Shown: in pieces, positions 1 to 64,000 of the stretch
How the letters are laid out: each line of letters starts with the position of its first letter
Position numbering within the stretch: position 1 is the first letter of the stretch
Source: Candidatus Humimonas hydrogenitrophica
GTDB taxonomy: Bacteria; Gemmatimonadota; Gemmatimonadetes; Palauibacterales; Palauibacteraceae
Direction of reading: 5' to 3'
DNA length: 64,000 nucleotides
Assembly (NCBI GenBank): GCA_947581615.1
Contig: CANPVD010000053.1
Span: 89,737-153,736, forward strand
Notes under the pieces: generated by a model
What the model was told of the DNA's origin: nothing
Database searches by the model: none
The model's input: the letters and a program-made list of their open reading frames with translations, nothing else
Translations under genes and position numbers: made by a program

Positions 1-437
1 ACACGGCGGGGGGAAACCTGGCGGGCTTCAAGGACACGGGCTGGCGCGCCTTCGGCGGCGCCAACTGGGCCTCCGACGACTGGTTCGCCAACGGCCGGTA
101 CCAGGCGGACATCGGGCCCGGCGCGGCGGACATGGGCGGAGACCTGTCCGCCGGGCGTCGCTTCGGCGGGAAGAGCTGGCTCGCCCTTCGAGCCACCTCC
201 ACCCGCAGCTTCGGGGAGTATCGGCTCGGTGACCAGCGGCTCACCGGCGCGGGGCTCATCGGGTCCGCTCCGGTCGGCGACCTCCTGTTCACGGGGAGCG
301 CGGGCTTCTACCGGCTGTCCTACACGGACCGGCCGGCGATCAAGGACTGGACGCAGTTCCGGATGTTCGTGGGAGTGGGATACCACTTCGGCAGCGAGCC
401 GACGGTCGCGTCGGTCCTCAAGGGGTACGGCCAATGA
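1..437 (+). CDS. 3' end of a possible outer-membrane beta-barrel protein; the reading frame runs off the window start
   Basis: The frame is open from position 3 to the stop at 437. The C-terminal region shows alternating hydrophobic and aromatic residues (FYRLSYTD, FRMFVGVGYHF) typical of beta-strands. The stop overlaps the start of the next cytochrome gene by ATGA. Confidence 0.35.
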   Translation, partial: TAGGNLAGFKDTGWRAFGGANWASDDWFANGRYQADIGPGAADMGGDLSAGRRFGGKSWLALRATSTRSFGEYRLGDQRLTGAGLIGSAPVGDLLFTGSAGFYRLSYTDRPAIKDWTQFRMFVGVGYHFGSEPTVASVLKGYGQ

Positions 438-2155
438 GCCTGCGCTGGCCAACACGAATCGTCCTGGCGCTCGCCTTCCTGACCCTGGCCGGCGGGCCCT
501 GGGCCGGGTCGCCCCTGACCGGCCAGGACACGACGGTCGTCCAACGCCCCTTCCCGCACGCCCGGCACGTCGGACTCTTCCCGACCTGCGACGGCTGTCA
601 CGCGGGGATCCTGAGCGGGGACTCGGCGAAGTGGCTCTCCGTGGGGCCCGAGTTCTGCCAGGTGTGCCACGATGGCGAGACGGTGAAGAAGATCGAGTGG
701 ACGACGCCCGAGCACCCTCGGACGAACCTGCACTTCACGCACGCCAAGCACGCGGCCGGATTCGAGCAGCTCGGGGCGCCGCCCGCGAAGTGCCAGACCT
801 GTCACCAGGCCGAAGGCGGCACGAAGCCCATGCAGGTGGTGATGGCCAGGCCGGCGCTGTGCGGGGCGTGCCACTCACCCGACCACCTGTCGCTCCAGAA
901 CGACTGCGCCACGTGCCACGATCCGCTCACCCGGGCGTCGAACCTGAGGACGTCCGACATCGCGGGCTTCCCCAAGCCCCCCTGGCACGATTCGGCCGAC
1001 TTCCTCTTCCAGCACGGAGCGGAGGCCTCCGCCTCGGGCGCGGTGTGCTCCGTGTGCCACGCCCGCCAGAGCTGCACCCGCTGCCACCTGAACGCGTCCC
1101 AGGTGGAGCCGATCCAGGCCCTCGGGCCGGATCCGCGCGTCGCACAGCTGGTCCGCGGGCGAGCGGGCCAGTGGCCCGAGCCGCCCAGCCATCGCGACCG
1201 GGACTGGGTCCTGTCCCACGGAGCGACGGCCCGGACCTCGCTGTCCACGTGCGCCGACTGCCACGCGGCCTCGAGCTGTGCGACCTGCCACCGCGGACCG
1301 CGGGCCGGGTTCCTTTCGCAGATGCCGGGGGCCGTCGAGGGAGGACCGTCCGGGGTGCGCATCCACGCGTCGCCGCCGGGGCACGGGCCGGGCTTCGCCA
1401 CCCAGCACGGGGCGACCGCGGCCTCGGGTGCCATCGACTGCTCCGCGTGTCACACGAAGGTCCAGTGCACGGCCTGCCATCGCGGGGGCGTGCCCTCCTC
1501 GCCGGCCGTCCACGCCCCCGGCACGGGCGGATCGGGAGGAGGGAACGAGCCAATGAGCCTCGGGAGGCCGAGCGCGCGGCCCGGGGAGCCGACGACGCCG
1601 AGGGACGAGCGTCTCCCGCTGCGGAGGCCCGAGCCGCGCCCGGTGGTGTGGTTCGCCTCGCTGCGGACGACCGTTCGGACCGGGCCACGAACCGTGCCGG
1701 ACACCACGCCCCCGACGTCCACGACCTCTCGAGGAAACGGAGGACAGGCGGGCCCGCGGACCGGCGGCTTCCACCCACCCGATTACGTGCTCCGACACGG
1801 CGCCGACGCCTTCTCGCGTCGAGTCCAGTGCTCGGAGTGCCATTCGGCCCAGGCCTTCTGCCTGACCTGCCACGAGAAGATGGGCATCGGGCGGGGAGGC
1901 ACGGCCGGCAGCCCCGCCTTCCACGATGCCGAGCCCAACTGGCTGATCGTGCACGGGCGGGCCGCCCGACAGAACCTGGAGACCTGCACCTCCTGTCACC
2001 AGCAGAGCTCCTGCCTGCGCTGTCACAGCGCGAAGTTCGGATTCCGCATCGACCCGCACGGTCCGGGCTTCGATCCCAACCGCATCGCCGACCGCAGCAC
2101 GATCTCCTGCGGAATCTGCCACTTCTCCATCCCCAAGGGCGGAGGCGGGGGCTGA
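434..2155 (+). CDS. 16-haem c-type cytochrome of the doubled-CxxCH type, with an N-terminal signal peptide or anchor
   Basis: There are 16 CxxCH motifs, several arranged as closely paired units (CSVCHARQSCTRCH, CADCHAASSCATCH, CSACHTKVQCTACH, CSECHSAQAFCLTCH, CTSCHQQSSCLRCH). The N-terminus is hydrophobic (IVLALAFLTLAGG). The middle of the protein contains a low-complexity Pro/Thr/Arg-rich linker. Confidence 0.85.
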   Translation: MSLRWPTRIVLALAFLTLAGGPWAGSPLTGQDTTVVQRPFPHARHVGLFPTCDGCHAGILSGDSAKWLSVGPEFCQVCHDGETVKKIEWTTPEHPRTNLHFTHAKHAAGFEQLGAPPAKCQTCHQAEGGTKPMQVVMARPALCGACHSPDHLSLQNDCATCHDPLTRASNLRTSDIAGFPKPPWHDSADFLFQHGAEASASGAVCSVCHARQSCTRCHLNASQVEPIQALGPDPRVAQLVRGRAGQWPEPPSHRDRDWVLSHGATARTSLSTCADCHAASSCATCHRGPRAGFLSQMPGAVEGGPSGVRIHASPPGHGPGFATQHGATAASGAIDCSACHTKVQCTACHRGGVPSSPAVHAPGTGGSGGGNEPMSLGRPSARPGEPTTPRDERLPLRRPEPRPVVWFASLRTTVRTGPRTVPDTTPPTSTTSRGNGGQAGPRTGGFHPPDYVLRHGADAFSRRVQCSECHSAQAFCLTCHEKMGIGRGGTAGSPAFHDAEPNWLIVHGRAARQNLETCTSCHQQSSCLRCHSAKFGFRIDPHGPGFDPNRIADRSTISCGICHFSIPKGGGGG

Positions 2156-2446
2156 CCGAGTTGGCATGAGGGTCCGCGCCCTACCATCACGACCGGAGCA
2201 TGCCGGCGAAGCCCCAGGGGAGTGTCGCGCGGAATGCGGCCCCCGCGACGGCCGGGTATACTGGTTGGGGCGTGCGGGGCCTTGGGTCGTCGAGATCGAA
2301 GAACGGGTCGATGGACGAATGAGGAGGCCTGGTGGTGGACGGACGGTGGGATGGGGGGACGGGTTCGGGAGGAGTGAGCCGTCCGCCACGGAGCCACACG
2401 TGAGCAGCGGTCCGTTCGCGACGTCGCCCCGGCAGGGGCGGCGGCC

Positions 2447-2917
2447 ATGGTAGAGCCTACGGCCTCGCCGCTGGCCACGGACCCGCTGGCGTGGCGACCG
2501 GCCTTCGGGGAGTACGTCCTCGCCGGCAGTGTCGCCTTGCTGCTCCTGGGCGCCCTGTCGGCGGTCGTGCTGTACCTGATCCCTTCTGGACCGCTGCAGC
2601 TAGAGGAGCTCCAGCCGGCCTACCAGGTCGCGCCGGAGGCCAACTTCCCGGTCAACAGCAGTCGAATCGTCAACTGGGGAGACCAGGTCATCCTCGTCGT
2701 CCGCACCGGGGACCAGTCGTATTCCGCGCTGCAGGGCACGGCACCGACGGACGGCTGCATCCTGAACTGGAACGAGACGTCGCTCCGCATCGTCTCACCC
2801 TGCACCCACCTGGTCTACGACCTGCGTGGCAACGTGGTCCGGGGCCTCTCGACCATCCCCCTCCAGCACTACCCGGTGTTCATCCGCGATGGCGTCGTCT
2901 ACGTGGCGAGGCCGTAG
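2447..2917 (+). CDS. Small membrane-anchored, Rieske-like protein in the iron-sulfur-subunit position upstream of cytochrome b, with an incomplete [2Fe-2S] ligand set
   Basis: It has an N-terminal transmembrane helix (VALLLLGALSAVVLYLI). The C-terminal beta-rich domain contains DGCILNW and SPCTHLVYD, which resemble Rieske box I (CTHLGC), but there is no CPCHGS box II. The gene lies directly upstream of cytochrome b with a 1-nt gap. Confidence 0.5.
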   Translation: MVEPTASPLATDPLAWRPAFGEYVLAGSVALLLLGALSAVVLYLIPSGPLQLEELQPAYQVAPEANFPVNSSRIVNWGDQVILVVRTGDQSYSALQGTAPTDGCILNWNETSLRIVSPCTHLVYDLRGNVVRGLSTIPLQHYPVFIRDGVVYVARP

Positions 2918-2918
2918 A

Positions 2919-4202
2919 ATGATGTCCCGAGACCCGAAGGCCGCCAGGGAATGGTTCGTCCGCTTGTGGGCGGACCTGAAGGCCAGCACGGACGCGAGCC
3001 TGCTGGTGATCCTCCGCTTCGTGGGCCTCCTGTACGGGCCGCTCGACACCCGACTTCCGATCGGCAAGGCCTTTCGTAAGGCTCTGCGGCACCGGCTCTC
3101 GCCCGAAGCGGGGTGGCGTCAAGCGTTCGGCGGAATCGCGTATCTGCTGTTCATCATCCTTGTGGTCACGGGCGTGCTCCTGTCCTTCTACTACCGTCCT
3201 TCCACGCAGGAGGCCTACCAGAGCATCCAGCACATCGTGTCCGGTGTCTCCTTCGGCTGGCTCATGCGCGACCTGCACGTGTGGGCGGCGAACCTCGTGG
3301 TCCTGGGAGCGCTGCTCCACATGGCCCGCGTGTTCTTCGGCGCGGCCTACAAGCCTCCGCGTGAGACCAACTGGATCGTGGGCGTGCTCCTGCTGTTCAG
3401 CGTGTTCGCGTTCGGCGCGACGGGCTACCTCCTGCCATGGGACCAGTGGTCGTACTGGACCGTGACCGAGGGACTGGACATCCTCGCCCGCACGCCCCTC
3501 GTGGGCGGCTGGCTGGTCAGGATCCTGCGGGCCGATCCGATCGTGTCCGGCGCCACCTTGAGCCGGTTCTTCGCCATCCACGTGATCGTGCTCCCGTGGC
3601 TCGTGCTCGGCCTCCTGGCCCTGCACTTCGCCCTGGTACGGAAGCACGGCGTCGCGCCACGCGTGAGCGCGAACCGTACGGGCAGGACGGGCGTTCCGTT
3701 CTTCCCGTACCACTTCCTGCGGATGGTGATCACCGGAACGCTCGTCGTGGCCGTGGCCCTGACGGCCGCCCTCCTGTTCCCGCGTCCGGTCGCCGCTCCG
3801 GCCAACCCCGCGCAGCCCCCGGGAATGCTCTTCTCGACCTGGATCCTGGCCGACGTCTCTCGAGCCCTGATCTACTACCTGGGCGGCTGGGGCTTCGGCG
3901 CGTTCCTGCTGCTCGGAGCCGGAATGGTGCTCCTGCCCATCTTCGATCGCTCTCCAGAGCGTCGGCTCCGCCGCCGACCGATCGTGGCCGCCCTGGGCGT
4001 CCTGTTCTTCCTGACCTTCGCGACCGCCTGGGGGGCCGGGTGGCGACTCCGCTCCATTCCGACCACGACGTCGGGTGAGCTGACGCCGTTCCAGAAGCAG
4101 CCCACCGGAGCTACGCCGGGCGCTCCCCTGCCGAGTATCGCGCCTGCCAGCCGGCCGGCGACGTCCGGGTCGGACACGACGAATTCCGGGGGTGCGCCGT
4201 GA
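2919..4202 (+). CDS. Cytochrome b of a bc/b6f-type quinol oxidoreductase (b6-type His spacing)
   Basis: The helix B motif is HVWAANLVVLGALLH (His-His spacing of 14) and the helix D motif is HVIVLPWLVLGLLALH (spacing of 15, as in b6). The Qo-like motif PWDQWSYW is present. There are multiple transmembrane helices and a low-complexity C-terminal tail. Confidence 0.9.
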   Translation: MMSRDPKAAREWFVRLWADLKASTDASLLVILRFVGLLYGPLDTRLPIGKAFRKALRHRLSPEAGWRQAFGGIAYLLFIILVVTGVLLSFYYRPSTQEAYQSIQHIVSGVSFGWLMRDLHVWAANLVVLGALLHMARVFFGAAYKPPRETNWIVGVLLLFSVFAFGATGYLLPWDQWSYWTVTEGLDILARTPLVGGWLVRILRADPIVSGATLSRFFAIHVIVLPWLVLGLLALHFALVRKHGVAPRVSANRTGRTGVPFFPYHFLRMVITGTLVVAVALTAALLFPRPVAAPANPAQPPGMLFSTWILADVSRALIYYLGGWGFGAFLLLGAGMVLLPIFDRSPERRLRRRPIVAALGVLFFLTFATAWGAGWRLRSIPTTTSGELTPFQKQPTGATPGAPLPSIAPASRPATSGSDTTNSGGAP

Positions 4203-5494
4203 GGGCCGCCGTGCTGACCGCGCTGCTCACTGCCACCTTCGTCGCTGCACCAGCGGCGGGAAGGCCGGCTGCGGCTCGCCCTGCCGGACGTACCGCTCCG
4301 ACGCTTCCGGCGCAGGTCCCCGGAGCCACGGCCGACACCGCCAACGGCTGCCTGGCATGCCACGCGGCACAGCGGCGAGCGGCGACCGAAGGGATCCACG
4401 CGGAGCACGGCGTCACCTGCGTGAGCTGCCACGGCGGTGACCCGGCCGCCGTCACGCTGCCCCGGGGACACAGCGGGCACTTCGTCGGCACGCCGGACAA
4501 GGCGGCCACGGCGGAGCTGTGCGGCTCGTGCCACTCGGATCCCGACCGGATGCGGGAATACGGCCTGCCCACAGGACAGCTGGCCCAGTTCCGCTCCAGC
4601 AAGCACGGGCAACTGCTCTTCGGCCAGCACAACAACGACGTGCCGACATGCACGGACTGCCACGGCACGCACATCATCTACCCGCCCTACGATGCCCGTA
4701 GCCGCGTCTATCCGACGAACATCCCGGGGACCTGCGCGAGCTGCCACTCGGACCCGAAGCTCATGGCGAAGTACCACATTCGCACGGACCAGTTCGCGCA
4801 GTTCCGTAACAGCGCGCATGGCGTAGCCCTGTTCCAGGACCAGAACTTCGCGGCGCCCACCTGCGTCGGTTGTCACGGCGCGCACTCCGAGCTGCCGCCC
4901 ACGGTGACCGAGATCGCCAGCGTATGCGGTCGGTGTCACGTGCTCGTCGAGCAGGAGTTCGCGAAGGGACCGCATGGGGCCGCCGCCCGCGCCGGGAAGC
5001 TGCCGGGCTGCCTGGCGTGCCACAGCAACCACGGCACCGAACGCGTCCCGGCGGACAGCATCAGCGCCACGTGCGACCGGTGCCACGGATCCGACTCCCA
5101 GGTTCACCAGTTCGCGGTCGACATCCAGCACCGCGTCGTGCAGGCCACGGCGGACATCCAGTCGGCCGAGCGGGCCATCGACCAGATGGCCGCGGCCGGC
5201 GAGCGCGTCGGCTACTATCGATTCCGGTACAAGTCGGGCCTGACGTACTTCCGCGAGATCGCCCAGAAGCAGCACCGCCTCAACCTGGACACACTCGACG
5301 ACCTCGCTCGTCGGGTGCGGTCGGTGTCGATCGACCTGGACTCACGGGCGAAGGGCACCCAGGAAAGTCGTTGGGAGCACAAGCTCCTGCTCCTCCCGGT
5401 GTGGTTCCTGTCGCTGTCCGCGGTCGTGCTCGCTCTGCTGGCGCTGCGCGGTCTCCGGAAGAGGGACCGGGACTCGGACTCTTCCGAGACGTAG
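4199..5494 (+). CDS. 9-haem c-type cytochrome with a C-terminal transmembrane anchor
   Basis: There are 9 CxxCH motifs, many in the form CxxCHSDP...Y...F..S.HG. A C-terminal hydrophobic helix (LLLLPVWFLSLSAVVLALLAL) is present. The GTG start overlaps the cytochrome b stop as GTGA. Confidence 0.85.
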   Translation: MRAAVLTALLTATFVAAPAAGRPAAARPAGRTAPTLPAQVPGATADTANGCLACHAAQRRAATEGIHAEHGVTCVSCHGGDPAAVTLPRGHSGHFVGTPDKAATAELCGSCHSDPDRMREYGLPTGQLAQFRSSKHGQLLFGQHNNDVPTCTDCHGTHIIYPPYDARSRVYPTNIPGTCASCHSDPKLMAKYHIRTDQFAQFRNSAHGVALFQDQNFAAPTCVGCHGAHSELPPTVTEIASVCGRCHVLVEQEFAKGPHGAAARAGKLPGCLACHSNHGTERVPADSISATCDRCHGSDSQVHQFAVDIQHRVVQATADIQSAERAIDQMAAAGERVGYYRFRYKSGLTYFREIAQKQHRLNLDTLDDLARRVRSVSIDLDSRAKGTQESRWEHKLLLLPVWFLSLSAVVLALLALRGLRKRDRDSDSSET

Positions 5495-5497
5495 GCT

Positions 5498-7522
5498 ATG
5501 TGGCCGACCATACGCCGGCGGATCGCTCAATGGGGCATCGTCCTGCTCCCGATCGTCATCCTGGCGGTCATTCTGATCAGCGTAGGCACGGTCGGCTTCG
5601 TGGAGGTCTCCAGCCAGCCATGGTTCTGCAAGAGCTGCCACATCATGAAGCCGTACTACCAGTCGTGGTCCACCTCATCACACCGCGACGTGCCCTGCAT
5701 CAAGTGCCACATCCCGCCCGGGGTGAAGTCCGAGGTGAGCCAGAAGATCCAGGCCGCCAACATGGTGGTGAAGTACTTCACCGGCGCCTACGATACGCGG
5801 CCGTGGGCGGAGATCAGCGACGCTTCCTGTCTGCGATCGGGCTGCCACGCCAGCCGTCTCATCGAGGGTGCGGTGGACTTCCACGGAGTCCGGTTCGATC
5901 ACGCCCGGCATCTGGGGGAGATTCGGCGTGGCATGCAGCTCCACTGCACGAGCTGCCACTCGCAGATCGTGCAGGGAACACACATCGCCGTGACGGAGGG
6001 CACCTGCTTCCTGTGTCACTTCAAGGACCGGCCGGCTGACCAGCCCCTGGGCGGCTGCACCGGGTGCCACCCATCGCCGCCGAGGGTCACCTCTCCCGAG
6101 GGATTCGTGATCGATCACCCCCAGTTCGTACGGGACCGGATCGACTGCCTGTCCTGCCACAACAAGGTCACGCACGGAACGGGTAACGTCGACGAAGCGC
6201 GCTGCGTGAGCTGCCACAACGAGCCCGAGCGTCTGGCCAAGATCAACGAGACCACGCTCCTGCACACGGTTCACGTCACGCAGCACAACATCGCGTGCAT
6301 CCAGTGCCACACCCCCATCGAGCACCGCATCGTTTCTCTCACCACGACCGTGGAGCTGGACTGCCGGAGCTGCCACAAGTCCGTGCACGTGGATCAGCAG
6401 AAGATGTTCGCCGGCATCGGGGGACACGGGGTGGAGCGCACGCCGAGCTCCATGTACAAGGCACGCGTCTCGTGCGTGGCGTGTCACGACCAGGCCAGGA
6501 GCCTTCCGGGACACGACACGGTCAACGTGGCCAGCGAGTCCTCGTGCCTCTCCTGTCACGGCATCAAGTACGCCAACGTGCTGCCCGGCTGGCAGAAGGA
6601 GATGAAGCGGAAGGTGGGCCTCGTAGCCCCGGTGGTGAGCGCGGCCCGATCCGCCGCGGCGACGGTCCCCCTGGCGCGACGTAACGTGGCCGACAGTCTC
6701 CTCGGTCTCGCGCAGTCGAACGTCGAGTTCGTGCGCGAGGGCAAGGGCGCCCACAACGTGGTCTATGCGGATCAGCTCCTCCGCGCGGCCCTCAGGCTCG
6801 TGCGGCAGGCCGTGCAGGAGGGCCGCCTGCCGTACCGGATGCCGACCGTCGATCTCGGCCCGCAGGTGAGCGAGACCATGTGCCTGCAGTGCCACCTGGG
6901 CATCGAGCAGCAGAAGGGCACGTTCCAGGGCGCGTCGTTCGATCACACGGCCCACGTGTTGCGCGCGGGGCTGCAGTGTGGTGACTGCCACACGCCGTTC
7001 TCGAACCACGGCGGCATCACCCTCGCGTCGACCGCGAGCTGCAACGCCTGTCATCATCCGGTCGTGCAGCCCCGGAACTGCGCCACCTGCCATGAAGGTC
7101 CGGGTGGGGCGCCGTCCCAACCCATCACCCTGCCCCAGGGGACCTTCCCGCACGGGCCCCACATCGAGGCCAACCTCGCCTGTACGGCGTGCCACACGGC
7201 GCCGATGATGAGCGCGCGGGACCTCCAGTGTGACAACTGCCATGCGCAGCACCACCAGCCGACCGTCACCTGCCTGAACTGCCACCGGGGCGGAGTCCTG
7301 GCCCTGCACGATCGCCAGAACCACGTCCTGTGTGCGCAGTGTCATACCTCGGTCCCGGCGTTGACGCACTGGACGCGGCAGGTGTGCACGGTGTGCCACG
7401 CGGACAAGACCGACCACAACCCCGGACGGCCGTGCAACGTGTGCCACCGGGTGCCGGCCATGGGAACGACCCGCGCGGCCGTGCCGGCCGGCGGCGGCGA
7501 GGAATCGCCTCAATTCCACTAG
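5498..7522 (+). CDS. NapC/NirT/NrfH-family quinol dehydrogenase head fused to a large multihaem extension (about 21 CxxCH motifs plus one CX4CH)
   Basis: An N-terminal transmembrane helix is followed by CKSCH...PCIKCH, the NapC/NrfH signature. A further 19 CxxCH motifs and one CLRSGCH motif follow. The protein is 674 aa, and there is a 4-nt gap from the preceding gene. Confidence 0.85.
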   Translation: MWPTIRRRIAQWGIVLLPIVILAVILISVGTVGFVEVSSQPWFCKSCHIMKPYYQSWSTSSHRDVPCIKCHIPPGVKSEVSQKIQAANMVVKYFTGAYDTRPWAEISDASCLRSGCHASRLIEGAVDFHGVRFDHARHLGEIRRGMQLHCTSCHSQIVQGTHIAVTEGTCFLCHFKDRPADQPLGGCTGCHPSPPRVTSPEGFVIDHPQFVRDRIDCLSCHNKVTHGTGNVDEARCVSCHNEPERLAKINETTLLHTVHVTQHNIACIQCHTPIEHRIVSLTTTVELDCRSCHKSVHVDQQKMFAGIGGHGVERTPSSMYKARVSCVACHDQARSLPGHDTVNVASESSCLSCHGIKYANVLPGWQKEMKRKVGLVAPVVSAARSAAATVPLARRNVADSLLGLAQSNVEFVREGKGAHNVVYADQLLRAALRLVRQAVQEGRLPYRMPTVDLGPQVSETMCLQCHLGIEQQKGTFQGASFDHTAHVLRAGLQCGDCHTPFSNHGGITLASTASCNACHHPVVQPRNCATCHEGPGGAPSQPITLPQGTFPHGPHIEANLACTACHTAPMMSARDLQCDNCHAQHHQPTVTCLNCHRGGVLALHDRQNHVLCAQCHTSVPALTHWTRQVCTVCHADKTDHNPGRPCNVCHRVPAMGTTRAAVPAGGGEESPQFH

Positions 7523-7539
7523 CACGGAGGGAGGCTCAC

Positions 7540-8883
7540 ATGCGCTCCGTGGTTGGATGGATCTGGCTCCTGGGCGCTTTCGCGCCCGGGCTCGTCGGAG
7601 TCCGGACGGTGTCGGCGCAGGCGACCAGGCCGGCGTCCACGCAGGTCGTGGAGTGCACCAAGTGCCACGCCGATCACGACCTCCTCGCCGCCAACGCGAC
7701 CGGTCCGCGGCGGGACTCGGCCCTCTACGTGACCGGTGCGGTCCTGGACAGCTCCGTGCACCGATCGTTGCAGTGCACGGACTGCCACCGGGGCTTCGAG
7801 GCAGGCTTCCCCCATCAGGTCAGCCAGGTGGTGGTCCCCTGCTCCACCTGCCACGAGAAGGAGGGTCGGGACTGGGCGGCCTCCATTCACGCCCGGAACG
7901 CGGAAATGGTCGGGGATGCGCCCACCTGCGTCGGGTGCCACGGTAGCCACGGGATCCGTGCCGCCACCGACCCCCGGTCGCCGATCTACCCCCTCAACGT
8001 GGCCGGACTGTGTAGCCGCTGCCACGCGGACCCCCGTATCATCGGGCGCTACTTCACGGGGCCGGGCGACCAGGAGGCCCGCATCGCCGCGACCGCCTTC
8101 CCGAAGAGCGTCCACGGCATCGCGCTCACCCGCGACGGGCTCGTGGTTTCGGCCACCTGCTCGGACTGCCACCGGGCGCACCTCATCCTGCCGCCCGATT
8201 CGGCGCGGTCCTCGGTCAATCGGGCCAACATCCCGCGGACCTGCGGGAAGTGCCACGCCGGCGTGGTCAAGGTGTTCGAGGCCTCCGCCCACGGGCCCGA
8301 TTACCCGCCGCAGCCCGGGATCGCCGAGGGGCACCCGCGGCCGGTGTGCATCGACTGCCACTCCGCGCACGAGATCGTCCGCGCCGACCGGCCGGCCTGG
8401 CAGCGCAGCACGGTCCGGAAGTGCGGGAGCTGCCACGAGCACCTGTACGAAACCTACTTCGAGACCTACCACGGCCAGGTGACGCAGCTGGGATCCAACC
8501 TCGCCGCCAAGTGCAGCGACTGCCACACGGCGCACGACATGCGCTCCCCCACGGACCCCAGGTCCACGGTGTTCGCGGCCAACCTGGTCCACACCTGCAG
8601 CCAGTGCCACGAGGGCGCCAACACCAACTTCGTCAAGTACTACGCGCACGGTGACCCCACCCAGCGCACGCGGTACCCGCGCCTGTACTGGCCGTGGCTG
8701 CTCATGACCGGGCTGCTGGTGAGCGTCATGGCCTTCTTCGTGATCCACAGCGTGCTGTGGCTGATCCGGAACGGCATCGAGCACCGGCGGGGCGGACACG
8801 GCTCCGACGGACCCGGGGGCGGAGTGCCGGGCGGCGGCGCACCCGCGGCGGAATCCCCCACGAGCGGAGGGAGCGCGTCATGA
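7540..8883 (+). CDS. 11-haem c-type cytochrome with a C-terminal transmembrane anchor; paralog of the 9-haem protein
   Basis: There are 11 CxxCH motifs and the same CxxCH.DP...Y module seen in gene 4199-5494. A strong ribosome-binding site (GGAGGGAGG) lies upstream. A C-terminal transmembrane helix (WPWLLMTGLLVSVMAFFVI) is present. Confidence 0.85.
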   Translation: MRSVVGWIWLLGAFAPGLVGVRTVSAQATRPASTQVVECTKCHADHDLLAANATGPRRDSALYVTGAVLDSSVHRSLQCTDCHRGFEAGFPHQVSQVVVPCSTCHEKEGRDWAASIHARNAEMVGDAPTCVGCHGSHGIRAATDPRSPIYPLNVAGLCSRCHADPRIIGRYFTGPGDQEARIAATAFPKSVHGIALTRDGLVVSATCSDCHRAHLILPPDSARSSVNRANIPRTCGKCHAGVVKVFEASAHGPDYPPQPGIAEGHPRPVCIDCHSAHEIVRADRPAWQRSTVRKCGSCHEHLYETYFETYHGQVTQLGSNLAAKCSDCHTAHDMRSPTDPRSTVFAANLVHTCSQCHEGANTNFVKYYAHGDPTQRTRYPRLYWPWLLMTGLLVSVMAFFVIHSVLWLIRNGIEHRRGGHGSDGPGGGVPGGGAPAAESPTSGGSAS

Positions 8884-9731
8884 GCAGGCGGGCGATGGAC
8901 GCCGCGGGCCGAGGCGCGGGCCCGTACATCCGGCGCTTCACCGGCTTCCAGCGGACCCTTCACGTCATGGTGATCGTGTCCTTCCTGGGGCTGGTCGCCA
9001 CCGGGCTGCCGCTGCGCTTCGCGGCCGCGCCCTGGGCCCGCGGGGTGATGGACCTGTTCGGGGGCCCGGTGGCCGCGGGCCTGATTCACCGCATGTGCGC
9101 GATCATCACCTTCGGCTACTTCTTCGCGCACGTCATCCAGATCACCTACCGGATGCTGAGAGTCGAGGGACCGAAGAAGCTGCTGTGGGGGCCGGACTCC
9201 ATGGTCCCCCAGCCCAGGGACATCCGCGACCTCATCCAGATGTTCAAGTGGTTCTTCGGGAAGGCACCGCACCCGGAGTTCGAGCGGTTCAGCTACATGG
9301 AGAAGTTCGACTACTGGGCGGTGTTCTGGGGAGTGGCCATCATCGGGACCTCGGGGCTCTTCCTGTGGTTCCCGACCTTCTTCGCGCACTTCATGCCGGG
9401 GTGGGTGTTCAACATCGCGACCATCGTGCACGGCGACGAGGCCCTGCTGGCCACGTCGTTCATCTTCACGATCCACTTCTTCAACGTGCACCTGCGGCCG
9501 GAAAAGTTCCCGATCGACACCGTGATCTTCACGGGCCGGGCCACCACGGAGTACATGCAGGAGGAGCACGGCCTCGAGTACGAGCGGCTCCGGCGCGACG
9601 GCCGGGTCGAGGAGCGGGTGGTGCCGTCGGCCTCGCGCGCGGCCTACCTGTGGTCGGTGACGGTGGGCTTCATCGCCGTCGGGATCGGTACGATGCTCAT
9701 CGTCCTCGTCCTGTGGGCTCTCCTGGCATGA
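8880..9731 (+). CDS. Dihaem b-type cytochrome membrane subunit, FdnI/HydC (Ni_hydr_CYTB)-like
   Basis: There are five predicted transmembrane helices with conserved His residues inside the helices (RTLHVMVI, GLIHRMC, FFAHVIQ, IVHGDEA, FTIHFFNVH). The start overlaps the upstream cytochrome stop as ATGA. Confidence 0.8.
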   Translation: MSRRAMDAAGRGAGPYIRRFTGFQRTLHVMVIVSFLGLVATGLPLRFAAAPWARGVMDLFGGPVAAGLIHRMCAIITFGYFFAHVIQITYRMLRVEGPKKLLWGPDSMVPQPRDIRDLIQMFKWFFGKAPHPEFERFSYMEKFDYWAVFWGVAIIGTSGLFLWFPTFFAHFMPGWVFNIATIVHGDEALLATSFIFTIHFFNVHLRPEKFPIDTVIFTGRATTEYMQEEHGLEYERLRRDGRVEERVVPSASRAAYLWSVTVGFIAVGIGTMLIVLVLWALLA

Positions 9732-9735
9732 TGCA

Positions 9736-11520
9736 GTGCGACGCCCCGACGTAGTCCTCGTCCACCCTCCCAGCGTCTACGACTTCCGTCGCAGGGCGAT
9801 CTTCTACGGCCCGATCAGCGACGTGATACCGTCGTCGACGGTGTTCGAGATGTACCCCATCGGCTTCGCGACCCTGGCGGCCTTCCTCCGGCGCCACGGG
9901 CGGCGCGTGCGCATCGTGAACCTCGCCCTGCGCATGATGCGGAGCCGGCGCTTCCGGCCCGAGCGCTACCTGCGGCGACTCGAGCCCCGGCTGTTCGGCA
10001 TCGACCTCCACTGGCTGCCCCACGCGCACGGCGGTCACGAGGTCGCGGCCCTCCTCAAGCGGCTGCACCCCGACATTCCGATCGTGTTCGGCGGTATCTC
10101 GGCCAGCTACTTCCACGAGGAGCTCATCCGCGACCCTTCCGTGGACTTCGTCCTGCGCGGCAGCGTCACGGAGCCCTGCCTCCTGGAGCTCGTCCGGGAG
10201 CTGGAGGGAGATCGCCGATTCGAGCGGGTCCCGAACCTCACCTGGAAGCAGGACGACCGGGTGAGAGTCAATCCGGCCTCCTTCGTGCCCCTGTCCTTCG
10301 ACGATCTCGACTACGATCTGGGCTACATGATCGGGCAGGTGGTGGGGCGCCTGGACTTCTGGACGAACGTCCCGTTCCACGCCTGGTGGCGGCACCCGAT
10401 CACCGCCGTGTTCACCGTGCGCGGCTGCGGAAGGGGCTGCGTGACCTGCGGCGCCTCGGAGGAAGCCTTCCGCGGCTTCATGCCCGGCATGCATCCCCTC
10501 CTGAGGAGCCCCGCGTCCATCGCCCGCCAGGTCCGGGACCTGGCCGAGCTCACGCGCGCCCCGATCTTCCTGGTGGGGGACATCAACGACGGCGGGCCCA
10601 AGTACGCCGAGGCCGTCGTCGAGGCCCTGAGAGCCACCGGCGTCTCCAACCGACTCGTGTTCGAGTTCTTCCGCCCCCCGCCGGGGGCGTTCGTGGCGCA
10701 CGTCGAAGCCTGCCTGCCGCATTGGGGCGCCGAGCTCTCACCGGAGAGCCACCACGAGGAGATACGGGCGAGGCTGGGCAAGGCCTCCTACACCAACGCG
10801 GAGCTGGAAGAGGGGATCGAGACGATCCTGGGGGGACGCTGCGAGCAGCTCGACCTGTTCTACATGATCGGGCTCCCGGGACAATCCTACCGCCACGTCA
10901 TGACCACCGTGGATGCCATCGAGGCGATCTTCCGACGCCTGGACGCGCGCGTGTCCGCCTTCATCACGCCCATGGGCCCGTTCATCGATCCGGGGAGCGT
11001 CGGCTTCGAGCACCCCGAAGCCACCGGCTACCGGCTGCGCGCCCACACCCTGGCCGAGCACCGGGCGCTCCTCGAGCAGGGGGACTGGGAGTCGATCCTC
11101 AACTACGACACCGACGCCATGACCCGGACGGAGATCGTGGACGCCACCTACGACGCCGCCGAGCGCCTCAACGACCTCAAGCTGCGCTACGGACGGATCG
11201 AGCCCGCCCGCGCCGCCGGCGTGGCCCGGCGCCTGACGGAGGCGCGTGCGCTCCGCCGCCGCATCCGGGAGGCGCAGGGCCGGCTCGACCCGGAGGCCCG
11301 GCTCGCGTTGCTGGGAGAGATCCGGGCCTACTCGGAGTCCACCGTCAACGACAAGGCCGAGCTGTTTCCGCCGGGAGCCTTCCTGCGAAACTTCCGCCTG
11401 GGCGGGATCCTGCGGCTCCTGGCGAGAGATGTCCTGCGCCGCGGAACTCGCCGACCCGAAACTCGCCGACTCGGGTCCGCCCTCCAGGACGCCCCGGCCG
11501 AGACCGCCTCCACGCCCTGA
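9736..11520 (+). CDS. B12-binding-domain radical SAM protein
   Basis: An N-terminal B12-binding-like domain is followed by the CGRGCVTC (CxxxCxxC) radical SAM motif. The GTG start lies 4 nt after the cytochrome b stop. Confidence 0.8.
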   Translation: MRRPDVVLVHPPSVYDFRRRAIFYGPISDVIPSSTVFEMYPIGFATLAAFLRRHGRRVRIVNLALRMMRSRRFRPERYLRRLEPRLFGIDLHWLPHAHGGHEVAALLKRLHPDIPIVFGGISASYFHEELIRDPSVDFVLRGSVTEPCLLELVRELEGDRRFERVPNLTWKQDDRVRVNPASFVPLSFDDLDYDLGYMIGQVVGRLDFWTNVPFHAWWRHPITAVFTVRGCGRGCVTCGASEEAFRGFMPGMHPLLRSPASIARQVRDLAELTRAPIFLVGDINDGGPKYAEAVVEALRATGVSNRLVFEFFRPPPGAFVAHVEACLPHWGAELSPESHHEEIRARLGKASYTNAELEEGIETILGGRCEQLDLFYMIGLPGQSYRHVMTTVDAIEAIFRRLDARVSAFITPMGPFIDPGSVGFEHPEATGYRLRAHTLAEHRALLEQGDWESILNYDTDAMTRTEIVDATYDAAERLNDLKLRYGRIEPARAAGVARRLTEARALRRRIREAQGRLDPEARLALLGEIRAYSESTVNDKAELFPPGAFLRNFRLGGILRLLARDVLRRGTRRPETRRLGSALQDAPAETASTP

Positions 11521-11531
11521 ACCCCGGTGCG

Positions 11532-11548
11532 GGGGCCCGCACGGCCCC
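11532..11548. terminator. GC-rich hairpin between convergent genes
   Basis: GGGGCC-cgcac-GGCCCC inverted repeat between the end of the radical SAM gene and the end of the lipoprotein gene. There is no U-tract. Confidence 0.3.
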
Positions 11549-11555
11549 TACGGAC

Positions 11556-12023
11556 TCAGGTGGAGTCGTGACGGGGCGTGGCGCCCGTCGTGCCCTGGGA
11601 CATCCCCGGATGCGCCATCCCCGCCGGCGGCATCATGCCCGCGTGCGGCACGTTGTGGGCGCCCGCGGCCTGACCCATGCTCCCCAGGTGGGCCCTGGCG
11701 GAGTCGGCGGCCGCGGTGTGGCCGAGGGCGGTCTCCGCCATGTACATGCCGAACCAGGCCGCCGTGAACTCCGGGGCCATGTTCGCCGCCTGCCGATAGT
11801 GGCCCAGGGCCTTGTCGTAGTCCTTGGCCCGGTAGGCCGTGTTGCCGCTGTCCAGCTGCGCGCTCACGGCGGGCGGGACCTCGGCGCGGGACATGCGCGC
11901 TCCCGTGTCCGCGGCGCTGCTCGACGCGGCGGCGCTGCCCTGCCCCCCGGCTCCGCCGCCGCCGCAGCCGACCACGGCCAGGCCGACCGCCAGGAGAACC
12001 GCCGATGCGTGTATGTTCCTCAT
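11556..12023 (-). CDS. TPR-like lipoprotein
   Basis: The signal peptide has a lipobox (VVGCGGG). The sequence YRAKDYDKALGHYRQAANMAPEF resembles a TPR motif. The start overlaps the stop of the upstream TolB-like gene as ATGA. Confidence 0.55.
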   Translation of the reverse strand: MRNIHASAVLLAVGLAVVGCGGGGAGGQGSAAASSSAADTGARMSRAEVPPAVSAQLDSGNTAYRAKDYDKALGHYRQAANMAPEFTAAWFGMYMAETALGHTAAADSARAHLGSMGQAAGAHNVPHAGMMPPAGMAHPGMSQGTTGATPRHDST

Positions 12024-13165
12024 TGCCCTCTCCCCGGATGTTCGATCCAGTCCGCTACGAAGATGTTCGTCTCGCCCGGCAGGGCGCCGCGCCGGTTGGA
12101 CTCGAACACGAGCCTGCGGCCGTCGCGTGAGAACATGGGAAATCCGTCGAAATCGGAATGCGTGGTCACCCGTTCCAGGCCGCTACCGTCCACTCCGATG
12201 AGGTACAGGTCGAAATCCCTCGAGGAGGGATCTCGCATATTGGAAGCAAAGATGATCCTTCGTCCGTCCGGATGAAAGTAGGGTGCGAAGTTCGCGGCTC
12301 CGTTGTGGGTGAGCTGGCGCTTGCCCGAGCCGTCCGCGTGCATCACCCATAGCTCCATGACGGAGGGACGCACCAGCCCACGCTTCAGGAGGTCCCTGTA
12401 GCCCGCCTCCTCCCTCGGCGTCGCCGGGTGGTAAGCCCGGTAGACGATGAGACGCCCATCCGGCGAGAAGAAGGGGCCCCCGTCGTAGCCGACCTCGTGG
12501 GTGAGCCGCCGCACGTTCCCCCCATCGGGGTCCATCGTGTAGATTTCGAGGTCGCCATCGCGCATGGACGTGAACACGATCCGGTTGCCGTCCTCGGAGA
12601 TCGTGGCCTCGGCGTCGTAGCCGGGCGTGTCGGTCAGGCGGCGTAATCCCGATCCGTCCGGATCGGCCGTGAAGATGTCATAGTCGTACAGCGGCCAGAC
12701 GTAGCCCTGACCGTAGTCGGGTCGGGGCGGGCACGCCGGCGCCGCCAGGTGCGTCGAGCTGTACAGGATCCGGCTTCCATCGGGGAAGAAGTAGGCGCAG
12801 GTCGTCCGTCCGCTCCCCGTCGACACGCGGCGACGGCCCCCACCATCCACGTCCATGATGTAGATCTGGTCGCACCCGGCGCCGCGGGGCGTGGCCTGGA
12901 AGATCAACCGGCGGTCGTCCGCCGAGAAGTACGCCTCCGCGTTCTGACCCTCGAAGGTGAGCATGCGGAGGTTGCGCAGGTGACGCTCGCCTGGCTCCGG
13001 CGCCACGAACACGGGCGCGGCGGTGTCGGAAAGTACGGTGCCCGCTTCGGCCGCCGCGGCGAGCGTCGGAGCCGGCGACAGCGGTGACAGGGCGGCGAGG
13101 ACGACCGTCCACGTTCCGACCCGAGCCGACCCTCGAATTCTCTTCGACCTGGAGTGTAGAGCCAT
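12020..13165 (-). CDS. Periplasmic TolB-like beta-propeller protein with PD40 repeats
   Basis: The protein contains repeated SPDG/FSPDG.RI.F/DPDG... motifs and a signal peptide. Confidence 0.8.
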   Translation of the reverse strand: MALHSRSKRIRGSARVGTWTVVLAALSPLSPAPTLAAAAEAGTVLSDTAAPVFVAPEPGERHLRNLRMLTFEGQNAEAYFSADDRRLIFQATPRGAGCDQIYIMDVDGGGRRRVSTGSGRTTCAYFFPDGSRILYSSTHLAAPACPPRPDYGQGYVWPLYDYDIFTADPDGSGLRRLTDTPGYDAEATISEDGNRIVFTSMRDGDLEIYTMDPDGGNVRRLTHEVGYDGGPFFSPDGRLIVYRAYHPATPREEAGYRDLLKRGLVRPSVMELWVMHADGSGKRQLTHNGAANFAPYFHPDGRRIIFASNMRDPSSRDFDLYLIGVDGSGLERVTTHSDFDGFPMFSRDGRRLVFESNRRGALPGETNIFVADWIEHPGRGQ

Positions 13166-14495
13166 GTCTTATCCGGTGGTGGAGGGATCCCGACTTCACG
13201 TGAGCCGGCTCGGCTCGGCCGCGCCGCTGGTCGTGGCCCTGGTCTTCGCTCCGCTGGCGAGCCTGGCGGGCCAGGCCGCGTGCCCGGCGCCCGCCGGTCT
13301 CACGGGCGGCGCGTCCCAGCCCGAGGCCACCGTCCGCTACCTGGCGGACGACGCGCTCGAGGGACGGCTGGCCGGCTCGCCCGGGGCCCACTGTGCCGCC
13401 CTTTACGTGGCCGACCGGTTCCGCGAGGCGGGACTGGAGCCGGGCGGCACGGGCGGCTACCTGCAGACCGTTCCTCTGGCCAGCGCCGTCAACCCTCACG
13501 CGCCCGGCGGCACGGGCGTCAACGTCGTCGGAGTGCTGCCCGGCTCGGATCCAGCGCTGGCGGGCCAGGCCATCGTGATCGGCGCCCACCTGGACCACCT
13601 GGGCCGCGGGCCCTTCGGCTCCCTCTCCCCGGAGCGTGCCGGCGAGATTCACAACGGGGCCGACGACAACGCCTCGGGCGTGGCCGCCCTGGTCCTCGTG
13701 GCCCGCCGGCTGGCCGCCGGGCCCCACCCGGGGCGAACCGTCGTGTTCGTCGCCTTCACGGGCGAGGAGATCGGCCTGCTCGGCTCCTCCTTCTACGTCC
13801 AGCACCCGAGCGTGCCGCTGGACTCGACCGTGGCCATGCTCAATATGGACATGGTCGGGCGCCTGGGCCACGACCGGCTCATCGTCTACGGCGTCGGCAC
13901 CAGCCCGCAGTGGTCCGACCTGGTCGCGGACGCGGACCTGAGTCCGGGCCTGGAGCTCGCCTACCAGCAGGCCGGGTTCGGGCCGAGCGACCACACGTCC
14001 TTCTACGGGAAGGGCGTCCCCGTCCTCCACTTCTTCACCAATCTCCACCAGGACTACCATCGCCCCTCGGACGACTGGCAGCAGATCGACTTTCCGGGCA
14101 TCATCCGGGTCGCAGAGCTCGTGGCCGGAATCGCGAGTCGGGTGGCCGACCGACCGGAGCGCCTGACGGTCGTCCAGGGGGTCGGCCATCGACCCGAAGC
14201 GGGCGAGGGCGGAGGGTATGGCGCCTACCTGGGCACGGTGCCTGATTTCACCTTCACGGAGCCGGGAGTACGCCTGGGCGGCGTCACGGGCGGCTCGCCG
14301 GCCGACCGGGCCGGTCTCCGCACCGGTGACGTCATGATCGGCTTCGGGGACGGCGAGATCTCGGACCTGTACGCGCTGACCGCCGCCCTCCGGTCGCACG
14401 CCCCGGGCGACACGGTGGCCATCACGGTCCTGCGTGACGGCACGGAGGTCCGCGTCACGGCCGTGCTCGGGGACCGGGCCCGGGACCGTCAGTAG
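13164..14495 (+). CDS. M28-family zinc aminopeptidase with a C-terminal PDZ domain
   Basis: The motifs HLDHLG...NGADDNASGVAALV...EEIGLLGS...DHTSF fit an M28 metal-binding site. A signal peptide and a C-terminal PDZ-like domain (GLRTGDVMIGFGDGEI) are present. Confidence 0.8.
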   Translation: MSYPVVEGSRLHVSRLGSAAPLVVALVFAPLASLAGQAACPAPAGLTGGASQPEATVRYLADDALEGRLAGSPGAHCAALYVADRFREAGLEPGGTGGYLQTVPLASAVNPHAPGGTGVNVVGVLPGSDPALAGQAIVIGAHLDHLGRGPFGSLSPERAGEIHNGADDNASGVAALVLVARRLAAGPHPGRTVVFVAFTGEEIGLLGSSFYVQHPSVPLDSTVAMLNMDMVGRLGHDRLIVYGVGTSPQWSDLVADADLSPGLELAYQQAGFGPSDHTSFYGKGVPVLHFFTNLHQDYHRPSDDWQQIDFPGIIRVAELVAGIASRVADRPERLTVVQGVGHRPEAGEGGGYGAYLGTVPDFTFTEPGVRLGGVTGGSPADRAGLRTGDVMIGFGDGEISDLYALTAALRSHAPGDTVAITVLRDGTEVRVTAVLGDRARDRQ

Positions 14496-14638
14496 CGGAG
14501 CCCGGCCGGAGCGAGGCCGACCCTTTCACGCCGGCCGCACTCCGTTGGTCCTAACCGAGAACGAGGGAGCGGCGGCGGAGGCGGCGAAACCGCAACGGAT
14601 CCACGGAGACCGGAGATGCACGAAGGCATGATCGAGGC

Positions 14639-15223
14639 ATGGACGGGTCCGGGACGGCCCCACCCGCATCCGTGAGCGGGAGGGGCGCGGTCCGGATCCG
14701 GGACGCGTCCGTCGCGGCCTGGGTGGAGAAGCACGGAGCCGAGCTGCGCCGGCACGTGGAGCGACTGCTCCCGGGGCCGGACGCCGCGGACGATGTGCTC
14801 CAGACCGTGTGGATCACGGCGCACCGCAAGCCTCCCGAGGCACGCGAGGGACCGGCGCTTCGAGCCTGGCTGTACCGGGTCGCCACCCATGCCGCCCTCG
14901 ACCGCCTGGGCTCCGAGCGTCGACGGAGGCGCGCGCTGGAGGGCCGGGCCCTGTTCGTGGCCCCGGAGGCGCGTCCGGCGCCCGACGCGGCCCTGGAAGG
15001 CCTGGGTGAGGGAGCCCGCCTCCGGGTCCGGGAGCACGTGGCCGCGCTGCCCCCGAAGCAGCGGCAGGCCGTATGGATGCGGTGGGCCGAGGGCCGCAGC
15101 TACGCCGACATCGCCGCGCGGCTCGGGTGCTCCGAGGAGAGCGCCCGCGGCAACGTCTACCAGGGGATGAAGCGGCTCCGGTCGGAGCTGTTCGGATTGT
15201 GGCAGGAGGAGGCGGGAGCATGA
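14639..15223 (+). CDS. ECF (sigma-24 family) RNA polymerase sigma factor
   Basis: Region 2 (DDVLQTVWITAHR) and region 4 with a helix-turn-helix (RSYADIAARLGCSEESARGNVYQGMKRLR) are recognisable. Confidence 0.85.
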   Translation: MDGSGTAPPASVSGRGAVRIRDASVAAWVEKHGAELRRHVERLLPGPDAADDVLQTVWITAHRKPPEAREGPALRAWLYRVATHAALDRLGSERRRRRALEGRALFVAPEARPAPDAALEGLGEGARLRVREHVAALPPKQRQAVWMRWAEGRSYADIAARLGCSEESARGNVYQGMKRLRSELFGLWQEEAGA

Positions 15224-15924
15224 GCGGACAGCCCTGCTGGGTTTCGGAGGAGGGCCTCGTGGCCTTCGTGGCCGGCGAGCTCGAGCCCGAGGCCGAGGTG
15301 GCGGTGGCCCGTCACCTGGCCGAGTGCGATGCCTGCCGGGAAGAGGCGGTGCAGTTCCGGCTGCTCGGAGCGGCGATGGCGGAGGAGGCGGGCGCCGAGG
15401 CGGTGCGCTGGCACGCCTTCTCGAGCCCGTTCGGACGCATGTACGTGGCGGCCACCCCGGGGGGACTGGTCCGGGTATCCTGGCAGCAGCCCGGGGACGA
15501 CGCCTTCGAGGCCGAGCTCCACGACCTGCTGCCGGGCCGGCCGGTCCTGCACGATCCGACCGATGAGGTCCTGCTCGAGACGGAGCGTCAACTGACCCAG
15601 TACTTCGCCGGCGAGCGGGAGTCCTTCGACCTCCCCGTGGACCTCGAGACCCTCCCCACCTTCTCGCGGAGGGTTCTCGAGGCGCTGCGGGAGGTCGAGT
15701 TCGGTAAGGTGGTGGCCTACTCGGACCTGGCCCGCCGGATCGGACGGCCCCGGGCGTCGAGGGCCGTGGGCAATGCCCTGGGACGGAACCCGGTGGCGAT
15801 CGTCGTGCCCTGTCACCGGGTCGTGCGTCAGGACGGGTCGCTGGGTGGCTACGGCGGCGGGGTGGAGTACAAGGAGCGCCTGCTGGCGGTCGAGGGTCGC
15901 CAGGACCTGCTCCGGGCGGGCTGA
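15220..15924 (+). CDS. Anti-sigma factor with a zinc-finger (ZAS) domain fused to a full-length O6-alkylguanine-DNA alkyltransferase (Ogt/MGMT)
   Basis: The N-terminus reads C6...H32-x3-C36-x2-C39 (HLAECDAC), matching the ZAS motif. The C-terminus carries the MGMT helix-turn-helix and the active site IVVPCHRVV. The start overlaps the sigma factor stop as ATGA. Confidence 0.8.
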   Translation: MSGQPCWVSEEGLVAFVAGELEPEAEVAVARHLAECDACREEAVQFRLLGAAMAEEAGAEAVRWHAFSSPFGRMYVAATPGGLVRVSWQQPGDDAFEAELHDLLPGRPVLHDPTDEVLLETERQLTQYFAGERESFDLPVDLETLPTFSRRVLEALREVEFGKVVAYSDLARRIGRPRASRAVGNALGRNPVAIVVPCHRVVRQDGSLGGYGGGVEYKERLLAVEGRQDLLRAG

Positions 15925-15951
15925 AGCGCCGAGGGGGCCGTGGCTCGGTGG

Positions 15952-16482
15952 TCAGGCCGCCGTCGCGCCAGGGACGAGCCGCACCCCGGCCGCCAGGGCG
16001 TCGTCGAAGGCGATCTCGGCCTGGTCGACCCGGACGATCCACGCCGGATAGCGCTGGACGACCTCCACCGAGACGCCCGGGAGCACGCCCAGACTGGCCA
16101 GCGCGCGGCCCTCGGGACTGCGGGGCTCCTCGAGACCCGCCACGGTCGCGCGGTCTCCCGGCTCGAGATCGAGGAGGGTGACGCGCGCGGTCCCGGGCGC
16201 CGAACCCAGAGACGCTGGTCCGGTCGACCCTGCACGGCGGCCCGCGCCGAGTCCGTTCAGGATGCGGCGCAGGAAGCCGCCACCCTTCCCGTGGGCCCGC
16301 ACCCTGCCCCGCTCCATCCAGGCCGGCTCGACCGGGTTCTCGTAGCCGCAGTGCGGACAGCGGACGTACCGGCAGGCTCGCGCCAGCGGGCACCCTACAC
16401 AGGCTGGCTGCCCCCGATCCTCCCGGAAGCTGCGAGCACACAGGCCGCATTCGACCTCGCGACTCGCCCGACCGGAAGCCAC
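15952..16482 (-). CDS. feoA: FeoA-domain protein with an N-terminal Cys-rich zinc-ribbon
   Basis: The C-terminal FeoA/SH3-like domain reads VTLLDLEPGDRATVAGL...GVLPGVSVEVVQ. Upstream of it lies CGLC...CVGC...C...CPHC. The GTG start at 16482, 27 nt downstream of the feoB stop, is inferred and could be extended or shortened. Confidence 0.5.
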   Translation of the reverse strand: MASGRASREVECGLCARSFREDRGQPACVGCPLARACRYVRCPHCGYENPVEPAWMERGRVRAHGKGGGFLRRILNGLGAGRRAGSTGPASLGSAPGTARVTLLDLEPGDRATVAGLEEPRSPEGRALASLGVLPGVSVEVVQRYPAWIVRVDQAEIAFDDALAAGVRLVPGATAA

Positions 16483-16508
16483 GGCCGCTGAAGCCGGCGA
16501 CGGGGCGC

Positions 16509-18569
16509 TCACAGGCCGATCCCCCGCAGCGTGAGGTTCAGCACGAATCCGACGCCGAACGCGAACGTCACCGCGAACGCGAAGATCCCGGCCGCGATCT
16601 TCGGTCCCCGCTCCTTCCACATCATGAGGAACTGCGCCACACAGGGTACGAAGAGGGTGAGCGTCACCGCCGACACGAGGAGTCCGACCATGTCCAGGGC
16701 GCCCGTCCGCTGGAGCTCGTACAGGCCGGCGGCCCCGTAGTCGCGCCGGAAGAAACCGAGCAGGAACACCGACGCCGTCTGCCGGGGGAGGCCCAGCGCG
16801 CCCACCACCGGGTGGAGGAGGTCCAGGACCCTGCCCAGGAGCCCGGTGACCTGGCCCGCCCACAGGAGCACGCTGGCCAGCATGAACAGCGGAATGACCT
16901 CCAGCAGGTACCAGTGCAGCCGCGTGGCGGTCTTCCGGACCACGTTGGACGCGCGCGGCACGCGCAGGGGAGGTAGCTCCATGTGGAAGGACGCCGAACG
17001 CCCCGGCAGGACCCGCGCCCCCACCGCCCCGATCAAGAGGAAGGTGCCGGCCAGGACCGCCACCCACAGCCCGAGTGCCACGGGCTGCCCCGAGAGGATG
17101 GCCAGGATCACACCGAGCTGGGCCGAGCAGGGGATCGCCAGGGCGAGGAGCACCGTGGCCAGGATCCTCTCGCGCCGCGTCTCGAGCGTCCGGGCGACCA
17201 TGGTGGCCATGGTGTCGCACGCGAACCCGAGCACGATGGGGATCACCGCCTGTCCGTTGAGGCCGATCCTCTTGAACAGCCGATCCACGAGCAGGGCCAG
17301 CCGCGGGAGGTAGCCGCTGTCCTCGAGCACGGAGAAGAACAGGAAGAAGGTGGCCACGATCGGCAGGATGATGGCGATCGCATAGCGGAGGCCCAGGGTG
17401 AGGAGCCCGTAGTCGCCGACCCACAGCCCCCGTAGCCACGGCCAGGGAATCCCCCGGAACAGGCCCTCGAGGAACGGATTCACGTGACCCAGGAAGAGGG
17501 AGCGCTCCAGCCAGTCCACCAGGATTCCGGCCCCGAAGTGTCCCACGAACTCGTACAGCCCCAGCCACAGGACCACCAGTAGCACCGGGATCCCCGGCAG
17601 GGGCCGCCCCAGCCAGCGGCCGAGCCTCTCGGCCACCCTCACCCGGCGTTCACCGGTGGCCTCGAGCACGTCCCCGGCCACGGAGCGCGCCACCTCGTGA
17701 CGCTCCACCGCCGACCGGTAGGCCGTCCCGTCTCGCGTCCCGGCCGCGGCCCGGCGCAGAGCCTCCAACGCCCGCCGTCCTCCGTCCGTCTCGGCGGCCT
17801 CCACCATCGCCCGCGTGTCCTCATCTCCCTGGAGGAGGAAGGACGCGATGGCTCGCCGGGGCATGGCATAGCGGCCGGACAGGGCGCCCTCCAGGGCCTC
17901 GATCGCCGCGGCCACGTCGGGGCGCCGCCCCAGCGGCTCGGGCGGCTCACCCGCGCGGATGGCTCCGAGGATCGCCCGCTCCAGCCCTTCCACCCCCTGC
18001 CCCGTCACCGCCACGATCGGGACGACGTGCAGGCCGAGTCGACCTGCGAGGAGGTCCGGTCTGAGCTCCAGGCCGAGACGTCCGAGCTCGTCCACCATGT
18101 TCAGGGCGAGCACGAGGGGCTTTCCGAGCTCCATCAGTTCGAGCGTCAGGGGAAGGGACCGTGCCACGCAGCGAGCCTCGACGACGTGGACCAGGGCGTC
18201 GATGCCCTCCTCGAGCACCAGTCGCCGGGAGACGCGCTCCTCTTCGGTGGTGGGCGACAGCGAGTAGAGCCCGGGCGTGTCCACGACGCGGACGACGTGT
18301 CCGTCGAGTCGCCCCACCCCGTATGTCACCTCGACGGACGTTCGTGGATAGTTGGAGACGGTGACGTAGCGCCCGGTGAGGCGGTGGAAGAGCGTGCTCT
18401 TGCCGACGTTGGGCGCCCCGACGAGAGCCACGCGCCAGGCGGCCTCCTCCGGCGAGGTCGCGGTCGGGCCCGGCGCCCTCCCTTCCGGCCGGGACGGAGG
18501 GCACATGGGACAGGCTCTCGACCCCTCGAGGGCGGTGCGTGCGATTGGAGCGTTCGGTCGCAGCCTCAT
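16509..18569 (-). CDS. feoB: Ferrous iron transporter FeoB
   Basis: The GTPase G1 motif GAPNVGKSTLF is followed by a multi-transmembrane permease domain. A roughly 45-aa N-terminal extension containing CPMCPP precedes the GTPase domain. Confidence 0.9.
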   Translation of the reverse strand: MRLRPNAPIARTALEGSRACPMCPPSRPEGRAPGPTATSPEEAAWRVALVGAPNVGKSTLFHRLTGRYVTVSNYPRTSVEVTYGVGRLDGHVVRVVDTPGLYSLSPTTEEERVSRRLVLEEGIDALVHVVEARCVARSLPLTLELMELGKPLVLALNMVDELGRLGLELRPDLLAGRLGLHVVPIVAVTGQGVEGLERAILGAIRAGEPPEPLGRRPDVAAAIEALEGALSGRYAMPRRAIASFLLQGDEDTRAMVEAAETDGGRRALEALRRAAAGTRDGTAYRSAVERHEVARSVAGDVLEATGERRVRVAERLGRWLGRPLPGIPVLLVVLWLGLYEFVGHFGAGILVDWLERSLFLGHVNPFLEGLFRGIPWPWLRGLWVGDYGLLTLGLRYAIAIILPIVATFFLFFSVLEDSGYLPRLALLVDRLFKRIGLNGQAVIPIVLGFACDTMATMVARTLETRRERILATVLLALAIPCSAQLGVILAILSGQPVALGLWVAVLAGTFLLIGAVGARVLPGRSASFHMELPPLRVPRASNVVRKTATRLHWYLLEVIPLFMLASVLLWAGQVTGLLGRVLDLLHPVVGALGLPRQTASVFLLGFFRRDYGAAGLYELQRTGALDMVGLLVSAVTLTLFVPCVAQFLMMWKERGPKIAAGIFAFAVTFAFGVGFVLNLTLRGIGL

Positions 18570-18761
18570 GTCTCGGATCGATCCGCTCCGCCAGGAAGAA
18601 TGAGACCCGGTATCATTGTCTGCAGGCTAACCCCCGGGCCGCGGGCCGTCTGTAGGGCTTGGTCCTTGCAACACCGTGGTGGGCCGCGGAAGGGCCGTGT
18701 GGGGAATCCCCCCTCGCGGGGGCGCAGAGCACCTTTTCGACGACCCGAATGGAGTTTCGCA

Positions 18762-18778
18762 CGACTTGCCCGTAGGGT
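18762..18778. promoter_or_regulatory. Inverted repeat GTAGGG-tattt-CCCTAC in the divergent feoB/cyc2-like leader region
   Basis: This is a perfect 6-bp inverted repeat with a 5-bp AT spacer in the most AT-rich part of the 309-bp intergenic region. A second GTAGGG copy lies at 18652-18657. Confidence 0.25.
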
Positions 18779-18878
18779 ATTTCCCTACAGCACGCATACA
18801 TAGGGTAGGGTAGATCGGTATACCGACAGGCGGGACCGGCAGCGGCCCGCATGGCGCCTACGACCCCCCGGAAGGAGA

Positions 18879-20282
18879 ATGGACATGTTCAAGAAGTTGA
18901 GGAGCTCCGCCGCCCTTGGCGGGCCACTCTCGTTGGTCGCGATCCTGGTACTCGCCGGGGCGCGAACGGGCGAAGCCAGCGTGTCGGCCGGAAAGGCCAT
19001 CGCGCTCAAGGACGTTCCGATTCCGAGCTTCTCCCGTCAGACCGGTCTGGCCTGCTCGGCATGCCACACCGCGTTCCCGCAGCTCACGCCCTTCGGCCGC
19101 CAGTTCAAGCTGAACGGCTACACCATGATGGGCGGTGAGCAGAAGATCCAGGCCAAGAAAAAGAACGGCGGCACGTCCCTCCAGCTGGGCGTGATTCCGC
19201 CCCTGTCCTTCATGCTCCAGAGCGCATACTCGGTCGTGAACACGAAGGTGCCCGACACGCAGAACGGCGACCTTCAGTTCCCGCAGGAGTTCAGCGTGTT
19301 CGTGGGCGGCGAGATCGCGCCGAAGCTCGGCTCGTTCGTACAGATTACGTACGACCCGGAGGGCGCGGCGCTGGGCCTGGACAACACCGACTTCCGCTTC
19401 GCGACCCACAGCTCCGTGGACTCGAAGGACCTGACGCTCGGACTGACCCTGAACAACAACCCGACGGTCGAGGACCTGTGGAACTCGACGCCGGCGTGGG
19501 GCTATCCGTACGCCTCGTCCGAGGTCGCTCCCGGACCCTCCGCCGGCACGCTGGTGGACGGCGCGCTCGGCCAGGAGGTGGCCGGCCTGGGCGGCTACGG
19601 GATGTTCGACAACAGCCTGTACGGGGCCTTCACGCTGTATCGCTCGGCCCAGCAGGGAGCCCCCCAGCCGCCGGACGTGACCGCGGAGGGCGTGATCAGC
19701 GGCGTGGCGCCCTACTGGCGTGCGGCGCTCACGCACGACTGGGGGACCAACTCCTTCGAGCTCGGCACCTTTGGTCTGCACGCGCAGATGTTCCCCAACG
19801 GCATCAGCGGCCTGACCAACAAGTTCACCGACGTGGCCCTGGACGCGCAGTACCAGCACATCACGGCGCAGGGAGCGCTGACCGCGCACGGCGCGTTCAT
19901 CCACGAGAAGCAGACCCTCGACGCCACCTACCAGGCGGGCGAGTCGGCCAACCCCACGGACAATCTCAACACGGTTCGCGGAGACCTCTCCTACCACTGG
20001 AACGACGCGGGCCTCGGCCTGACCCTGGGAGCCTTCTCGACCACGGGCACCACCGACCCGGGCCTGTACGGCCTCGCGGCGGTCGATGGCAGCGCCACCG
20101 GGAACCCCAAGACGAACGGCTTCATGGGCCAGATCGGCTACATGCCGTGGCTCAACACGCGCTTCGTCCTGCAGTACGTGCTGTACAACGATTTCAACGG
20201 CGGCAGCACGAACTACGACGGGTTCGGACGCTCGGCTTCCGACAACAACACGCTCTACCTGCTGAGCTGGATCATGTTTTGA
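18879..20282 (+). CDS. Cyc2-like fused monohaem cytochrome c and outer-membrane beta-barrel porin
   Basis: A signal peptide is followed by a single CSACH motif near residue 59, immediately followed by AFPQLTPFGRQFKLNGY. About 400 aa of amphipathic beta-strand pattern follow, ending in an aromatic C-terminus (LLSWIMF). Confidence 0.65.
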   Translation: MDMFKKLRSSAALGGPLSLVAILVLAGARTGEASVSAGKAIALKDVPIPSFSRQTGLACSACHTAFPQLTPFGRQFKLNGYTMMGGEQKIQAKKKNGGTSLQLGVIPPLSFMLQSAYSVVNTKVPDTQNGDLQFPQEFSVFVGGEIAPKLGSFVQITYDPEGAALGLDNTDFRFATHSSVDSKDLTLGLTLNNNPTVEDLWNSTPAWGYPYASSEVAPGPSAGTLVDGALGQEVAGLGGYGMFDNSLYGAFTLYRSAQQGAPQPPDVTAEGVISGVAPYWRAALTHDWGTNSFELGTFGLHAQMFPNGISGLTNKFTDVALDAQYQHITAQGALTAHGAFIHEKQTLDATYQAGESANPTDNLNTVRGDLSYHWNDAGLGLTLGAFSTTGTTDPGLYGLAAVDGSATGNPKTNGFMGQIGYMPWLNTRFVLQYVLYNDFNGGSTNYDGFGRSASDNNTLYLLSWIMF

Positions 20283-20381
20283 CGGCTCGCACCGCGTCTC
20301 GCGCCGGGTCCCGGTGACGCCTTCTACGGGCTCGAGGGGTATGCGGGAGCTCCGACGGCTCAGACACGATGGGAGGACTAG

Positions 20382-20798
20382 ATGACAAAGGTGAGACTCG
20401 CGGCCACGATGGCCGTCCTGTTCACCCTGGCCCTGGTCGGAGCGGCCGCCGCGCGCGAGCCGCACCCGGCGGTGGCGACGTGGGGAAAGGACGCCAGGTT
20501 CGACACGGCCGCCCAGATCACCGAGGCCATGATCGATGCGGGACGGAAGATCTTCCACGGACCGGGCAGCTGCTTCGCCTGCCACGGACAGAATCTCCAG
20601 GGGACCGCGATCGCCCCGCGTCTGAGCGACTCCACCTGGAAGAACGGAGATGGGAGCTACGCCGACATCGTCAAGATCATCACGAACGGCGTGTCGGGAA
20701 CCGCCATGGTGTCGCACCCGGGAGGCATCAGCGATGAGCAGCTCCTCGAGGTGGCGGCCTACGTGTGGGCGGTGAGCCACGGGAAGGCCAAGATCTAG
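20382..20798 (+). CDS. Periplasmic monohaem class-I cytochrome c
   Basis: A signal peptide, a single CFACHG motif and a downstream Met (TAMVSHPGG) are present. The protein is 138 aa. Confidence 0.8.
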   Translation: MTKVRLAATMAVLFTLALVGAAAAREPHPAVATWGKDARFDTAAQITEAMIDAGRKIFHGPGSCFACHGQNLQGTAIAPRLSDSTWKNGDGSYADIVKIITNGVSGTAMVSHPGGISDEQLLEVAAYVWAVSHGKAKI

Positions 20799-20816
20799 GA
20801 ATCACCTCACCGGTGA

Positions 20817-20859
20817 ACGAAGAGGCGGGCCCGTGATCGACGCGGGCCCGCCTCTTCGT
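20817..20859. terminator. Bidirectional terminator hairpin (17-bp perfect inverted repeat)
   Basis: ACGAAGAGGCGGGCCCG-tgatcgacg-CGGGCCCGCCTCTTCGT between the convergent cytochrome c and cupredoxin genes. Confidence 0.5.
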
Positions 20860-20914
20860 GTGCTCCTGCCCCGTCCCGGCGGACCCCTCTCGGGCACCCG
20901 CCGGGGGGCACGGC

Positions 20915-21448
20915 TCAGTGGTTCTGCGCGCTCACCGCGGCGGGCTCCTCGCCCGTCACGACGATCGTCCCCTTCATTCCAAACGACTGGTGCGGCACGC
21001 ACAGGTAGGAGTAGGTGCCGGACGGGAAGTACCGGGGGTCGATCACGAGCTGGTACGTCGCCCCCTTGCTCACGAGGAAGGGGCTCATCTCGGGAGGCGG
21101 TCCCTTGGCGTCGAACGCGGCGCGGCTGGCCGCCATGATCGTGGGGAAGCTGCGGGAGGAGAGTCGTCCGCCCGCCGGCTCGTTCGCGAACTCGACGTCG
21201 TGGGGCGTGTCGGTCGTGTTGACCCACCGCACCGTGTCGCCCGGCACGACCGTCACGTTGGACGGGACGAACTTGAAGTTCTCCATCTTGATCGTGACCG
21301 TTCGGGGGCGCCGGGTGTCCTGCTGGGCCGCCGCGCTCGTGGCGGTGATCGCCAGCGCGACCAGCACGGCGCCGATCACGAGCTGCAGCGTCCAGAATAG
21401 ATCTATCTGTCGTCGCGACACTTTCGGTCTCCGGACTGTTCGAGTCAT
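20915..21448 (-). CDS. Membrane-anchored type-1 copper protein (plastocyanin/pseudoazurin-like cupredoxin)
   Basis: An N-terminal transmembrane helix is present. The copper ligands are His (TPHDVEF) and C-x2-H-x4-M (YLCVPHQSFGM). Confidence 0.8.
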   Translation of the reverse strand: MTRTVRRPKVSRRQIDLFWTLQLVIGAVLVALAITATSAAAQQDTRRPRTVTIKMENFKFVPSNVTVVPGDTVRWVNTTDTPHDVEFANEPAGGRLSSRSFPTIMAASRAAFDAKGPPPEMSPFLVSKGATYQLVIDPRYFPSGTYSYLCVPHQSFGMKGTIVVTGEEPAAVSAQNH

Positions 21449-21617
21449 CCATCGCCCGGGGCCCTCGGCCCCGGGACCGAATTCTCACAGCCGGAATAGA
21501 ACAAAGCGCGGGCCCCCCCACCGTCGGGAATCTCCCCACGAACAACGTGGGGCAACTCTCCATCGGGTGTGAGGGGCCCGCGCCTACAACTGTAGACGAG
21601 GTCGGGCGCCGTCTACA

Positions 21618-22442
21618 TCAGTCGGCGCCGCGCCCCCGGGCCGCGTGCGCCTTGAGGAACGCCTCGATCCCGTTGAGCTGATCCGTGGTCAACGTGTCGA
21701 CCTGCATCAGGCGCATGTTCTGCTGCATGCGCGGGACGACCTCGCCCCACTGGGCCGCCGTGTGGGCCTTGGGCGAAGGCGTCTGGTGGCACACCGTGCA
21801 GCGGCTGATGAAGACGGCCGCCTCCGGACCGGACGGTACCTCTCCGGCCTTCGCGACGGGGAGGGCGTTCCGCGTCAGGTAGGCCCCCAGGGAATCGATC
21901 TGCTCCCCGGTCGGCAGGGACCGGTACTGCACGGCCGAGCGCAGCTGCTCGCCTCCGACGCGCTGCAGGAAGGGCCCGTTCACACGGCTCTCGAGCAGGC
22001 TCATCCGAAGCTCCATACGGCGCAGGAGGATGGGCCACTCCGCCGCCGAGTGCATCTGGGGCGTCGGCAGCCAGTGACACTGCGTGCAGTACGCCTGGAG
22101 GAGTCCGGCTCCCGTGCTGTGTTGCTCGGGCAGGGCGGCCGCCGTGAAACCGGACGGGGGCAGGCCCGTGCCGAGCGACGCCACCGCCCGCCAGCGCTGG
22201 GCTCGGCTCAGACGCGAGAACTGCGGACCGGCCAACTCCTCCATGAAGCTGTCCGCCCGCGCCACGATCGTCGCGTTTCCCGCGGCCTGACCGGCCTGCC
22301 CCGCCTGCGACGCGCCTCCTGGCCCGCACCCCACCAGGGCGAGTCCCGCCACCGCCAGCCCAAGAGGGATGGCCCAGCGGCCACCCCTGCTCTCCGTGCG
22401 CGACGAGGCCGGGTGCTCGCCCGCCACTCCCTCGCTGCCCAT
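21618..22442 (-). CDS. Dihaem c-type cytochrome lipoprotein
   Basis: The signal peptide carries a lipobox (ALVGCG). Two CxxCH motifs (CTQCHWLP, CTVCHQTP) are present. The ATG at 22442 was chosen over the upstream in-frame ATG because the signal peptide begins there. Confidence 0.65.
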   Translation of the reverse strand: MGSEGVAGEHPASSRTESRGGRWAIPLGLAVAGLALVGCGPGGASQAGQAGQAAGNATIVARADSFMEELAGPQFSRLSRAQRWRAVASLGTGLPPSGFTAAALPEQHSTGAGLLQAYCTQCHWLPTPQMHSAAEWPILLRRMELRMSLLESRVNGPFLQRVGGEQLRSAVQYRSLPTGEQIDSLGAYLTRNALPVAKAGEVPSGPEAAVFISRCTVCHQTPSPKAHTAAQWGEVVPRMQQNMRLMQVDTLTTDQLNGIEAFLKAHAARGRGAD

Positions 22443-22697
22443 GCTGCCTCCCTCGTGCTGTGGCGCGGCCGACCTGTCGATCGTTCGCGCTCCTGTCGTC
22501 CCCTCACCGATCTCGTTCGAGGTCACCGGGACCGAATGGGCCGGCCGCCCGATGCGCTCTACGCCGGGCGGCGCGGCCCATACGGCACCGCAACGCTCCC
22601 TAGAGTGCCTCGGAAGCACTCCGGACGCAATACGTGGAGACGCGAGGGATGCCGTATGCTGGTGGGAGACCGTATGCGAGCAGGAGGAGGCCGCGCG

Positions 22698-23975
22698 ATG
22701 CAACGGATCGAAAAGGCCCTTCCATCCGGCGCTGGCCCCCACTATCGTGTTGGCTTAATGGATACATCCTCCTCCCCCTCCCCGACCATCGACGACGGTG
22801 AGCGTCGCGCCCTGGACGCGCTGCGCGAGGCGCTGGGATCCGACTTCGAGATCCTCCGTCCCCTGGGTCGCGGCGCCGTGGCGACCGTCTACCTTGCAAA
22901 GGATCGGGCCCTCGGCATCCCCGTGGCCGTGAAGGTGCTGCGTCCGGGCAAGGCGGCTGACGAGACGGCCCGCAAGCGCTTCGAGCGGGAGGCGCGGGCG
23001 GCCGCATCGCTGTCCGACCATCCGAACGCCGTCGCGGTCACGCGCTTCGGTCGTCTCCCCAACGAGACGCCCTACCTGGTCATGCAGTACGTGAAGGGCC
23101 GCACCATGGAGGAGCGGCTCAAGGCCGAGGGACGGCTTCCGGTGCCCGAAGCGACCACCGTGCTGGCCGAGGTCGCCTCGGCCCTCGCCGCGGCGCACGA
23201 GAAGGGGATCATCCACCGGGACGTCCGTCCCGGCAACGTGATGTGGGACGAAGAGAAGCGCCGCGCCCTCCTGACGGACTTCGGCATCGCCGCGGTGCTG
23301 GATGCCGACGGGTCCGACTCCCCGCGCCTGACACAGACGGGAGAGCTGCTCGGGGACCCCCGCCACTCGAGCCCCGAGCAGCTCACCGGCGTAACGGTCA
23401 CCGAGTTGAGCGACATGTACGGGTTCGGCCTGTTGGGCTACGAGCTCCTGGCCGGCCGTGGGCCCTACGAGGCGAGGTCGGCGGCCGACTGGATTCGGGC
23501 CCACCTCCAGCAGGAGCCCAGGGACCTTCGCGAGCTCCGGCCCGACGTGCCCGAGCCGCTGGCCGACCTCCTGCGACGCTGCCTGGCCAAGGAGCCGCGC
23601 CACCGCCCCTCGGCCCGGGACGTAGCCCGTGCCCTGGCCAAGCAGACCTCGCCCGCCGGGGGGACTCAAGCTGGCCACCCGGAGGAGCACGACCTCACGA
23701 AGCTCATCAAGCGGCGCGTGCCCCAGATCGTCCTGATCGTGGCGGGCGCCGGCGTGGGCCTCATCCAGCTGGTCGGCTCCCTGAACGACCTCCTGCCTCC
23801 CAAGAGCCAACTCCTGACCGTGATCTTCGTCGCCGCGGCCGTCCTCGCCTCGGCGGTGATCGCGTGGTTCCATGGCGAGCGCGGACGGCAGCGCGCCCCC
23901 ATCGTCGAACGGGTCCTCCTGGGACTCATCGGGGTCGCCTGGCTCGCGGTGACGATCGTGGCGCTCGTCGAGTGA
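22698..23975 (+). CDS. Hanks-type Ser/Thr protein kinase with C-terminal transmembrane helices
   Basis: Kinase motifs GRGAVATVYLA, VAVK, HRDVRPGN and DFG are present. A ribosome-binding site (AGGAGG) lies 9 nt upstream. There are two C-terminal transmembrane helices. Confidence 0.85.
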   Translation: MQRIEKALPSGAGPHYRVGLMDTSSSPSPTIDDGERRALDALREALGSDFEILRPLGRGAVATVYLAKDRALGIPVAVKVLRPGKAADETARKRFEREARAAASLSDHPNAVAVTRFGRLPNETPYLVMQYVKGRTMEERLKAEGRLPVPEATTVLAEVASALAAAHEKGIIHRDVRPGNVMWDEEKRRALLTDFGIAAVLDADGSDSPRLTQTGELLGDPRHSSPEQLTGVTVTELSDMYGFGLLGYELLAGRGPYEARSAADWIRAHLQQEPRDLRELRPDVPEPLADLLRRCLAKEPRHRPSARDVARALAKQTSPAGGTQAGHPEEHDLTKLIKRRVPQIVLIVAGAGVGLIQLVGSLNDLLPPKSQLLTVIFVAAAVLASAVIAWFHGERGRQRAPIVERVLLGLIGVAWLAVTIVALVE

Positions 23976-24006
23976 CGGGAGTCCTCTGGACAGTCCGACG
24001 CGGAGC

Positions 24007-24894
24007 GTGCGCATGAGCGATACGACAGTCGCACCGCAGTTCTCGGACATCGACGCCTGGGGCGCGACGCACCGCGGCAACGTGCGTCCGGACAACCAGG
24101 ACCACTTTCTCCTCGGGGCGCTGTCGTGCGGGGTGACCGTCGAGTGCTCCAGCCTCGCGGTAGGGCCGGGCGAGCTGTGGCAGGCCGAGCGCCTCGCGAC
24201 CCTGGCCGTGGTGGCGGACGGAGTGGGCTCTTCGGGCGGCGGCGAGCAGGCGGCGCGTCGCGCCGTCGAGGGACTCGTCTCGGCCGTGTCGCGGTCCTTC
24301 CACGAGGCAGCCAGCGTAGAACCCGAGGATCCCGAGGCGTTCTCCAGGATGCTGAACGCCGCGGCGCTGGACGTCCACGAAAGCCTCCTGGCCGAGGCGG
24401 AGAAGGAGGCCGACGGTCGGCGCTTCGCCACCACGGCTACCCTCTTCCTGGGCCTGTGGCCCCACGCCTACCTCCTGCAGGTGGGCGACTCCCGCTGCTA
24501 CGTCTTCCAGGAGGGCGAGCTGACCCAGATCACGCGCGATCAGACCCTCGCGCAGGACCTGGTGGACAGCGGCGCCCTCACCCGCACGGTCGCCGAGCGC
24601 AGCCGGTGGGCGCACATCCTGTCCAGCGCCATGGGGGGCCAGCAGGCCGTGCCGGTGGTCACGCGCGTCACGCGGGACTGGGGCACGGTCGTCCTCCTGT
24701 GCAGCGACGGGCTCACCAAGCACGTCTCCGACGAGCGCATCCGGGAGCGGCTGGCCTCCATGACCAGCGCCCGCCAGGTGGTCGAGCAGCTCATGCAGGA
24801 TGCCCTCGACGACGGCGGCACGGACAACATCACGCTCATCGTGGGGAAGACGCTCGAGCCGTCAAGCGGGGAATGCGCGGTGCCCGCTCGGTGA
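24007..24894 (+). CDS. PP2C-family Ser/Thr protein phosphatase
   Basis: The motifs ATHRGNVRPDNQDHF and DGVGS...LCSDGL are present. Confidence 0.85.
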   Translation: MRMSDTTVAPQFSDIDAWGATHRGNVRPDNQDHFLLGALSCGVTVECSSLAVGPGELWQAERLATLAVVADGVGSSGGGEQAARRAVEGLVSAVSRSFHEAASVEPEDPEAFSRMLNAAALDVHESLLAEAEKEADGRRFATTATLFLGLWPHAYLLQVGDSRCYVFQEGELTQITRDQTLAQDLVDSGALTRTVAERSRWAHILSSAMGGQQAVPVVTRVTRDWGTVVLLCSDGLTKHVSDERIRERLASMTSARQVVEQLMQDALDDGGTDNITLIVGKTLEPSSGECAVPAR

Positions 24895-25013
24895 CGTCGC
24901 GGGCCGCGGCGTGAGCTTCGATCCGCCCAGGAAGCCGGCGGCCCGGGCGGCAGCGCCCCGGCCGGTCGTCACCACGCTCCCACCGATTCGCCCGGACGCT
25001 CCACCGATACCCG

Positions 25014-26471
25014 ATGCCTGACCAAACCGGAGCCCGCGGCGCCGCCGAGGTCGCCGCCACCGCCTCGCGGAGCGCCGGGCTCAAGCGCGAGCTCCGGCTG
25101 GTCGATCTCGTGCTCACGCAGGTGATGTTCATCGTGGGCGCACAGTGGGTGGGCACCGCGGCCATGCTCGGCCACGAGCAGATCGTTTACTGGCTGCTCG
25201 CCATGGCGTTGTTCTACCTGCCGCAGGCGGCCGTGGTCATCTTTCTCAACCGGCGCATGCCGCTCGAGGGCGGCCTCTACCAGTGGGCCAGGATCGGGTT
25301 CAACGACGGGGTGGGCTTCCTGGTCGCCTGGAACCTGTGGATGTTCGCGCTCATCCTCCTGGCCTCGTACGGCGTCGTGATCGCCGACACCTTCAGCTAC
25401 GTCCTCGGGCCGAGCGCCCACTGGCTCACGGGCACCAAGTGGTACGACGGCGCGGTGACGGGTTGCATGGTCGCGATGATCATCCTCGTCTCCCTGTACG
25501 GGCTCCGGATCGGAAAGTGGATCCACGACGCCGGGGGGCTCGCGCACCTCCTCACGTTCGCCGCCCTGCTCGCGATGCCGATCTTCGCCTTCACCCACCA
25601 CACGGTGGTCGACCCTCACCCGTTCGCGGCAGCCATGCCGAGGGCGAACCTGCTGTCGGTGAACATCTTCAGCAAGCTGGCGCTCGGAGCCCTCACCGGC
25701 TTCGAGTACGTGGCCATCCTGGCCGGCGAGACGCGCGATCCCGGCAAGGCCATCGGCCGCTCCGTGCTCATCGCCACGCCGGTCATCGCGCTCATGTTCA
25801 TCCTCGGCACGAGCGCGGTGCTGGCGGCCACGCCGGCGGGCAAGATCGACCTCATCGCGCCCATCCCGCAGGCGCTCACCTACGGGCTCCGGTCGTTCGG
25901 GTGGGCGGTCTACATCGTCCCCGTGCTCACGATGCTGCTGCTCATGCGGCACATCGGGAACGTGAACCTGGTGTTCGCGGCCAACGCGCGGCTGCCGATG
26001 GTGGCCGGCTGGGACGGCCTCCTGCCCGGCTGGTTCACCCGGCTCCACCCGCGCTACCGGACGCCGCTCAACTCCATCCTGTTCGTCGGCGCGGTGACGC
26101 TGGTGTTCGCCGCGCTGAGCCTGGTCGGCGTAGGATTGCAGGAGGCCTTCCAGCTCCTGGACAACGCGGCCGGCGTCCTGTATGCCCTGTGCTACCTGGT
26201 CATGTTCGCGCTGCCACTGGTCGGCCTGCGCGGGTTCGCGAGGGCGCCCCTGTGGCTGCGCCTGGCGGCCGTGTCGGGGTTCGCGGTGACGCTGCTCTAC
26301 ATCGTGCTGTCGGTGTTCCCGATCATCGACGTGAAGAGCTGGACGAGCTTCGCCGCCAAGATCATCGTCGTGGTCGTGATCGCCAACCTGATCGGGGCCG
26401 CGCTGTACCGCGCCGAGAAGCGGCGGCAGGGCGAGCGCGAGGCCGAGGTGGTGAGCGCGGTCGGCGCGTAG
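25014..26471 (+). CDS. APC-family amino acid permease
   Basis: The protein has 12 transmembrane helices and an amino-acid permease-like pattern. Confidence 0.85.
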   Translation: MPDQTGARGAAEVAATASRSAGLKRELRLVDLVLTQVMFIVGAQWVGTAAMLGHEQIVYWLLAMALFYLPQAAVVIFLNRRMPLEGGLYQWARIGFNDGVGFLVAWNLWMFALILLASYGVVIADTFSYVLGPSAHWLTGTKWYDGAVTGCMVAMIILVSLYGLRIGKWIHDAGGLAHLLTFAALLAMPIFAFTHHTVVDPHPFAAAMPRANLLSVNIFSKLALGALTGFEYVAILAGETRDPGKAIGRSVLIATPVIALMFILGTSAVLAATPAGKIDLIAPIPQALTYGLRSFGWAVYIVPVLTMLLLMRHIGNVNLVFAANARLPMVAGWDGLLPGWFTRLHPRYRTPLNSILFVGAVTLVFAALSLVGVGLQEAFQLLDNAAGVLYALCYLVMFALPLVGLRGFARAPLWLRLAAVSGFAVTLLYIVLSVFPIIDVKSWTSFAAKIIVVVVIANLIGAALYRAEKRRQGEREAEVVSAVGA

Positions 26472-26527
26472 CGACGGCATGGCGCCCGCGGCCAGTCTGC
26501 ACATCTGAACCAGAGGAGCACCGAGAC

Positions 26528-27499
26528 ATGCCGGAGGCCCTGGAGCCCGTCCGACCCATCACGCTGGAGGAGATCCGCGACGCGCGCTCGCGCATCGCGG
26601 GCGTCGTCGTGCGTACCCCGCTGGTCCGGCTGGAGCTGGGACCCGAGTATCCCGAGATCCGGCTCAAGCTCGAGAGCCTCCAGCCGATCAACGCCTACAA
26701 GCTGCGCGGCGCCGCCAACGCCGTGGCGCTCCTTCCCGAGGCGGAGCGCGCTCGCGGCGTGTGGACGATCAGCGCGGGCAACGCGGGACAGGGGGTGGCG
26801 TACGCGGCGAGGGCCGCCGGGGTGCTCTGCACCGTCGTCGCCATCGAGACGGCGCCCACCTCGAAGCTGGAGCGCATGCGGGCGCTGGGAGCGCGCGTCG
26901 TCCCCGTCTCCTACGACGTCGCCTGGCAAGCGCTCGAGGCACGCCAGTACCCGGGAATCGAGGGCACCTTCGTGCATCCCTTCGACGACCACGACTTCAT
27001 CGCCGGACACGCGACCATGGGCCTCGAGATCCTGGAGGACGCGCCCGATGTGGCCGCGGTCGTCGCCGCGATCGGCGGAGGCGGACTCGTCACGGCGCTC
27101 GGAAGCGCGATCAAGGCGCTCCGGCCCGAGATCGACGTGTGGGGGGCCGAGCCGGAGACGGCCGCGCCCGCGGCGCGGTCGTTCGAGGCGGGGGCCCCGC
27201 AGCGGTTCGACGCGTGGGAGGCCTCGTTCGTGGACGGCGCCGGGGGCAAGAGCGTGTTCCCCCGCATGTGGGAGCGCATGCGCCCGGTGGTGGACGGCTC
27301 GATCGTGGTCACCCTGGACGAGACCCGGCGCGCCATGCGGCTCATGGCGGAGAAGGCGCGGGTCATCACCGAGGGCGCGGGCGCACTGCCGGTGGCCGCC
27401 GCGCTCACGGGCAAGGCCGGCCCCGGGCCGATCGTGGCCGTCGTGTCGGGGGGCAACATCGACCTCGACACGTTCGCCGAGCTGATCCGGGAGGCGTAG
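26528..27499 (+). CDS. PLP-dependent threonine/serine dehydratase-like enzyme
   Basis: The PLP-lysine region INAYKLRGA and a glycine-rich loop GGGGL are present. Confidence 0.8.
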   Translation: MPEALEPVRPITLEEIRDARSRIAGVVVRTPLVRLELGPEYPEIRLKLESLQPINAYKLRGAANAVALLPEAERARGVWTISAGNAGQGVAYAARAAGVLCTVVAIETAPTSKLERMRALGARVVPVSYDVAWQALEARQYPGIEGTFVHPFDDHDFIAGHATMGLEILEDAPDVAAVVAAIGGGGLVTALGSAIKALRPEIDVWGAEPETAAPAARSFEAGAPQRFDAWEASFVDGAGGKSVFPRMWERMRPVVDGSIVVTLDETRRAMRLMAEKARVITEGAGALPVAAALTGKAGPGPIVAVVSGGNIDLDTFAELIREA

Positions 27500-27546
27500 G
27501 GTGGAGCGATGACCGATCCGTACACCTGTTCGGGGGGAAATCCGTG

Positions 27547-29064
27547 ATGTCCGAGCCACGCGTCCGATCGCACCGCCCCGCCGCAGCGGGAGCCACCACG
27601 CCGCGCGGCATCGCGGCGCTCATCACCATGGCGGCGGCGCTCGCCACTCCTTCCCTCATCGCCTTCACGGCGCTCGCCCTGCCGCCCTCACCCGCCGCCG
27701 CGCAGCAGCCTGCCCTCTCCTCCAACGTCCTCCGCTACGTGGCCGTGGACACCCCCGTAGTGGCCCTGACGCACGTGCGAGTCATCGACGGGACGGGGGC
27801 GCCGGCGCGGGCGGACCAGACGCTGGTCATCCGGGCCGGGACGATCGCCGCGCTGGGGCCGGCTTCGTCGGTGAAGGTGCCGCCGGGCGCGGACGTGATG
27901 GACCTCGCCGGGAAGTCGGTGATTCCGGGCCTCGTCATGATGCACGAACACCTGTTCTATCCCACCGGTCCGGGGGTGTACGGCAACACCGCCGAGAGCT
28001 TCACGCGACTCTACCTGGCCGGCGGCGTCACCACCATGCGCACGACCGGGGACATGAACGGCTACGGTGACCTGGCCATCGCGCGGGCCATCAAGGACGG
28101 CCTCAAGCCGGGTCCGTGGATCGACGCCACCGGTCCCTACCTGACGGGCGCGGGGAACCGGTTCGAGCAGATGTACACGCTGAAGGGTGCCGCCGACGCG
28201 AAGCGCATGGTGGACTTCTGGGCTGATGCGGGCGCCACCTCCTTCAAGGCGTACATGAACATCACGCGAGCAGAGCTCGGCGCCGCCGTACAGGAGGCGC
28301 ACGCCCGCGGCCTCAAGATCACGGGGCACCTGTGCTCGGTGACGTACCGCGAGGCGGCGGACCTGGGCATCGACGACCTGGAGCACGGCTTCTTCGTCTC
28401 CACCGACTTCGTGGAGGACAAGAAGTCGGACCAGTGTCCCGGGCAGCGAGCCGGGATGGCGGCCCTGGACCGGGTGGACCCGGCCGGGCCCCGGTTCGGC
28501 GCCCTGGTGGACACCCTCATCGCGCACCACGTGGCCGTGACCTCCACCCTCACCGTGTTCGAGACCTTCACGCCCGGCCGGCCGCAGCCCCCGGGGCTCG
28601 ACGTCCTGGACCCCATCCTGAAGCAGCAGTTCGAGAAGACCTACGAGCGCATCCAGCAGGACACGGCGTCCATCTATCCAGAGCTGTTCGGGAAGGACAT
28701 GGCCATGGAGCGACGCTTCGCCCGGGCGGGCGGGCTGCTGCTGGCCGGCACCGACCCCACCGGCTACGGGGGCGTCATCCCCGGCTATTCGGACCAGCGG
28801 CAGGTCGAGCTCCTGGTCGAGGCGGGGCTCACGCCCCTCGAGGCCATCCGGATCTGCACGCTGAATGGCGCCATCTACCTGGGACGCGCCGACCGGATCG
28901 GCTCGCTGGCCGTGGGCAAGCAGGCGGACCTCGTGGTCATCGATGGCGATCCGGCCGTCCACATCTCCGACATGCGCAACGTGGAAATGGTCTTCCGCCA
29001 GGGCGTGGGCTACGACCCGCGGAAGCTGATCGCGAGCGTGAGAGGGGAGGTCGGGTTGTTCTGA
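27547..29064 (+). CDS. Secreted amidohydrolase-family metal-dependent hydrolase
   Basis: A signal peptide is present. The motifs MMHEHL and GHL...D are typical of the amidohydrolase TIM-barrel. Confidence 0.8.
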   Translation: MSEPRVRSHRPAAAGATTPRGIAALITMAAALATPSLIAFTALALPPSPAAAQQPALSSNVLRYVAVDTPVVALTHVRVIDGTGAPARADQTLVIRAGTIAALGPASSVKVPPGADVMDLAGKSVIPGLVMMHEHLFYPTGPGVYGNTAESFTRLYLAGGVTTMRTTGDMNGYGDLAIARAIKDGLKPGPWIDATGPYLTGAGNRFEQMYTLKGAADAKRMVDFWADAGATSFKAYMNITRAELGAAVQEAHARGLKITGHLCSVTYREAADLGIDDLEHGFFVSTDFVEDKKSDQCPGQRAGMAALDRVDPAGPRFGALVDTLIAHHVAVTSTLTVFETFTPGRPQPPGLDVLDPILKQQFEKTYERIQQDTASIYPELFGKDMAMERRFARAGGLLLAGTDPTGYGGVIPGYSDQRQVELLVEAGLTPLEAIRICTLNGAIYLGRADRIGSLAVGKQADLVVIDGDPAVHISDMRNVEMVFRQGVGYDPRKLIASVRGEVGLF

Positions 29065-29307
29065 TGCGTCTGCGGCCGTGCGTGGAGGCACCCGGTCGTC
29101 GCACGGTGCACCCCCTGCGGTGATGAGGCGGAAGACATAGGAGGAGGCCCCATGACAGCTCCGGATCGACGCCACGGCATCGCTGGATTCCTGCATTGTG
29201 CGGAGGCGGGCGCCGCCGCGGGGCTCCTGGCCGCCACCCTCTCCAACCGCTACCGAATCGAGCGCGAGCTCGGCCACATTCGTCCCCCTCTCCCCGGGAG
29301 GCATCCC

Positions 29308-29763
29308 ATGCTTCGCCGTGCTACCGGTGTCCTGCTCGCAGCGCTCGCAATCCTCTCGGTGGCCCCGCACGCGCTCCAGGCGCAGCAGCGACAGTACATC
29401 GCGCCGCGAGCCGCGACCGACACGACCACGCTTCCCTTCAGCGGAGGCGTCCTGGTCGGCAACACGCTCTACCTGAGCGGCACGATCGGCCTCCTGCCCG
29501 ACCAGACCGTGCCCGCCACGGCCACCGAGGAGGCGCGACGCGTGCTGGACAACATCAAGGAGGCGCTGACCCGGGCGGGGATGACGATGGACGACCTGGT
29601 GCAGGTGCAGGTGTTCTGCTCGGACCTCTCCACGTACGCCGACTTCAACAAGGTGTACCGGACCTACTTCACCAAGGTCTACCCGCCGCGCGCGTTCATC
29701 GGCGTGGCCCACGTGCTGTTCGACGCCCGGTACGAGGTGCAGGGGATCGCCGTGAAGGGCTGA
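29308..29763 (+). CDS. RidA/YjgF-family protein with a signal peptide
   Basis: The YjgF fold motifs GNTLYLSGTIG and PPRAFIGVA are present. An N-terminal signal peptide is seen when the start is taken at Met53 of the ORF. Confidence 0.7.
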   Translation: MLRRATGVLLAALAILSVAPHALQAQQRQYIAPRAATDTTTLPFSGGVLVGNTLYLSGTIGLLPDQTVPATATEEARRVLDNIKEALTRAGMTMDDLVQVQVFCSDLSTYADFNKVYRTYFTKVYPPRAFIGVAHVLFDARYEVQGIAVKG

Positions 29764-29809
29764 GGCGAGTCGCCCCCCAAGCGCCGCACCGGTGGAGGCC
29801 GCGCTCCCC

Positions 29810-30163
29810 CTATCCCCCCGCCAGAGCGCCCACGACCAGGAAGGGCTCCCGGCCCGCCGCGACCGCCTCGGGGAGCGGCGTGTCGGGCGGTTCGAGGGAG
29901 AGGTCCCGCCCGCCGGCGAAGAAGCGGAGGAAGTCCCGGCGCTCGCACGTGACGTGATCGCGGATCGTGCCGCGCAGCACCGGATAGGCCTCCTCCAACG
30001 CGTCGAGCACGGCCTCCAGGGTGACCTCGCCCGCCACCCGGAGCGCGACTTCGCCCTCCACGCGGGCCAGCGTCCGCAGGTGGAAGGGCAGCTCCACCCG
30101 TACGAGCCGGCCCTCCCCGCCAGCCCGCGGGGTGGCGTCGCCGGCGGGCGCGTCGGGACTCAC
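29810..30163 (-). CDS. MoaD/ThiS-like ubiquitin-fold protein ending in Gly-Gly
   Basis: The C-terminus reads ...[10 protein letters not shown] followed by the stop. The GTG start overlaps the stop of the upstream BNR gene as GTGA. Confidence 0.45.
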
Positions 30164-31341
30164 GGCAGGGTCTGCACCTCGACCGCCAGCACGGCCGGGA
30201 GGTCCCGGACGATGGGCTCCCACCGGTCCCCGGAGTCGGCCGACGCGTACACCTGGCCGCCCGTCGTGCCGAAGTAGATCCCGCACGGCTCCAGGGCGTC
30301 GGCGGCCATGGCGTCGCGCAGGACGTTCACGTAGCAGTTCTCCTGTGGAAGGCCCCGGGTGAGCGGCTCCCACTCGCCGCCGCCGGTTCGGCTCCGGTAG
30401 ACCCGGAGCTTCCCTTCGGGTGGATAGTGCTCCGAGTCGCTCTTGATCGGCACGACGTACACGGTCTCGGGCTCGTGCGCGTGGACCTCGATCGGGAAGC
30501 CGAAGTCGCTGGGGAGGTCGCCGCTCACCTCGTGCCACGAGTCCCCCGCGTCGTCGCTCCGCATGACGTCCCAGTGCTTCTGCATGTACAGGACCTCGGG
30601 ACGGGCGGGGTGGAGGGCGATCCGGTGCACGCAGTGGCCGATCTCGGCCTCCGGGTCGGGCATGTAGTTGGACACGAGCCCGCGGTTGATGGGACGCCAG
30701 GTGGTCCCTCCATCGACCGTGCGGAAGACGCCCGCCGCGGAGATGGCCGCGTACATCCGGTGGGGATCGGACGGGTCCAGCAGGACGGTGTGGAGGCAGA
30801 GGCCTCCGGCGCCCGGGTTCCAGTGGCTGCCGCCGCCGTATCCCCGGAGCCCCGACACCTCCTGCCAGGAGGTCGCCCCGTCGGTCGAGCGGAACAGGGC
30901 GGCATCCTCGACGCCCGCGTACACCGAGTCCGGATCGTCGAGCGAGGGCTCCAGGTGCCACACCCGCTTGAACTCCCAGGGATGGTCGGTGTCATCGTAC
31001 CACTTGTGCGTGGTGAGCGGCTTCCCGGTCTCCTCGGAGGTGTCGTAGGCGAACTTGTTGCTCACCCCGGTGGGCATGCCCTCGGAGACGTCCGGCAGCT
31101 TCTCCCCGCCGGGCGTCTCCCAGGTCCGGCCACCATCGCTGGAGCGCTGGATGATCTGCCCGAACCAGCCCGAGGTCTGCGAGGCGTAGATCCGGTCGGG
31201 ATCGGCCGCCGAGCCCTTCATGTGGTAGATTTCCCAGCCGCCGAAGTGGGGGCCGCTCACCTCCCAGCTCTTCCGCGTCCCGTCGGCGGTGAGGATGAAC
31301 GCGCCCTTCTTGGTACCGACTAGCACCCGCACTCCGCTCAT
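30160..31341 (-). CDS. BNR/Asp-box repeat beta-propeller protein (sialidase or Ycf48-like fold)
   Basis: Several S-x-D-x-G-x-T-W repeats are present ([40 protein letters not shown]). A GAGGAG ribosome-binding site lies upstream of the ATG at 31341. Confidence 0.75.
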
Positions 31342-31410
31342 GGCGTGCTCCTCGAACAAGGGACATCGGCCGCTTCGCCCGCGGGAGCGAGCCGCCCTCC
31401 CGTGACGCAC

Positions 31411-31440
31411 ACTACATGTATATGCATCTATCTTCGGAGG
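31411..31440 (-). promoter_or_regulatory. AT-rich candidate promoter upstream of the BNR/MoaD-like operon
   Basis: The sequence ACATGTATATGCATCTATC is an isolated AT-rich island in otherwise roughly 70% GC DNA, about 70-100 nt upstream of the start at 31341. Confidence 0.25.
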
Positions 31441-31530
31441 GCAAGGCCGGGATCCGTCGAATACGCCCGGCCCCGTTCACGGGCAGAGCGGGCGGGTCGG
31501 GGTCGTACGGCTCGGGATCATCCGCGGAAG

Positions 31531-31614
31531 CGGAGGGGGTGGGATTCGAACCCACATGGGGCTCTCGCCCCGCCGGTTTTCAAGACCGGTGCATTGCCGT
31601 TCTGCCACCCCTCC
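31531..31614 (-). tRNA. tRNA-Ser (anticodon UGA)
   Basis: The reverse complement folds as a class II tRNA. The acceptor stem is GGAGGGG/CCCCTCC. The anticodon stem-loop is CCGGT-cuUGAaa-ACCGG. A long variable arm, a T-arm (GTGGGTTCGAATCCCAC) and a G discriminator are present. CCA is not encoded. Confidence 0.85.
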
Positions 31615-31719
31615 GGCCGGGTCAAGCTAACGCGCCGGGGACCGCCTTCCCACCGGGCGACGTGAGGGGCACGGCCCGCCCCGTGGCGCGCGGCCCCCTC
31701 CCCTCCTACCCTCCCCTCC

Positions 31720-32967
31720 ATGCCAGAGGAACCCTCGTCCCGACGCTCGCTGCGCGAAACACTGGCCGGAAACCCCCTCGGCCTGGGGATCACCTCCTTC
31801 TGGGCGGACGTGGCCGGAGAGATGATGTACCCCCTCCTGCCCGCCTTCCTCACGGTCGTGCTCGGCGCAAACGCGGCCTTCCTCGGCCTGGTGGAGGGCG
31901 TCGCGGAGAGCACGGCCAGCCTGCTCAAGCTGGCTGGCGGGTGGCTCTCCGACCGGCTCGGCGTCCGGAAGCCCCTGGCGGCGTGGGGGTACGGGGTCGC
32001 GGCCGTGGCCCGGCCCCTCCTGGCGCTGGTCACGGCCCCATGGCAGCTCCTCATCGCGCGTGCGGCGGACCGGGCCGGCAAGGGGATCCGGACCGCGCCC
32101 CGCGACGCGCTCCTGGCCGGCTCCGTGGACGCGGACCGCAGGGGTGTCGCCTTCGGGTTCCAACGGGCCATGGACAACGCGGGGGCCGTGGTGGGCCCGC
32201 TCGTGGCCGCCGGCCTCATGGCCCTGTGGGCCGGAGGCTACCGGCGCGTGTTCGCGCTCTCGGTGATCCCCGGGGTGCTCTCGGTCCTGGCCATCCTGCG
32301 GCTCACCCGGGAGGTAGGTCCCCGCGCGGAGGCCGACGGCCACGCTGAAACCGGCCGTGCCGGAGCCGATCGCGCCGCCCGCCCCGCCCGCCCGCGCCTG
32401 TCGCTCGGGGCGTTCGGTACACCCTTCCGCGGCTACCTGGGCGCGGTCTTCCTGTTCACCCTGGGCAACTCCTCGGACGCCTTCCTGCTTCTCAGGGCCG
32501 GACAGCTCGGCGTGGCGACCGCCGCCATCCCGCTCCTGTGGGCGGCCTTCAACCTGTCCAAGACCGCCTGGAACCTGCCCGGCGGCCTCCTCTCGGATCG
32601 GCTGGGTCCAAGGCGTTCCATCCTGATCGGCTGGGGGCTGTACGCGCTCGTGTACGTGGGCTTCGCCGTGGCCGGGCGGACGTGGCACGCCTGGGCCCTG
32701 TTCCTCGTGTACGGCCTGTTCTACGGCCTCACGGAGGCCCCCGAGCGGGCCTACGTGGCCCAGATGGCTCCCGAGGGACTGCGGAGCACGGCCTACGGGA
32801 CCTTCCACTTCGCGGTGGGGCTCGCCGCCCTCCCGGCCAGCCTGCTGTTCGGCGCCGTGTGGGAGCTGGCGAGTCCGGAGGCGGCGTTCCTGACGGGCGC
32901 GGGGGTGGGCGTGGCCGCGGCCGCCCTCCTGCTCCTGCTCACGCCCTCGCGGACGGCGCGGGCCTAG
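31720..32967 (+). CDS. MFS transporter
   Basis: The protein has 12 transmembrane helices and an MFS loop motif (DRLGVRKPL, DRLGPRRS). Confidence 0.85.
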   Translation: MPEEPSSRRSLRETLAGNPLGLGITSFWADVAGEMMYPLLPAFLTVVLGANAAFLGLVEGVAESTASLLKLAGGWLSDRLGVRKPLAAWGYGVAAVARPLLALVTAPWQLLIARAADRAGKGIRTAPRDALLAGSVDADRRGVAFGFQRAMDNAGAVVGPLVAAGLMALWAGGYRRVFALSVIPGVLSVLAILRLTREVGPRAEADGHAETGRAGADRAARPARPRLSLGAFGTPFRGYLGAVFLFTLGNSSDAFLLLRAGQLGVATAAIPLLWAAFNLSKTAWNLPGGLLSDRLGPRRSILIGWGLYALVYVGFAVAGRTWHAWALFLVYGLFYGLTEAPERAYVAQMAPEGLRSTAYGTFHFAVGLAALPASLLFGAVWELASPEAAFLTGAGVGVAAAALLLLLTPSRTARA

Positions 32968-33034
32968 AGGGCGGTGGCGACCGGCTCCGCTCCGGCCGCC
33001 TCGACCCACTGTCCCGGGCGGTTGCCGGACCGAG

Positions 33035-33838
33035 CTACTTGCCCGGCGAGTCTCCGATCCGGGACCAGCGCACGGACGTGAGGAACGGCAGGGGACGGGG
33101 CGACGAGGTGTCGTACGACCAGTACAGGAAGGCCAGCTTCCCCTCGAAGCGCGAGCGGTCCAGGAAACCCCAGAAGCGAGAGTCGAGGCTGTGCTCGCGG
33201 TTGTCGCCCATGACGAAGTACTTGTGGGGCGGCACCACGATGGGGCCCCAGTTCTCCAGCGTGGGGCGGTAGGTCTTCCGGTCCACGCCGGGAGCCAGGA
33301 ACTGGTACTGCCACACCATCCACGGGTGGGTCTCGTCGGGCACGGTCGAGTCGTGGACCACGTAGGGCTCGACCTGCGGCTTCCCGTTCCGGATGAGCGT
33401 GCCGTCCCGCATGGACAGCGTGTCGCCCGGCACGCCGATGACGCGCTTGACCACGTCCACGTCCGGCTCCCAGGACGGCCGGAAGATCGCGATCTCGTCC
33501 CGCTGCGGGTCCTTGTAGCCGGGCAGCCGGGCGTGCGTCCCGGGAATGGGCGCCCCGTAGGCGACCTTGTTCACCATGAGGACGTCGCCCACCAGGAGCG
33601 TATTCTCCATGGAGCCCGACGAAATGTAGAAGCTCTGGAGGAGGAAGGTCCGGACGACGAGGAAGAGGACGACGGCGAACAGGATCGTCTTCGTCCACTC
33701 CCACAGGGCGCTGGTAGGCGCGGGCGGAGCGGTGGCCGCCTGACCGCGCTTCGGCGAAGCGGCGCCGCCCTTCGGCGATCCCTTCCCCGCGGGCCCTCCT
33801 TCCGGCCCGCTCGCCTTCGACTTTCGCTTTCTGGCCAT
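33035..33838 (-). CDS. lepB: Signal peptidase I
   Basis: The Ser box (SGSMENTL), Lys box (VKRVIGVPGD) and GDNREHSLDSRFWG motifs are present. Confidence 0.9.
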   Translation of the reverse strand: MARKRKSKASGPEGGPAGKGSPKGGAASPKRGQAATAPPAPTSALWEWTKTILFAVVLFLVVRTFLLQSFYISSGSMENTLLVGDVLMVNKVAYGAPIPGTHARLPGYKDPQRDEIAIFRPSWEPDVDVVKRVIGVPGDTLSMRDGTLIRNGKPQVEPYVVHDSTVPDETHPWMVWQYQFLAPGVDRKTYRPTLENWGPIVVPPHKYFVMGDNREHSLDSRFWGFLDRSRFEGKLAFLYWSYDTSSPRPLPFLTSVRWSRIGDSPGK

Positions 33839-34041
33839 CGGCCCCCGTCGGAATGGATGGTCGGACGCCTCCGAGGATAGGGTCGCGGCGCCCGCGGGGC
33901 CACACCGGTGCTCGGCCCTCCCCGGGGGTTTCGCGGCCGCCTCGGGCGCCGCTAGCTTGCGGCGGCCGCCACGGCGGTCTCCGTGAGAGCCCCGGCGTCC
34001 GCGGACGCGCTTCCCTGGGAACCCGCACCGGGAGTGACTCC

Positions 34042-36189
34042 ATGCACGGCCCCGCCTCCGACCGCGCCTTCCGTGCGACCCTCGCGGCCGCCCTCGCCGT
34101 CCTGGCCACCTCAGCGTGCCTCGCCGGCGTCTCCACGCTCGCTCGGGCCCAGGATGCGAGCGCGGTGTCCACGAGCGGGCGTCTGACCCTGGACAAGTAC
34201 ATGGACATGGAGGGCGTGAGGGACCCGAGGCTGTCTCCCTCCGGCCGAGAGATCGCGTACGTGCGGAGCTGGATCGACCCGATGACCGACAGCCACAAGT
34301 CGGCTTTGTGGATCATGAACGCCGACGGCACCCGCAACCGCTACCTCGTCGAGGGGAGCTCCCCGCGCTGGTCGCCCTCGGGCGACCGCCTGGCCTTCCT
34401 GGCCTGCGGCACGGCCGGCGGGGACCGCAGCGCCCTGGAGGAGTGCGAGGAGGGCTCCCACCGCCAGGTCTACGTCCGCATCATGGAGGGAACGGGCGCG
34501 GGCTCGGTGACGCAGGTGACCCGGCTCACCGAGAGCGCCTCGGACGTGGCCTGGTCCCCGGACGGCGGGGCGCTCGCCTTCCGCTCCTTCGTGCCCTCGC
34601 GCCAGAAGTGGACGATCGACCTGCCGCACCGCCCCGAGGGCGCGAAGTGGACGCCCGACCCGCGGGTGGTGGATCGCCTGGACTACCGCGCGGACCGCCG
34701 GGGCTTCCTCCCGAAGGGCTTCCGCCACCTGTTCACGGTCCCGTCCACGGGCGGCACGCCCCGCCAGGTCACCGAAGGGAGCTGGGACGATGGGGCGCCC
34801 GCGTGGAGCCCCGACGGGAAGACCCTCTACTTCGACGGACTCCGGCTCCCGGACGCGGACTACCACCTGCGCGAGTCGGAGATCTACGCGGTGGACGTGG
34901 CCTCGAAGCAGGTCCGGCAGCTCACCCATCGACACGGACCCGACCACTCCCCGGTCGTGTCCCCGGACGGGAGACACATCGCCTACGTCGGGGTCGACTC
35001 CTCCCACTGGACCTACTCGGTGCAGAAGCTCCACGTCATGGGAGCCGACGGGTCCGCGCCCCACGCCGTCGAGGGGGGCCTGGACCGGAGTCCCTCCGAC
35101 GTCACCTGGGCGCCCGGCTCGGACGGCGTCTACTTCACGGCGGCCGACCACGGCGTGCACGACGTGTTCTACGCCGACGTCGAGGGCCACGTCCGCCGGG
35201 TGACCCATGGCGAGCACGTGCTGTCGCTGTCGGAGGTCGGGAAGGACGGCACGGCCGTCGGGGTGATGTCCACTCCGCACCGCCCTGGCGACGTCGTCTC
35301 CTTCGCCGTGGACCATCCTGATCCGCGGTGGCTCACGGCGGTGAACCGGGATGTCCTGGGCGATGTCGAGCTCGGGAACCTGGAAGAGATCGAATTCAGG
35401 TCGAAGGACGGTCTCCCGGTCCAGGGGTGGATCGTCAAGCCGCCCGACTTCGACCCGGCCAGGAAGTACCCGCTCATCCTCCACATTCACGGCGGGCCGT
35501 GGGCCATGTACGGCGTCGGGTTCAACTTCTCCTTCCAGGACTTCGCGGCCAACGACTACGTGGTCCTGTACGTCAACCCGCGCGGCTCCACCGGCTACGG
35601 CTCGGACTTCGTGCACGGGATCGAGCACGCTTATCCGGGCAAGGACTTCGACGACCTCATGGCGGGCGTGGACGAGGTCCTCAAGCGCGGCTACGTGAAC
35701 CCGAAGGACCTGTACGTGACCGGCTGCAGCGGCGGGGGCGCCCTGTCGGCGTGGACGGTGGGCCACACGCACCGGTTCGCGGCCGCCGTGGTGCGCTGCC
35801 CGGTCATCGACTGGCTCTCCTTCGTGGGGACGACGGACGGGCCCTACTGGTACCACAATTTCGCCCACTTCCCGTGGGAGGACCCGGCCGAGCACCTGGA
35901 GCGCTCGCCCCTCACCTATGCGGGGAACGTGACCACGCCCACGCTGCTCATGACCGGCGTGCTGGACATGCGCACGCCGATCTCGCAGACGGAGGAGTTC
36001 TACGACGCGCTCAAGATCCGGAAGGTGCCGACGAAAATGATCCGCATGAACCGGGAGTATCACGGCACCGGATCGCAGCCGTCCAACTTCCTGCGCACGC
36101 AGATCTACATCATGAAATGGTTCGGCGAGTACATGACGGACGACGTCGCCGCGGGCCGCAAGGACGGCCATCTGGCCGGGGGAGCCTAG
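34042..36189 (+). CDS. S9-family serine peptidase (N-terminal beta-propeller plus prolyl oligopeptidase/acylaminoacyl-peptidase alpha/beta-hydrolase domain)
   Basis: A signal peptide, PD40-like repeats and the nucleophile elbow GCSGGG are present, together with a C-terminal catalytic Asp/His region. Confidence 0.85.
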   Translation: MHGPASDRAFRATLAAALAVLATSACLAGVSTLARAQDASAVSTSGRLTLDKYMDMEGVRDPRLSPSGREIAYVRSWIDPMTDSHKSALWIMNADGTRNRYLVEGSSPRWSPSGDRLAFLACGTAGGDRSALEECEEGSHRQVYVRIMEGTGAGSVTQVTRLTESASDVAWSPDGGALAFRSFVPSRQKWTIDLPHRPEGAKWTPDPRVVDRLDYRADRRGFLPKGFRHLFTVPSTGGTPRQVTEGSWDDGAPAWSPDGKTLYFDGLRLPDADYHLRESEIYAVDVASKQVRQLTHRHGPDHSPVVSPDGRHIAYVGVDSSHWTYSVQKLHVMGADGSAPHAVEGGLDRSPSDVTWAPGSDGVYFTAADHGVHDVFYADVEGHVRRVTHGEHVLSLSEVGKDGTAVGVMSTPHRPGDVVSFAVDHPDPRWLTAVNRDVLGDVELGNLEEIEFRSKDGLPVQGWIVKPPDFDPARKYPLILHIHGGPWAMYGVGFNFSFQDFAANDYVVLYVNPRGSTGYGSDFVHGIEHAYPGKDFDDLMAGVDEVLKRGYVNPKDLYVTGCSGGGALSAWTVGHTHRFAAAVVRCPVIDWLSFVGTTDGPYWYHNFAHFPWEDPAEHLERSPLTYAGNVTTPTLLMTGVLDMRTPISQTEEFYDALKIRKVPTKMIRMNREYHGTGSQPSNFLRTQIYIMKWFGEYMTDDVAAGRKDGHLAGGA

Positions 36190-36241
36190 GTCTTCCGTCC
36201 GGCCGCCTGCGGCGCGGCGGTCTCGAGGGGGTGCGGCGGTC

Positions 36242-36733
36242 TCAGCCCAGGAGGGCCGCGCCCCCCACCACCAGGACCACCACCCCGACCGAGATCTTGA
36301 GCGCCGCCGAGGCGGCCCGCCCGAGGACGGCCCCCCAGCCCACCCGGGCCGCGGTCGGAGCGTGCCGCGTCTCCCACAGCGCCGCCGCCGCCGCTCCCAC
36401 GAACGTGCCGAGCACGCCCGCCACCAGGGTGCCCACCACCGGCACGGGGGTGCCGATCGCCGCGCCCACGAGTCCGCCCAGGATCGCCCCCCAGAACGCG
36501 CGTCCCGAGCCCCCGTAGCGCGCCGAGATGCGGCGCACCAGGGCCCACTCGGCGGCCTCCGCCGCCGCGACGAGCCCCACGAGGAGGGCCAGTGTGCCCC
36601 AGCCGACGCGTCCCACGACCGCTCCGGCGATCGGAACCAGCAGCATGAGCCAGGTGCCGGGCAGTCCGAGCGGGACGAGGAGCAGGCACAGGGCCATGAG
36701 AACAACCCCGAGGACCAGCACAAGGGTGGTCAT
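36242..36733 (-). CDS. DUF456-like small multi-pass membrane protein
   Basis: The 163-aa protein has four transmembrane helices rich in Gly, Ala and Val. Confidence 0.55.
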   Translation of the reverse strand: MTTLVLVLGVVLMALCLLLVPLGLPGTWLMLLVPIAGAVVGRVGWGTLALLVGLVAAAEAAEWALVRRISARYGGSGRAFWGAILGGLVGAAIGTPVPVVGTLVAGVLGTFVGAAAAALWETRHAPTAARVGWGAVLGRAASAALKISVGVVVLVVGGAALLG

Positions 36734-36859
36734 GGAACGATGCGGGCGCGCACTCCGTTGAAGGGACGGATCCCGGCCGCGTCCGGCTTGCGGCCGCCGG
36801 GAGCACGCTCCTATGGTGGCTGAGGCCGGACGGTCGCGCCAGTCCAGGGAGGTATCGCC

Positions 36860-37627
36860 GTGCACGAGCGCCTCGCATCCCGCACGGACCTCGTCGGCTT
36901 CACGGGGCTCATCGCCGCCCTCGTGGCCGTGTCCGGCGTCCTCCGCCCGGCCGCGGCGCAGGAGCCGGGCACGCTGGTGGGGCGCGTCGTCACCTCCTCC
37001 GACCGTGCGCCCGTCGCCGGGGCCCGAGTGGCCGTCGTCGGCGCGGGAGACACGGCCGTCACCGACGAGGACGGCCTGTTTCGATTCCGGGGCCTCACCG
37101 CCGGGTCCCTCGTCCTCCGTATCGAGTACCTGGGCATGCGGTCCCGAAACGTCCCCGTGGATCTCGATCCCCGGCGTCCCTCGTCCCTCGTGGTCGCCGT
37201 GCGAATGTCGGTGATCCCCGTGGCCGAGCTCTTCGTCGCGGTGGACCGCAGCCTGCCGGTGAGCAAGCTGTACGACTTCTACCGACGCATGGCCCACGGG
37301 CACGGCTACTTCTTCACGCGTGCGGACGTCCTGCGCAGGCACCCGGCCCGCGTCACGGACCTGCTGCAGCGGGTCCCGGGCATCGACGTGGGCCCACACC
37401 GGCTGGGGCGCATCTCGGTGACGATGGGGCGGCGGAAGGGCTGCGTGCCCGAGTATTATGTGGATGGGGCCCGGGCGCCCTACTTCGATCTGGACGACCT
37501 CCAGCCCGCCGACCTGGCCGGCCTCGAGGTCTACCGGGGGAACTCAGAGGTCCCACTAGAGTTCAAAGCGTTCGAACGATGTGGAGCGATCATCGTCTGG
37601 ACGCGGGATCCGGGGGCCGGGGACTGA
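36860..37627 (+). CDS. Secreted CarboxypepD_reg-like domain plus TonB-receptor plug-like domain protein (paralog A)
   Basis: A signal peptide is followed by GTLVGRVVTS...GARVAVVG...DEDGLFRF (CarboxypepD_reg-like) and then YYVDGARAP...LAGLEVYRGNSEVPLEF...CGAIIVWTR (plug-like). There is no barrel domain. Confidence 0.7.
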   Translation: MHERLASRTDLVGFTGLIAALVAVSGVLRPAAAQEPGTLVGRVVTSSDRAPVAGARVAVVGAGDTAVTDEDGLFRFRGLTAGSLVLRIEYLGMRSRNVPVDLDPRRPSSLVVAVRMSVIPVAELFVAVDRSLPVSKLYDFYRRMAHGHGYFFTRADVLRRHPARVTDLLQRVPGIDVGPHRLGRISVTMGRRKGCVPEYYVDGARAPYFDLDDLQPADLAGLEVYRGNSEVPLEFKAFERCGAIIVWTRDPGAGD

Positions 37628-37640
37628 CACACGGAGCCCG

Positions 37641-38519
37641 ATGCCCCGGGCGGACGTGACCGCGCCCCGAACGCACCGGGAGGACGACGAGACCGTGCCC
37701 CGAAAGACCCACGCGCGACCCCGCCACCGGAGCTCCTCGGCTACCATCCTCCCGGCGATCCTCCCCCTCCTCCTGCTCCTGGCCTCGGCTCTCCCGTTGC
37801 GAGCCCAGAACAGGCAGGAGAAGAGCGAGCTTCCCGTCGACACGACGGCCACCCTGACGGGCACGGTCGTCTCGGCCATGACGGGCGGTCGCCTGGCCAA
37901 CGCGCGGGTCGTCCTGGTCACATCCGGCTTCGGTGCCTTCACGGACAGCACCGGGGCGTTCCGCATCCCCAGGGTCCCGGCCGGGCTGGACACGGTGGAA
38001 GTCTCGCTGCTGGGGTACGCCAGTGCCAAGGCCCCGCTCCTCCTCCAGAAGGGGGCGACCACCACGGCCACCTTCTCGCTGAGCCAGACCGTGCTGAGGG
38101 TGGAAGAGCTCCACGTGGAGGTGAAGCGGGCCGCCGGCATGGGCAAGCTGGCGCAGTTCGACGAGCACCGCCTCCACGGGCTGGGGTTCTACATCACCCC
38201 GAAGATGATCGAGCAGCGCCACGCCCAGCACCCCAGCGACCTCCTGCGCATGGTGCCCGGTCTCGAGGTCGGTGCCTACAACCTGGGCCACGCCAACGTC
38301 CGGGTGGTCCGGGCCACGCTCAACTGCAATCCGCCGATCTACGTGGACGGCATCCTGAGCCCCAGCCTGTCGATCGACGACCTGAACCGTGACGACATCA
38401 TGGCCATCGAGGTCTACCGCGGGCCGTCCGAGACGCCGGCGGAGTACGAACAGGGGCGCAACAACTGTGGGGCCGTGGTCGTGTGGACGCACGAAGGGGG
38501 CACGCAGGATGGGCACTGA
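37641..38519 (+). CDS. Secreted CarboxypepD_reg-like plus plug-like domain protein (paralog B)
   Basis: The architecture matches paralog A (GTVVSAMTGGRLANARVVLV...IYVDGIL...IEVYRGPSETPAEY...CGAVVVWT). Confidence 0.7.
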   Translation: MPRADVTAPRTHREDDETVPRKTHARPRHRSSSATILPAILPLLLLLASALPLRAQNRQEKSELPVDTTATLTGTVVSAMTGGRLANARVVLVTSGFGAFTDSTGAFRIPRVPAGLDTVEVSLLGYASAKAPLLLQKGATTTATFSLSQTVLRVEELHVEVKRAAGMGKLAQFDEHRLHGLGFYITPKMIEQRHAQHPSDLLRMVPGLEVGAYNLGHANVRVVRATLNCNPPIYVDGILSPSLSIDDLNRDDIMAIEVYRGPSETPAEYEQGRNNCGAVVVWTHEGGTQDGH

Positions 38520-39378
38520 GGTGGCCGGGCGGGACGGGCGTGCGGCGCGGGTCGCCGGCGCCGGGCTCGCATGGCTCCTGTACACCCTGCTCCTTCCGGC
38601 TGGCGCCACGGCCCAGCAGTCGGGCGCCGACTCCGCCGCCGCGGCGGGCTCGGACACGGCGGGGACGGCCATCCGGGCCGGGGAGCGCACGGCGACCCTG
38701 GAGGGCACGGTGGTGTCGGCCATGACGGGGGGCCCTCTCTCCAACGCGCTGGTGTCGCTCAAGGGGACGCAGCTGGGAGCTTACTCGGACAGCACCGGCC
38801 ACTTCGTCATCGAAGACGCGCCGGCCGGCCTCCTGCCCGTGGACGTGCGCCTCCTGGGCTTCGCCGACCAGGAGGTCCAGGTCAGGCTGCAGGCCCGCGC
38901 CATCACGCACGTCACCCTGCTCCTGAGCCAGACGGTGCTGAAGGTCGAGGCGCTCCACGTGGAGGTCAAGGCGGCTCCGACCGAGGCCAAGGAGCTCAAG
39001 GGGTTCTATGCTCGCATGCACCGCACGGCGGGCTACTTCATCACGCCCCAGATGGTCAAGAAGCTGGCCCCCGAGCACCCGACCGACCTGCTCCGGGTCG
39101 TACCGGGCGTGCAGGTCGGTCCGTGGCAGCTGGGCCAGGGCGCGCCGGTCTACTTCACCCGCAGCCGGTTCGACTGCAATCCCTACCTGATCGTGGACGG
39201 CCTCCGCATGCGCGACATGACCATGGACGACCTCAACGAGGCGGATATCCTGGCCGTCGAGGTCTACCACGGTCCGTCGGAGACGCCTCCCGCCTTCCGG
39301 TTCGAGGAGGGCTCGTGCGGCACGATCGTCGTGTGGACCCGGAGCGGGGGCGCCCCGGCCGACACGACGGGAGGCTGA
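38509..39378 (+). CDS. Secreted CarboxypepD_reg-like plus plug-like domain protein (paralog C)
   Basis: The architecture matches paralog A (GTVVSAMTGGPLSNALVSLKG...LIVDGLR...VEVYHGPSETPPAF...CGTIVVWT). The start overlaps the end of paralog B by 11 nt. Confidence 0.7.
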   Translation: MGTEVAGRDGRAARVAGAGLAWLLYTLLLPAGATAQQSGADSAAAAGSDTAGTAIRAGERTATLEGTVVSAMTGGPLSNALVSLKGTQLGAYSDSTGHFVIEDAPAGLLPVDVRLLGFADQEVQVRLQARAITHVTLLLSQTVLKVEALHVEVKAAPTEAKELKGFYARMHRTAGYFITPQMVKKLAPEHPTDLLRVVPGVQVGPWQLGQGAPVYFTRSRFDCNPYLIVDGLRMRDMTMDDLNEADILAVEVYHGPSETPPAFRFEEGSCGTIVVWTRSGGAPADTTGG

Positions 39379-39400
39379 GCGGCGGCGCGGCGCCGGCCTC

Positions 39401-39817
39401 CTAGGGCTCGATCACGATCTCGACCTGCGCGGTCTCGCGGAGCTCGGGGTCGAGCGAATGGTAGACGCTGCAGTACTTGTCCAGCGACAACGCCACGGCC
39501 CTCTCCACCTTCGCCCGGTCCACGTCGCCCCGCACCCTGAAGCGCAGGCGTAGCCTCGTGTAGCGCCGCGGCGGCTCCTCCCTCCGCTCGCCCCCCATCT
39601 CCACCGTGAGTCCCTCCAGCGGCTGGCGGCCCTTGCGCAGGATGTCGACCACGTCGATGGCCGAGCAGGCGCCGATGGCCTCCAGGAGCAGCTGCGTGGG
39701 CGAGGCGCCCGCCTGGCCGTCCCCGTCGATCGACGTCACCTTGCCACCCCGCGTGACCCCCTCCAGCCGGAAATCGTCCTGCCACGTCAGGGTGACCATC
39801 GCGTCCCGTCGCTCCAT
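39401..39817 (-). CDS. OsmC/Ohr-family peroxiredoxin-like protein
   Basis: The OsmC fold motifs GASPTQLLLEAIGACSAIDVV and DKYCSVYHSL are present. An AGGAGA ribosome-binding site lies upstream of the ATG at 39817. Confidence 0.75.
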   Translation of the reverse strand: MERRDAMVTLTWQDDFRLEGVTRGGKVTSIDGDGQAGASPTQLLLEAIGACSAIDVVDILRKGRQPLEGLTVEMGGERREEPPRRYTRLRLRFRVRGDVDRAKVERAVALSLDKYCSVYHSLDPELRETAQVEIVIEP

Positions 39818-39995
39818 GCCCTCTTTCTCTCCTGCTCGCCTCGATCGACGCTCGCCCCGCGCCCGTTGCGGAGCCTCTGCGAGGCAGGAATGTTGAGCCG
39901 TACGGACCCGGCCGCCACTGCGGCCCCTCCGCGAGACCCGTCCCTGAAACCCGCCCTCGGGAGCATCCGTAGGTCGGGGTGGAGGTGATACGAAC

Positions 39996-40271
39996 ATGAT
40001 CGAGATGCTGATGATGGGCGTGGCTGGCGCGGGCGTGGTGACGGGCTACATCGCCGTGCGCCGGTTCGTGCGCGACCGACTTCGCTACGTGGATGCCGTG
40101 CGCAAGCCGTCGGCCCCCTTCGTGGCCGGCGCGGTGGCCACCCTGGCCGCGGCGCCGGTGGCGTGGATCCTCCCCGTCATCGGCGGGGGATCGGCGATCC
40201 TGTTCGGCCTGGCCATAGGGGCGGGCGTCGCCTCCGGTCGCCGCGACATGAAGCGGCTGCCGCCAGGCTGA
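39996..40271 (+). CDS. Small hypothetical membrane protein
   Basis: The 91-aa protein has two predicted transmembrane helices. No motif was recognised. Confidence 0.35.
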   Translation: MIEMLMMGVAGAGVVTGYIAVRRFVRDRLRYVDAVRKPSAPFVAGAVATLAAAPVAWILPVIGGGSAILFGLAIGAGVASGRRDMKRLPPG

Positions 40272-40362
40272 GCCCCCGGCGGCGGCCCTTGCCGCCGCGG
40301 GGCGTCCCCCCGACCTTGCGCCGCTCTGGGGCGGTCCGGGTTCCGCGGCGCGGAGGACGAGG

Positions 40363-41316
40363 TTGGGGGGAGACGGAATCCAGGAACGATCGGAGGGCTG
40401 GCGCGTGGGCGTCGCCCTGGCCGTCGTCTACCTGGTGTGGGGCTCCACCTTCCTGGCCATCCGCTTCGCCGTCCGCACCCTCCCTCCCCTGCTCATGGCC
40501 GGGACCCGTTACTCCGTGGCCGGGGGCGTCCTGTATGGCTTCTTGAGGCTGAAGGGCGCCCGTCCGCCGTCGCGCTCGCAGTGGCTCGGCGCCCTCGTGG
40601 TGGGGGCCCTCATGATCGGACTCGGGAACGGCCTCCTCACCTGGTCGGAGCTCGTGCTCCCGTCGGGCACGGCGGCCCTCCTGGTGGCCGCCATGCCGTT
40701 GTGGATGGTGCTCCTGGACTGGCTCGTCTTCGGCGGGAGGCGGCCGCGGCTCCCGGTCGCCGTCGGCATCGTGGCGGGGTTCGCCGGGGTGGCCCTTCTC
40801 CTCGGTCCCTCGCGCGGCTCGGGCGGGGGACACGCCGCCCTGCTCGGCGGCATCGCGATCCTGGTCGGCACCCTGGGGTGGGCCTACGGGTCCCTGTGGT
40901 CGCGGGGCGCCGCCATGGCCGACCCACCGCTTCTCGGAACGGCGTCGCACATGCTCGCCGGCGGCCTGACCCTGGTGACCGCGGGCCTTCTTCTGGGCGA
41001 AGGGCACGGCCTGTCGCTGCGCGCCGCCTCGACGCGCTCGCTCCTCAGCTTCGCCTACCTGGTCGTGATGGGCTCGCTGGTCACCTACACCACCTACATG
41101 TGGCTCCTGCGTCACGCGCAGGCGTCGCTGGTCAGCACCTACGCCTACGTGAATCCGGTGGTGGCCGTGTTCCTGGGCTGGCTGCTGGCCGGCGAGGCCG
41201 TCACGGCTCGCACGCTGGTGGCCGCCGCCGTCATCGTGGGCGCGGTAGCCGTCATCGTGACCTTCCGGCGCCCTCCCCGACCGCGTGCGGCCGGGGCGCG
41301 GGGCCGATTAGATTGA
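40363..41316 (+). CDS. EamA/DMT-family transporter
   Basis: The protein has 10 transmembrane helices with duplicated EamA domains. Confidence 0.8.
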   Translation: MGGDGIQERSEGWRVGVALAVVYLVWGSTFLAIRFAVRTLPPLLMAGTRYSVAGGVLYGFLRLKGARPPSRSQWLGALVVGALMIGLGNGLLTWSELVLPSGTAALLVAAMPLWMVLLDWLVFGGRRPRLPVAVGIVAGFAGVALLLGPSRGSGGGHAALLGGIAILVGTLGWAYGSLWSRGAAMADPPLLGTASHMLAGGLTLVTAGLLLGEGHGLSLRAASTRSLLSFAYLVVMGSLVTYTTYMWLLRHAQASLVSTYAYVNPVVAVFLGWLLAGEAVTARTLVAAAVIVGAVAVIVTFRRPPRPRAAGARGRLD

Positions 41317-41366
41317 CCGCGGTTCCACCCAGGTACGACACGCTCCCGCACCCGACGGAGGCGAGC

Positions 41367-42236
41367 ATGCGCGAACCGATCTACCTGACCCTACTCCTGA
41401 GCGCCGCCGTGTGGGCCTGCGGCGGCCCGCGGGACGCCCGGGCCCGCGAGGAGGGTGGCCGCCGCTACGAGGAGCGCGTGGCCAGCGAGCACGTCGGGGA
41501 CCGCCCCACCGCCAGCCCGGCGGCGCGGAGCCTGCCCCACGTCGACGTGGCGGACACCACGGTGACGTACGGAACCGTGGACGGCCGGGCGCTCACCGGC
41601 TTCCTGGCCACGCCCCGGGATGGGAACGCCACCGGGCCCGCGATCCTCGTCATCCACGAGTGGTGGGGCCTCAACGACAACATCCGCGCCATGGCCCGCC
41701 GGCTGGCCGGGGAGGGCTATACGGCCCTGGCCGTGGACCTGTACGGCGGCCGGGTGGCCGAGACCGCGGACCAGGCCATGGAGCTGGTGCGCGCGGTCGA
41801 CGAGACCGCGGCGAAGGCCAACCTGCGGGCGGCGTACCGCTACCTGGTGGGACGAGGGGCCGGAAGGATCGGCGTGATCGGATGGTGCTTCGGTGGAGGC
41901 TGGAGCCTGCAGACCGCCCTCCTGTTCCCCGACGGCCTGGACGCGGCCGTCATCTACTACGGCCACCTCGTGACCGACCCGGCGAAGCTCGCCGGACTGG
42001 GCGTGCCGATAGAGGGGCACTTCGGGGCGGAGGACTCGTCGATTCCGGTGAAGGAGGTACGGCGCTTCGGAGAGATCCTGGATTCTCTGGGCGTTGCGGA
42101 GCACATGTACGTCTACGAAGGGGCCGGGCACGCGTTCGCCAACCCGTCCGGGACGCGCTACGTGAAGGCGGCGGCGGACACCGCCTGGACGCGCACGCTG
42201 GCCTTCCTGGCCGGGCACCTGAAGAGCGGGACCTGA
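41367..42236 (+). CDS. Dienelactone hydrolase-family lipoprotein
   Basis: A lipobox (AVWACGG) is present. The motifs IHEWWG and GVIGWCFGGGW (nucleophile elbow) fit a dienelactone hydrolase fold. Confidence 0.8.
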   Translation: MREPIYLTLLLSAAVWACGGPRDARAREEGGRRYEERVASEHVGDRPTASPAARSLPHVDVADTTVTYGTVDGRALTGFLATPRDGNATGPAILVIHEWWGLNDNIRAMARRLAGEGYTALAVDLYGGRVAETADQAMELVRAVDETAAKANLRAAYRYLVGRGAGRIGVIGWCFGGGWSLQTALLFPDGLDAAVIYYGHLVTDPAKLAGLGVPIEGHFGAEDSSIPVKEVRRFGEILDSLGVAEHMYVYEGAGHAFANPSGTRYVKAAADTAWTRTLAFLAGHLKSGT

Positions 42237-42240
42237 CCGC

Positions 42241-43059
42241 GTGGAGATCCGGCCCCTCGCAGACTGGAGCGAGTACCGGGCCTGCGAGGCCCTGCAGCGC
42301 GAGGTGTGGGGGGAAGCGTTCACCGAGCTGGCCCCGGCCAGTCTCCTCAAGATCGCCCAGCACGTCGGTGGGGTCACCTCGGGTGCCTTCGACGAGACGG
42401 GGGCGCTGGCGGGATTCGTGTACGGTCTCACCGGCCTCGAGGACGGCCGGCCGGTGCACTGGTCCCACATGCTCGCCGTGCGGGAGACCCACCGCGGGCG
42501 GGGCCTGGGGAGGGCCCTGAAGCGACACCAGCGCGAGCGGCTCGTGGCGGCCGACATCCGGACGTGCTACTGGACCTATGACCCTATCATGTCGTCGAAT
42601 GCACACCTCAATCTGAACCATTTTCTAGCAAGAGTGGATCGCTACGTGGTGGACATGTACGGGGAGACCGGCAGCCACCTGCACGAGGGGCTGGGCACCG
42701 ACCGGTTCGTGGTGGTGTGGCCTCTGGACGAAAGCGCGCCGGACCCGTTCGACGCCGCGGACCCGGAGCGCGCCCTGCGCGAGGCCGAGCTCGGGAGGTT
42801 CACCGCGGCGCCGCTGGCCAACCCCGGCGGCGCGGAGGACACCCCGCTCCCCGACGGCCCGGCGGTCCGGGTGGCGATCCCGGCCGACGTCCTCGCGGTG
42901 CGCCACCGGGACCCCGGGGCCGCCCGCCGGTGGCGCACCTCCACGCGCCGCGCCTTCCGTCACTACCTGGGGGCCGGCTACCGGGTGGCGGGATACGTGC
43001 CCCCGGCCCCCGGCGACCCGGAGGGACACTATGTCGTGCTCCCTGGTGAACCTCCGTGA
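42241..43059 (+). CDS. GNAT-like acyltransferase, possibly an N-succinyl/acyl-amino-acid transferase paired with the downstream racemase/synthase
   Basis: An acyl-CoA N-acyltransferase-like core (RGRGLGRALKRHQRE) is present. The GTG start is used and the stop overlaps the start of the next gene as GTGA. Confidence 0.5.
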   Translation: MEIRPLADWSEYRACEALQREVWGEAFTELAPASLLKIAQHVGGVTSGAFDETGALAGFVYGLTGLEDGRPVHWSHMLAVRETHRGRGLGRALKRHQRERLVAADIRTCYWTYDPIMSSNAHLNLNHFLARVDRYVVDMYGETGSHLHEGLGTDRFVVVWPLDESAPDPFDAADPERALREAELGRFTAAPLANPGGAEDTPLPDGPAVRVAIPADVLAVRHRDPGAARRWRTSTRRAFRHYLGAGYRVAGYVPPAPGDPEGHYVVLPGEPP

Positions 43060-44189
43060 TCCCGCCCCTCCGTGCCGACCGCCTCGTGCTGCGCGAGCTG
43101 AGCATGCCCCTGCGGCAGCCGTTCCGCATCTCCTCGGGCGAGATGTCCGATCGGCGCGTGTTCCTCCTCGAGCTTCGCCACCCGGACGGGGCGGTGGGAT
43201 GGGGCGAGTGCGTGGCGGGCACGAGGCCCAACTACAGTCCCGAGACCACCGACACGGCGTGGCTGGCCATCACCCGCTGGCTGGCGCCCCGGGCGCTGGG
43301 ACGGGAGTTCGCCGGTGCCCGGGACGTGGCTCCCGTCCTCGCCGAGGACATCCGGGGGCACCTGATGGCGAAGGCCGCCGTCGAGATGAGCTTCTGGGCC
43401 CTCGAGGCCGACCTCCGGGGCGAGCCGCTGGCGCGGCTCCTGGGCGGCACGCGCGACCGGGTCGCGGCGGGCATTTCGCTGGGCATCCAGGAGAGCCCCG
43501 CCGCCCTGGCCGAGAAGGTGTCCGCGGGCCGGGACGAGGGCTACCGGCGGATCAAGGTCAAGATCGAGCCGGAACGCGACGTGGCCTTCGTGGCCGCGGC
43601 CCGGGCCGCGGCCGGACCGGACCTGCCCCTCAGCGCCGACGCCAACGCGGCCTACGGACGCGGGGACGCCGAGCGGCTCGCGGAGCTCGACCCCTTCGGC
43701 CTGGTCTACCTGGAGCAGCCGCTCGAGGCGGACGACTTCCTGGGCCTGGCGCGGCTGCAGGCGAGGCTGCGGACGCCGCTGTGCCTGGACGAGTCGATCG
43801 AGTCGGCCGCCCGGGCCGCGGACATGCTGGAGCTGGACGCCGGGCGGGTCATCAACCTCAAGCCCGGCCGTGTGGGCGGCTTCGCCTCCTCGCTGGCCAT
43901 CCACGAGCTGTGCCGCGAGCGCGGTGTCCCCCTGTGGTGCGGCGGCATGCTCGAGAGCGGCATCGGTCGGGCGCACAACGTGGCGCTCGCCTCCCTGCCC
44001 GGCTTCACGCTGCCGGGCGACCTGTCGGCCAGCGCCCGTTACTGGGAGCGCGACATCGTCCGGCCCGAGTGGATGCTCGAGGCCGACGGGACGCTGCGGG
44101 TCCCGCTCGAGGAACCGGGCATCGGTGTCGCGGTCGACCTGGACCGGATCGACGATCTCACGGTGCGAAGGGAGATCATCGAGGCCTGA
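43056..44189 (+). CDS. Enolase-superfamily o-succinylbenzoate synthase / N-acylamino acid racemase (MenC/NSAR-like)
   Basis: The protein matches the KxK, D-E-D metal ligand and catalytic Lys pattern of the MenC/NSAR subgroup. Confidence 0.8.
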   Translation: MIPPLRADRLVLRELSMPLRQPFRISSGEMSDRRVFLLELRHPDGAVGWGECVAGTRPNYSPETTDTAWLAITRWLAPRALGREFAGARDVAPVLAEDIRGHLMAKAAVEMSFWALEADLRGEPLARLLGGTRDRVAAGISLGIQESPAALAEKVSAGRDEGYRRIKVKIEPERDVAFVAAARAAAGPDLPLSADANAAYGRGDAERLAELDPFGLVYLEQPLEADDFLGLARLQARLRTPLCLDESIESAARAADMLELDAGRVINLKPGRVGGFASSLAIHELCRERGVPLWCGGMLESGIGRAHNVALASLPGFTLPGDLSASARYWERDIVRPEWMLEADGTLRVPLEEPGIGVAVDLDRIDDLTVRREIIEA

Positions 44190-44220
44190 GGAGAGCCGGC
44201 CGCGGCCCCGACCCCGGGCC

Positions 44221-45600
44221 TCAGCCCGTTCGCTCGCGCACCCGGCGGACGACCTCCCGATAGCGCTCCCGGACCTCGCCGCCCTCCGGGGGGGTCCCGC
44301 CACGGGCCACGCGCCGCCCGCCCACGTAGACGTCCCCCAGGTCCGCGCGAGACGCCCCGGTGACCAGGGCATCCAGGACCGCCTCGCCCTCCTGGCCCAG
44401 CCAGGGCGCCGCGTCCTCGTCCAGCACGACGAGGTCGGCGAAGCGGCCCGGCTCCAGCGAGCCCACGGGCAGGCCGAGCGCCGCCGCGCCGCCGGCCGCG
44501 CACCGGCGCCACAGGGGACCGCCCAGCCCTTCGGCCCCGGCCAGCCGCGCGCGGGCCCCGGACGAGAGCCGCTGCCCGAACTCCAGCCAGCGCAGCTCGC
44601 CGACCGCGTCGATGCGGACGTTTCCGTCCGAGCCCACCGCGATCACGCCGCCGCTGGCGACGTGCTCCGCCGCGGGGAACAGGCCGTCCCCGAGCCACGC
44701 CTCGGTCAGGGGACACAGCGCCGTCGTGGCGCCCGCGGCGCGGATCCGGACGAGCTCGCCCGGCGTGGCGTGCGTGGCGTGCACCAGGGTCCAGCGCGCC
44801 CCGAGGGGCGTGTGCCGGTCCAGGAGGTCGATGGGCGTCGTGCCGTGCGCCGCCCGGCACGCCTCCACCTCGGCCGGCTGCTCGGACACGTGCACGTGGA
44901 CCGGGAAGGCGTCGCCCAGCACCTCGCGCGCTCCCTCGAGCAGCGCCGGCAGGTGCCCGGGATCCACCGCGCGCAGCGAGTGGGGCGCCACCCCCAGGCT
45001 CCAGGCCGGTCCGGAGCGTCCGTCCCGCGCGGCCTCCTCCGATCTCCGCCGTGCCGAGAGGCCGGCGAGGAGCCGGAGGTAGCCCGGCAGTCCTCCCGTG
45101 GAGAAGGGCCGCTGCTCGGGGCGCAGGGGCTCGCCGAAGCCCCCGCGCTCGTACAGCACCGGGAGCAGGACCAGCCGGATGCCCGCGTCCCGGGCGGCGC
45201 CGAGGATGGCCTCCGCCATGTCCGCGGGACCCGCTCCGTCGGCGCCGTGGTGCAGGTAGTGGAACTCGGCCACGCTGGTGAACCCGGCGGCCAGCATCTC
45301 CCCGAACGCGAACCGGGCCACGGCCGCCACGTCTTCGGACGTGAGCGACTCCGCCAGCCCGTACATCGCCTCGCGCCAGCTCCAGAAGCTGTCCTCGCCC
45401 CGGCGCGCCTCGCCGCGGCCCGCCAGGGCCCGCTGGAAGGCGTGGCTGTGCGCGTTCGGCATGCCCGGCAGGGCCAGGTAACCGTCCCACGGGCCCGGGT
45501 CGGGCTCCACGGCCGCGATGCGACCCTCCTCGTCCACGACCAGGGCCCGGCCCTCCGCCAGGCCGCCCGGCTCGAGGAGATAGCGGAAGGAGAGCCTCAT
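44221..45600 (-). CDS. hutF: Formimidoylglutamate deiminase-like amidohydrolase (HutF-like)
   Basis: The HSH metal motif (MPNAHSHAFQRAL) of the amidohydrolase superfamily is present. The ATG overlaps the hutI stop as ATGA. Confidence 0.7.
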   Translation of the reverse strand: MRLSFRYLLEPGGLAEGRALVVDEEGRIAAVEPDPGPWDGYLALPGMPNAHSHAFQRALAGRGEARRGEDSFWSWREAMYGLAESLTSEDVAAVARFAFGEMLAAGFTSVAEFHYLHHGADGAGPADMAEAILGAARDAGIRLVLLPVLYERGGFGEPLRPEQRPFSTGGLPGYLRLLAGLSARRRSEEAARDGRSGPAWSLGVAPHSLRAVDPGHLPALLEGAREVLGDAFPVHVHVSEQPAEVEACRAAHGTTPIDLLDRHTPLGARWTLVHATHATPGELVRIRAAGATTALCPLTEAWLGDGLFPAAEHVASGGVIAVGSDGNVRIDAVGELRWLEFGQRLSSGARARLAGAEGLGGPLWRRCAAGGAAALGLPVGSLEPGRFADLVVLDEDAAPWLGQEGEAVLDALVTGASRADLGDVYVGGRRVARGGTPPEGGEVRERYREVVRRVRERTG

Positions 45601-46835
45601 GCGTCCGCCCGCCATGTCACCCTGCCTCCGATGACGGTGGCGACGCAGGCGTTGGGCCGGTGGTGGTAGAGCCACGTCTCCACGTCCGGCGCGTCGAGGA
45701 TGGCGAAGTCGGCGGCCTTGCCCTTCTCGAGCGATCCCGCCCGCTCCTCCTCTCCGCAGGCCCGCGCGGCGATCAGGGTGGCGCCCTTGAGCGCTTCCGC
45801 GGGCGTCAGCCCTCCCTGGACGCAGGCCAGCGTCATGGCCAGCGGCAGGTGGTAGCTCGGAGCCGAGCCGGGGTTGAAGTCGGTCGCCACGGCCACCGCG
45901 ACGCCGTCCCGCACCATGCGGCGGGCCGGAGCGGGGGGGGCGCCCAGGTAGAGCGAGGCGAGCGGGAGCGCGACGCCCACCGTGGACGCGGCCGCCAGCG
46001 CCCGGATCCCGGCGGGCGAGACGTGCTCGAGGTGGTCGGCCGAGACCGCGCCGAGCTCGGCCGCCAGCTCGGCGCCGCCGCCGTCCCTCAGCTGGTCGAC
46101 GTGGAGCCGGGGCGCCATGCCGTGCTTCCGGCCCGCCTCCAGGACCCGCCGCGCGTCGGCCGGCGTGAACGCCCCCTCCTCGACGAACACGTCGCAGAAA
46201 CGGGCCAGCCCCTCCTCGGCGGCCGCGGGGACGATCTCCTCGCACACCAGCCACACGTAGCCTTCGCGGTCCCCGGCGTACTCCGGCGGCACCGCATGTG
46301 CGGCCAGCAGGGTGGGCACCAGCGCCTGCGGGACGCGCTCCGCCAGGCGGCGGTAGACCCGCAGGAGCTTGATCTCCTGGTGGAGGTCGAGCCCGTAGCC
46401 GCTCTTGGCCTCCACCGTGGTGACGCCCAGGGCCAGCATCCGCTCCAGGAAGCCGGCGGCGCGCTCGACCAGCTCGTCCTCCGACGTCTCGCGCGTGGCG
46501 CGCACGGTGGCGAGGATGCCGCCGCCCGCCCGCGCGATGTCGGCGTAGCTCTCGCCCCGGGCACGCCGCACGAACTCGTCGGCGCGCCACCCGCCGAAGG
46601 CCAGGTGCGTGTGGCAGTCGACCAGGCCCGGAACCACGAGGCGGCCGCCGGCGTCCAGGTCATCCTCGGACTTCCAGGCCGCCAGGCGCCGGGGCATCTT
46701 CGCCTGCGGCCCGGCCCAGGTGACGCGGCCGTCGTCGTCCCAGGCCAGCGCCGCCTCGGGGACCGCGTGGATCTCCCCCTGCCCCCCCTCGGCCGCGCAG
46801 GTGGCCAGGAGGCCGATGTTGCGGAGGGCGGGCAC
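45597..46835 (-). CDS. hutI: Imidazolonepropionase
   Basis: The motifs VPGLVDCHTHL and KSGYGLD are typical of HutI. Confidence 0.9.
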   Translation of the reverse strand: MPALRNIGLLATCAAEGGQGEIHAVPEAALAWDDDGRVTWAGPQAKMPRRLAAWKSEDDLDAGGRLVVPGLVDCHTHLAFGGWRADEFVRRARGESYADIARAGGGILATVRATRETSEDELVERAAGFLERMLALGVTTVEAKSGYGLDLHQEIKLLRVYRRLAERVPQALVPTLLAAHAVPPEYAGDREGYVWLVCEEIVPAAAEEGLARFCDVFVEEGAFTPADARRVLEAGRKHGMAPRLHVDQLRDGGGAELAAELGAVSADHLEHVSPAGIRALAAASTVGVALPLASLYLGAPPAPARRMVRDGVAVAVATDFNPGSAPSYHLPLAMTLACVQGGLTPAEALKGATLIAARACGEEERAGSLEKGKAADFAILDAPDVETWLYHHRPNACVATVIGGRVTWRADA

Positions 46836-46836
46836 C

Positions 46837-48537
46837 TCAGCCGATCCCGGAGGCCGGGGGACCGTCCAGCATGGGGACGTCGACGCCCCGCTCGCGGGCC
46901 GTGTGGATGGCCTCCTCGTAGCCGGCGTCAGCGTGGCGCGCCACGCCCGAGCCCGGGTCGGCCGTGAGCACCCGCTCCAGCCGCCGGTCGGCCATCTCGG
47001 AACCTTCCGCCACGCACACCATGCCGCCGTGGATCGAGTAGCCGATCCCGACCCCGCCGCCGTGGTGGAGCGACACCCAGCTGGCCCCGCACGCGGTGTT
47101 GAGGAGCGCGTTGAGGAGGGGCCAGTCCGCGATCGCGTCCGAGCCGTCCTTCATGCCCTCGGTCTCCCGGTTGGGCGAAGCCACCGAGCCGGTGTCCAGG
47201 TGGTCCCGCCCGATCACGATCGGGGCGTCCACCTTCCCCTTCCGGACCAGCCAGTTGAAGCGCAGCCCCATCTCGGCGCGCTCGCCGTACTCCAGCCAGC
47301 AGATCCGGGCCGGGAGCCCCTGGAAGTGCACCTGGTCCTGCGCCTTCCGGATCCAGCGCGCCAGGCTCTCCTTCTCCGGGAAGGTCTCGAGCACGGCCCG
47401 GTCGGTCTCGTAGATGTCCTCGGGGTTCCCGGACAGCGCCGCCCACCGGAAGGGGCCGGCGCCGCGGCAGAACAGCGGGCGGATGAAGGCGGGCACGAAG
47501 CCGGGGATGTCGAACGCCTCGTCCAGGCCGCGGTTGTCGGCCACCTGTCCCCGGATGTTGTTGCCGTAGTCGAAGGTGATGGCGCCCTTCTTCTGCAGGG
47601 AGAGCATGGCCTCCACGTGGCGGACCATGGAGTCGAGGACGCGGGTCTCGTAGCCCTCCGGGTCGTCCTCGCGCATCCGCTCCGCCTCCTCCAGCGACAC
47701 CCCGCTCGGGATGTAGCCGATGCGGAGGTCGTGGGCGGAGGTCTGGTCGGTGAGGAAGTCGGGGACCACGTCGCGGCGGTCGAGCTCGGGGATCACGTCG
47801 GCCGCGTTCCCCACGAGCCCCACGCTGAGCGCCTCGCCCTTCTCCTTCGCGTCGAGGACGAGCTCCAGCGCCTCGTCCAGGTCATGGGCCAGCCGGTCGC
47901 AGTAGCCCGTGTCCACGCGGCGCCGGATCCTGGTCTCGTCCACCTCGACGCCCAGGAAGGCGCCGCCGTTCATGGTGGCGGCCAGCGGCTGCGCGCCCCC
48001 CATGCCCCCCAGGCCCGACGTCACGACCAGGCGTCCCGCGAGGTCGCCACCGAAGTGCTGCCGGGCCGCCTCGGCGAAGGTCTCGTAGGTGCCCTGCAGG
48101 ATGCCCTGCGTCCCGATGTAGATCCAGGAGCCGGCCGTCATCTGTCCGTACATGGTGAGGCCGAGGGCCTCAAGGCGCCGGAACTCGTCCCAGGTGGCCC
48201 AGCGCGGCACCAGGTGCGCGTTGGCGATGAGCACGCGCGGTGCCTCCTCGTGCGTGCGGAACACGCCCACCGGCTTCCCGCTCTGCACGAGCATCGTCTC
48301 GTCGTTCTCGAGGCGGCGCAGGGTGTCGACGATGGCGTGGTAGCAGTCCCAGTTCCGCGCCGCCTTCCCCGCCCCGCCGTAGACGATGAGCTCCTCGGGC
48401 TTCTCGGCCACCTCGGGATCGAGGTTGTTCATGAGCATCCGGAGGGCCGCCTCCTGGTGCCAGCCCTTGCAGGAGAGCTCGGTGCCGCGCGGGGCGCGGA
48501 CCGTCTCGGGTGCGGCGGTGGTCGTCATCGGTGCCTC
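46837..48537 (-). CDS. hutU: Urocanate hydratase
   Basis: The 566-aa protein carries the conserved HutU motifs GGMGGAQP and NNIRGQ. Confidence 0.9.
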
Positions 48538-48765
48538 CAGCGGTTGGTCGGATCCCGGGGCGCGCCGCCCCGCCTCATCGTAGATCCCGCGGCCGTTACG
48601 GGCCAGCGGGCCCGATCTCGAGCCCGGCCTGGAGAGCGCGGCCCGCCACCGGCTGGCCGAGGACGGCCGCGGGCCGACCCGGCTGTCGCGCGGGGCGGGC
48701 CCGACCGTAGCTTCGGCCGCGCCCGAGACCGATCCACACTGCGGCGGCCGGAGGACGATGCGAAC

Positions 48766-49674
48766 ATGCGACGGCGGACCGCGGGAGACGCGGTGAAGGG
48801 CCGCTTCCCTCCCGGGATCCGTTACATGGCGGGAGCCGCCTTCGGGTTCAGCCTCATGAGCCTGTTCGTGAAGATCGCCGGACAGAGGCTGCCCACGGCC
48901 GAGGTGGTGCTGGCCCGCGGCGTCGTCATCGTGCTGGTGACGCGCGTCCTGCTGTGGCGGGCGGGGATCGCCCCGTGGGGGACCAGGAAGGGGCTCCTCC
49001 TCTTTCGCGGCCTGTTCGGCTTCGCGGCGGTCGGCTGCTTCTACTACGCCATCGCCCACATCCCGCTGGCCGATGCCACGGTCATCCAGTACACGAACCC
49101 GGTGTGGACGGCGCTCCTCGCCGCCGCCGTGCTGGACGAGCATCTCCGCCCCGTGGAGGTGGTGGGCACGGCCGCCTGCCTGGCCGGCGTCCTGCTGGTG
49201 GCGCGCCCCTCCTTCCTGTTCGGGGCCGAGAGCGCCCACCTCGATCCCCTGGTGGCCGGCATCGCCCTCGCCGGCTCGATGCTGAGCGCGGCCGCCTACG
49301 TCACCGTCCGCAAGCTCGGGGAGAGCGAAGACGCCCTGGTGATCGTGTTCTACTTCGCCCTGGTCAGCACGGTCGGGTCTTTTCCCGTGGCCGCCACCGA
49401 GGCGGTGTGGCCCACGGGCGCGGAGTGGCTGGCGCTGCTCGGCGTGGGGGTGACGGCGCAGGCGGCCCAGCTCCTCATGACGCATGGTCTCAAGCGGGAG
49501 CGGGCCGGCCGCGCCATGGCGGTCGGCTACCTGCAGATCGTGTTCGCCGGCCTGTGGGGGGCCCTGTTCTTCGCCGAGATCCCGGGCCTGTGGAGCTACG
49601 CGGGCGCCGCCCTCGTGGTCGCCGGCACCTGGATGATCGGCCGGCGGGGGACCTCGGGGGCGGCCTCAGCCTAG
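48766..49674 (+). CDS. EamA/DMT-family transporter
   Basis: The protein has 10 transmembrane helices with a duplicated EamA pattern. It is divergent from hutU. Confidence 0.8.
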
Positions 49675-50540
49675 AGCTCCGCGCCCTCCGACTCCGAGGG
49701 CGGCCGACCGCCCGGCTCCAGCCCCATCCACGCTCCGTACAGCTCCGGCCGCCGGTCGCGCCAGAACAGCCGGCGGGCGTGGGAGCGCTCGCAGGCGGCC
49801 GGGTCCACGTCGGCGATCACCAGGTCCTCCTCGCCGCTCGCGCCCCTCGCCGTGACCCGCCCCTCGGGGTCGACCACGAACGACTCCCCCGCGAACGCCA
49901 GCTCGCCCTCCTCGCCCACGCGGTTGCACAGGGCGGCCCAGTAGCCGTTCTGGAAGGCCGCCGCGCGCACCTCGGCCTCGTACAGCCCCTCGGGCCACTC
50001 GCCGGCCGTGCCGGCCTGCGGGATCACGACCAGCTCGGCGCCGGCCACGCCCAGGGCGCGCATGTACTCGGGGTAGTGGCGGTCGTAGCAGATGGCCACG
50101 CCGACCCGCCCCACGGCCGTGTCGTACACGGGCGCCCCCCGGTCGCCGGGATGGTAGTACGCCTGCTCGTGGAAGCCCGGGTAGTCGGTGATGTGGACCA
50201 TGCGGGTCACGCCGAGGAGCGAGCCGTCGGCATCGATCACGGGCGAGCTGTCGAAGCGGCGGCCCCGCTGGTCCACCTCGTACAGGTTGAACACGACCAC
50301 CAGGGAGAGCTCCGCCGCCCGACGGGCGATCCGCCCGGTCGTCGGACCCGGCACGGGCTCGGCCAGTCCGTCGGAGCCCTCCCAGCACCGAAGTCTCGGG
50401 AAGAACGGCTCCAGGGCCAGCTCCGGGAACGCCACCAGCCCGGCGCCCGCCTCCGCCGCCCGCCCCATCGCCTCCAGCGCGGCCCCCAGGTTCCGCTCCC
50501 GGTCCGGACCCGCCCGTCCCTGCACCAGCGCGATCCTCAT
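49671..50540 (-). CDS. Carbon-nitrogen hydrolase (nitrilase-superfamily) amidase
   Basis: The Glu (FPE), Lys and Cys (VAICYD) catalytic triad context is recognisable. Confidence 0.85.
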   Translation of the reverse strand: MRIALVQGRAGPDRERNLGAALEAMGRAAEAGAGLVAFPELALEPFFPRLRCWEGSDGLAEPVPGPTTGRIARRAAELSLVVVFNLYEVDQRGRRFDSSPVIDADGSLLGVTRMVHITDYPGFHEQAYYHPGDRGAPVYDTAVGRVGVAICYDRHYPEYMRALGVAGAELVVIPQAGTAGEWPEGLYEAEVRAAAFQNGYWAALCNRVGEEGELAFAGESFVVDPEGRVTARGASGEEDLVIADVDPAACERSHARRLFWRDRRPELYGAWMGLEPGGRPPSESEGAEL

Positions 50541-50698
50541 CGGCTCCTCCGCGCGTGTCCGCTCCGTGCCACCCTCGAGGTGCGCATCCTACGCCTTGCC
50601 GCGCGCCGGGTCACGGTCCGAGATTGGCCCGCCGCTCCCGCGGCCGACCCGGTCCGGGAGCGCGGTGCCCAAGAACGGTCTCAGCAGGGAGTCCTCAC

Positions 50699-53311
50699 AT
50701 GATCGACCTCGGCCCCGTCCGACCCGGTCCGTCCCGGGTTCGCCTCCTCCTCCTCGCCGGCTGCACCCTCTGCCTGGGATTCCTCCTCGCTCCGCCGGGC
50801 GCGGCGGCGCTGCGCGCGCAGGAGGCCGGACACGGCGGGGCCGCGACCGAGGGCGTCAAGCCGCTGCCCACGATCGAGGCGAAGACGAAGGGCATGGAGC
50901 CCATGCCCGGCTACTTCGACCTCTACTGGGACGGCCAGGCCGACAAGCTCTACCTCGAGGTCGACCGCTTCGACCACGAGTTCCTCTACCAGGAGTCGCT
51001 GGCCACGGGGCTCGGCTCGAACCCGGTGGGCCTGGACCGGGGCCAGGAGGGCACCACCCGCGTCCTGGTGGCCAGGCGCGTGGGCCGCAGGATCCTGTTC
51101 GTCCAGCCCAACCTCGGCTACCGGGCGCGCAGCGGAAGCGAGGCCGAGAAAGCGGCCGTGCGCGAAGCGTTCGCCCCGGGCACGGTGTGGGGCTTCGACG
51201 CGGTGGCCCGCACGGGCGACCGCTGGCTCGTGGACGCGACCCCCTTCTTCATCCGTGACGCGCACGGCGTCGTCCAGACCCTGAAGCGCACCGGCCAGGG
51301 CGACTTCAAGCTGGACGCGAGCCGCAGCACGATCTACCTGCCCCGTACGAAGGCGTTTCCGAAGAACACCGAGGTCGAGGCGTGGCTGACCTACACGAGC
51401 CCCCGCCCCGGGCCGCTCGTGCGCCGCACGGCCGCCGACGCGGAGGCTGTCTCGATGCGGGCCCACTACTCCCTCGTGCAGCTCCCCGACGACGGCTACC
51501 GGCCACGCCGCGCGGACCCGCGCGTCGGGACCTTCGCGGTCGACTTCCAGGACTACGCGGTCCCCATCGACCAGGACATCCACGTGCGCTGGGCCACGCG
51601 CCACCTCCTGGTCAAGAAAGACCCGACGGCGGCCGTGTCCGAGCCGGTGAAGCCGCTGGTCTACTACGTGGATCCCGGCATCCCCGAGCCCATCCGCAGC
51701 GCCGTCATGGAGGGCATCTCCTGGTGGTCCAAGGCGTTCGAGGCCGCCGGCTTCGAGAACGCCTTCCAGGTGAAGGTGCTGCCGGACAGCGCCGACCCCA
51801 TGGACCTGCGCTACAACATCGTGCACTGGACGCACCGCCGGACGCGCGGCTGGTCGTACGGCGCCTCGGTGGTGGACCCGCGCACGGGCGAGATCCTCAA
51901 GGCCAACGTCAACCTGGGCAGCCTGCGCCTGCGCCAGGACCACCTCATCGGTCAGGGGCTGGTGCCGAGCTATGCGGGAGCGGCGGCCGACGGCGCCGGG
52001 ATGGGCACGGACGCCCGGGGCGTGGGTGGCTGCGACTACGGCCAGGGACCCTCGTTCGGCTACCTGGCCGACCTGGACCCGAACACGACCCCGACCCAGA
52101 TGGCGCTGGCCCGCGTCCGCCAGCTGGCGGCGCACGAGGTCGGCCACACGCTGGGGCTGGCGCACAACTTCATGGCCAGCACCTACGGCCGGGCCAGCGT
52201 CATGGACTATCCGGCGCCGGTCGTGAAGATCCGCGACGACGGTACGCTCGACCTGTCGGACGCGTACGGCGTGGGCGTGGGCGCCTACGACCTGTTCGCG
52301 ATCAGGTGGCTGTACAGCCAGTTCCCGAAGGGCACGGACGAGGCCGCCGCCCTGGACTCGATCGTCCAGGACGGCCTCAAGAGCGGGTACGGCTTCATCA
52401 CCGACGCCGACGCGCGGCCGGCCGGCGCCGCCCACCCGCTGGCCGCCCTGTGGGACAACGGCTCGAACCCCGTGGACTACCTGGAGCACGAGCTTCAGGT
52501 CCGGAGGGTGGGACTCGAGCACTTCGGTCCGGATGTGATCCGGAAGGGCGAGCCGATGGCCTCGCTCGAGTACGTGCTCGTTCCGCTCTACCTGCATCAC
52601 CGCTACCAGCTCAACGCGGCCGCCCACAGCCTGGGAGGCGACGATTACCGCTTCGCCATGCGGGGTGACGGCCAGACGCCGAACACGCCGGTGGCGCCGG
52701 CCCAGCAGGAGAAGGCGCTCCGGGAGATGCTCTCGACGCTGGATCCCTCCTTCCTTGCCATCCCGAGCCGCATCCTGGACATGATCCCGCCGCCAGCCTA
52801 CGGGATGGCGCCCGGCGAGAGCTTCGACTCGCGCACGGCGCCCGTGTTCGACCCGCTGGGCGTGGCCGCCTCCTCGGCGCGCTTCACGCTGGACCTCATC
52901 CTCCAGCCGCAGCGCATGGCCCGCCTGGTGGCGCAGCACGCCCGGAACCCGAAGGAGCCCGGCCTCGGCCAGGTGCTGGACCGGACGCTGGACGCCACCT
53001 GGCGCGCCCCCGCCCCGGACGACGGCTACCGACTCGCCATCCGGCGCACGGTGGACCGGGTGTTCCTGGACCGGCTCCTCGAGCAGGCCGGGAGCGGCCG
53101 GAACACCGAGCTGGTACGGGCCGAGCTCGACGCGGGAGTTCGGTCGCTGCGCGACTGGCTGGCGGCGCGGCCCCACGAGGATCCCGTGCAGGCCAAGGCG
53201 CTCGAGGACATCCAGCGCTGGATGGCGCGCCCCCAGGGCACCACCCCCCCGGCGACCGTCGAGCCGCTCCCGCCGGGCGACCCGATCGGCAGCGGTGGCG
53301 GCGGGCGCTGA
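50699..53311 (+). CDS. Secreted zinc-dependent metalloprotease with an HExxH motif (DUF4953-like)
   Basis: A signal peptide is present. The motif AAHEVGHTLGLAHNF is seen. The protein is 870 aa. Confidence 0.8.
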   Translation: MIDLGPVRPGPSRVRLLLLAGCTLCLGFLLAPPGAAALRAQEAGHGGAATEGVKPLPTIEAKTKGMEPMPGYFDLYWDGQADKLYLEVDRFDHEFLYQESLATGLGSNPVGLDRGQEGTTRVLVARRVGRRILFVQPNLGYRARSGSEAEKAAVREAFAPGTVWGFDAVARTGDRWLVDATPFFIRDAHGVVQTLKRTGQGDFKLDASRSTIYLPRTKAFPKNTEVEAWLTYTSPRPGPLVRRTAADAEAVSMRAHYSLVQLPDDGYRPRRADPRVGTFAVDFQDYAVPIDQDIHVRWATRHLLVKKDPTAAVSEPVKPLVYYVDPGIPEPIRSAVMEGISWWSKAFEAAGFENAFQVKVLPDSADPMDLRYNIVHWTHRRTRGWSYGASVVDPRTGEILKANVNLGSLRLRQDHLIGQGLVPSYAGAAADGAGMGTDARGVGGCDYGQGPSFGYLADLDPNTTPTQMALARVRQLAAHEVGHTLGLAHNFMASTYGRASVMDYPAPVVKIRDDGTLDLSDAYGVGVGAYDLFAIRWLYSQFPKGTDEAAALDSIVQDGLKSGYGFITDADARPAGAAHPLAALWDNGSNPVDYLEHELQVRRVGLEHFGPDVIRKGEPMASLEYVLVPLYLHHRYQLNAAAHSLGGDDYRFAMRGDGQTPNTPVAPAQQEKALREMLSTLDPSFLAIPSRILDMIPPPAYGMAPGESFDSRTAPVFDPLGVAASSARFTLDLILQPQRMARLVAQHARNPKEPGLGQVLDRTLDATWRAPAPDDGYRLAIRRTVDRVFLDRLLEQAGSGRNTELVRAELDAGVRSLRDWLAARPHEDPVQAKALEDIQRWMARPQGTTPPATVEPLPPGDPIGSGGGGR

Positions 53312-53481
53312 GCGCGTCCTCGTGAGACTCCCGCGCTCGGGCCGGTGAGCCCGACGGCAGCTTGCCGCCCGCGCCGGGGCGGGCGAAGTTGTGCCCGCCC
53401 CGGGGGCCGCCCGCTCGGCCCCTCGTCCGACCCGCCGCATCCCACGCCGGAGCGCGCATTCCTCGAGGAGGCGGAGCACGC

Positions 53482-55005
53482 ATGAGCACCCCGACGTCGA
53501 CGCCCGACCCCACCGACCGTTCGGACAGGCCCGGCGCCCCGCCCCGCGACGGCTTCTTCGGCCATCCCCGCGGGCTGGCGACGCTGTTCTTCACCGAGAT
53601 GTGGGAGCGTTTCAGCTACTACGGGATGCGCGGCATCCTCATCCTGTTCATGGTCGACGCCGCGGCCACGGGCGGCATGGGCCTCACCGACAAGAGGGCC
53701 GCCGCCATCTACGGGCTCTACACGGCCGGCGTCTACCTGCTGGCCCTGCCCGGCGGCTGGATCGCCGACCGCATCCTGGGCCAGCGGAACGCCGTGTTCC
53801 TGGGCGGCATCGTGATCGCCTTCGGACACTTCAGCATGGCCATCCCGACCACCGGGACTTTCTTCCTGGGGCTGGCGCTCATCATGGTCGGCACCGGGCT
53901 CCTCAAGCCCAACGTGAGCTCGATCGTCGGGGAGCTGTACCCCGAGGGCGGCGCGCGCCGCGACGCCGGCTTCTCGGTGTTCTACATGGGGATCAACCTG
54001 GGCGCCTTCGTGGGACCGATCATCTGCGGTTTCCTGGGCGAGAAAATCAACTGGCACCTGGGGTTCAGCGCCGCCGGAATCGGCATGGTGCTGGGCCTGA
54101 TCCAGTACAAGATGGGCGGCAAGTACCTGGGCGATTGTGGCCACATGGAGCCCGAGGAGCAGGCGCGCCGGCCCGCGGCGGTGCGCGCCCTCGTGGCCGG
54201 GCTGGCCGCGTTCGCCGCCATCGCCGCGGCGCTGTGGCTGCTCCAGGCCGGCGGGATCGCCCGCATCACGTTCGAGAGGGTGGCCGAGGGCGCCGCCTAC
54301 GTGATCGTGGGCGTGGCGGTCCTCTACTTCGGCTCGGTGCTCGCCTTCGGGGAGCTCACGAGCGAGCAGAAGAAGCGCGTGGTCGTGATCTTCCTCCTGT
54401 TCGCGGCGGCGGCGCTGTTCTGGTCGGGCTTCGAGCAGGCCGGGTCGTCCATGAACCTGTTCGCCGAACGGCTCACCGACCGGACGGTGTTCGGGTGGCA
54501 GGCCCCGGCGAGCGCGCTCCAGGCGGTGAACCCGTTGTTCATCATCATCTTCGCGCCGGTGTTCGGCTCCCTGTGGGTGTGGCTCAACGCCCGGAAGCGC
54601 GAGCCCTCGATCCCGGTCAAGTTCGGCATGGGCCTCCTCCTGCTGGCCGTGAGCTTCCTGGTGATGATGTGGGCGGCCACGCAGGCGAGCGAGACGCACC
54701 GGGTCACCCCCTTCTTCCTGATCGCCGCCTACTTCTTCCAGACGTGCGGCGAGTTGTCGCTGAGTCCGGTCGGACTGTCGAGCGTGACGAAGCTGGCGCC
54801 GAAGCGGCTGGTGAGTCAGATGATGGGCACGTGGTTCATGGGCTCGGCGCTCGGGAACCTGGTGGCCGGGCTCGTGGCGGGGCAGTTCCAGAGCATGCCC
54901 CTCCCCGAGCTGTTCGGGCGGGTCGCCCTGTGGGCGGCGGCGGGTGGCTTCCTCATGCTGCTGTTCTTCAAGCCGATCAAGAAGCTCATGGGCGGCGTGC
55001 GGTAG
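53482..55005 (+). CDS. POT/PTR2 proton-dependent oligopeptide transporter
   Basis: The POT signature FTEMWERFSYYGMR is present. The protein has about 14 transmembrane helices. A GAGGAGG ribosome-binding site lies upstream. Confidence 0.9.
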   Translation: MSTPTSTPDPTDRSDRPGAPPRDGFFGHPRGLATLFFTEMWERFSYYGMRGILILFMVDAAATGGMGLTDKRAAAIYGLYTAGVYLLALPGGWIADRILGQRNAVFLGGIVIAFGHFSMAIPTTGTFFLGLALIMVGTGLLKPNVSSIVGELYPEGGARRDAGFSVFYMGINLGAFVGPIICGFLGEKINWHLGFSAAGIGMVLGLIQYKMGGKYLGDCGHMEPEEQARRPAAVRALVAGLAAFAAIAAALWLLQAGGIARITFERVAEGAAYVIVGVAVLYFGSVLAFGELTSEQKKRVVVIFLLFAAAALFWSGFEQAGSSMNLFAERLTDRTVFGWQAPASALQAVNPLFIIIFAPVFGSLWVWLNARKREPSIPVKFGMGLLLLAVSFLVMMWAATQASETHRVTPFFLIAAYFFQTCGELSLSPVGLSSVTKLAPKRLVSQMMGTWFMGSALGNLVAGLVAGQFQSMPLPELFGRVALWAAAGGFLMLLFFKPIKKLMGGVR

Positions 55006-55025
55006 TGGACGCCCGTCCGCGCTTC

Positions 55026-55319
55026 ATGCCCTCCGGGCTCACGCGGCATCAGCGCCGTGTGTACGGCGCCGTGACGATCTTCTTCATCGTGGTCTTCTTC
55101 GCGCTGATGTGGCCCGTCTACGCCCTATTTTCGGGCATCCGGCCCATCGTCCTCGGCATGCCCTTCTCGCTCGTCTACCTGGTCGTGATCCTGGCGGCCT
55201 CCTTCCTGGTGCTCCTCGGCGTGTTCACGTGGGAGGGCCGCGCCGAGGGCGGGCCCGACGAGGGGGACGGCCGCGCGGCGGACGGGCCCGGCGCGCAGGA
55301 CGGCGTGGGGCGCCGCTGA
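55026..55319 (+). CDS. DUF3311-like small membrane protein, partner of the downstream SSS transporter
   Basis: The 97-aa protein has two transmembrane helices. Its stop overlaps the ATG of the SSS gene by 1 nt. Confidence 0.55.
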   Translation: MPSGLTRHQRRVYGAVTIFFIVVFFALMWPVYALFSGIRPIVLGMPFSLVYLVVILAASFLVLLGVFTWEGRAEGGPDEGDGRAADGPGAQDGVGRR

Positions 55320-56785
55320 TGCCCGACTGGGTCATCATCCTGGGCGTGACGTTGGGCTACCTCCTGGCCTCGCTGCTCGTCGGACTGGCCTCGGGAGGCG
55401 AGGCGTCGAAGACCACCGAGGGTTACGTGGCCGGCGACCGGTCGCTGGGCTTCGTGATCCTCTACTTCATCATGGGCGCCTCCATCTTCAGCGCCTTCGC
55501 CTTCCTGGGGGGTCCGGGCTGGGCGTACTCGCGGGGCGCCGCGGCCTTCTACATCCTGGCCTACGGTACGGTCGGCCTCGTGCCCTGGTACTTCTTCGGG
55601 CCGCGCATCGCCCGGCTCGGACGCCGGCGGGGCTACGTGACCCAGGCCGAGCTGTTCGCCGACCGCTTCCAGAGCGCCGGGCTGTCGGGCCTGCTGGCCG
55701 TGGTGTCGCTGGTGGGCTTCATCCCCTACCTCATGCTGCAGATGACGGGGGCGGGCTACGTGTTCAGCGTGGTGACGGGCGGGAGGATGCCGGTGTGGGC
55801 GGGGGCGCTGCTCGCCTACGGCGTGGTCCTGATCTACGTGTTCCGGAGCGGCGTCATGGGGGTGGGCTGGACGAACACCTTCCAGGGCATCTTCATGATG
55901 GCGCTGGCCTGGGGCCTGGGCCTCTACCTGCCCCACCGACTGTACGGGGGCGTGGGCCCCATGTTCGACGCGATCGCGAAGGCGGCGCCGAAGATGCTCC
56001 AGGCCCCGGGCCTGGGAGCCGACGGCCATCCGTGGAGCTGGGGCGCCTACTCGAGCGCGGTGGCCATCTCGGTGCTCGGCTTCGGCGTGTGGCCCCACAC
56101 CTTCATGAAGATCTACACGGCGCGCAGCGAGCGGACGCTCAAGCGGACGATCGTGTGGTATCCGACCTTCCAGATGTTCCTGGTGCCGATCCTGTTCATC
56201 GGCTTCTCGGGGGTCCTGGCCTTCCCGGGGGTCCATCCCGCGGACAAGATCCTCCCGACGGTGGTCACCTCGATCGGGCTCCCCCCGGTGGTGGTCGGCC
56301 TGTTCTGCGCCGGGGCCCTGGCGGCCTCGATGTCGACCGGGGACGCGCTCCTGCACGCCGCGGCCTCGGTGACGATCAAGGACCTGTGGCGCCCCCTGTT
56401 CCGGCCCGACCTGGCCGGCGACCGGGAGCGCAGGCTCATCCAGGGGCTCGTCATCCTCATCGGGGCCCTGGCCTACACGCTGGCCATCTTCGCCCACATG
56501 TCCCTGGTCGCGCTGCTCCTCCTGTCGTACGGCTTCATCGCGCAGTTCTTCCCGCTCCTGTGCGCGACCTTCCTGTGGCCCCGGGCCACGCGCGCCGGCG
56601 CCGTGGCGGGGTTGCTGGCGGGCTTCGTCGTCACGGTGATCTGGAACTTCGTGCCGGTCCTGCAGTGGCAGGGGATCCGCGCCGGCATCTGGGGGGTGGC
56701 CGCCAACGTGATCGTCATGGTGGTCGTGTCCCTGGCCACACCACCCATGGACGAGACGCACGTAGCGGCCTTCGTGGTGAGCTAG
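55319..56785 (+). CDS. Sodium:solute symporter (SSS family)
   Basis: The protein has about 13 transmembrane helices and an SSS-like pattern. Confidence 0.85.
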   Translation: MPDWVIILGVTLGYLLASLLVGLASGGEASKTTEGYVAGDRSLGFVILYFIMGASIFSAFAFLGGPGWAYSRGAAAFYILAYGTVGLVPWYFFGPRIARLGRRRGYVTQAELFADRFQSAGLSGLLAVVSLVGFIPYLMLQMTGAGYVFSVVTGGRMPVWAGALLAYGVVLIYVFRSGVMGVGWTNTFQGIFMMALAWGLGLYLPHRLYGGVGPMFDAIAKAAPKMLQAPGLGADGHPWSWGAYSSAVAISVLGFGVWPHTFMKIYTARSERTLKRTIVWYPTFQMFLVPILFIGFSGVLAFPGVHPADKILPTVVTSIGLPPVVVGLFCAGALAASMSTGDALLHAAASVTIKDLWRPLFRPDLAGDRERRLIQGLVILIGALAYTLAIFAHMSLVALLLLSYGFIAQFFPLLCATFLWPRATRAGAVAGLLAGFVVTVIWNFVPVLQWQGIRAGIWGVAANVIVMVVVSLATPPMDETHVAAFVVS

Positions 56786-56803
56786 GGCCCGGTCCCCCCG
56801 CGG

Positions 56804-57997
56804 TCAGGCCTCCCCGCCGGCCGCCTTCCAGGCCATCGGCCACGCCCGGGCCAGCGCCTCGTCGATGTCGAGGGCCCGATCCAGCGCCGACAGCTGGATC
56901 GACTCCCGAACCGTGTGGGCGAGCGCCTCGTCGCCGGGCCCGATGCCGATCACGGTGGAGCCGTGCGCCACGAAGTGCCCGCCGTCGGTGGCGAACTTCC
57001 ACAGGCCCACGGGCGGCCGCGACCCGATCGCCCGCTCGAGGAGCTCCACGGCCGTGGTCACGGCGGGATCGGTGGCGGCGCGCACCCAGGACGGATTGAC
57101 GGCCGGCACCTCGCGCACCAGGCCCGTCCACGTCGTGTGCTCGACCGCCGGCACGAGGATCTCGGCCGAGGCGCCCGGGACCGCCGCGGCCGCCTCCTCG
57201 AGGGCCGGGGCGAGGAGGGAGCGCAGGATCTCGGGCGTCGTGTCGGGTCCCGTGCGCACATCCAGCGTGAGCCACACCTCCCCGGGAACCACGTTGCGGC
57301 TCACCTGGTCGGTCCGGACCAGCGTCGGCGCCACGGACGTGGGCCCGAGCTCGGGGTCCTCCGGGAGGGAGACCGAGGGGAGCCGCTCCAGGAAGCCGGC
57401 CACCACGTACAGCGGGTTCACGCCGCGCTCGGGGACGCTGGCATGGACGCTCCGCCCGGTGGCGTGGAGCCGGAGCTCGGTCCGCCCCCGGTGCCCGCGC
57501 CGCAGCTCGTTGGAGCTGGGCTCGCCGATCACCACCAGGTCGGTGGCGAGGCGCTCGGCCAGGTGGCGGGCTCCAAGCCCCCCGATCTCCTCCTGGACGA
57601 CCGCGCTCACGTACACGTCGGACGGCGGGCGCGCTCCCTCGGCCAGAAGGCGGGCGACGCCGTGCACCTGGGCCGCGAGCGGGCCCTTGATGTCCACGGC
57701 CCCTCGGCCCCACACGCGGCCATCGGCGATCTCCCCGCCGAAGGGCGGATGGGGCCAGCGCTCCGGGTCCCCGACGCCGACGTGGTCCAGGTGGGTGTTG
57801 AACATGAGCGACGGCCGTCGCGCCTCTCCGCGCACCAGGCCGACCACGTTGCCGACCTCGTCCACCGACACCTCGTCGTAGCCGAGCGCCTCCATCTCGT
57901 CCCGCACCACGGCCGCCGTCCCCTCCTCCTCGCCCGGCAGCCCGGGCGTCCGGATGAGCCGCTGCAGGAAGTCGACGGTCCGATCCCGATCGGGCAT
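56804..57997 (-). CDS. M20-family metallopeptidase/deacylase (ArgE/DapE-like)
   Basis: The motifs NTHLDHVGVGD, GRGAVDIKG and EEIGGLGA fit M20 metal ligands. Confidence 0.85.
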   Translation of the reverse strand: MPDRDRTVDFLQRLIRTPGLPGEEEGTAAVVRDEMEALGYDEVSVDEVGNVVGLVRGEARRPSLMFNTHLDHVGVGDPERWPHPPFGGEIADGRVWGRGAVDIKGPLAAQVHGVARLLAEGARPPSDVYVSAVVQEEIGGLGARHLAERLATDLVVIGEPSSNELRRGHRGRTELRLHATGRSVHASVPERGVNPLYVVAGFLERLPSVSLPEDPELGPTSVAPTLVRTDQVSRNVVPGEVWLTLDVRTGPDTTPEILRSLLAPALEEAAAAVPGASAEILVPAVEHTTWTGLVREVPAVNPSWVRAATDPAVTTAVELLERAIGSRPPVGLWKFATDGGHFVAHGSTVIGIGPGDEALAHTVRESIQLSALDRALDIDEALARAWPMAWKAAGGEA

Positions 57998-58137
57998 GGT
58001 CCTCCTCGTGTCCGTGTGTCGGCGCCGTTCCCGGGGCCCAACCTACGCCCCGCCCCGTCCCGGCGCCTCGTTGCGCGCCCCTCGGTCGGGGTCCTAGCAT
58101 CCCGGACCCGCGAACCCCGGATGGAGAACCTCTTTCG

Positions 58138-60063
58138 ATGGGATCCGAGATGACCCGCCTCACCCTTCTCCTGTGCGCCCTGGGCCTCGTGTGCCCGCCG
58201 GCCGCCGCCGTGGCGCGGGCGCCGACCGCCACGCCGCCGCCCGACACGACGCCGGCGAGCGTGACGCCCTCCTCCGCCGCTCCGCCGGTGCGCTACGAGA
58301 TCCGCTTCCCGAACGCCGCCCACCACGAGGCCGACGTGAGCGTCACCTTCTCCGGCCTCGGGTCCGCGCCGCTCGAGCTGCAGATGAGCCGCTCCTCGCC
58401 CGGTCGCTACGCCCTGCACGAGTTCGCCAAGAACGCGTACGGGCTGGCCGCCGCCGGACCGGACGGCGGGGCGCTGCCCGTGGAGAAGGTCACCCCCTCC
58501 CGCTGGCGGGTGTCGCGGCACGGCGCCTCCGTCACCGTGCGCTACACGCTGTTCGGGGACCACGCGGACGGCACCTACCCGGGCATCGACCGCACCCACG
58601 CGCACCTCGACATGCCGGCCGTCTTCCTGTACGCCCGCGGGCTGGAGGACCGGCCGATCGAGGTCACCTTCCGCCTCCCGGAGGGTTCCGGCTGGAAGGT
58701 GGGCACGCAGCTCGCGCCCACCTCCGACCCGCAGCGCTTCACCGCCCCCGACCTCCAGTACTTCATGGACAGCCCCACCGAGCTGTCCGACTTCGACGAG
58801 CGCGCCTGGCGCGAGCCCTCGGGGGACACCGCCTACACGATCCGGCTGTTCGTCCACCAGCGGTGCTCGAAGGAGGACCTGGACCGCTACGAGTCCATGG
58901 TGAAGCGGATCGTCCGGGAAGCGAAGGCCGTGTTCGGGGAGCTGGCGCCGTACGACTACGGCACCTACACCTTCCTGGCCGGCTACCTGCCCTGGGTGCA
59001 CGGGGACGGCATGGAGCACCGGAACTCCACCTTCCTGACCAGCACCCGGCCCCTGGCCGACTCCGCCGACGCGGTGCGAAACCTGGGCGCCCTGGCCCAC
59101 GAGTTCTTCCACTCCTGGAACATGGAGCGCATCCGCGACCGGGCCATCGAGCCCTTCGACTTCTCCCGGGTGGACATGTCGGGGCTGCTGTGGTTCGGCG
59201 AGGGATTCACACAGTACTACGGGCAGGTCGTCATGGAGCGCGCCGGCTTCACCGCCCGGAAGGACTACCTGGCGAGCCTGGCCCGCACGCTCGACTACGT
59301 GATCGACTCGCCGGGCCGGCGCTTCCGGGGCCCGATCGGGATGAGCCGCTACTCCCCCTTCGTGGACGCGGCCCGGTGGGTGGACCGCACGAACGCGCCC
59401 AACACGTTCATCTCCTACTACAGCTACGGCGCGGTGCTGGCCCTGGGGCTCGACCTGGAGCTCCGCACCCGCTACCACCTCACGCTCGACGACTACATGC
59501 GGGCGATGTGGAAGCGCTACGGCCTCACCGGCACCCCGTACACGCTGGACGGGCTGCGGGCGACCCTGGGGCGGGTCACGGGCGACACGGCCTTCGCGCG
59601 GCGCTTCTTCGCCGAGGACATCGAGGACAGTCATCTGCCCGACTTCGCCGCGCTCCTGGGCCGGGCGGGGCTGCTGCTGCGCCCGGCGCACCCGGACCGG
59701 GCCACGCTGGGCAGCGCCCGCCTCGAACCGGGCGACGGCGGAGTCCGCGTCGGCTCGGGCACCCTGATCGGCAGCCCGCTCTACACCGCGGGGGTCGACA
59801 TGGGTGATGTGATACATGAGATCGACGGACATAGAACCATGTCTTCACAAGATATCCATGAAGTCATTGCCTCCCATTCGCCGGGAGACAGCGTCACCCT
59901 CGTGTACGCCGCGCGCGACGGGCGGCACCGGGCTCGGGTGGCCCTCACCGCGGACCCCGCCCGCGAGATCGTCCCGTTCGAGGAGGCCAGGCGGCCGGTC
60001 ACGGACACCATGCGACGGCTCCGGGAATCCTGGCTGGGGTCGGAGGTCTCCGGGGGCTCGTGA
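58138..60063 (+). CDS. M61-family glycyl aminopeptidase with a C-terminal PDZ domain
   Basis: A signal peptide is present. The M61 motif HEFFHSWN is seen. A PDZ-like C-terminal domain is present. Confidence 0.85.
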   Translation: MGSEMTRLTLLLCALGLVCPPAAAVARAPTATPPPDTTPASVTPSSAAPPVRYEIRFPNAAHHEADVSVTFSGLGSAPLELQMSRSSPGRYALHEFAKNAYGLAAAGPDGGALPVEKVTPSRWRVSRHGASVTVRYTLFGDHADGTYPGIDRTHAHLDMPAVFLYARGLEDRPIEVTFRLPEGSGWKVGTQLAPTSDPQRFTAPDLQYFMDSPTELSDFDERAWREPSGDTAYTIRLFVHQRCSKEDLDRYESMVKRIVREAKAVFGELAPYDYGTYTFLAGYLPWVHGDGMEHRNSTFLTSTRPLADSADAVRNLGALAHEFFHSWNMERIRDRAIEPFDFSRVDMSGLLWFGEGFTQYYGQVVMERAGFTARKDYLASLARTLDYVIDSPGRRFRGPIGMSRYSPFVDAARWVDRTNAPNTFISYYSYGAVLALGLDLELRTRYHLTLDDYMRAMWKRYGLTGTPYTLDGLRATLGRVTGDTAFARRFFAEDIEDSHLPDFAALLGRAGLLLRPAHPDRATLGSARLEPGDGGVRVGSGTLIGSPLYTAGVDMGDVIHEIDGHRTMSSQDIHEVIASHSPGDSVTLVYAARDGRHRARVALTADPAREIVPFEEARRPVTDTMRRLRESWLGSEVSGGS

Positions 60064-61139
60064 GCCTCGACCTCCGGCACGACGTCCCGCTGGCGCCGCT
60101 CACCACCCTGGGGCTGGGAGGCCCGGCCACGCACCTGGTCGACGCCGCGGACGCCGCCGGCCTCAGGGAGGCCCTCGACTGGAGCCGGAGCCGGGACCTG
60201 CCCGTCCTCCTGCTGGGCGGCGGGAGCAACCTGGTCCTCCCCGACGCGGGCTACCGGGGTCTGGTGCTCCGGACGCGCGTCCCCGGCCTGGCGTTCGAGG
60301 CCCGGGCGGGAAGGGTCGTGGTCCGGGCGGGGGCCGGCGTCCCGTGGGACGAGGTCGTGCGGGCCTCCGTCGAGCGCGGCCTGGCGGGCATCGAGTGCCT
60401 GTCCGGGATCCCGGGATGGTGCGGGGCGGCGCCCGTGCAGAACATCGGGGCGTACGGCCAGGAGCTGGCCGAGACCCTGGTGGCCGTGACGGCCTACGAC
60501 CGGGACGGCGGGGAGGTCGTGCGCCTTCCCTCCGCCGCGTGCGGCTTCGGCTACCGGAACAGCCGCTTCAAGTCCGCCGACCGCGACCGCTTCGTGATCC
60601 TCTCCCTCTCCCTCGCCCTCGCGCCGGACGCCCGTCCGCGACCGCGCTACCCGGAGCTGGCCGACGCCGTGGCGCGCGAGGCCGACCTCGCCGCGCTGTC
60701 GCCCGGGGAGGCCCTGCGGCTGGTGCGGGAGCGCGTCCTGGCCCTGCGGCGCGCCAAGTCCATGGTGATCGACCCGGACGACCCCGACACCCGCTCGGCA
60801 GGCTCCTTCTTCCTCAACCCGGTGCTCGGCGCCCGCGCCTTCGACGGCCTGGTCGAGAGGCTCGCGGACCACGGCATCTCGGCCCCGGTCCCATCCTATC
60901 CCGCTCCCGGCGGCGTGAAGGTCCCGGCGGCGTGGCTCGTCGAGCGCGCCGGCTTCCACAGAGGCCAGCGGCACGGTGGCGTCGGAATCTCGTCGGCCCA
61001 CGCCCTGGCCCTCGTCAACCGGCACGGCACCACCGCGGAGCTGCTCGAGCTCGCGGTGTCCATCCAGGACGCGGTGGAGCGCATCTCGGGCCTGAGGCTG
61101 GAGATCGAGCCCACCATCGTGGAGAGTCCACCCGCCTGA
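60060..61139 (+). CDS. murB: UDP-N-acetylenolpyruvoylglucosamine reductase
   Basis: An FAD-binding MurB N-terminus (LGGGSNLV) and a MurB C-terminal domain are present. The GTG start overlaps the previous stop as GTGA. Confidence 0.85.
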   Translation: MSLDLRHDVPLAPLTTLGLGGPATHLVDAADAAGLREALDWSRSRDLPVLLLGGGSNLVLPDAGYRGLVLRTRVPGLAFEARAGRVVVRAGAGVPWDEVVRASVERGLAGIECLSGIPGWCGAAPVQNIGAYGQELAETLVAVTAYDRDGGEVVRLPSAACGFGYRNSRFKSADRDRFVILSLSLALAPDARPRPRYPELADAVAREADLAALSPGEALRLVRERVLALRRAKSMVIDPDDPDTRSAGSFFLNPVLGARAFDGLVERLADHGISAPVPSYPAPGGVKVPAAWLVERAGFHRGQRHGGVGISSAHALALVNRHGTTAELLELAVSIQDAVERISGLRLEIEPTIVESPPA

Positions 61140-61275
61140 TCGGACCGACCGCGACGCCGGGCTGTACAGACGGTGCCGGCCCCTGTTCACTTGTGGCCGG
61201 GTCGGACCCGCCGGTACGGCCGCACAGGCCGTCGCGCGGCGGGCAGGCGTTTCACCAGGAAGCGGCTCACCAGGC

Positions 61276-63429
61276 ATGAACGACCACAACCTCGAACGTC
61301 CCCGACTCCCGGAGCCGATCTCCGGCCTCTGGGAGATCGCCATGAACCTCTCCTGGCGCTGGAATCCGCGCGCCCGGTACCTGTTCCGGAGGCTGGATCG
61401 GCCGCTGTGGCACCGGACCCGGCACAATCCGGTCGCCATCCTGCAACGGGTCGACCCCGGGCGCCTCGCGCGCCTGGCCGAGGACGCCGACTTCCGCCGT
61501 CTACACGACGAAGTGCTGGCCACCTGCCGCCGCGAGGAGTCCCGCGAGGGCACCTGGATGGCGGCCGAGCATCCCGAGTTCGGGGACCGCCCGGTGGCCT
61601 ACTTCTGCGCCGAGTTCGGGCTCCACAACTCCGTCCCCATCTACTCGGGCGGCCTCGGCGTCCTGGCGGGAGACCACTGCAAGGCGGCCTCGGACCTGGG
61701 CGTGCCCCTGGTGGGCGTGGGGCTCCTGTACGTGAAGGGGTACTTCGACCAGACGATCCGGCTGGACGGATGGCAGGAGGACATGGAAGCGGCCTTCGAC
61801 CCGGCCTCGACGCCCCTCGTGCCGGTCCCCGGACCGGACGGAGGCCGGGTGGTCGCCCGGCTCGAGGTCAACGGCCACGACCTGGCCATCGGAGCCTGGA
61901 AGCTCCGCGTGGGCCGCGTGCCCATCTACCTCCTGGACACGGAGCTGGAGGAGAACCGGCCGGAGGACCGTCAGCTGGCCAGCCGGCTGTACCCGGGCGG
62001 CCGCCTGGAGCGCCTCCAGCAGGAGTGGATCCTGGGCGCCGGCGGGGTCCGGGTGCTGCGTGCCGTGGGCGTGGACCCCGCGGCGTGGCACGCGAACGAG
62101 GGCCACGCCGCGTTCATGCTCCTGGAGCGCGTTCGCGAGCGCATGGAGCGTGGCTCCACGTGGGAGGAGGCGGTCGAGCGTGTCCGCGCCACGAGCGTGT
62201 TCACCACCCACACGCCCGTGCCTGCGGGCCACGACATCTTCCCGCTCGAGCAGGTCGAGGCCTGCGCCACGAGGCTCCTGGACACGCCGGGCATGAGCCC
62301 CGCGCGACTGGCCGAGCTCGGGCGGGGCCTCGAGGGGCCCGGCGGCTTCCACATGACGGCGCTCGCCATCCGCCTGTCGGGCGGCCTCAACGGCGTGTCG
62401 GAAACGCACGGGCGGGTGACGCGGAGGATGTGGCACCCCCTGTGGCCCGGCCGCTCCGTGGAGGACGTCCCCGTCGGACACATCACCAACGGTGTACACC
62501 TGTCGACCTGGATGTCCCATTCCCTCATGGAGTTCCTGGACGGCCACCTCGGGGCCGGCTGGGTGCATCGGCTCGCCGACCCGGCCCTGTGGGATGCGGT
62601 CCGCGGGCTGGACGACGAGGGCCTGTGGCGCGTGCACAAACGGCGCAAGGAGACCCTGCTCGCCTTCGTGCGCGAGCAGGCCCGCCACCGGTGGGCCGAG
62701 CACTGGGGGGACAGCGGGCACCTCGTCGGCGCGGGTACCCTCCTGTCTCCCGACGCGCTCACGATCGGCTTCGCGCGCCGCTTCGCCGAATACAAGCGCG
62801 CCGACCTCCTCTTCCGGGACGCCGACCGGCTGCGCCGGCTGGTCACCGACCCGCGCCGACCCGTCCAGGTGGTGTTCGCCGGAAAGGCGCACCCGGCGGA
62901 CGACCAGGGAAAGCGCATCCTGCAGCGCGTGTACGAGGCGGCCCGGGACCCGGGGTTCGAAGGCCGCATCGCCTTCCTGGAGGACTACGAGCTGCACATG
63001 GCCCACCGCCTCGTCCAGGGCGTCGACCTGTGGCTCAACCTCCCGCGCCCGCCCCTGGAGGCGTGCGGGACGAGCGGCATGAAGGCTGCGCTGAACGCGG
63101 TGCCACAGCTCGGCACATGCGACGGTTGGTGGGCCGAGGGCTACGAAGGCTCGAACGGCTGGCAGATTCCCCTCGCCCCGGACGAGGAGGACGTCGACGC
63201 GTGGGACGCACGGCACCTGTACGAGCTCCTGGAGGAGCGGGTCGTTCCGCTGTACTACGAGGGCGAGCACCACGCCGCTCCACGCGGCTGGGTCGCGGTC
63301 ATGAAGGAGGCCCTCCGCGTCGGCGGAAGCCGTTTCACCGCGCGCCGGATGGTCCGCGAGTACGTGTCGGACTACTACATCCCCGCCCGGAGAGGCACGC
63401 CCGACGGTCTGCCGGTCGAGGCCGGTTGA
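61276..63429 (+). CDS. glgP: Alpha-glucan (glycogen) phosphorylase, GT35 family
   Basis: The GlgP/alpha-glucan phosphorylase family pattern is present, with the PLP-Lys region near EACGTSGMKAALNA. Confidence 0.9.
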   Translation: MNDHNLERPRLPEPISGLWEIAMNLSWRWNPRARYLFRRLDRPLWHRTRHNPVAILQRVDPGRLARLAEDADFRRLHDEVLATCRREESREGTWMAAEHPEFGDRPVAYFCAEFGLHNSVPIYSGGLGVLAGDHCKAASDLGVPLVGVGLLYVKGYFDQTIRLDGWQEDMEAAFDPASTPLVPVPGPDGGRVVARLEVNGHDLAIGAWKLRVGRVPIYLLDTELEENRPEDRQLASRLYPGGRLERLQQEWILGAGGVRVLRAVGVDPAAWHANEGHAAFMLLERVRERMERGSTWEEAVERVRATSVFTTHTPVPAGHDIFPLEQVEACATRLLDTPGMSPARLAELGRGLEGPGGFHMTALAIRLSGGLNGVSETHGRVTRRMWHPLWPGRSVEDVPVGHITNGVHLSTWMSHSLMEFLDGHLGAGWVHRLADPALWDAVRGLDDEGLWRVHKRRKETLLAFVREQARHRWAEHWGDSGHLVGAGTLLSPDALTIGFARRFAEYKRADLLFRDADRLRRLVTDPRRPVQVVFAGKAHPADDQGKRILQRVYEAARDPGFEGRIAFLEDYELHMAHRLVQGVDLWLNLPRPPLEACGTSGMKAALNAVPQLGTCDGWWAEGYEGSNGWQIPLAPDEEDVDAWDARHLYELLEERVVPLYYEGEHHAAPRGWVAVMKEALRVGGSRFTARRMVREYVSDYYIPARRGTPDGLPVEAG

Positions 63430-63433
63430 CCGC

Positions 63434-64000
63434 GTGAGGCCGACTCCGCGAGTCGTCCACCTGGTGGCGGAGTACTGGCCCTACGCCCAGACCGGGGGCC
63501 TGGCGGAGGCCGTGCGCGGCCTCGCCGTCCACCAGGCCCGCTCGGGCATGCGCGTCACCGTCGTCCTCCCCCTGTACCGGGGGGTCCGCGAGGGCCCGGC
63601 CACGCTGGAGCCCGTGGGCCCGGCCGCCCCGCTGACCCTCGGCGGCGAGCAGCGAACGGTTCGGGTGTGGCGCGCCACCGGCGAGGCGGTCGAACCCGGC
63701 CCCGAAATCCTCCTCCTCGAGCACGACCCGTTCTTCGACCGCGACGGGCTGTACGGGGAAGGGGGCGCGGACTATCTCGACAACGCTCTGCGCTTCGCGC
63801 TGTTCGGTCGCGCCGCGGCGGAATGCGTCGTGGCCCCGAGAGCCGCGGAGCCCGGAGGGGAGCCGGTGGTCGTCCACGTACACGACTGGCACGCCGCCCC
63901 TGCACTGCTGTACTTGCCCGCCGGCACGGGGACGGACCGCGCGGCCCGTGTGCTGACCGTCCACAACGCCGCCTTCCAGGGCCGCTTCCGCATCGACCTC
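63434..64000 (+). CDS. glgA: Glycogen synthase (GT5), truncated at the 3' end of the window
   Basis: The N-terminal signature VHLVAEYWPYAQTGGLAEAV is present. The GTG start lies 5 nt after the glgP stop. Confidence 0.85.
   Translation, partial: MRPTPRVVHLVAEYWPYAQTGGLAEAVRGLAVHQARSGMRVTVVLPLYRGVREGPATLEPVGPAAPLTLGGEQRTVRVWRATGEAVEPGPEILLLEHDPFFDRDGLYGEGGADYLDNALRFALFGRAAAECVVAPRAAEPGGEPVVVHVHDWHAAPALLYLPAGTGTDRAARVLTVHNAAFQGRFRIDL

Follow-up and report, generated by a model that had tools for sequence, protein, structure and literature searches.

Gene organization of the locus

The window analysed here is a stretch of 64,000 nucleotides from Candidatus Humimonas hydrogenitrophica (Gemmatimonadota). 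Near its start, a forward-strand gene (2447..2917) encodes a protein of 156 residues, called pseudo-Rieske in the following, made of an N-terminal transmembrane (TM) anchor and a Rieske-fold head devoid of cluster ligands. The protein is identical to the NCBI entry MDP2529039.1, which bears the name "Rieske (2Fe-2S) protein". Its TAG stop codon occupies positions 2915–2917 and the ATG of a cytochrome b gene lies at 2919. An earlier note on this DNA had placed the gene in the iron-sulfur-subunit slot, with a 1-nt gap to cytochrome b; the ORF is indeed real, and the gap has the length proposed.

The cytochrome b (2919..4202, forward strand) has 427 residues and 7 predicted TM segments (Pfam Cytochrome_B, 9.8e-48), and combines b6-like and subunit-IV-like domains in one fused chain. 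Multihaem cytochromes c follow on the same strand. The first one (4199..5494), whose first 4 nt overlap the end of the cytochrome b gene, carries nine CXXCH motifs, a signal peptide and a C-terminal TM anchor. The second (5498..7522) is NrfH/NapC-like and combines an N-terminal TM anchor with 21 CXXCH motifs and one CX3CH (Pfam Cytochrom_NNT, 5.7e-12; NCBIfam NrfH, 2e-14). Next comes an eleven-haem cytochrome c (7540..8883), which likewise has a signal peptide and is anchored by a C-terminal TM segment, and then a membrane cytochrome b of the b561/Ni_hydr_CYTB type (8880..9731; PF01292, 30.7 bits), both on the forward strand. Upstream, also on the forward strand, lies a 16-haem cytochrome c (434..2155) with a signal peptide and 16 CXXCH motifs. 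The remainder of the window, from 9.7 to 64 kb, contains genes unrelated to the complex, such as peptidases, transporters, FeoB and urocanase.

The pseudo-Rieske family comprises 83 orthologues distributed over about 80 Gemmatimonadota species, and all the carriers are uncultured MAGs. Cytochrome b follows the pseudo-Rieske gene in 81 of the 83 loci. The nine-haem cytochrome is found in 77/83, the eleven-haem one in 76/83, the NrfH/NapC-like one in 71/83 and the b561-type protein in 55/83, with less conserved synteny for the upstream 16-haem cytochrome (25/83). The nine-haem cytochrome is likely the equivalent of the c1/f subunit. It shares 35% identity (E 3e-65) with the multihaem cytochrome that occupies the same position in L087, an Armatimonadota MAG operon whose Rieske protein is canonical.

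A Rieske fold below the annotation thresholds

The AlphaFold2 (AF2) model of the pseudo-Rieske protein comprises one N-terminal TM helix followed by nine beta strands, in agreement with the single helix and beta-rich C-terminal domain first described from the sequence. The helix spans residues 20–44 as assigned by DSSP on the model (2504..2578, forward strand), within a hydrophobic segment covering residues 19–50, and the family profile aligns across the TM helix of cyanobacterial PetC. The overall pLDDT is 86, with values of 91–95 per 10-residue block for residues 61–150 and of 88 for residues 151–156. The best Foldseek match, and the closest solved structure, is the soluble domain of the Chlorobaculum tepidum Rieske protein (PDB 8HN2, chain A; E 4.8e-9, TM 0.82, rmsd 1.4 Å), and the other matches listed are Rieske-fold proteins without exception, among them the NirD structures 4AIV and 3C0D. 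The Rieske fold itself is a three-layer beta sandwich that includes a cluster-binding subdomain. Sequence searches against the PDB also gave significant matches (phmmer E 2e-10; profile search E 4e-13).

Profile libraries are less generous. Similarity to the Rieske profile PF00355 is present but sub-threshold (14.7 bits for a cut-off of 20.3), and the same holds for the best Pfam match, Rieske_2 (PF13806; 23.9 bits, cut-off 27), and for NCBIfam PetC (33.6 bits, cut-off 154). Such scores are what could be expected from a decaying pseudogene, or from an unrelated small membrane protein sitting by chance 5' of cytochrome b. The probability of either is practically negligible, given the dN/dS of 0.10–0.12 relative to close orthologues, the intact ORF in 83 loci and about 80 species, the fixed gene order, the tight spacing in the window and the high-confidence Rieske fold of the model. 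As far as sequence goes, the low dN/dS and the intact ORFs rule out the pseudogene, and the predicted structure does not bear out an unrelated TM protein.

Loss of the four cluster ligands

The positions of the two ligand-bearing boxes were mapped through six concordant alignments, namely sequence, profile and pairwise alignments against solved b6f-type Rieske proteins and two canonical ones. The box I remnant reads A99-P-T101-D-G-C104 (2741..2758, forward strand) at the place of the canonical C-T-H-L-G-C, and the box II remnant reads S117-P-C119-T120-H121-L (2795..2812, forward strand) at the place of C-P-C-H-G-S. All four ligands of the window protein are thus replaced (Cys to Ala99, His to Thr101, Cys to Ser117, His to Thr120), and the disulfide cysteines Cys104 and Cys119 are retained. 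By their aligned positions, these are the pair that would staple the loops of boxes I and II together.

This mapping modifies the initial reading of the motifs. The GCILNW and SPCTHLVYD stretches that it relied on are both present in the protein. Its assignment of CTHL to box I is ruled out by the six alignments, which put CTHL on box II, the likeness to box I being a chance one. The disulfide cysteines that it considered absent are the Cys of "GC" and of "SPC". The ligand loss that it described as partial is real and goes further, since all four ligands are gone and not two.

Neither Cys nor His is found at any of the four ligand positions in any of the 83 orthologues, none of which has four correctly placed Cys/His ligands. 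Position 99 is Ser in 55 and Ala in 28 of them, position 101 is never His, position 120 is Thr or Ser and never His, and Ser117, Cys104 and Cys119 are invariant (83/83 each). Asp102 is present in 81/83. Position 121 is Tyr in 57, His in 19, Phe in five and Asp in two, hence aromatic (Tyr/His/Phe) in 81/83, without conservation of His121 itself. Since this degeneracy is fixed in 83 orthologues under purifying selection, it is not a matter of chance.

The possibility was also raised in the earlier note that a functional [2Fe-2S] or another Fe-S centre might be held by unconventional ligands within the protein. Two invariant cysteines, 15 residues apart, and His121 of the window protein could be invoked in its favour. 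However, both cysteines align with the disulfide pair rather than with ligand positions, exactly two Cys are present in 79 of the 83 proteins, His121 is His in the minority counted above, and in nine proteins the aligned region is entirely free of His. When every Cys and His column of the 83 orthologues was counted, no alternative conserved ligand set emerged. Such a centre looks extremely unlikely, the more so as the export signal is also affected.

Rieske proteins that are exported with their cofactor loaded need a Tat (twin-arginine) signal. The RRxF motif precedes the TM helix in 16/16 canonical Rieske paralogues, and the pseudo-Rieske family has W-x-P-G-F at this place. In the window protein, the vestige W16-R-P-A-F20 (2492..2506, forward strand) aligns with R-R-R-F of the canonical L087 Rieske protein, the second Arg being lost. 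An RR pair adjoins the TM helix in at most two of the 83 members (L073 and L078); 8 further matches to the RR regular expression fall in over-extended ORF starts.

Intermediates with a partial ligand set were also sought, by profile, among 1.84 billion representatives. The best 14 matches of this search (at least 109 bits) lack all four ligands wherever the columns are covered, one of them being a fragment that stops before box II. The next matches (at most 88 bits) are overwhelmingly canonical, and no graded series appeared. The search also returned sporadic degenerate Rieske proteins, one without a cytochrome b neighbour (P0188) and two on contigs too short to show their neighbours (P0088 and P0075).

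The partner cytochrome b and its Qo site

The haem-ligand histidines 120, 134, 221 and 236 are conserved in 73/73 cytochromes b of the family. The Qo motif PEWY is replaced in the window protein by S306-T-W-I309 (3834..3845, forward strand), this segment aligning without gaps to PEWY in both the Armatimonadota subunit IV and the paralogous Gemmatimonadota cytochrome b. Across the family this site reads [S/T/A][T/S]W[V/I]; PEWY occurs in 0/73, and neither Pro nor an acidic residue is found there (73/73), although the motif is present in 13/13 paralogue cytochromes b. Known variants beside PEWY, as given in PMC4122944, are PDWY, PVWY, PPWF, APWY and GPWY, and neither PEWY nor any variant listed there is found at the STWI site of the window protein. 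The Qo pocket has kept its conserved cd-loop segment (GYLLPWDQ.YW), so that some quinol chemistry may still take place there. In 68/73 cytochromes b, a family-specific Asp312 stands four residues past the conserved Trp that is left of PEWY. Among the 120 matches listed in the homologue search with this cytochrome b, only close Gemmatimonadota relatives were found, and no distant clades.

In 16 of the 83 loci, including that of a 93%-identical relative (L002), a canonical Rieske/cytochrome b paralogue is encoded no more than 10 kb away. It could be imagined that a canonical Rieske protein, from this neighbouring operon or from elsewhere, serves the present cytochrome b in trans, pseudo-Rieske being an extra. 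This appears very unlikely: the canonical Rieske gene always precedes its own PEWY-bearing cytochrome b, the pseudo-Rieske-linked cytochromes b are uniformly devoid of that motif, the PetC-like TM anchor of pseudo-Rieske would fill the Rieske slot, and most loci have no canonical copy nearby.

Conservation of the former cluster loops

The most conserved region of the family is made up of the former cluster loops, that is box I, box II and the 'Pro-loop' (entropy of 0.69–0.86 bits, versus 1.35 bits for the beta-sheet segment 58–96). This conservation, with the invariant Ser117, the almost invariant Asp102 and the aromatic residue 121, could reflect a new functional site and not a purely structural role. 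The head may have been repurposed in this way, with a subunit of catalytic or regulatory importance. The former pocket might act as a quinol- or proton-handling lid through Ser99, Asp102, Ser117, Ser/Thr120 and Tyr/His121, as a site where O-donor ligands hold Ca2+ or a mononuclear metal, or as a specific docking site for a c-haem domain. Besides the loop entropies and the near-invariance of these residues, the family-specific Asp312 of cytochrome b speaks for this proposal. On the other hand, no match to a known motif was found, positions 101 and 120 vary across the 83 members, and the conservation could equally be explained by the packing of cluster-free loops or by a protein–protein interface. 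A repurposed head is rather unlikely on these grounds.

A broader proposal brings both proteins together. The strongly conserved former cluster tip and the new conserved Asp of the cytochrome b ef-loop would support a new Qo chemistry, with a non-bifurcating quinol/quinone turnover wired by way of the b haems straight into the membrane-anchored multihaem cytochromes, phylum-wide in Gemmatimonadota. The iron-sulfur step and the proton-exit residue of PEWY would then have been discarded jointly from a Rieske/cytochrome b ancestor, and pseudo-Rieske, far from being a fossil, would take an active part in a new quinone site. This scenario is possible, if on balance doubtful.

A complex that probably works without the iron-sulfur step

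The preferred reading, with a probability of roughly two in three, is that pseudo-Rieske is a non-redox structural subunit of a remodelled, non-bifurcating complex of cytochrome b and multihaem cytochromes c. The features described above suggest a membrane-anchored, periplasm-facing Rieske fold that would be unable to bind a [2Fe-2S] cluster. The protein may be inserted unfolded via Sec/YidC and then oxidised in the periplasm to its disulfide form. The TM helix would clamp the dimer of cytochrome b, with the head capping or shaping the former Qo crater or docking the nine-haem cytochrome. The complex would give up the bifurcated, Rieske-dependent Q-cycle reaction. The quinone pool, the b haems and the multihaem cytochromes c anchored in the membrane would exchange electrons directly, probably within a haem-rich chain for periplasmic or extracellular electron transfer.

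Because the four ligands and PEWY are lost and the complex is conserved, it evidently works without an iron-sulfur step. The suggestion, made from the window sequence, of a bc-type complex without a functional Rieske cluster is supported and can be put in firmer terms, given the missing ligands, the want of any alternative Cys/His set and the loss of the Tat motif and of PEWY. Against the structural-subunit reading stand the conserved cd-loop segment, the strong conservation of the former cluster loops and an NrfH-like quinol dehydrogenase that is also encoded in the operon, which blurs how the two membrane modules share their work.

Rieske/cytochrome b complexes are defined by their [2Fe-2S] cluster, to which the first electron goes in the bifurcated reaction of the Q cycle. 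The present lineage-wide family looks like a natural knock-out of this function: the fold, the disulfide, the anchor and both b haems are retained, and the ligands, the Tat motif and PEWY are discarded, all under purifying selection. It could show which parts of a Rieske subunit are needed beyond redox (assembly, dimer clamping, pocket shaping) and what a bc-type cytochrome b is capable of without bifurcation. It also points to an unrecognised module linking the quinone pool to multihaem cytochromes in abundant, uncultured Gemmatimonadota of soils and sediments, which matters when metagenomes are used to predict metal or extracellular electron transfer. The family is wrongly annotated in public records as "Rieske (2Fe-2S) protein", a label that would inflate complex III counts when metabolism is reconstructed.

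Comparison with known systems

The locus of the Armatimonadota MAG (L087) has the same order as the window: Rieske protein, cytochrome b, a C-anchored multihaem cytochrome c of about 410–430 residues and a giant NrfH-like multihaem cytochrome c. Its Rieske protein is 33% identical to pseudo-Rieske (E 1e-19). It differs by keeping RRRF, CTHLGC/CPCHGA, CxGG (as CMGG) and PEWY, all four of which are lost in the Gemmatimonadota version, and by its separate b6 and subunit IV, which are fused in the latter.

The b6f-type Rieske protein PetC resembles pseudo-Rieske through its N-terminal TM anchor and head, the position of its gene directly 5' of cytochrome b, its disulfide cysteines and the C-terminal motif YD..G..V.G...PL. 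In pseudo-Rieske, by contrast, the four ligands are substituted, the Tat motif is gone and the GP of the 'Pro loop' has become GL(T/S).

NirD, the small subunit of assimilatory nitrite reductase, offers a precedent in that many of its members have no cluster and act as non-redox partner subunits. It is however soluble and cytoplasmic, without a TM anchor, and partners NirB, whereas pseudo-Rieske is membrane-anchored, partners cytochrome b and is modelled on periplasm-facing bc-type Rieske proteins. No nirB lies next to the pseudo-Rieske gene, its neighbours being cytochrome b and the multihaem cytochromes.

The Geobacter ExtO-ExtP-ExtQ module, which serves selenite/tellurite reduction, is another relative by NCBIfam similarity, since ExtP is the best NCBIfam match of the window cytochrome b. 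The scores are nevertheless below the cut-offs (219.5 versus 290 bits for ExtP, 21.3 versus 150 bits for ExtQ), and the Rieske partner in the window is devoid of cluster ligands. For ExtO, the annotation given in PMC5877670 is that of a Rieske Fe-S protein. Judged from these scores, the two modules are related but not equivalogs. In the literature searched, including PMC4122944, PMC5600118, PMC10469786 and PMC12954380, a cluster-less Rieske subunit adjoining cytochrome b is not described.

The Geobacter Cbc complexes (CbcL, CbcBA and others), to which the locus had been likened at the outset, likewise combine a membrane b-type cytochrome with multihaem cytochromes c and have no Rieske cluster. 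By analogy, electron transfer from the quinone pool to the periplasm would be common to both. To our knowledge, a subunit with a Rieske fold is lacking from the Cbc complexes, several of which use unrelated b-type cytochromes. The likeness therefore holds for the missing cluster and not for the subunit itself, whose fold is kept and strongly conserved here: the complex of the window stands apart from Cbc by its genuine cytochrome b of the b6/bc1 family, beside which a degenerate Rieske partner has been retained.

A Rieske Fold in the Iron–Sulfur Subunit Position

The pseudo-Rieske gene lies at 2447–2917 (plus strand, TAG stop at 2915–2917) and encodes 156 residues; the ATG of the 427-residue cytochrome b (Pfam Cytochrome_B, 9.8e-48) stands on the same strand at 2919, one base after that stop. 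This layout had been described in the earlier note, together with one transmembrane helix and a beta-rich domain, and both descriptions agree with our data. The AF2 model, obtained with a 39-sequence alignment as input, contains indeed a single helix (residues 20–44) followed by nine beta strands. Its pLDDT is 86 overall, with means per 10-residue block of 91–95 (residues 61–150) and 88 (residues 151–156).

Family models detect the protein only below their thresholds: Pfam Rieske_2 reaches 23.9 bits (cut-off 27), Pfam Rieske (PF00355), the proposed check, reveals a similarity of 14.7 bits, under its threshold of 20.3, and NCBIfam PetC (E 2e-8) stays far under its cut-off. A phmmer search of PDB sequences retrieves b6f-type Rieske proteins, with the Chlorobaculum tepidum Rieske soluble domain (8hn2_A) at the top (E 2e-10). 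With the family profile, E improves to 4e-13 and the alignment to cyanobacterial PetC extends through the transmembrane helix. Foldseek also superimposes the model on 8hn2_A (E 4.8e-9, TM 0.82, rmsd 1.4 Å, 98 columns), and the remaining 49 matches listed are Rieske-fold throughout. These PDB sequence and Foldseek matches dispose of the idea of an unrelated membrane protein with no Rieske fold at all.

Loss of the Cluster Ligands

In bovine ISP, box I reads C139-T-H141-L-G-C144 and box II C158-P-C160-H161-G-S; C139, H141, C158 and H161 are the cluster ligands, and C144 and C160 form a disulfide. The earlier note took the CTHL of the window protein for box I and considered the disulfide cysteines absent. 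The degeneracy that it reported is real, but its motifs were mis-mapped. In every alignment obtained, box I is matched by A99-P-T101-D-G-C104 and box II by S117-P-C119-T120-H121-L. The set comprises HMMER to four solved Rieske proteins, the family profile to the PDB, BLASTP to the canonical paralogue of the 93%-identical relative and to the closest canonical Rieske among all those retrieved, and two hmmalign tallies. Since all these alignments agree, CTHL is a box II segment resembling box I by chance, and the only two cysteines, C104 and C119, correspond to the disulfide pair. All four ligands are replaced (Cys to Ala at 99, His to Thr at 101, Cys to Ser at 117, His to Thr at 120), so that none of the four is correctly placed in any of these alignments.

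Among 5.8 billion clustered proteins, 69 close relatives were retrieved. A pattern scan in which each GTDB species was represented by one genome yielded 80 loci with a pseudo-Rieske, hosted by Gemmatimonadota MAGs bar one bin labelled Steroidobacteraceae (Gammaproteobacteria). That exception, L035 (JAUMBX010000139.1), is a 7-kb, low-coverage contig, and its placement probably reflects wrong binning, not horizontal transfer. The census set, made of 83 family members from those loci and the window, shows that the missing ligands are a conserved absence in 83/83. Ligand position 99 (canonical Cys) is occupied by Ser (55) or Ala (28) and ligand position 117 (canonical Cys) always by Ser; His occurs in none of the 83 at the two histidine ligand positions, 101 (T/S/A/I/V and others) and 120 (S/T/R/G/N/D/K). 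Both disulfide positions, 104 and 119, are Cys in all 83 proteins. At position 121, where canonical proteins have Gly or Asn, the family has Tyr (57), His (19), Phe (5) or Asp (2).

Ligands of an unconventional kind had been the second alternative of the earlier note. Exactly two cysteines are present in 79/83 proteins, no conserved His column was found across the 83 (nine lack any His in the aligned region), and no alternative four-ligand set emerged from their Cys/His columns. This alternative is thus unsupported and very improbable. From its sequence, the pseudo-Rieske very probably binds no Rieske cluster.

The dN/dS ratio against close orthologues is 0.10–0.12, and a reading of the gene as a pseudogene is hardly credible. 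Conservation within the protein is highest in the former cluster-binding loops, with mean column entropies of 0.86 bits (box I), 0.69 (box II) and 0.79 (“Pro loop”), compared with 1.35 in the beta-sheet segment 58–96 and 1.72 in the transmembrane helix. Such loop conservation indicates that the tip of the head domain retains some role and is not a fossil. It is also compatible with the main rival explanation, in which the tip has become a new functional site instead of a scaffold, a possible but rather unlikely outcome.

Cluster insertion into Rieske proteins takes place in the cytoplasm, and Tat is needed for export of the folded domain. RRxF immediately precedes the transmembrane helix in 16/16 intact canonical Rieske paralogues within 10 kb of family members. 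At this place, the pseudo-Rieske consensus is W-x-P-G-F-x-E-Y-L-L-G-G, only two of 83 members have RR adjoining the helix, and R17-P-A-F of the window protein aligns pairwise on R-R-R-F of an Armatimonadota Rieske. Since cluster-loaded folded domains require Tat, this loss fits a cofactor-free domain, which would be inserted by Sec/YidC and afterwards oxidised to its disulfide form.

The Partner Cytochrome b

A same-strand cytochrome b follows the pseudo-Rieske in 81/83 loci. The four haem-ligand histidines are invariant in all 73 full-length partners, and the cd-loop motif GYLLPWDQ.YW is kept. The PEWY position, however, reads [S/T/A][T/S]W[V/I], with no Pro or acidic residue there in any of the 73; a family-specific Asp lies four residues past the Trp in 68. 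In the window it is STWI (nt 3834–3845, plus strand), placed by alignment to PEWY proteins, including a gapless one to the PEWY of a separate subunit IV. A survey of the Qo motif gives PEWY, PDWY, PVWY, PPWF, APWY, GPWY, PPWY and PAWY, with no S-T-W-V-like motif among them (PMC4122944). PEWY is found in 13/13 cytochromes b beside the canonical paralogue. The partner is thus a cytochrome b family member but departs from it at the Qo motif. With ligands, Tat motif and PEWY all gone, the first alternative of the earlier note, a complex without a functional Rieske cluster, is upheld.

The cytochrome b of the window carries a Pro/Thr/Ser/Gly-rich low-complexity C-terminal tail (4043–4199, residues ~375–427), predicted periplasmic, absent from the canonical paralogue and poorly conserved in the family.

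Operon Context and Origin

The operon is exceptionally rich in haem proteins. A 16-haem cytochrome is encoded upstream of the pseudo-Rieske. The gene of a nine-haem cytochrome shares 4 nt with the end of the cytochrome b gene; with its signal peptide and C-terminal anchor, this protein has a topology like that of cytochrome c1 or f. The same operon encodes an NrfH/NapC-like giant cytochrome (5498–7522; N-terminal anchor, 21 CXXCH and one CX3CH), which looks like a quinol-dehydrogenase-type module fused to a long haem wire, as well as an 11-haem anchored cytochrome and a b561-type cytochrome. Pseudo-Rieske, cytochrome b, nine-haem and NrfH-like cytochrome follow one another in this core order in 71–81 of 83 loci. 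Directly 3′ of the b561-type gene, 9736–11520 encodes a B12-binding-domain protein, with a radical-SAM-like annotation in relatives and near the cluster in 20/83 loci. About 7 kb separate the multihaem cluster from the gene of a FeoB ferrous-iron transporter (16509–18569, minus strand). This proximity may be coincidental, or it may matter should the cluster be concerned with iron.

Of 1.84 billion representatives searched with the family profile, only 14 score at least 109 bits, none with Cys or His at the covered ligand positions (one is a fragment stopping before box II). The next matches, at most 88 bits, are overwhelmingly canonical CxH...CxxH Rieske proteins. The best of them, P0085, belongs to an Armatimonadota MAG operon (L087) ordered as in the window: a Rieske carrying RRRF, CTHLGC and CPCHGA, a cytochrome b6 whose CxGG motif reads CMGG, a PEWY-bearing subunit IV, a 411-residue multihaem cytochrome and a giant NrfH-like one. 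More multihaem cytochromes are encoded upstream, together with a porin. The window protein is 33% identical to this Rieske (E 1e-19) and only 28% to its own lineage's canonical paralogue (E 2e-11); its nine-haem cytochrome and the multihaem cytochrome in the same place of the Armatimonadota operon share 35% identity end to end (E 3e-65). The top NCBIfam model for the window cytochrome b is Geobacter ExtP, below cut-off. ExtO of Geobacter carries the annotation Rieske Fe-S protein (PMC5877670). Gene order, Armatimonadota identities and ExtP similarity indicate that the Gemmatimonadota module is a derived form of an Ext-like Rieske/b6/subunit IV/multihaem operon, having lost the cluster ligands, Tat motif, PEWY and CxGG cysteine, with b6 fused to subunit IV.

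In 16 loci (L002, L004, L043, L055, L057, L058, L060, L064, L067, L069, L074, L075, L078, L079, L080 and L083), a canonical operon stands no more than 10 kb away from the pseudo-Rieske module, so that those organisms hold both versions. It encodes a Rieske with SRRxF, CTHLxC and C[AP]CHNG and a cytochrome b with PEWY, accompanied by multihaem and c-type cytochromes. In L002, the 93%-identical relative, it occupies L002:1-3581 (minus strand), ~9 kb upstream, divergent and outside the window. Supply of a cluster in trans is improbable, the partner cytochrome b having lost PEWY as well. In one assembly of a close relative (L001:315-788, minus strand), the canonical paralogue is frameshifted past box I (CTHLDCIVQYRPRPAPDLVCLPQRAL...), through either an assembly error or a true disruption.

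Other Rieske-like proteins depart from the canonical ligands. A separate family of ~216 residues (P0094, P0098, P0101, P0103, P0116, P0121, P0144, P0181, P0199) has an extended box I, C-T-H-x-x-x-C, with Tyr or Phe for His in several members (CSY, CTY, CTF) and CPCC in box II of one; these proteins may provide a further series of natural variants in the ligands. Sporadic degenerate proteins (P0088, P0106, P0161, P0178, P0188; also L084, L085) include CPR...CPCD and DPVHGC...GPCT. No cytochrome b gene stands beside that of P0188, and P0088 lies on a very short contig.

Possible Function and Comparison with Known Systems

The family consists of Rieske subunits that have no cluster yet are conserved and under selection, in a Gemmatimonadota complex of multihaem cytochromes and a cytochrome b without PEWY. 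We favour a non-redox structural subunit in a non-bifurcating complex, with a probability of about 0.65 for this reading in its general outline. The anchor helix and disulfide-stapled head would hold the cytochrome b dimer together; alternatively, they may cover or mould the former Qo crater, or provide a docking site for the nine-haem subunit. Lacking both an FeS acceptor and PEWY, the complex should be unable to run a bifurcated Q cycle. It would link the quinone pool via the b haems straight to the multihaem chain, in the direction of quinol oxidation for electron export or the reverse, at a remodelled Qo site or an n-side site.

MDP2529039.1, from a Candidatus Palauibacterales MAG, has the same sequence as the window protein and is named “Rieske (2Fe-2S) protein” by NCBI; at JGI, relatives go under “nitrite reductase/ring-hydroxylating ferredoxin subunit”. 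Either name presupposes a cluster that these sequences very probably do not bind, and the NCBI name is misleading for the family. No description of a cluster-less Rieske subunit beside cytochrome b was found in the literature searched.

NirD is the nearest functional analogy for a Rieske fold without a cluster, and the NirD structures 4AIV and 3C0D are both among the Foldseek matches. It is, however, a soluble cytoplasmic partner of NirB, unlike the membrane-anchored pseudo-Rieske. Geobacter Cbc complexes likewise combine cytochrome b and multihaem cytochromes without a Rieske cluster but are not known to have a Rieske-fold subunit. The pseudo-Rieske descends from a b6f-type Rieske subunit and would work like one, but its ligands, HMM scores and Tat region all fall outside that family.

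Follow-up and report, generated by a model that had tools for sequence, protein, structure and literature searches.

The locus examined here raises the question of what a membrane-anchored protein with a quinol-dehydrogenase-like head and 22 haem-binding sites does, and whether it does so alone. The gene lies in the window (the whole stretch of 64,000 nucleotides that was analysed) and shares its operon with a cytochrome b complex whose iron-sulfur centre is lost in this lineage; this suggests an unusual route for respiratory electrons out of the cell. The inner-membrane quinol oxidases of extracellular electron transfer that are usually considered, CymA, ImcH and CbcL/CbcBA, come from Proteobacteria and Geobacter (PMC6295460, PMC13591261).

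The 22-haem gene and its family

Motif counting in the 674-aa open reading frame gave 21 CXXCH and one CX4CH, i.e. 22 haem-binding sites, in agreement with the count of the sequence-only reading (2 CXXCH in the head, 19 behind it and one CX4CH). All cysteines of the protein (44/44) fall inside these motifs. When the protein was shuffled 20,000 times, CXXCH occurred 0.21 times on average and 3 times at most, compared with 21 observed. The GC content at the three codon positions was 0.63/0.49/0.89, a pattern typical of a real gene in a window of 71% GC. The variant motif is haem site 3 (C111-LRSG-C116-H117), whose alignment column read C...CH in 76/76 homologues. Gemmatimonadota, Bipolaricaulota, Binatia and Marinimicrobia have CX4CH at this site; Eisenbacteria, Hydrothermus and Acidobacteriota have CXXCH. 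Because it is kept in every homologue, with CXXCH in its place in some phyla, the CX4CH site is, as judged from the alignment, a genuine haem site.

One danger that the sequence-only reading had named to its own claim was a fusion artefact of a frameshifted assembly, in which a short NapC/NrfH gene and an independent multihaem gene would have been run together. We rejected this explanation and regard its probability as negligible. Gene calls on at least 14 contigs gave an identical 674-aa protein, and the places listed are JGI, ENA and Logan assemblies (three independent sources). The best 120 homologues measured 644–736 aa, one partial sequence excepted, and haem sites 1–18 were collinear across 76 loci from at least seven phyla. 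Nothing was found in favour of an artefact; the one related observation is that neighbouring genes are frameshifted in the nanopore-derived relative L001.

Searches for the family gave 2069 matches, full-length relatives in 271 GTDB species and, at 50% identity, 402 clusters with E<1e-30. With so many species and more than 2000 proteins, it is uncharacterised rather than rare. Full-length relatives were found in Gemmatimonadota, Eisenbacteria, Bipolaricaulota, Binatia and others; these four are mostly uncultured soil and subsurface phyla in which the family is common. For Gemmatimonadota, Eisenbacteria and other MAG phyla, our literature search found neither the family nor the operon described, and the only analogues were Geobacter Cbc6, the Methanoperedens Rieske/cytochrome b cluster and Caldithrix. 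Family members of 1300–1441 aa were considered as cytochrome b fusions, which would prove an association of the two proteins; this was rejected, as the domain to which they are joined is a polytopic membrane domain, about 860 aa long and unrelated.

The NrfH-like head and the haem modules behind it

A hydropathy scan of the 22-haem protein revealed one hydrophobic segment (residues 7–40) with RRR before it, which by the positive-inside rule places the haems on the periplasmic side. The predicted layout of one N-terminal transmembrane (TM) helix with a periplasmic haem domain behind it is shared with NapC/NirT proteins, but with 22 sites in 674 aa the protein departs from their compact tetrahaem form (4 CXXCH in about 150–200 aa). 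The sequence-only reading had assigned the N-terminus to a NapC/NirT/NrfH head with a TM anchor, an assignment that would have fallen had the region failed to score as NapC_NirT. The Pfam model PF03264 (NapC/NirT N-terminal region) reached 46.1 bits (cutoff 24.1) across residues 15–104, the match covering profile positions 10–105 of 174 only. For the head, the best-scoring NCBIfam model was NrfH (TIGR03153, 53.8 bits), far under its curated cutoff of 134.2; this match took in profile positions 6–90 of 138 and spanned haems 1–2 only. Residues 22–83 matched the NrfH chain 2j7a_C by phmmer, and the predicted fold of the head matched 2j7a_O over 107 columns in Foldseek. The assignment is thus borne out by HMM, PDB sequence match and modelled fold.

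In the NrfHA nitrite reductase, the menaquinol dehydrogenase is NrfH, a tetrahaem protein of 159 aa in Desulfovibrio vulgaris (PDB 2J7A/2VR0). The protein studied here resembles it in the single N-terminal TM helix, in the haem 1 motif CXXCHxM (C44KSCHIM50) and in K83, which pairs with NrfH Lys82 in the phmmer alignment. Lys82 is the quinol-site lysine of D. vulgaris NrfH, and the methionine of CXXCHxM is the haem 1 ligand. M50 and K83 were near-invariant in 93 sequences from several phyla. In contrast, NrfH Asp89, a conserved residue near haem 1, has no conserved counterpart: Met89/Val90 stand here and M, Q or S in homologues, by an alignment made by eye past residue 83. The two proteins also differ in size and haem number (4 haems in 159 aa versus 22 in 674 aa) and at the third of the first four haem sites, which lie here in residues 44–154 and include the CX4CH motif. 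Moreover, NrfA is a separate partner in NrfHA, whereas an OcwA/NrfA-like module is fused in cis here and the gene belongs to a Rieske-like/cytochrome b operon.

CymA (Shewanella) and ImcH (Geobacter), two inner-membrane proteins related to NapC/NirT, oxidise quinol for extracellular electron transfer and connect periplasmic cytochromes with the menaquinol pool (PMC6295460, PMC13591261). Like them, the 22-haem protein is a membrane-anchored multihaem c-type cytochrome with a NapC/NirT-like segment. However, CymA carries 4 haems, and ImcH combines three N-terminal TM helices with seven CXXCH (PMC13591261, PMC6295460), whereas the 22-haem family has one TM helix, 18–22 haems and a co-operonic cytochrome b. 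The protein itself, with one N-terminal TM helix and 22 sites, falls short of the three helices and exceeds the seven CXXCH of ImcH, and lies outside the CymA and ImcH families as surveyed in PMC6295460. The family would add a fourth kind of quinol oxidase to those usually considered, with one TM helix, an NrfH-type head, 18–22 haems and coupling to a cytochrome b.

The fold of the whole protein was predicted with AF2. A Gemmatimonadota-only alignment (A1) gave a pLDDT of 63 and a pTM of 0.41, and the addition of other phyla (A3) gave a model of moderate quality (pLDDT 71.5, pTM 0.48). In the A3 model, a helix at residues 3–38 reached pLDDT 76–92 and residues 361–500 exceeded 90, while the head region stood at 54–70. 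Behind the head, residues 226–432 matched OcwA by phmmer (6i5b_A, E 3.7e-8), and the model matched 6i5b (E 7.9e-4) and the NrfA family in Foldseek. OcwA of Thermincola potens (PDB 6I5B) is a nonahaem cell-surface terminal reductase related to NrfA. It was the best PDB match by sequence and by predicted fold, including a helical region with a conserved G-x-H-N motif; it differs in being a soluble surface protein of a Gram-positive bacterium, whereas the matching part here is an internal segment of a membrane-anchored protein.

Such a match could mean a fused NrfH–NrfA-type enzyme, in which a catalytic haem of the OcwA/NrfA-like module reduces a soluble substrate (e.g. nitrite, hydroxylamine or sulfite) and the other haems feed it electrons. 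The sequence match to OcwA and the fold matches of the model to OcwA, NrfA, octahaem nitrite reductases and MccA would fit this. Nevertheless, we judged it very improbable, since the motif scan found no CXXCK in the 22-haem protein and the distal histidines are sufficient. The Gemmatimonadota alignment contains 21 invariant non-motif histidines, enough to give haems 2–22 one candidate distal ligand each (21/21), so that the protein looks like a pure electron-transfer chain. In addition, the Foldseek scores to NrfA were weak (E 0.06–0.8, TM 0.16), and neither an NrfA gene nor nrf accessory genes were found within the window.

The region that follows (residues 477–607) matched cytochrome c7 and the ActA chains 8k9e_A, 6lod_A and 6f0k_A of Alternative Complex III (ACIII), with weak similarity (E 2e-5 to 0.16). 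ActA is the pentahaem subunit of that complex (PDB 6F0K, 6LOD, 8K9E). It resembles the matching region in forming a membrane-associated haem chain of a non-bc1 quinol:cytochrome c oxidoreductase; apart from the weak similarity, the difference is that no other ACIII subunits are present at this locus. The last four sites (residues 592, 612, 630 and 646) were found in 43–44 of 46 Gemmatimonadota loci and were mostly missing from other phyla. By alignment, the haem core consists of sites 1–18, conserved in all phyla, and sites 19–22 are a Gemmatimonadota extension. The sequence-only reading had called a wire of this kind unusual. Its 22 haem sites are real, but the protein belongs to a large family in which only 18 haems are conserved.

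The operon and its cytochrome b complex

The gene order Rieske(-like) protein, cytochrome b, 9-haem cytochrome, 18/22-haem cytochrome was conserved in Gemmatimonadota, Eisenbacteria, Bipolaricaulota, Binatia, Acidobacteriota, Hydrothermus and Marinimicrobia (window features in Table 1). This operon had escaped the sequence-only reading. As the product of its fourth gene, the 22-haem protein is probably a subunit of a larger complex rather than a stand-alone wire. Of the single-polypeptide quinol-oxidising wire first proposed, the NapC/NirT/NrfH-like head and the 22 haem sites are supported, and the stand-alone polypeptide would probably give way to this complex; the haem chain may span the periplasm, as that reading also proposed. 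There is a 4-nt overlap between the GTG start of the 9-haem gene and the cytochrome b stop codon, and 3 nt separate the end of this gene from the 22-haem gene; in related loci it was always directly upstream. Directly downstream, the 11-haem and FdnI/b561-type genes form a CbcBA-like pair, which occurred together in most related loci. For the cytochrome b, 11-haem and b561 genes, independent gene calls and the coverage of homologues led us to replace the longest-ORF starts (2826, 7330 and 8694) by 2919, 7540 and ~8880. Near the cluster are genes for FeoB, a monohaem cytochrome c and a cupredoxin.

Table 1. Features of the 22-haem locus, in window positions
Feature	Position	Strand	Evidence
Protein of ~480 aa, C-terminal part, signal peptide; leaves the window at its left edge	3..437	+	frame 3 open from base 3
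16-haem cytochrome, signal peptide, no TM helix	434..2155	+	
Rieske-like protein, TM-anchored	2447..2917	+	Rieske_2 23.9 bits; b6f PetC 33.6 bits; 55-locus alignment
Cytochrome b6 fused to subunit-IV-like part, 427 aa	2919..4202	+	PF00033 162.7 bits; ExtP/b6 NCBIfam matches; gene call
9-haem cytochrome, signal peptide, C-terminal TM helix	4199..5494	+	motifs, hydropathy
22-haem c-type cytochrome gene	5498..7522	+	ATG start, 674 aa, N-terminal TM anchor, NrfH-like head
Single N-terminal TM helix, residues 7–40	5516..5617	+	hydropathy scan; AF2 helix 3–38
NrfH/NapC-like head, residues ~15–160, haem sites 1–4	5540..5977	+	HMMs, PDB match, Foldseek
CX4CH haem site 3 (CLRSGCH), residues 111–117	5828..5848	+	homologue alignment
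OcwA/NrfA-like multihaem module, residues 226–445; three-helix bundle 361–442	6173..6832	+	phmmer, Foldseek
c7/ActA-like haem region, residues 477–607	6926..7318	+	phmmer PDB matches
Gemmatimonadota-specific C-terminal extension, haem sites 19–22	7271..7447	+	alignment
11-haem cytochrome, 447 aa, signal peptide, C-terminal TM helix with His	7540..8883	+	
FdnI/b561-type dihaem cytochrome b	8880..9731	+	PF01292 35.3 bits; TIGR01583; gene calls

We compared the Rieske and cytochrome b motifs across 55 loci, 39 from Gemmatimonadota and 16 from other phyla. The Rieske-like protein of the window reads DGC and SPCTH, with all four [2Fe-2S] ligands gone and the two disulfide cysteines kept. Both Rieske boxes were missing in 39/39 Gemmatimonadota loci, whereas both were kept (CTHxxC, CPCH) in 16/16 loci from other phyla. 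The Qo motif PEWY of cytochrome b is replaced by STWI in the window (3834–3845); STW[IV] stood in place of P[PE]WY in 39/39 Gemmatimonadota loci, and most of the aligned ones can be written as S-T/S-W-I/V. The loci from other phyla carried PPWY/PEWY (14/16) or LPWF/LPFF (2/16). All four b-haem histidines (HHHH, bL and bH) were present in the window and in 28/28 aligned Gemmatimonadota cytochromes b, and Gemmatimonadota also retain the Qi-side motif LPWDQWSYW. Rieske boxes, PPWY/PEWY and the four b-haem histidines were all intact in Bipolaricaulota, Binatia and Marinimicrobia, while Eisenbacteria-type loci kept Rieske and PPWY and lost both haem bH ligands. A cytochrome b complex that naturally lacks the Rieske cluster and PEWY thus stands beside a sister form without haem bH, both conserved under selection. 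The two degenerate forms amount to a natural experiment on what a cytochrome b can do without a Q cycle.

These motifs bear on a rival explanation, in which the 22-haem protein is the equivalent of cytochrome c1/f. Its head would then serve only as an anchor, its NrfH likeness would reflect the ancestry of that anchor, electrons would arrive from the Rieske or the 9-haem protein, and quinol chemistry would take place in cytochrome b alone. The strict synteny with Rieske and cytochrome b across phyla is consistent with this explanation, as are the intact motifs of Bipolaricaulota, Binatia and Marinimicrobia and the multihaem cytochromes encoded in Rieske/cytochrome b operons of Geobacter (Cbc6; PMC2825233) and Methanoperedens (PMC4683180). 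We nevertheless hold it to be unlikely. In all 39 Gemmatimonadota loci the 22-haem protein is still fully conserved in the face of absent Rieske ligands and Qo motif, and the loss of the cluster ligands leaves no FeS donor there. The near-invariance of CXXCHxM and Lys83 would be unexpected for a mere anchor, and the 9-haem subunit with its C-terminal TM helix is closer to the c1/f topology. With the Rieske ligands and PEWY lost, the NrfH-like head is the only intact periplasmic-side quinol site in Gemmatimonadota.

Proposed route of electrons

The loss of the Rieske ligands and the Qo motif in Gemmatimonadota is the reason why we propose the head as the site of menaquinol oxidation. That the 22-haem protein is the menaquinol-oxidising entry module of an extracellular electron-transfer chain has, in our estimate, an even chance of being correct. 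Directly seen beneath this proposal are the haem motifs, the family, the synteny, the NrfH hallmarks and the Rieske/Qo loss. The 22-haem cytochrome would face the periplasm, held in the inner membrane by its one N-terminal helix. Its first ~160 residues would form an NrfH-type menaquinol-interacting head, with the OcwA/NrfA-like module and then the c7/ActA-like tail behind it, providing 18 conserved and 4 lineage-specific haems. The Rieske-like, cytochrome b, 9-haem and 22-haem proteins would most likely make up one inner-membrane complex. Menaquinol would be oxidised by the head at the periplasmic face, and its electrons would run along the haem chain to the 9-, 11- and 16-haem cytochromes. 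From these, they may pass through a putative outer-membrane barrel to an extracellular acceptor, e.g. Fe(III)/Mn(IV) minerals or humics. With the family, the predicted range of metal or humic respiration or of electron uptake would grow to include abundant soil lineages.

The candidate for the barrel is the ~480-aa secreted protein, which adjoins the 16-haem gene in six loci (full-length homologues in L022, L029, L044 and L046). It had no Pfam match and, judging from its sequence, is probably an outer-membrane beta-barrel. Related loci also encode an 8-haem cytochrome with a lipobox, and the 16-haem cytochrome, putative barrel and 8-haem lipoprotein of these loci would resemble a porin–cytochrome layout. 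The other genes of the 64-kb window resemble those of a peptide-degrading heterotroph, and no metal-respiration marker was seen among them.

Electrons could also travel the opposite way, entering from a donor outside the cell or in the periplasm (Fe(II), Mn(II), reduced humics or a partner cell) and passing through the haems to quinone, either at the head or, via bL/bH, at the Qi site. It fits this reverse direction that Gemmatimonadota keep the b haems and LPWDQWSYW while lacking Qo and Rieske, since the retained b haems would suit a transmembrane path to an N-side quinone site. Formate dehydrogenase-N has such a b-haem path. FeoB, the monohaem cytochrome c and the cupredoxin nearby would also agree with it, and a role as quinone reductase has been proposed for the NapC/NirT-type CymA homologues of Fe(II) oxidisers (PMC6295460). 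Several points make the reverse direction quite improbable in our view, in addition to the fact that the sequence does not reveal direction. No Cyc2 or MtoA marker was identified at the locus. To our knowledge, the NrfH-type modules characterised so far oxidise menaquinol.

Against the entry-module proposal stands the occurrence of the same head in phyla with an apparently fully functional Rieske/cytochrome b, to which a second quinol site would seem to add nothing. The NrfH score far under its cutoff, the unconserved Asp89 position, the moderate quality of the AF2 model, the assignment of the barrel from sequence pattern and the heterotroph-like gene content of the window also count against it. 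A broader and more tentative possibility, which we regard as rather doubtful, is that the four-gene module constitutes a new class of quinol:multihaem oxidoreductase derived from Rieske/cytochrome b, in which the Q cycle is dispensable and quinol or bL-coupled entry to a wire long enough to reach the outer membrane is invariably through the NrfH-type haem 1. The two apparently complementary degenerate forms, Gemmatimonadota without Rieske cluster and Qo versus Eisenbacteria-type loci without bH ligands, would accord with such a class.

The closest operon for comparison is the Geobacter Cbc6/Ext cluster (GSU2930-2937), which has been described as conserved and as a candidate site of quinol oxidation whose role is unknown (PMC2825233, PMC13591261). 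Both operons join a Rieske protein, a b6-type cytochrome b and several multihaem cytochromes. However, the Geobacter cytochromes carry 2, 5, 10 and 12 haems (PMC2825233), the 22-haem protein matched none of the Ext-named NCBIfam models, and the Rieske Fe-S protein of the Geobacter cluster corresponds to one that has lost its cluster ligands here. The likeness is seen most directly in the window cytochrome b, on which the ExtP model scored 219 bits, below its 290-bit cutoff, and whose C-terminal part is ExtQ-like.

The 22-haem gene and its relatives

The ORF encoding the 22-haem protein starts with ATG, specifies 674 aa and shows codon-position GC of 0.63/0.49/0.89, typical for genes of this 71% GC window; it is a real gene. 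Motif counting identified 21 CXXCH and one CX4CH (C111LRSGCH117), with 44 of the 44 cysteines inside these 22 motifs, while 20,000 shuffles of the protein yielded a mean of 0.21 CXXCH (maximum 3). The only hydrophobic helix (residues 7-40) is preceded by RRR, indicating that the haem-binding part faces the periplasm. At least 14 contigs carry the identical product, and the three listed places (JGI, ENA and Logan assemblies) have the same neighbour genes. A word-indexed search returned 2069 relatives, the best 120 of which share 55-92% identity and are full length except for one partial. The sequence-only reading had named a frameshift-derived fusion as one of two findings that would overturn it; the identical product on these contigs ruled out an assembly artefact as the origin of the long ORF, the relatives are likewise full length, and we regard the chance of an artefact as negligible.

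The window belongs to Gemmatimonadota and has its nearest relative at 89-92% identity. Scanning GTDB species genomes placed relatives in 271 species, and an exhaustive HMMER search over representatives clustered at 50% identity gave 402 clusters at E<1e-30. The named matches, all MAGs or SAGs, came from Gemmatimonadota, Eisenbacteria, Bipolaricaulota/Acetothermia, Binatia, Acidobacteriota, Fraserbacteria, WOR-3, Hydrothermus, Deferribacteres and Marinimicrobia. Source records label the relatives no more precisely than "NapC/NirT family cytochrome c", "cytochrome c3 family protein" or "hypothetical". The 22-haem protein is not a singleton but belongs to an uncharacterised family that is abundant in uncultured phyla of soils and the subsurface; full-text literature searches found no paper describing an 18-22-haem family or a cluster-less Rieske form. 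Among family members, P0178, P0242 and P0266 (1321-1441 aa) carry the head and haem core behind a polytopic membrane domain of ~860 aa with unassigned function, and in P0134 and P0149 (about 900 aa) the helical-bundle/haem module is duplicated.

Haem sites, head and modular architecture

Haem-site conservation was scored on an alignment of 77 loci-derived proteins. Sites 1-18 were present in essentially all sequences of all phyla, and sites 19-22 formed a C-terminal extension specific to Gemmatimonadota. Site 3 was a haem motif in every aligned protein despite variable spacing: the CX4CH form occurred in Gemmatimonadota, Bipolaricaulota, Binatia and Marinimicrobia, the CXXCH form in Eisenbacteria, Hydrothermus and Acidobacteriota. 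This pattern is good evidence for haem binding at the CX4CH site. Spacing also varies at site 1, likewise conserved, which in an Eisenbacteria locus (L063) reads CGSICH (CX3CH). The Gemmatimonadota alignment contained 21 invariant non-motif His, enough distal ligands for haems 2-22.

The head (residues 15-104) matched Pfam NapC/NirT at 46.1 bits, above the gathering threshold of 24.1. NrfH was its best NCBIfam model (53.8 bits), followed by TorC and NapC/NirT, all far under their curated cutoffs. Haem 1 bears the CXXCH-x-Met signature of NrfH; across 93 sequences spanning the phyla both Met50 and Lys83 were invariant, and Lys83 paired with NrfH Lys82 in a phmmer alignment to PDB 2J7A. Beyond these shared haem-1 and Lys hallmarks the protein departs from NrfH: it scores under the curated cutoff, is not of tetrahaem size, has no NrfA partner and does not conserve Asp89. 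These counts and matches show that the sequence-only reading, which had proposed a NapC/NirT/NrfH-type head followed by a long haem array with one CX4CH site, was accurate as a description.

Residues 226-432 matched the nonahaem surface reductase OcwA (6I5B; E 3.7e-8), and residues 477-607 matched ActA of Alternative Complex III and cytochromes c7. The better AF2 model had low global confidence (pLDDT 71.5, pTM 0.48), with residues 361-500 above pLDDT 90; these comprise a three-helix bundle and, after it, a haem domain. Foldseek matched the model to OcwA, NrfA-type and octahaem reductases, MccA and NrfH (2j7a_O; 107 columns, TM 0.40 on target). Taken together, the sequence and fold matches make the protein a mosaic of NrfH-like head, OcwA/NrfA-like module and c7/ActA-like tail. 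The alternative of a fused NrfH-NrfA-type enzyme appears very improbable.

Gene cluster and degenerate Rieske and cytochrome b partners

The 22-haem gene is the last of four tightly packed genes, in which the cytochrome b and 9-haem genes overlap by 4 nt and the 9-haem and 22-haem genes are 3 nt apart. Comparison of the window proteins with 80 related loci by tblastn showed one gene order, with Rieske(-like) first, then cytochrome b, 9-haem and 18/22-haem, to be kept from Gemmatimonadota to Marinimicrobia, usually with an 11-haem/b561 pair nearby. In the window, the cluster encodes at least 58 c-haems.

Features of the cluster and its surroundings
Feature	Position	Strand	Remark
Secreted protein, ~480 aa, barrel-like	3-437	+	C-terminal end only; window starts inside gene
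16-haem secreted cytochrome	434-2155	+	upstream of Rieske-like gene
Rieske-like protein, TM-anchored	2447-2917	+	first of packed set
b6-type cytochrome b fused to subunit-IV-like part	2919-4202	+	second of set
9-haem cytochrome, C-terminal TM helix	4199-5494	+	third of set
22-haem protein	5498-7522	+	fourth of set
11-haem cytochrome, His-bearing C-terminal TM helix	7540-8883	+	downstream; His region 8734-8760
FdnI/b561-type cytochrome b	about 8880-9731	+	adjoins 11-haem gene
B12-binding radical-SAM protein, TIGR04190	9736-11520	+	573.5 bits, above cutoff
ECF-type sigma factor	14639-15223	+	
Anti-sigma zf-HC2 zinc finger plus both 6-O-methylguanine DNA methyltransferase domains	15073-15924	+	follows sigma factor; odd combination
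FeoB, ferrous iron transporter	16509-18569	-	within 10 kb downstream of cluster
Monohaem cytochrome c	20382-20798	+	within 10 kb downstream of cluster
Plastocyanin/azurin-type cupredoxin	20915-21448	-	within 10 kb downstream of cluster

The ~480-aa secreted protein had no Pfam match and looks like a putative outer-membrane barrel. Its gene adjoins the 16-haem gene in six loci, and the recurrence of the pair (L001, L022, L029, L044, L046) suggests a possible porin-cytochrome pair. In L001, a long-read MAG and the closest genome relative, both genes (3417-4931 and 4928-6671) contain frame breaks, probably sequencing indels of that assembly since the window lacks them. Upstream of their Rieske-like gene, L008, L011, L022 and L044 encode a candidate outer-surface cytochrome, which has 8 haems and a lipoprotein signal (e.g. 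LFATAC, LALGAC); a frameshifted copy lies at L001:1744-2895. The TIGR04190 gene starts 4 nt past the b561 gene and lies directly 3' of the 22-haem gene in L002-L007, L010, L019 and L040.

Both cluster-binding boxes were missing from every one of the 39 Gemmatimonadota loci that have a Rieske-like gene (CTHxGC to xxxDGC; CPCH to SPC(S/T/N...)), so that all four [2Fe-2S] ligands are gone and the two disulfide cysteines alone survive; the window protein has DGCIL (2750-2764) and SPCTH (2795-2809). In other phyla, CTH..C and CPCH were kept (16/16 loci). The window protein scored best on b6f iron-sulfur subunit models and is conserved at 45-70% identity within Gemmatimonadota, which ruled out a pseudogene and marks it, by its sequence, as a maintained derivative predicted to lack the cluster. 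The Qo motif of Gemmatimonadota cytochrome b was S-T-W-I/V (window STWI, 3834-3845), compared with PPWY or PEWY in other phyla, while the four b-haem His were all retained, as was the LPWDQWSYW motif. Eisenbacteria-type loci kept Rieske and PPWY and had both haem bH ligands replaced (H-R-H-T/N; L050, L059, L062, L063, L068, L070, L074, L078, L079, and also L075). Judged from these motifs the two degenerations are complementary, which argues that the Q-cycle machinery is dispensable in two complementary ways. Whichever part is lost, the NrfH-headed cytochrome and 9-haem subunit are kept in all loci. Bipolaricaulota, Binatia and Marinimicrobia kept the Rieske boxes, Qo motif and b-haem ligands. 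That the 22-haem protein is merely a c1/f-like acceptor of a Rieske/cytochrome b complex seems unlikely, if worth weighing.

Proposed electron entry and comparison with known systems

Because their cytochrome b has neither an FeS acceptor nor the Qo motif, Gemmatimonadota are left with the NrfH-like head as the sole intact quinol site on the periplasmic side. Gene context alters the interpretation of the 22-haem protein. What the sequence-only reading observed was confirmed, and its view of a quinol-oxidising haem wire in one polypeptide was borne out in part only. The protein is an NrfH-headed, 18-22-haem membrane cytochrome within a Rieske/cytochrome b-derived operon. In the best-supported reading, the protein would interact with menaquinol and be the place where electrons enter the haem chain of a multi-subunit inner-membrane complex, and the whole cluster would form an extracellular electron-transfer pathway; we give this reading about an even chance. 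A linear arrangement of the 22 haems might reach across the periplasm. Quinol oxidation at the head, subunit association, flow direction and acceptor are all steps that we infer. Inward flow reducing quinone, of which the bL/bH/Qi path retained in Gemmatimonadota is suggestive, we consider quite unlikely.

By analogy, the 22-haem protein would function most like NrfH, CymA or ImcH, membrane-anchored NapC/NirT-type quinol dehydrogenases. It falls outside the definition of ImcH, a protein with 7 haems and three TM helices (PMC13591261, PMC6295460). Among operons, its closest described counterpart is Geobacter Cbc6/Ext (GSU2930-2937), a cluster of still unknown role in which Rieske and cytochrome b are accompanied by cytochromes with 2, 5, 10 and 12 haems (PMC2825233, PMC13591261). 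The window cytochrome b scored 219 bits on the ExtP model, whereas an NCBIfam profile search gave no match of Ext-named models to the multihaem subunits; the Cbc6/Ext Rieske is described as an Fe-S protein, unlike the cluster-less form here. By itself the 22-haem protein is moderately surprising; the interest for bioenergetics lies in its pairing with a cytochrome b complex that naturally lacks both the Rieske cluster and PEWY. The 11-haem (His in TM helix) and b561-type pair shares the layout of Geobacter CbcBA, for which a fourth b-haem His has been proposed in the C-terminal domain of CbcA (bioRxiv 10.1101/2021.04.15.440034).

Follow-up and report, generated by a model that had tools for sequence, protein, structure and literature searches.

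Introduction

Fused cytochrome-porins of the Cyc2 type are defined by a signature motif and its spacing, and the motif flanking their CxxCH site is regarded as the hallmark of the family (Keffer et al. 2021, PMC8406198); the same work names Burkholderia and Ralstonia as genera that hold homologues. [quoted passage not shown] The function of Cluster 3 is considered by the Cyc2 authors to be the least certain. Homologues from Gemmatimonadota have been reported (PMC9769843, PMC11316326, PMC10367259), and the literature places these in Cluster 3. The electrode oxidizer Tenderia electrophaga also has a Cyc2.

Two descriptions of how Cyc2 is connected to other carriers serve here as reference points. 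[quoted passage not shown] The other is the neutrophilic pathway model, in which electrons pass from Cyc2 to a periplasmic Cyc1 and on to a cbb3 or aa3 oxidase and reverse flow runs through bc1 (McAllister et al. 2020, PMC7029218). We compare with these a locus from a Gemmatimonadota-like bacterium, contained in a stretch of 64,000 nucleotides (the window). A first-pass annotation had described four open reading frames (ORFs A to D) and the adjoining feoB and feoA, all of which are present as described, and had read them as one module for Fe(II) oxidation or sensing.

Results

The first gene, ORF A (18879..20282, plus strand), encodes 467 amino acids with a signal-like segment, a monoheme cytochrome region, an OprP-like porin beta-barrel, and the C terminus ...WIMF. 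Comparison with relatives suggests that translation probably starts at the ATG at 18885 (MFKK..., ribosome-binding site AAGGAG), which would give 465 residues. On inspection, the signal peptide, the single CxxCH near residue 59, and the terminal Phe noted in the first-pass annotation are all there: the N terminus consists of a basic MFKKLRSS, a hydrophobic AALGGPLSLVAILVLAGA, and small residues, a segment that varies in sequence among 50 aligned homologues and is hydrophobic in every one of them, and a motif scan finds the only heme motif, CSACH, at residues 59 to 63. The cytochrome region is short (approximately 40 amino acids, monoheme), with its core, PSFSRQTGLACSACHTAFPQL, at residues 49 to 69.

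We judged family membership by the criteria of Keffer et al. 2021 (PMC8406198) and FeGenie (the published pipeline uses a blastp cut-off of ≤1e-5). With 465 to 467 residues, ORF A exceeds the Cyc2 family minimum of 365. Around the heme site, PSFSRQT is followed by three residues, CSACH, three further residues (TAF), and PQL; a PxL that starts four residues after CxxCH also occurs in 217 of 232 homologues. Against the upstream motif [A-x-]P-x-F-A-R-[Q/K]-[T/Y], the sequence P-S-F-S-R-Q-T agrees at six of the seven specified positions, and the strict published regular expression PxFAR[QK][TY] finds no match in ORF A because Ser replaces Ala in the FAR triplet. This position is polymorphic in the family (FARQT in 105, FSRQT in 83, and FTRQT in 14 of 232, from a homologue set of 270), with Ser in 74 of the 120 closest homologues. 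The strict filter would drop most close relatives, which have FSR or FTR, and surveys that apply it may therefore undercount this clade.

The predicted structure is an OprP-like porin barrel with 16 long strands, as read from the model, and a comparison of models identifies OprO/OprP as the closest structural homologue of the C-terminal 16-stranded porin. The model is weak in the cytochrome region, with a pLDDT of <60 for most of residues 1 to 110. Homologues from Ralstonia and Caballeronia share 44% identity with ORF A over 90% of the query (4e-93, tblastn); the Caballeronia protein carries the exact ALPAFARQT-GLA-CVACH, with the same three-residue spacing to CxxCH, and is flanked by genes for a HiPIP and a cytochrome c. 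The family comprises 3100 cluster representatives at 50% identity.

It could be argued that ORF A is an ordinary porin in which CxxCH arose by chance, with no cytochrome at all, given that Pfam and NCBIfam models return no match for it and that its barrel resembles general and phosphate porins. The chance of this is close to nil: C59, C62, H63, and flanking residues are invariant among the 50 aligned homologues, SF-RQT, F-P-L, and FGR-FK-NGY vary little or not at all, exactly one CxxCH is found in 256 of 270 homologues, always three residues past the RQT motif, and the heme-site motif is the published family hallmark. Conservation across homologues thus effectively refutes a fortuitous motif. 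A porin of the MtrB/MtoB/PioB type was also rejected, as there is no large (~26-strand) barrel partnered with a separate decaheme cytochrome. Signature motif, length, modeled barrel, and homology identify ORF A as a Cyc2-type fused cytochrome-porin, as the first-pass annotation had proposed from its architecture. It is an ordinary further member of the family and, on the literature placement of Gemmatimonadota homologues, probably belongs to Cluster 3. The suggestion that such a module might be undescribed in a high-GC lineage of this kind does not survive, because Gemmatimonadota homologues of Cyc2 have already appeared in several metagenome papers.

The next gene after cyc2, in the same orientation, is ORF B (20382..20798, plus strand; start at 20409 according to JGI), which encodes a periplasmic class-I monoheme cytochrome c of 138 amino acids (Cytochrome_CBB3, 3.6e-10; Cytochrom_C, 9.5e-07) with a single CxxCH, CFACH, and a Met ligand region, GTAMVSHPG. 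Among solved structures, CcoP domains and cytochrome c6 are nearest to it. A spacer of 99 bp separates ORF B from cyc2, which makes co-transcription of the two genes probable; no stable structure was found in this spacer. We counted neighbors at 84 cyc2 loci for cytochrome c, cupredoxin, and diheme genes, and in 79 other species for feoB within 10 kb. A same-strand small CxxCH cytochrome occurs within 700 bp of cyc2 at 54 of the 84 loci, and ORFs with CxxCH make up 12% of those within 1 kb of cyc2 compared to 2% at 2 to 4 kb. Calditrichia have tandem cyc2-cytochrome c pairs. At 15 to 17 loci, genes for a Rieske protein and for a cytochrome b fused to a diheme c lie ~4 kb or less from cyc2, mostly downstream. 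Within the locus studied here, only the pair of cyc2 and the small monoheme cytochrome c is conserved.

The two remaining genes are on the opposite strand. ORF C (20915..21448, minus strand, 177 amino acids) encodes a plastocyanin-like type-1 copper protein, a cupredoxin (Copper-bind PF00127, 3e-17), with the copper ligands H83, C150, H153, and M158. The first-pass annotation had called it transmembrane anchored; the copper protein stands, and its N-terminal segment may be an anchor or, equally well, a cleavable signal peptide (...TSAAA/QQ). Its best PDB relatives are cyanobacterial plastocyanins (Phormidium plastocyanin 3cvb, 3.9e-15), followed by amicyanin and pseudoazurin, and rusticyanin is absent from its 58 PDB matches (E up to 0.01). 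ORF D (21618..22442, minus strand, 274 amino acids) encodes a diheme class-I c-type cytochrome lipoprotein, as had been noted, with two CxxCH motifs (residues 119 and 215), a lipobox (LALVGC), and two repeats of C-x-x-C-H...P-x-P-x-x-H-[ST]-A-x-x-W...R-M; its relatives match Cytochrome_CBB3 (1.8e-08) and DHC (4.4e-06). ORF D is upstream of ORF C, and both are in one unit that is convergent to cyc2-cytochrome c. Between the convergent ORFs B and C is a GC-rich hairpin (20817..20859) with a perfect 19-bp stem and a 5-nt loop. The 124-nt spacer that contains it has a minimum free energy of -82 kcal/mol (z = -6.2, with none of 200 shuffles as stable), and the hairpin is likely a bidirectional terminator that divides two transcription units.

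These results bear directly on the proposal that cyc2, the monoheme cytochrome c, the cupredoxin, the diheme cytochrome, and feoAB belong to a single dedicated and co-regulated module, analogous to the rus operon, for Fe(II) oxidation or sensing. All of the genes are within 6.5 kb, they are arranged in the same way in a relative of 95% identity that comes from a different sample, a 77% relative keeps feoAB, cyc2-cytochrome c, and the diheme gene, and the intergenic leader contains conserved palindromes. We nevertheless consider a single module improbable. A cupredoxin adjoins cyc2 at only 4 of the 84 loci, a diheme gene of the ORF D type is near it at 5, and feoB is within 10 kb of it in none of the 79 other species. 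The 77% relative is without the cupredoxin, a 78% relative is without the whole 10.9-kb segment carrying the cupredoxin and diheme genes, and a 68% relative is without feoAB. There are two convergent units with the strong hairpin between them, the copper protein is plastocyanin-like rather than a rusticyanin, no cox genes were found among the annotated ORFs of the window, and no sensor domain is present; the five-component module, the rus-like path, and the sensing role of the first-pass annotation are not supported. ORFs C and D are a separate convergent transcription unit and not conserved partners of cyc2. They may be additional lineage-specific periplasmic carriers that are not integral to the cyc2 unit.

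On the other side of cyc2, feoB (16509..18569, minus strand; TIGR00437, 3e-115) is its immediate neighbor and feoA (15952..16318, minus strand), downstream of feoB, is a neighbor only. The divergent intergenic region (18570..18878) measures 309 bp from the ATG of the long form of feoB to that of cyc2, in agreement with the leader length given earlier, or 446 bp if the shorter JGI start of feoB is right. The four closest relatives have several elements of this region in common: the palindrome GTAGGG-N5-CCCTAC (18772-18788), a 20-mer, GGCGGGACCGGCAGCGGCCC, ~45 bp ahead of the cyc2 ATG, the cyc2 ribosome-binding site, and a palindrome that adjoins feoB, AATGAGACC-C-GGTATCATT (AATGA-N9-TCATT, 18599-18617). 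A search of the window with the palindrome of this region at 0 mismatches gives one occurrence. The region has no Rfam match, and no sigma-70 consensus was found in it.

This arrangement could be taken to indicate iron acquisition, with the cytochrome-porin supplying FeoAB with Fe2+, either as a redox-gated channel or by extracellular Fe(III) reduction at the outer membrane, and being regulated from a shared divergent promoter region. The divergent feoB arrangement is conserved in the three closest lineages with a known upstream region, one palindrome adjoins feoB, and the Cyc2 model itself needs Fe2+ to enter the pore. We regard this as very unlikely, however, as only the 95% and 77% relatives retain feoB next to cyc2; in addition to the 79 species-level loci of the clade, the 68% relative and a 59% relative have no feoB near cyc2, and the partners with which cyc2 is conserved are electron carriers and complexes of the bc type rather than transporters. 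In another relative (L083), the cyc2-proximal conserved elements persist though the feoB-side sequence does not align. We conclude that feoAB beside cyc2 is local synteny and not a demonstrated part of the unit.

A bolder proposal, to which we give only a very slim chance, is that in a small Gemmatimonadota lineage the Cyc2-like protein is functionally coupled to FeoAB via the shared conserved divergent control region and that, separately, the cupredoxin and the diheme lipoprotein form a previously undescribed periplasmic branch that takes Cyc2 electrons. The coupling may involve a redox-active gate in the outer membrane by which Fe2+ is delivered or conditioned for uptake, or it may be a switch between Fe(II) oxidation and uptake, with one regulator binding the conserved palindromes. 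If true, it would give Cyc2 a role in iron homeostasis rather than in respiration.

The gene content of the window, based on its annotated ORFs, is that of a heterotroph that degrades peptides and amino acids. Scans covering all but a few small ORFs of the 64-kb window found neither a terminal oxidase nor heme-copper oxidase domains among the annotated ORFs, nor are carbon-fixation genes found among them. A large operon for a multiheme cytochrome, a Rieske protein, and a cytochrome b is located 9 kb upstream in the window.

Discussion

We hold with moderate confidence that ORFs A and B encode a Cyc2-type Fe(II)-oxidizing outer-membrane protein and a probably co-transcribed periplasmic cytochrome c that work by the published Cyc2 mechanism. 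Judged from sequence, ORF A most likely serves to oxidize dissolved Fe(II) at the outer membrane and so to supply periplasmic cytochromes with electrons. The protein would be a small N-terminal monoheme c-type cytochrome, its heme presumably attached at CSACH, fused to an OprP-like porin barrel in the outer membrane, and the two-gene unit would end at the strong hairpin. Dissolved Fe2+ would enter the pore and be oxidized by the heme plugging its periplasmic side, and the electron would pass to the soluble cytochrome c, which would hand it on to respiratory complexes of the membrane whose genes lie elsewhere (either a Rieske/cytochrome b complex or a terminal oxidase or reductase). Given the heterotrophic look of the neighboring genes, a role in supplementary energy gain or Fe(II) handling is more likely than obligate lithoautotrophy.

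The same conduit from outer membrane to periplasm might instead serve another substrate or direction, such as Mn(II), reduced humics, organic-complexed metals, cathodic or mineral uptake, or outward flow. The literature is explicit that Cluster 3-type function in non-iron-oxidizers is uncertain, Cyc2 homologues are reported from Mn-oxidizing 'Ca. Manganitrophaceae' (PMC9040806), a homologue of ORF A is present at a locus from a Mn-enrichment Melioribacter MAG (L047), and both the Cyc2 of T. electrophaga and the multiheme cytochrome operon of the window are compatible with such a role. We think this rather unlikely: all Cyc2s biochemically tested so far oxidize Fe(II), and a single heme in a narrow OprP-like pore favors a small dissolved ion over solids.

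The recognition of ORF A as Cyc2-type is a useful annotation, as Pfam and NCBIfam have no model for it and databases label such genes 'hypothetical protein' or 'cytochrome C'; it has little significance beyond that. The gene is a further indication that genes of the Cyc2 type are common among heterotrophs of the FCB group. The partners conserved across the clade are the small cytochrome c and often Rieske/cytochrome b, not cupredoxins or Feo, and this points experiments towards a respiratory role.

Among known systems, the closest are Cyc2PV-1 of Mariprofundus ferrooxydans, Cyc2 of A. ferrooxidans, and Cyt572 of Leptospirillum, which ORF A resembles in its signal peptide and single N-terminal CxxCH and, by their published description, in a near match to PxF[A]RQT, PxL, a length of ~465 amino acids, the OprP-like barrel, and the Phe end. 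An adjacent periplasmic cytochrome c gene is a further likeness to published Cyc2s (Keffer et al. 2021, PMC8406198), whereas the Ser in the FAR triplet and a host that looks heterotrophic set ORF A apart. Its clade (Gemmatimonadota, Bacteroidota, Ignavibacteria, and Calditrichota) is unusually conserved, at 46 to 59% identity compared to 15 to 53% among reference Cyc2s. The phosphate-selective porins OprP and OprO (PDB 2o4v, 4rjw) are only 11% identical to ORF A and have no cytochrome domain or heme motif. The MtoAB, PioAB, and MtrAB complexes likewise combine an outer-membrane beta-barrel with c-type cytochromes to move electrons across that membrane.

The locus is like the rus operon in that it has genes for an outer-membrane Cyc2, for c-type cytochromes, and for a type-1 copper protein at a short distance from one another. 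It differs in lacking the aa3 oxidase genes (coxBACD), in having a monoheme cytochrome after cyc2 where rus has the diheme c4 Cyc1, and in its copper protein, which is plastocyanin-like and not rusticyanin; moreover, the copper protein and diheme cytochrome here belong to a separate unit on the other strand, beyond the hairpin, and are not conserved with cyc2. The pair of cyc2 and a class-I cytochrome c agrees with the neutrophilic pathway model (PMC7029218), as does the Rieske/cytochrome b complex near cyc2 in related Bacteroidota and Ignavibacteria loci. Confidence in that model rests on affiliation with Cluster 1; Gemmatimonadota homologues are placed in Cluster 3 by the literature. In contrast to the model, neither the oxidase nor the bc complex lies next to cyc2 here, and the host is not a known iron oxidizer.

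Gene content of the locus

The window has a GC content of about 70%, and every ORF proposed by the first-pass annotation is present in the six-frame ORF list. The cyc2-like gene, ORF A (18879-20282, + strand), encodes 467 aa with a single CxxCH at residue 59 and Phe as its last residue. Its true start is probably the ATG at 18885, as an AAGGAG ribosome-binding site and this start are kept in relatives. ORF B (20382-20798, +; 138 aa, one CxxCH) is a class-I cytochrome c by its match to Cytochrome_CBB3 (3.6e-10, Pfam/NCBIfam), and its likenesses among solved structures are CcoP domains and cytochrome c6.

ORF C (20915-21448, -; 177 aa) had been described as a blue-copper protein, and this holds: the type-1 copper domain PF00127 matches at 3e-17. 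Its predicted ligands (H83, C150, H153, and M158) and its closest solved relative, a Phormidium plastocyanin (3.9e-15), mark it as plastocyanin-like. A rusticyanin-type cupredoxin was rejected, as no rusticyanin occurs among its solved-structure matches. ORF D (-; 274 aa), whose frame ends at 21618 and whose start the first-pass annotation placed at 22442, is a lipoprotein (lipobox LALVGC) with two CxxCH motifs in two class-I cytochrome c repeats. Its own Pfam/NCBIfam matches are only sub-threshold; relatives of it match Cytochrome_CBB3 (1.8e-08) and DHC (4.4e-06).

On the other side of cyc2, feoB (16509-18569, -) is recognized by TIGR00437 (3e-115), and feoA, downstream of it, is likewise recognized in Pfam/NCBIfam. 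The long ORF containing feoA (15952-16500, -) has a Cys-rich, zinc-ribbon-like upstream stretch (CGLC...CVGC...CPHC); Zn_Ribbon_1 (Pfam) matches this stretch at a sub-threshold E value of 0.047, gene callers place the feoA start later (121 or 89 aa), and the extension is only putatively coding. Between peptidase genes and feoA lie genes for an ECF-type sigma factor and a putative anti-sigma factor (zf-HC2), the latter fused to methyltransferase-1N and DNA_binding_1 (Ogt/MGMT-like) domains (14639-15924, +). Some 9 kb upstream of cyc2 is an electron-transfer operon (434-9731, +) that encodes, in order, a 16-heme cytochrome c, a Rieske-like protein, a cytochrome b (PF00033, 1e-47), a 9-heme cytochrome, a 21-heme cytochrome with a NapC/NirT-like N terminus, an 11-heme cytochrome, and a cytochrome b561-like protein, and is followed by a B12-binding radical SAM gene (9736-11520). 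The operon may specify an extracellular or quinol-linked electron-transfer system.

ORF A as a member of the Cyc2 family

Pfam and NCBIfam scans gave no match to ORF A, and sequence comparison with the PDB gave no meaningful one. A word-seeded search yielded over 7500 homologues; among the top 120, lengths run from 440 to 491 aa (one is 418) and identity is 49% or more. The nearest relatives with a name are Gemmatimonadota/Gemmatimonadales MAGs. When 1.84 billion representatives of 50%-identity clusters were searched exhaustively with HMMER, 3100 matched at E <=1e-3 and 439 at E <=1e-30.

The published definition of Cyc2 proteins (Keffer et al. 2021; PMC8406198) calls for a signal peptide and a single CXXCH that is preceded by the motif AxPxFAR[Q/K][T/Y] and followed, from the fourth residue on, by PxL. 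It further requires 365 aa or more and a porin of 16 strands with OprO and OprP as structural homologues. ORF A reads PSFSRQT-GLA-CSACH-TAF-PQL and departs from the published motif solely in having Ser for Ala. That position varies among 270 homologues (FARQT in 105, FSRQT in 83, FTRQT in 14), all with a three-residue spacer between RQT and CxxCH, and the block IPSF[S/A/T]RQTGLAC-x-x-CHT-x-FPQL-x-x-FGR-x-FKLNGY is invariant in an alignment of 50 sequences. Because its motif matches that of published Cyc2 proteins except at one polymorphic residue, ORF A is almost certainly a Cyc2-family fused cytochrome-porin. The first-pass annotation was thus right about its identity, on which motif, spacing, and homology agree, and nothing that it had named as counting against this identity was found. 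An MtrB-like porin was rejected on structure comparison of the barrel, and a fortuitous CxxCH was rejected given the invariant block in the 50 aligned sequences and the constant spacer in the 270 homologues.

The Cyc2-like clade to which ORF A belongs is unusually conserved, with 46 to 59% identity over the whole barrel among Gemmatimonadota, Bacteroidota, Ignavibacteria, Calditrichota, and Kryptoniota (homologous proteins P0001-P0270; loci L003-L081); mutual identity among published reference Cyc2 proteins is only 15 to 53% (identity table in the supplement of Keffer 2021, PMC8406198). A strict screen for PxFAR[Q/K][T/Y] would drop 90 of the 120 closest homologues (74 with FSRQT, 13 with FTRQT, and 3 with YSRQT), and the five YARQT sequences would likewise be lost; surveys built on this expression may give numbers that are too low for this clade. 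The first-pass annotation knew of no such module in a high-GC lineage of this kind, which overstates the novelty: Cyc2 homologues are on record for Gemmatimonadota (PMC9769843, PMC11316326, PMC10367259), and those of Calditrichota and Bacteroidota are likewise published. One survey places all of its Gemmatimonadota homologues in Cluster III, with Clusters I and II made up of other phyla only.

Conservation of the gene neighborhood

A scan of genome contigs retained the best 80 loci, all of an FCB-type clade. The top matches include MAGs labeled "Bacillota" and "Gammaproteobacteria," pointing to either horizontal transfer or misbinning. We compared 84 loci: those of the closest relatives and 79 genome loci at species level, most of them from Gemmatimonadota, Bacteroidota, Ignavibacteria, Calditrichota, and Kryptoniota. 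In 54 of the 84, a small CxxCH cytochrome is encoded on the same strand no more than 700 bp from cyc2, and the share of ORFs with CxxCH falls from 12% within 1 kb of cyc2 to 2% at 2 to 4 kb. Genes for a Rieske protein and for a cytochrome b fused to a diheme cytochrome c occur within about 4 kb, mostly downstream, at 15 to 17 Bacteroidota/Ignavibacteria loci. A Calditrichia MAG (L091, 10001-13942) has two cyc2-like genes in tandem, both of 445 aa and each with a cytochrome c gene of its own behind it (about 160 aa); DsrE and a SoxA/TsdA-type cytochrome come after them. These recurrent neighbors point to electron transport.

The first-pass annotation had proposed that cyc2, cytochrome c, cupredoxin, and diheme cytochrome together form an Fe(II)-oxidation or sensing module beside feoAB. 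A full five-component module of this kind is an unlikely rival reading. In tblastn searches with the window proteins, the cupredoxin lies near cyc2 in 4 of the 84 loci and the D-type diheme cytochrome in 5 of the 84, and none of the 79 species-level loci has FeoB; the first-pass annotation over-read the module. Iron acquisition coupled to Feo, another unlikely rival, would draw on the adjacency to feoAB. Only two relatives, at 95% and 77% protein identity, retain this adjacency, and it is missing from the 68% and 59% relatives. The 77% relative has ORF D and lacks the cupredoxin. In the 78% relative (L083), a single small DUF6789 gene comes after cyc2 and the cytochrome c, and next are orthologues of the genes at 31.7 to 41.3 kb of the window, where synteny restarts at the MFS, S26, DUF456, OsmC, and EamA genes. 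Its interval 2430-3440 lacks a 10.9-kb segment, corresponding to 20900-31700 of the window, that encodes the cupredoxin, the diheme cytochrome, a Ser/Thr kinase, PP2C, an amino acid permease, a PALP enzyme, an amidohydrolase, and RidA. This segment is an indel or variable island.

The gap between cyc2 and ORF B has no stable RNA structure (z = +1.0), and a perfect 19-bp GC stem (20817-20859; z = -6.2) lies between the convergent ORFs B and C; cyc2-B and D-C are therefore predicted to be two separate convergent units.

The leader between feoB and cyc2 contains a palindrome, GTAGGG-N5-CCCTAC (18772-18788), about 95 bp upstream of cyc2, a 20-mer about 45 bp ahead of the cyc2 ATG, and a second palindrome, AATGAGACC-C-GGTATCATT (18599-18617), adjoining feoB. 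Both palindromes and the 20-mer are kept among four relatives, the palindromes in relatives at 95 to 77% protein identity; L083 retains the cyc2-proximal elements, and its feoB-side sequence is unalignable. All three elements are candidate regulatory sites, and the palindromes are candidate operators. A sigma-70 promoter scan of the leader gave no match, and Rfam gave nothing credible over 18300-23000. At two mismatches, GTAGGG-N5-CCCTAC occurs 4 times in the window against 2.5 expected; as this is no enrichment, we make no claim of a regulon.

Predicted function and comparison with known systems

By analogy, the published Cyc2 mechanism is the best-supported reading of ORFs A and B. Dissolved Fe2+ would enter the Cyc2 pore and be oxidized by the periplasm-facing heme; the periplasmic cytochrome c encoded alongside would then take up the electron and hand it to respiratory complexes whose genes lie elsewhere. 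[quoted passage not shown] A different substrate, or another direction of electron flow, is a less likely rival explanation. Among the points against certainty about Fe(II) oxidation, Cluster 3 is the cluster whose function is termed most uncertain, and the content of the window looks heterotroph-like: it encodes peptidases and amino acid and peptide transporters, with no oxidase or carbon fixation genes among its annotated ORFs.

A tblastn search of plasmids found homologues of ORF A at 33 to 45% identity only. The one on plasmid pSBC1_3 of Caballeronia sp. SBC1 (44% identity over 90% of the query, E 4e-93, tblastn) reads ALPAFARQT-GLA-CVACH-VSF-PEL, the exact published motif with the spacing of ORF A. 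In Acidiphilium cryptum, a c-type cytochrome gene follows the homologue; on the Caballeronia plasmid (L087, 4915-7932), a HiPIP gene lies upstream of this proteobacterial homologue and a diheme-type c cytochrome downstream. Although Caballeronia sp. SBC1 is not a known iron oxidizer, this arrangement brings to mind the Iro/HiPIP carriers that certain iron oxidizers have.
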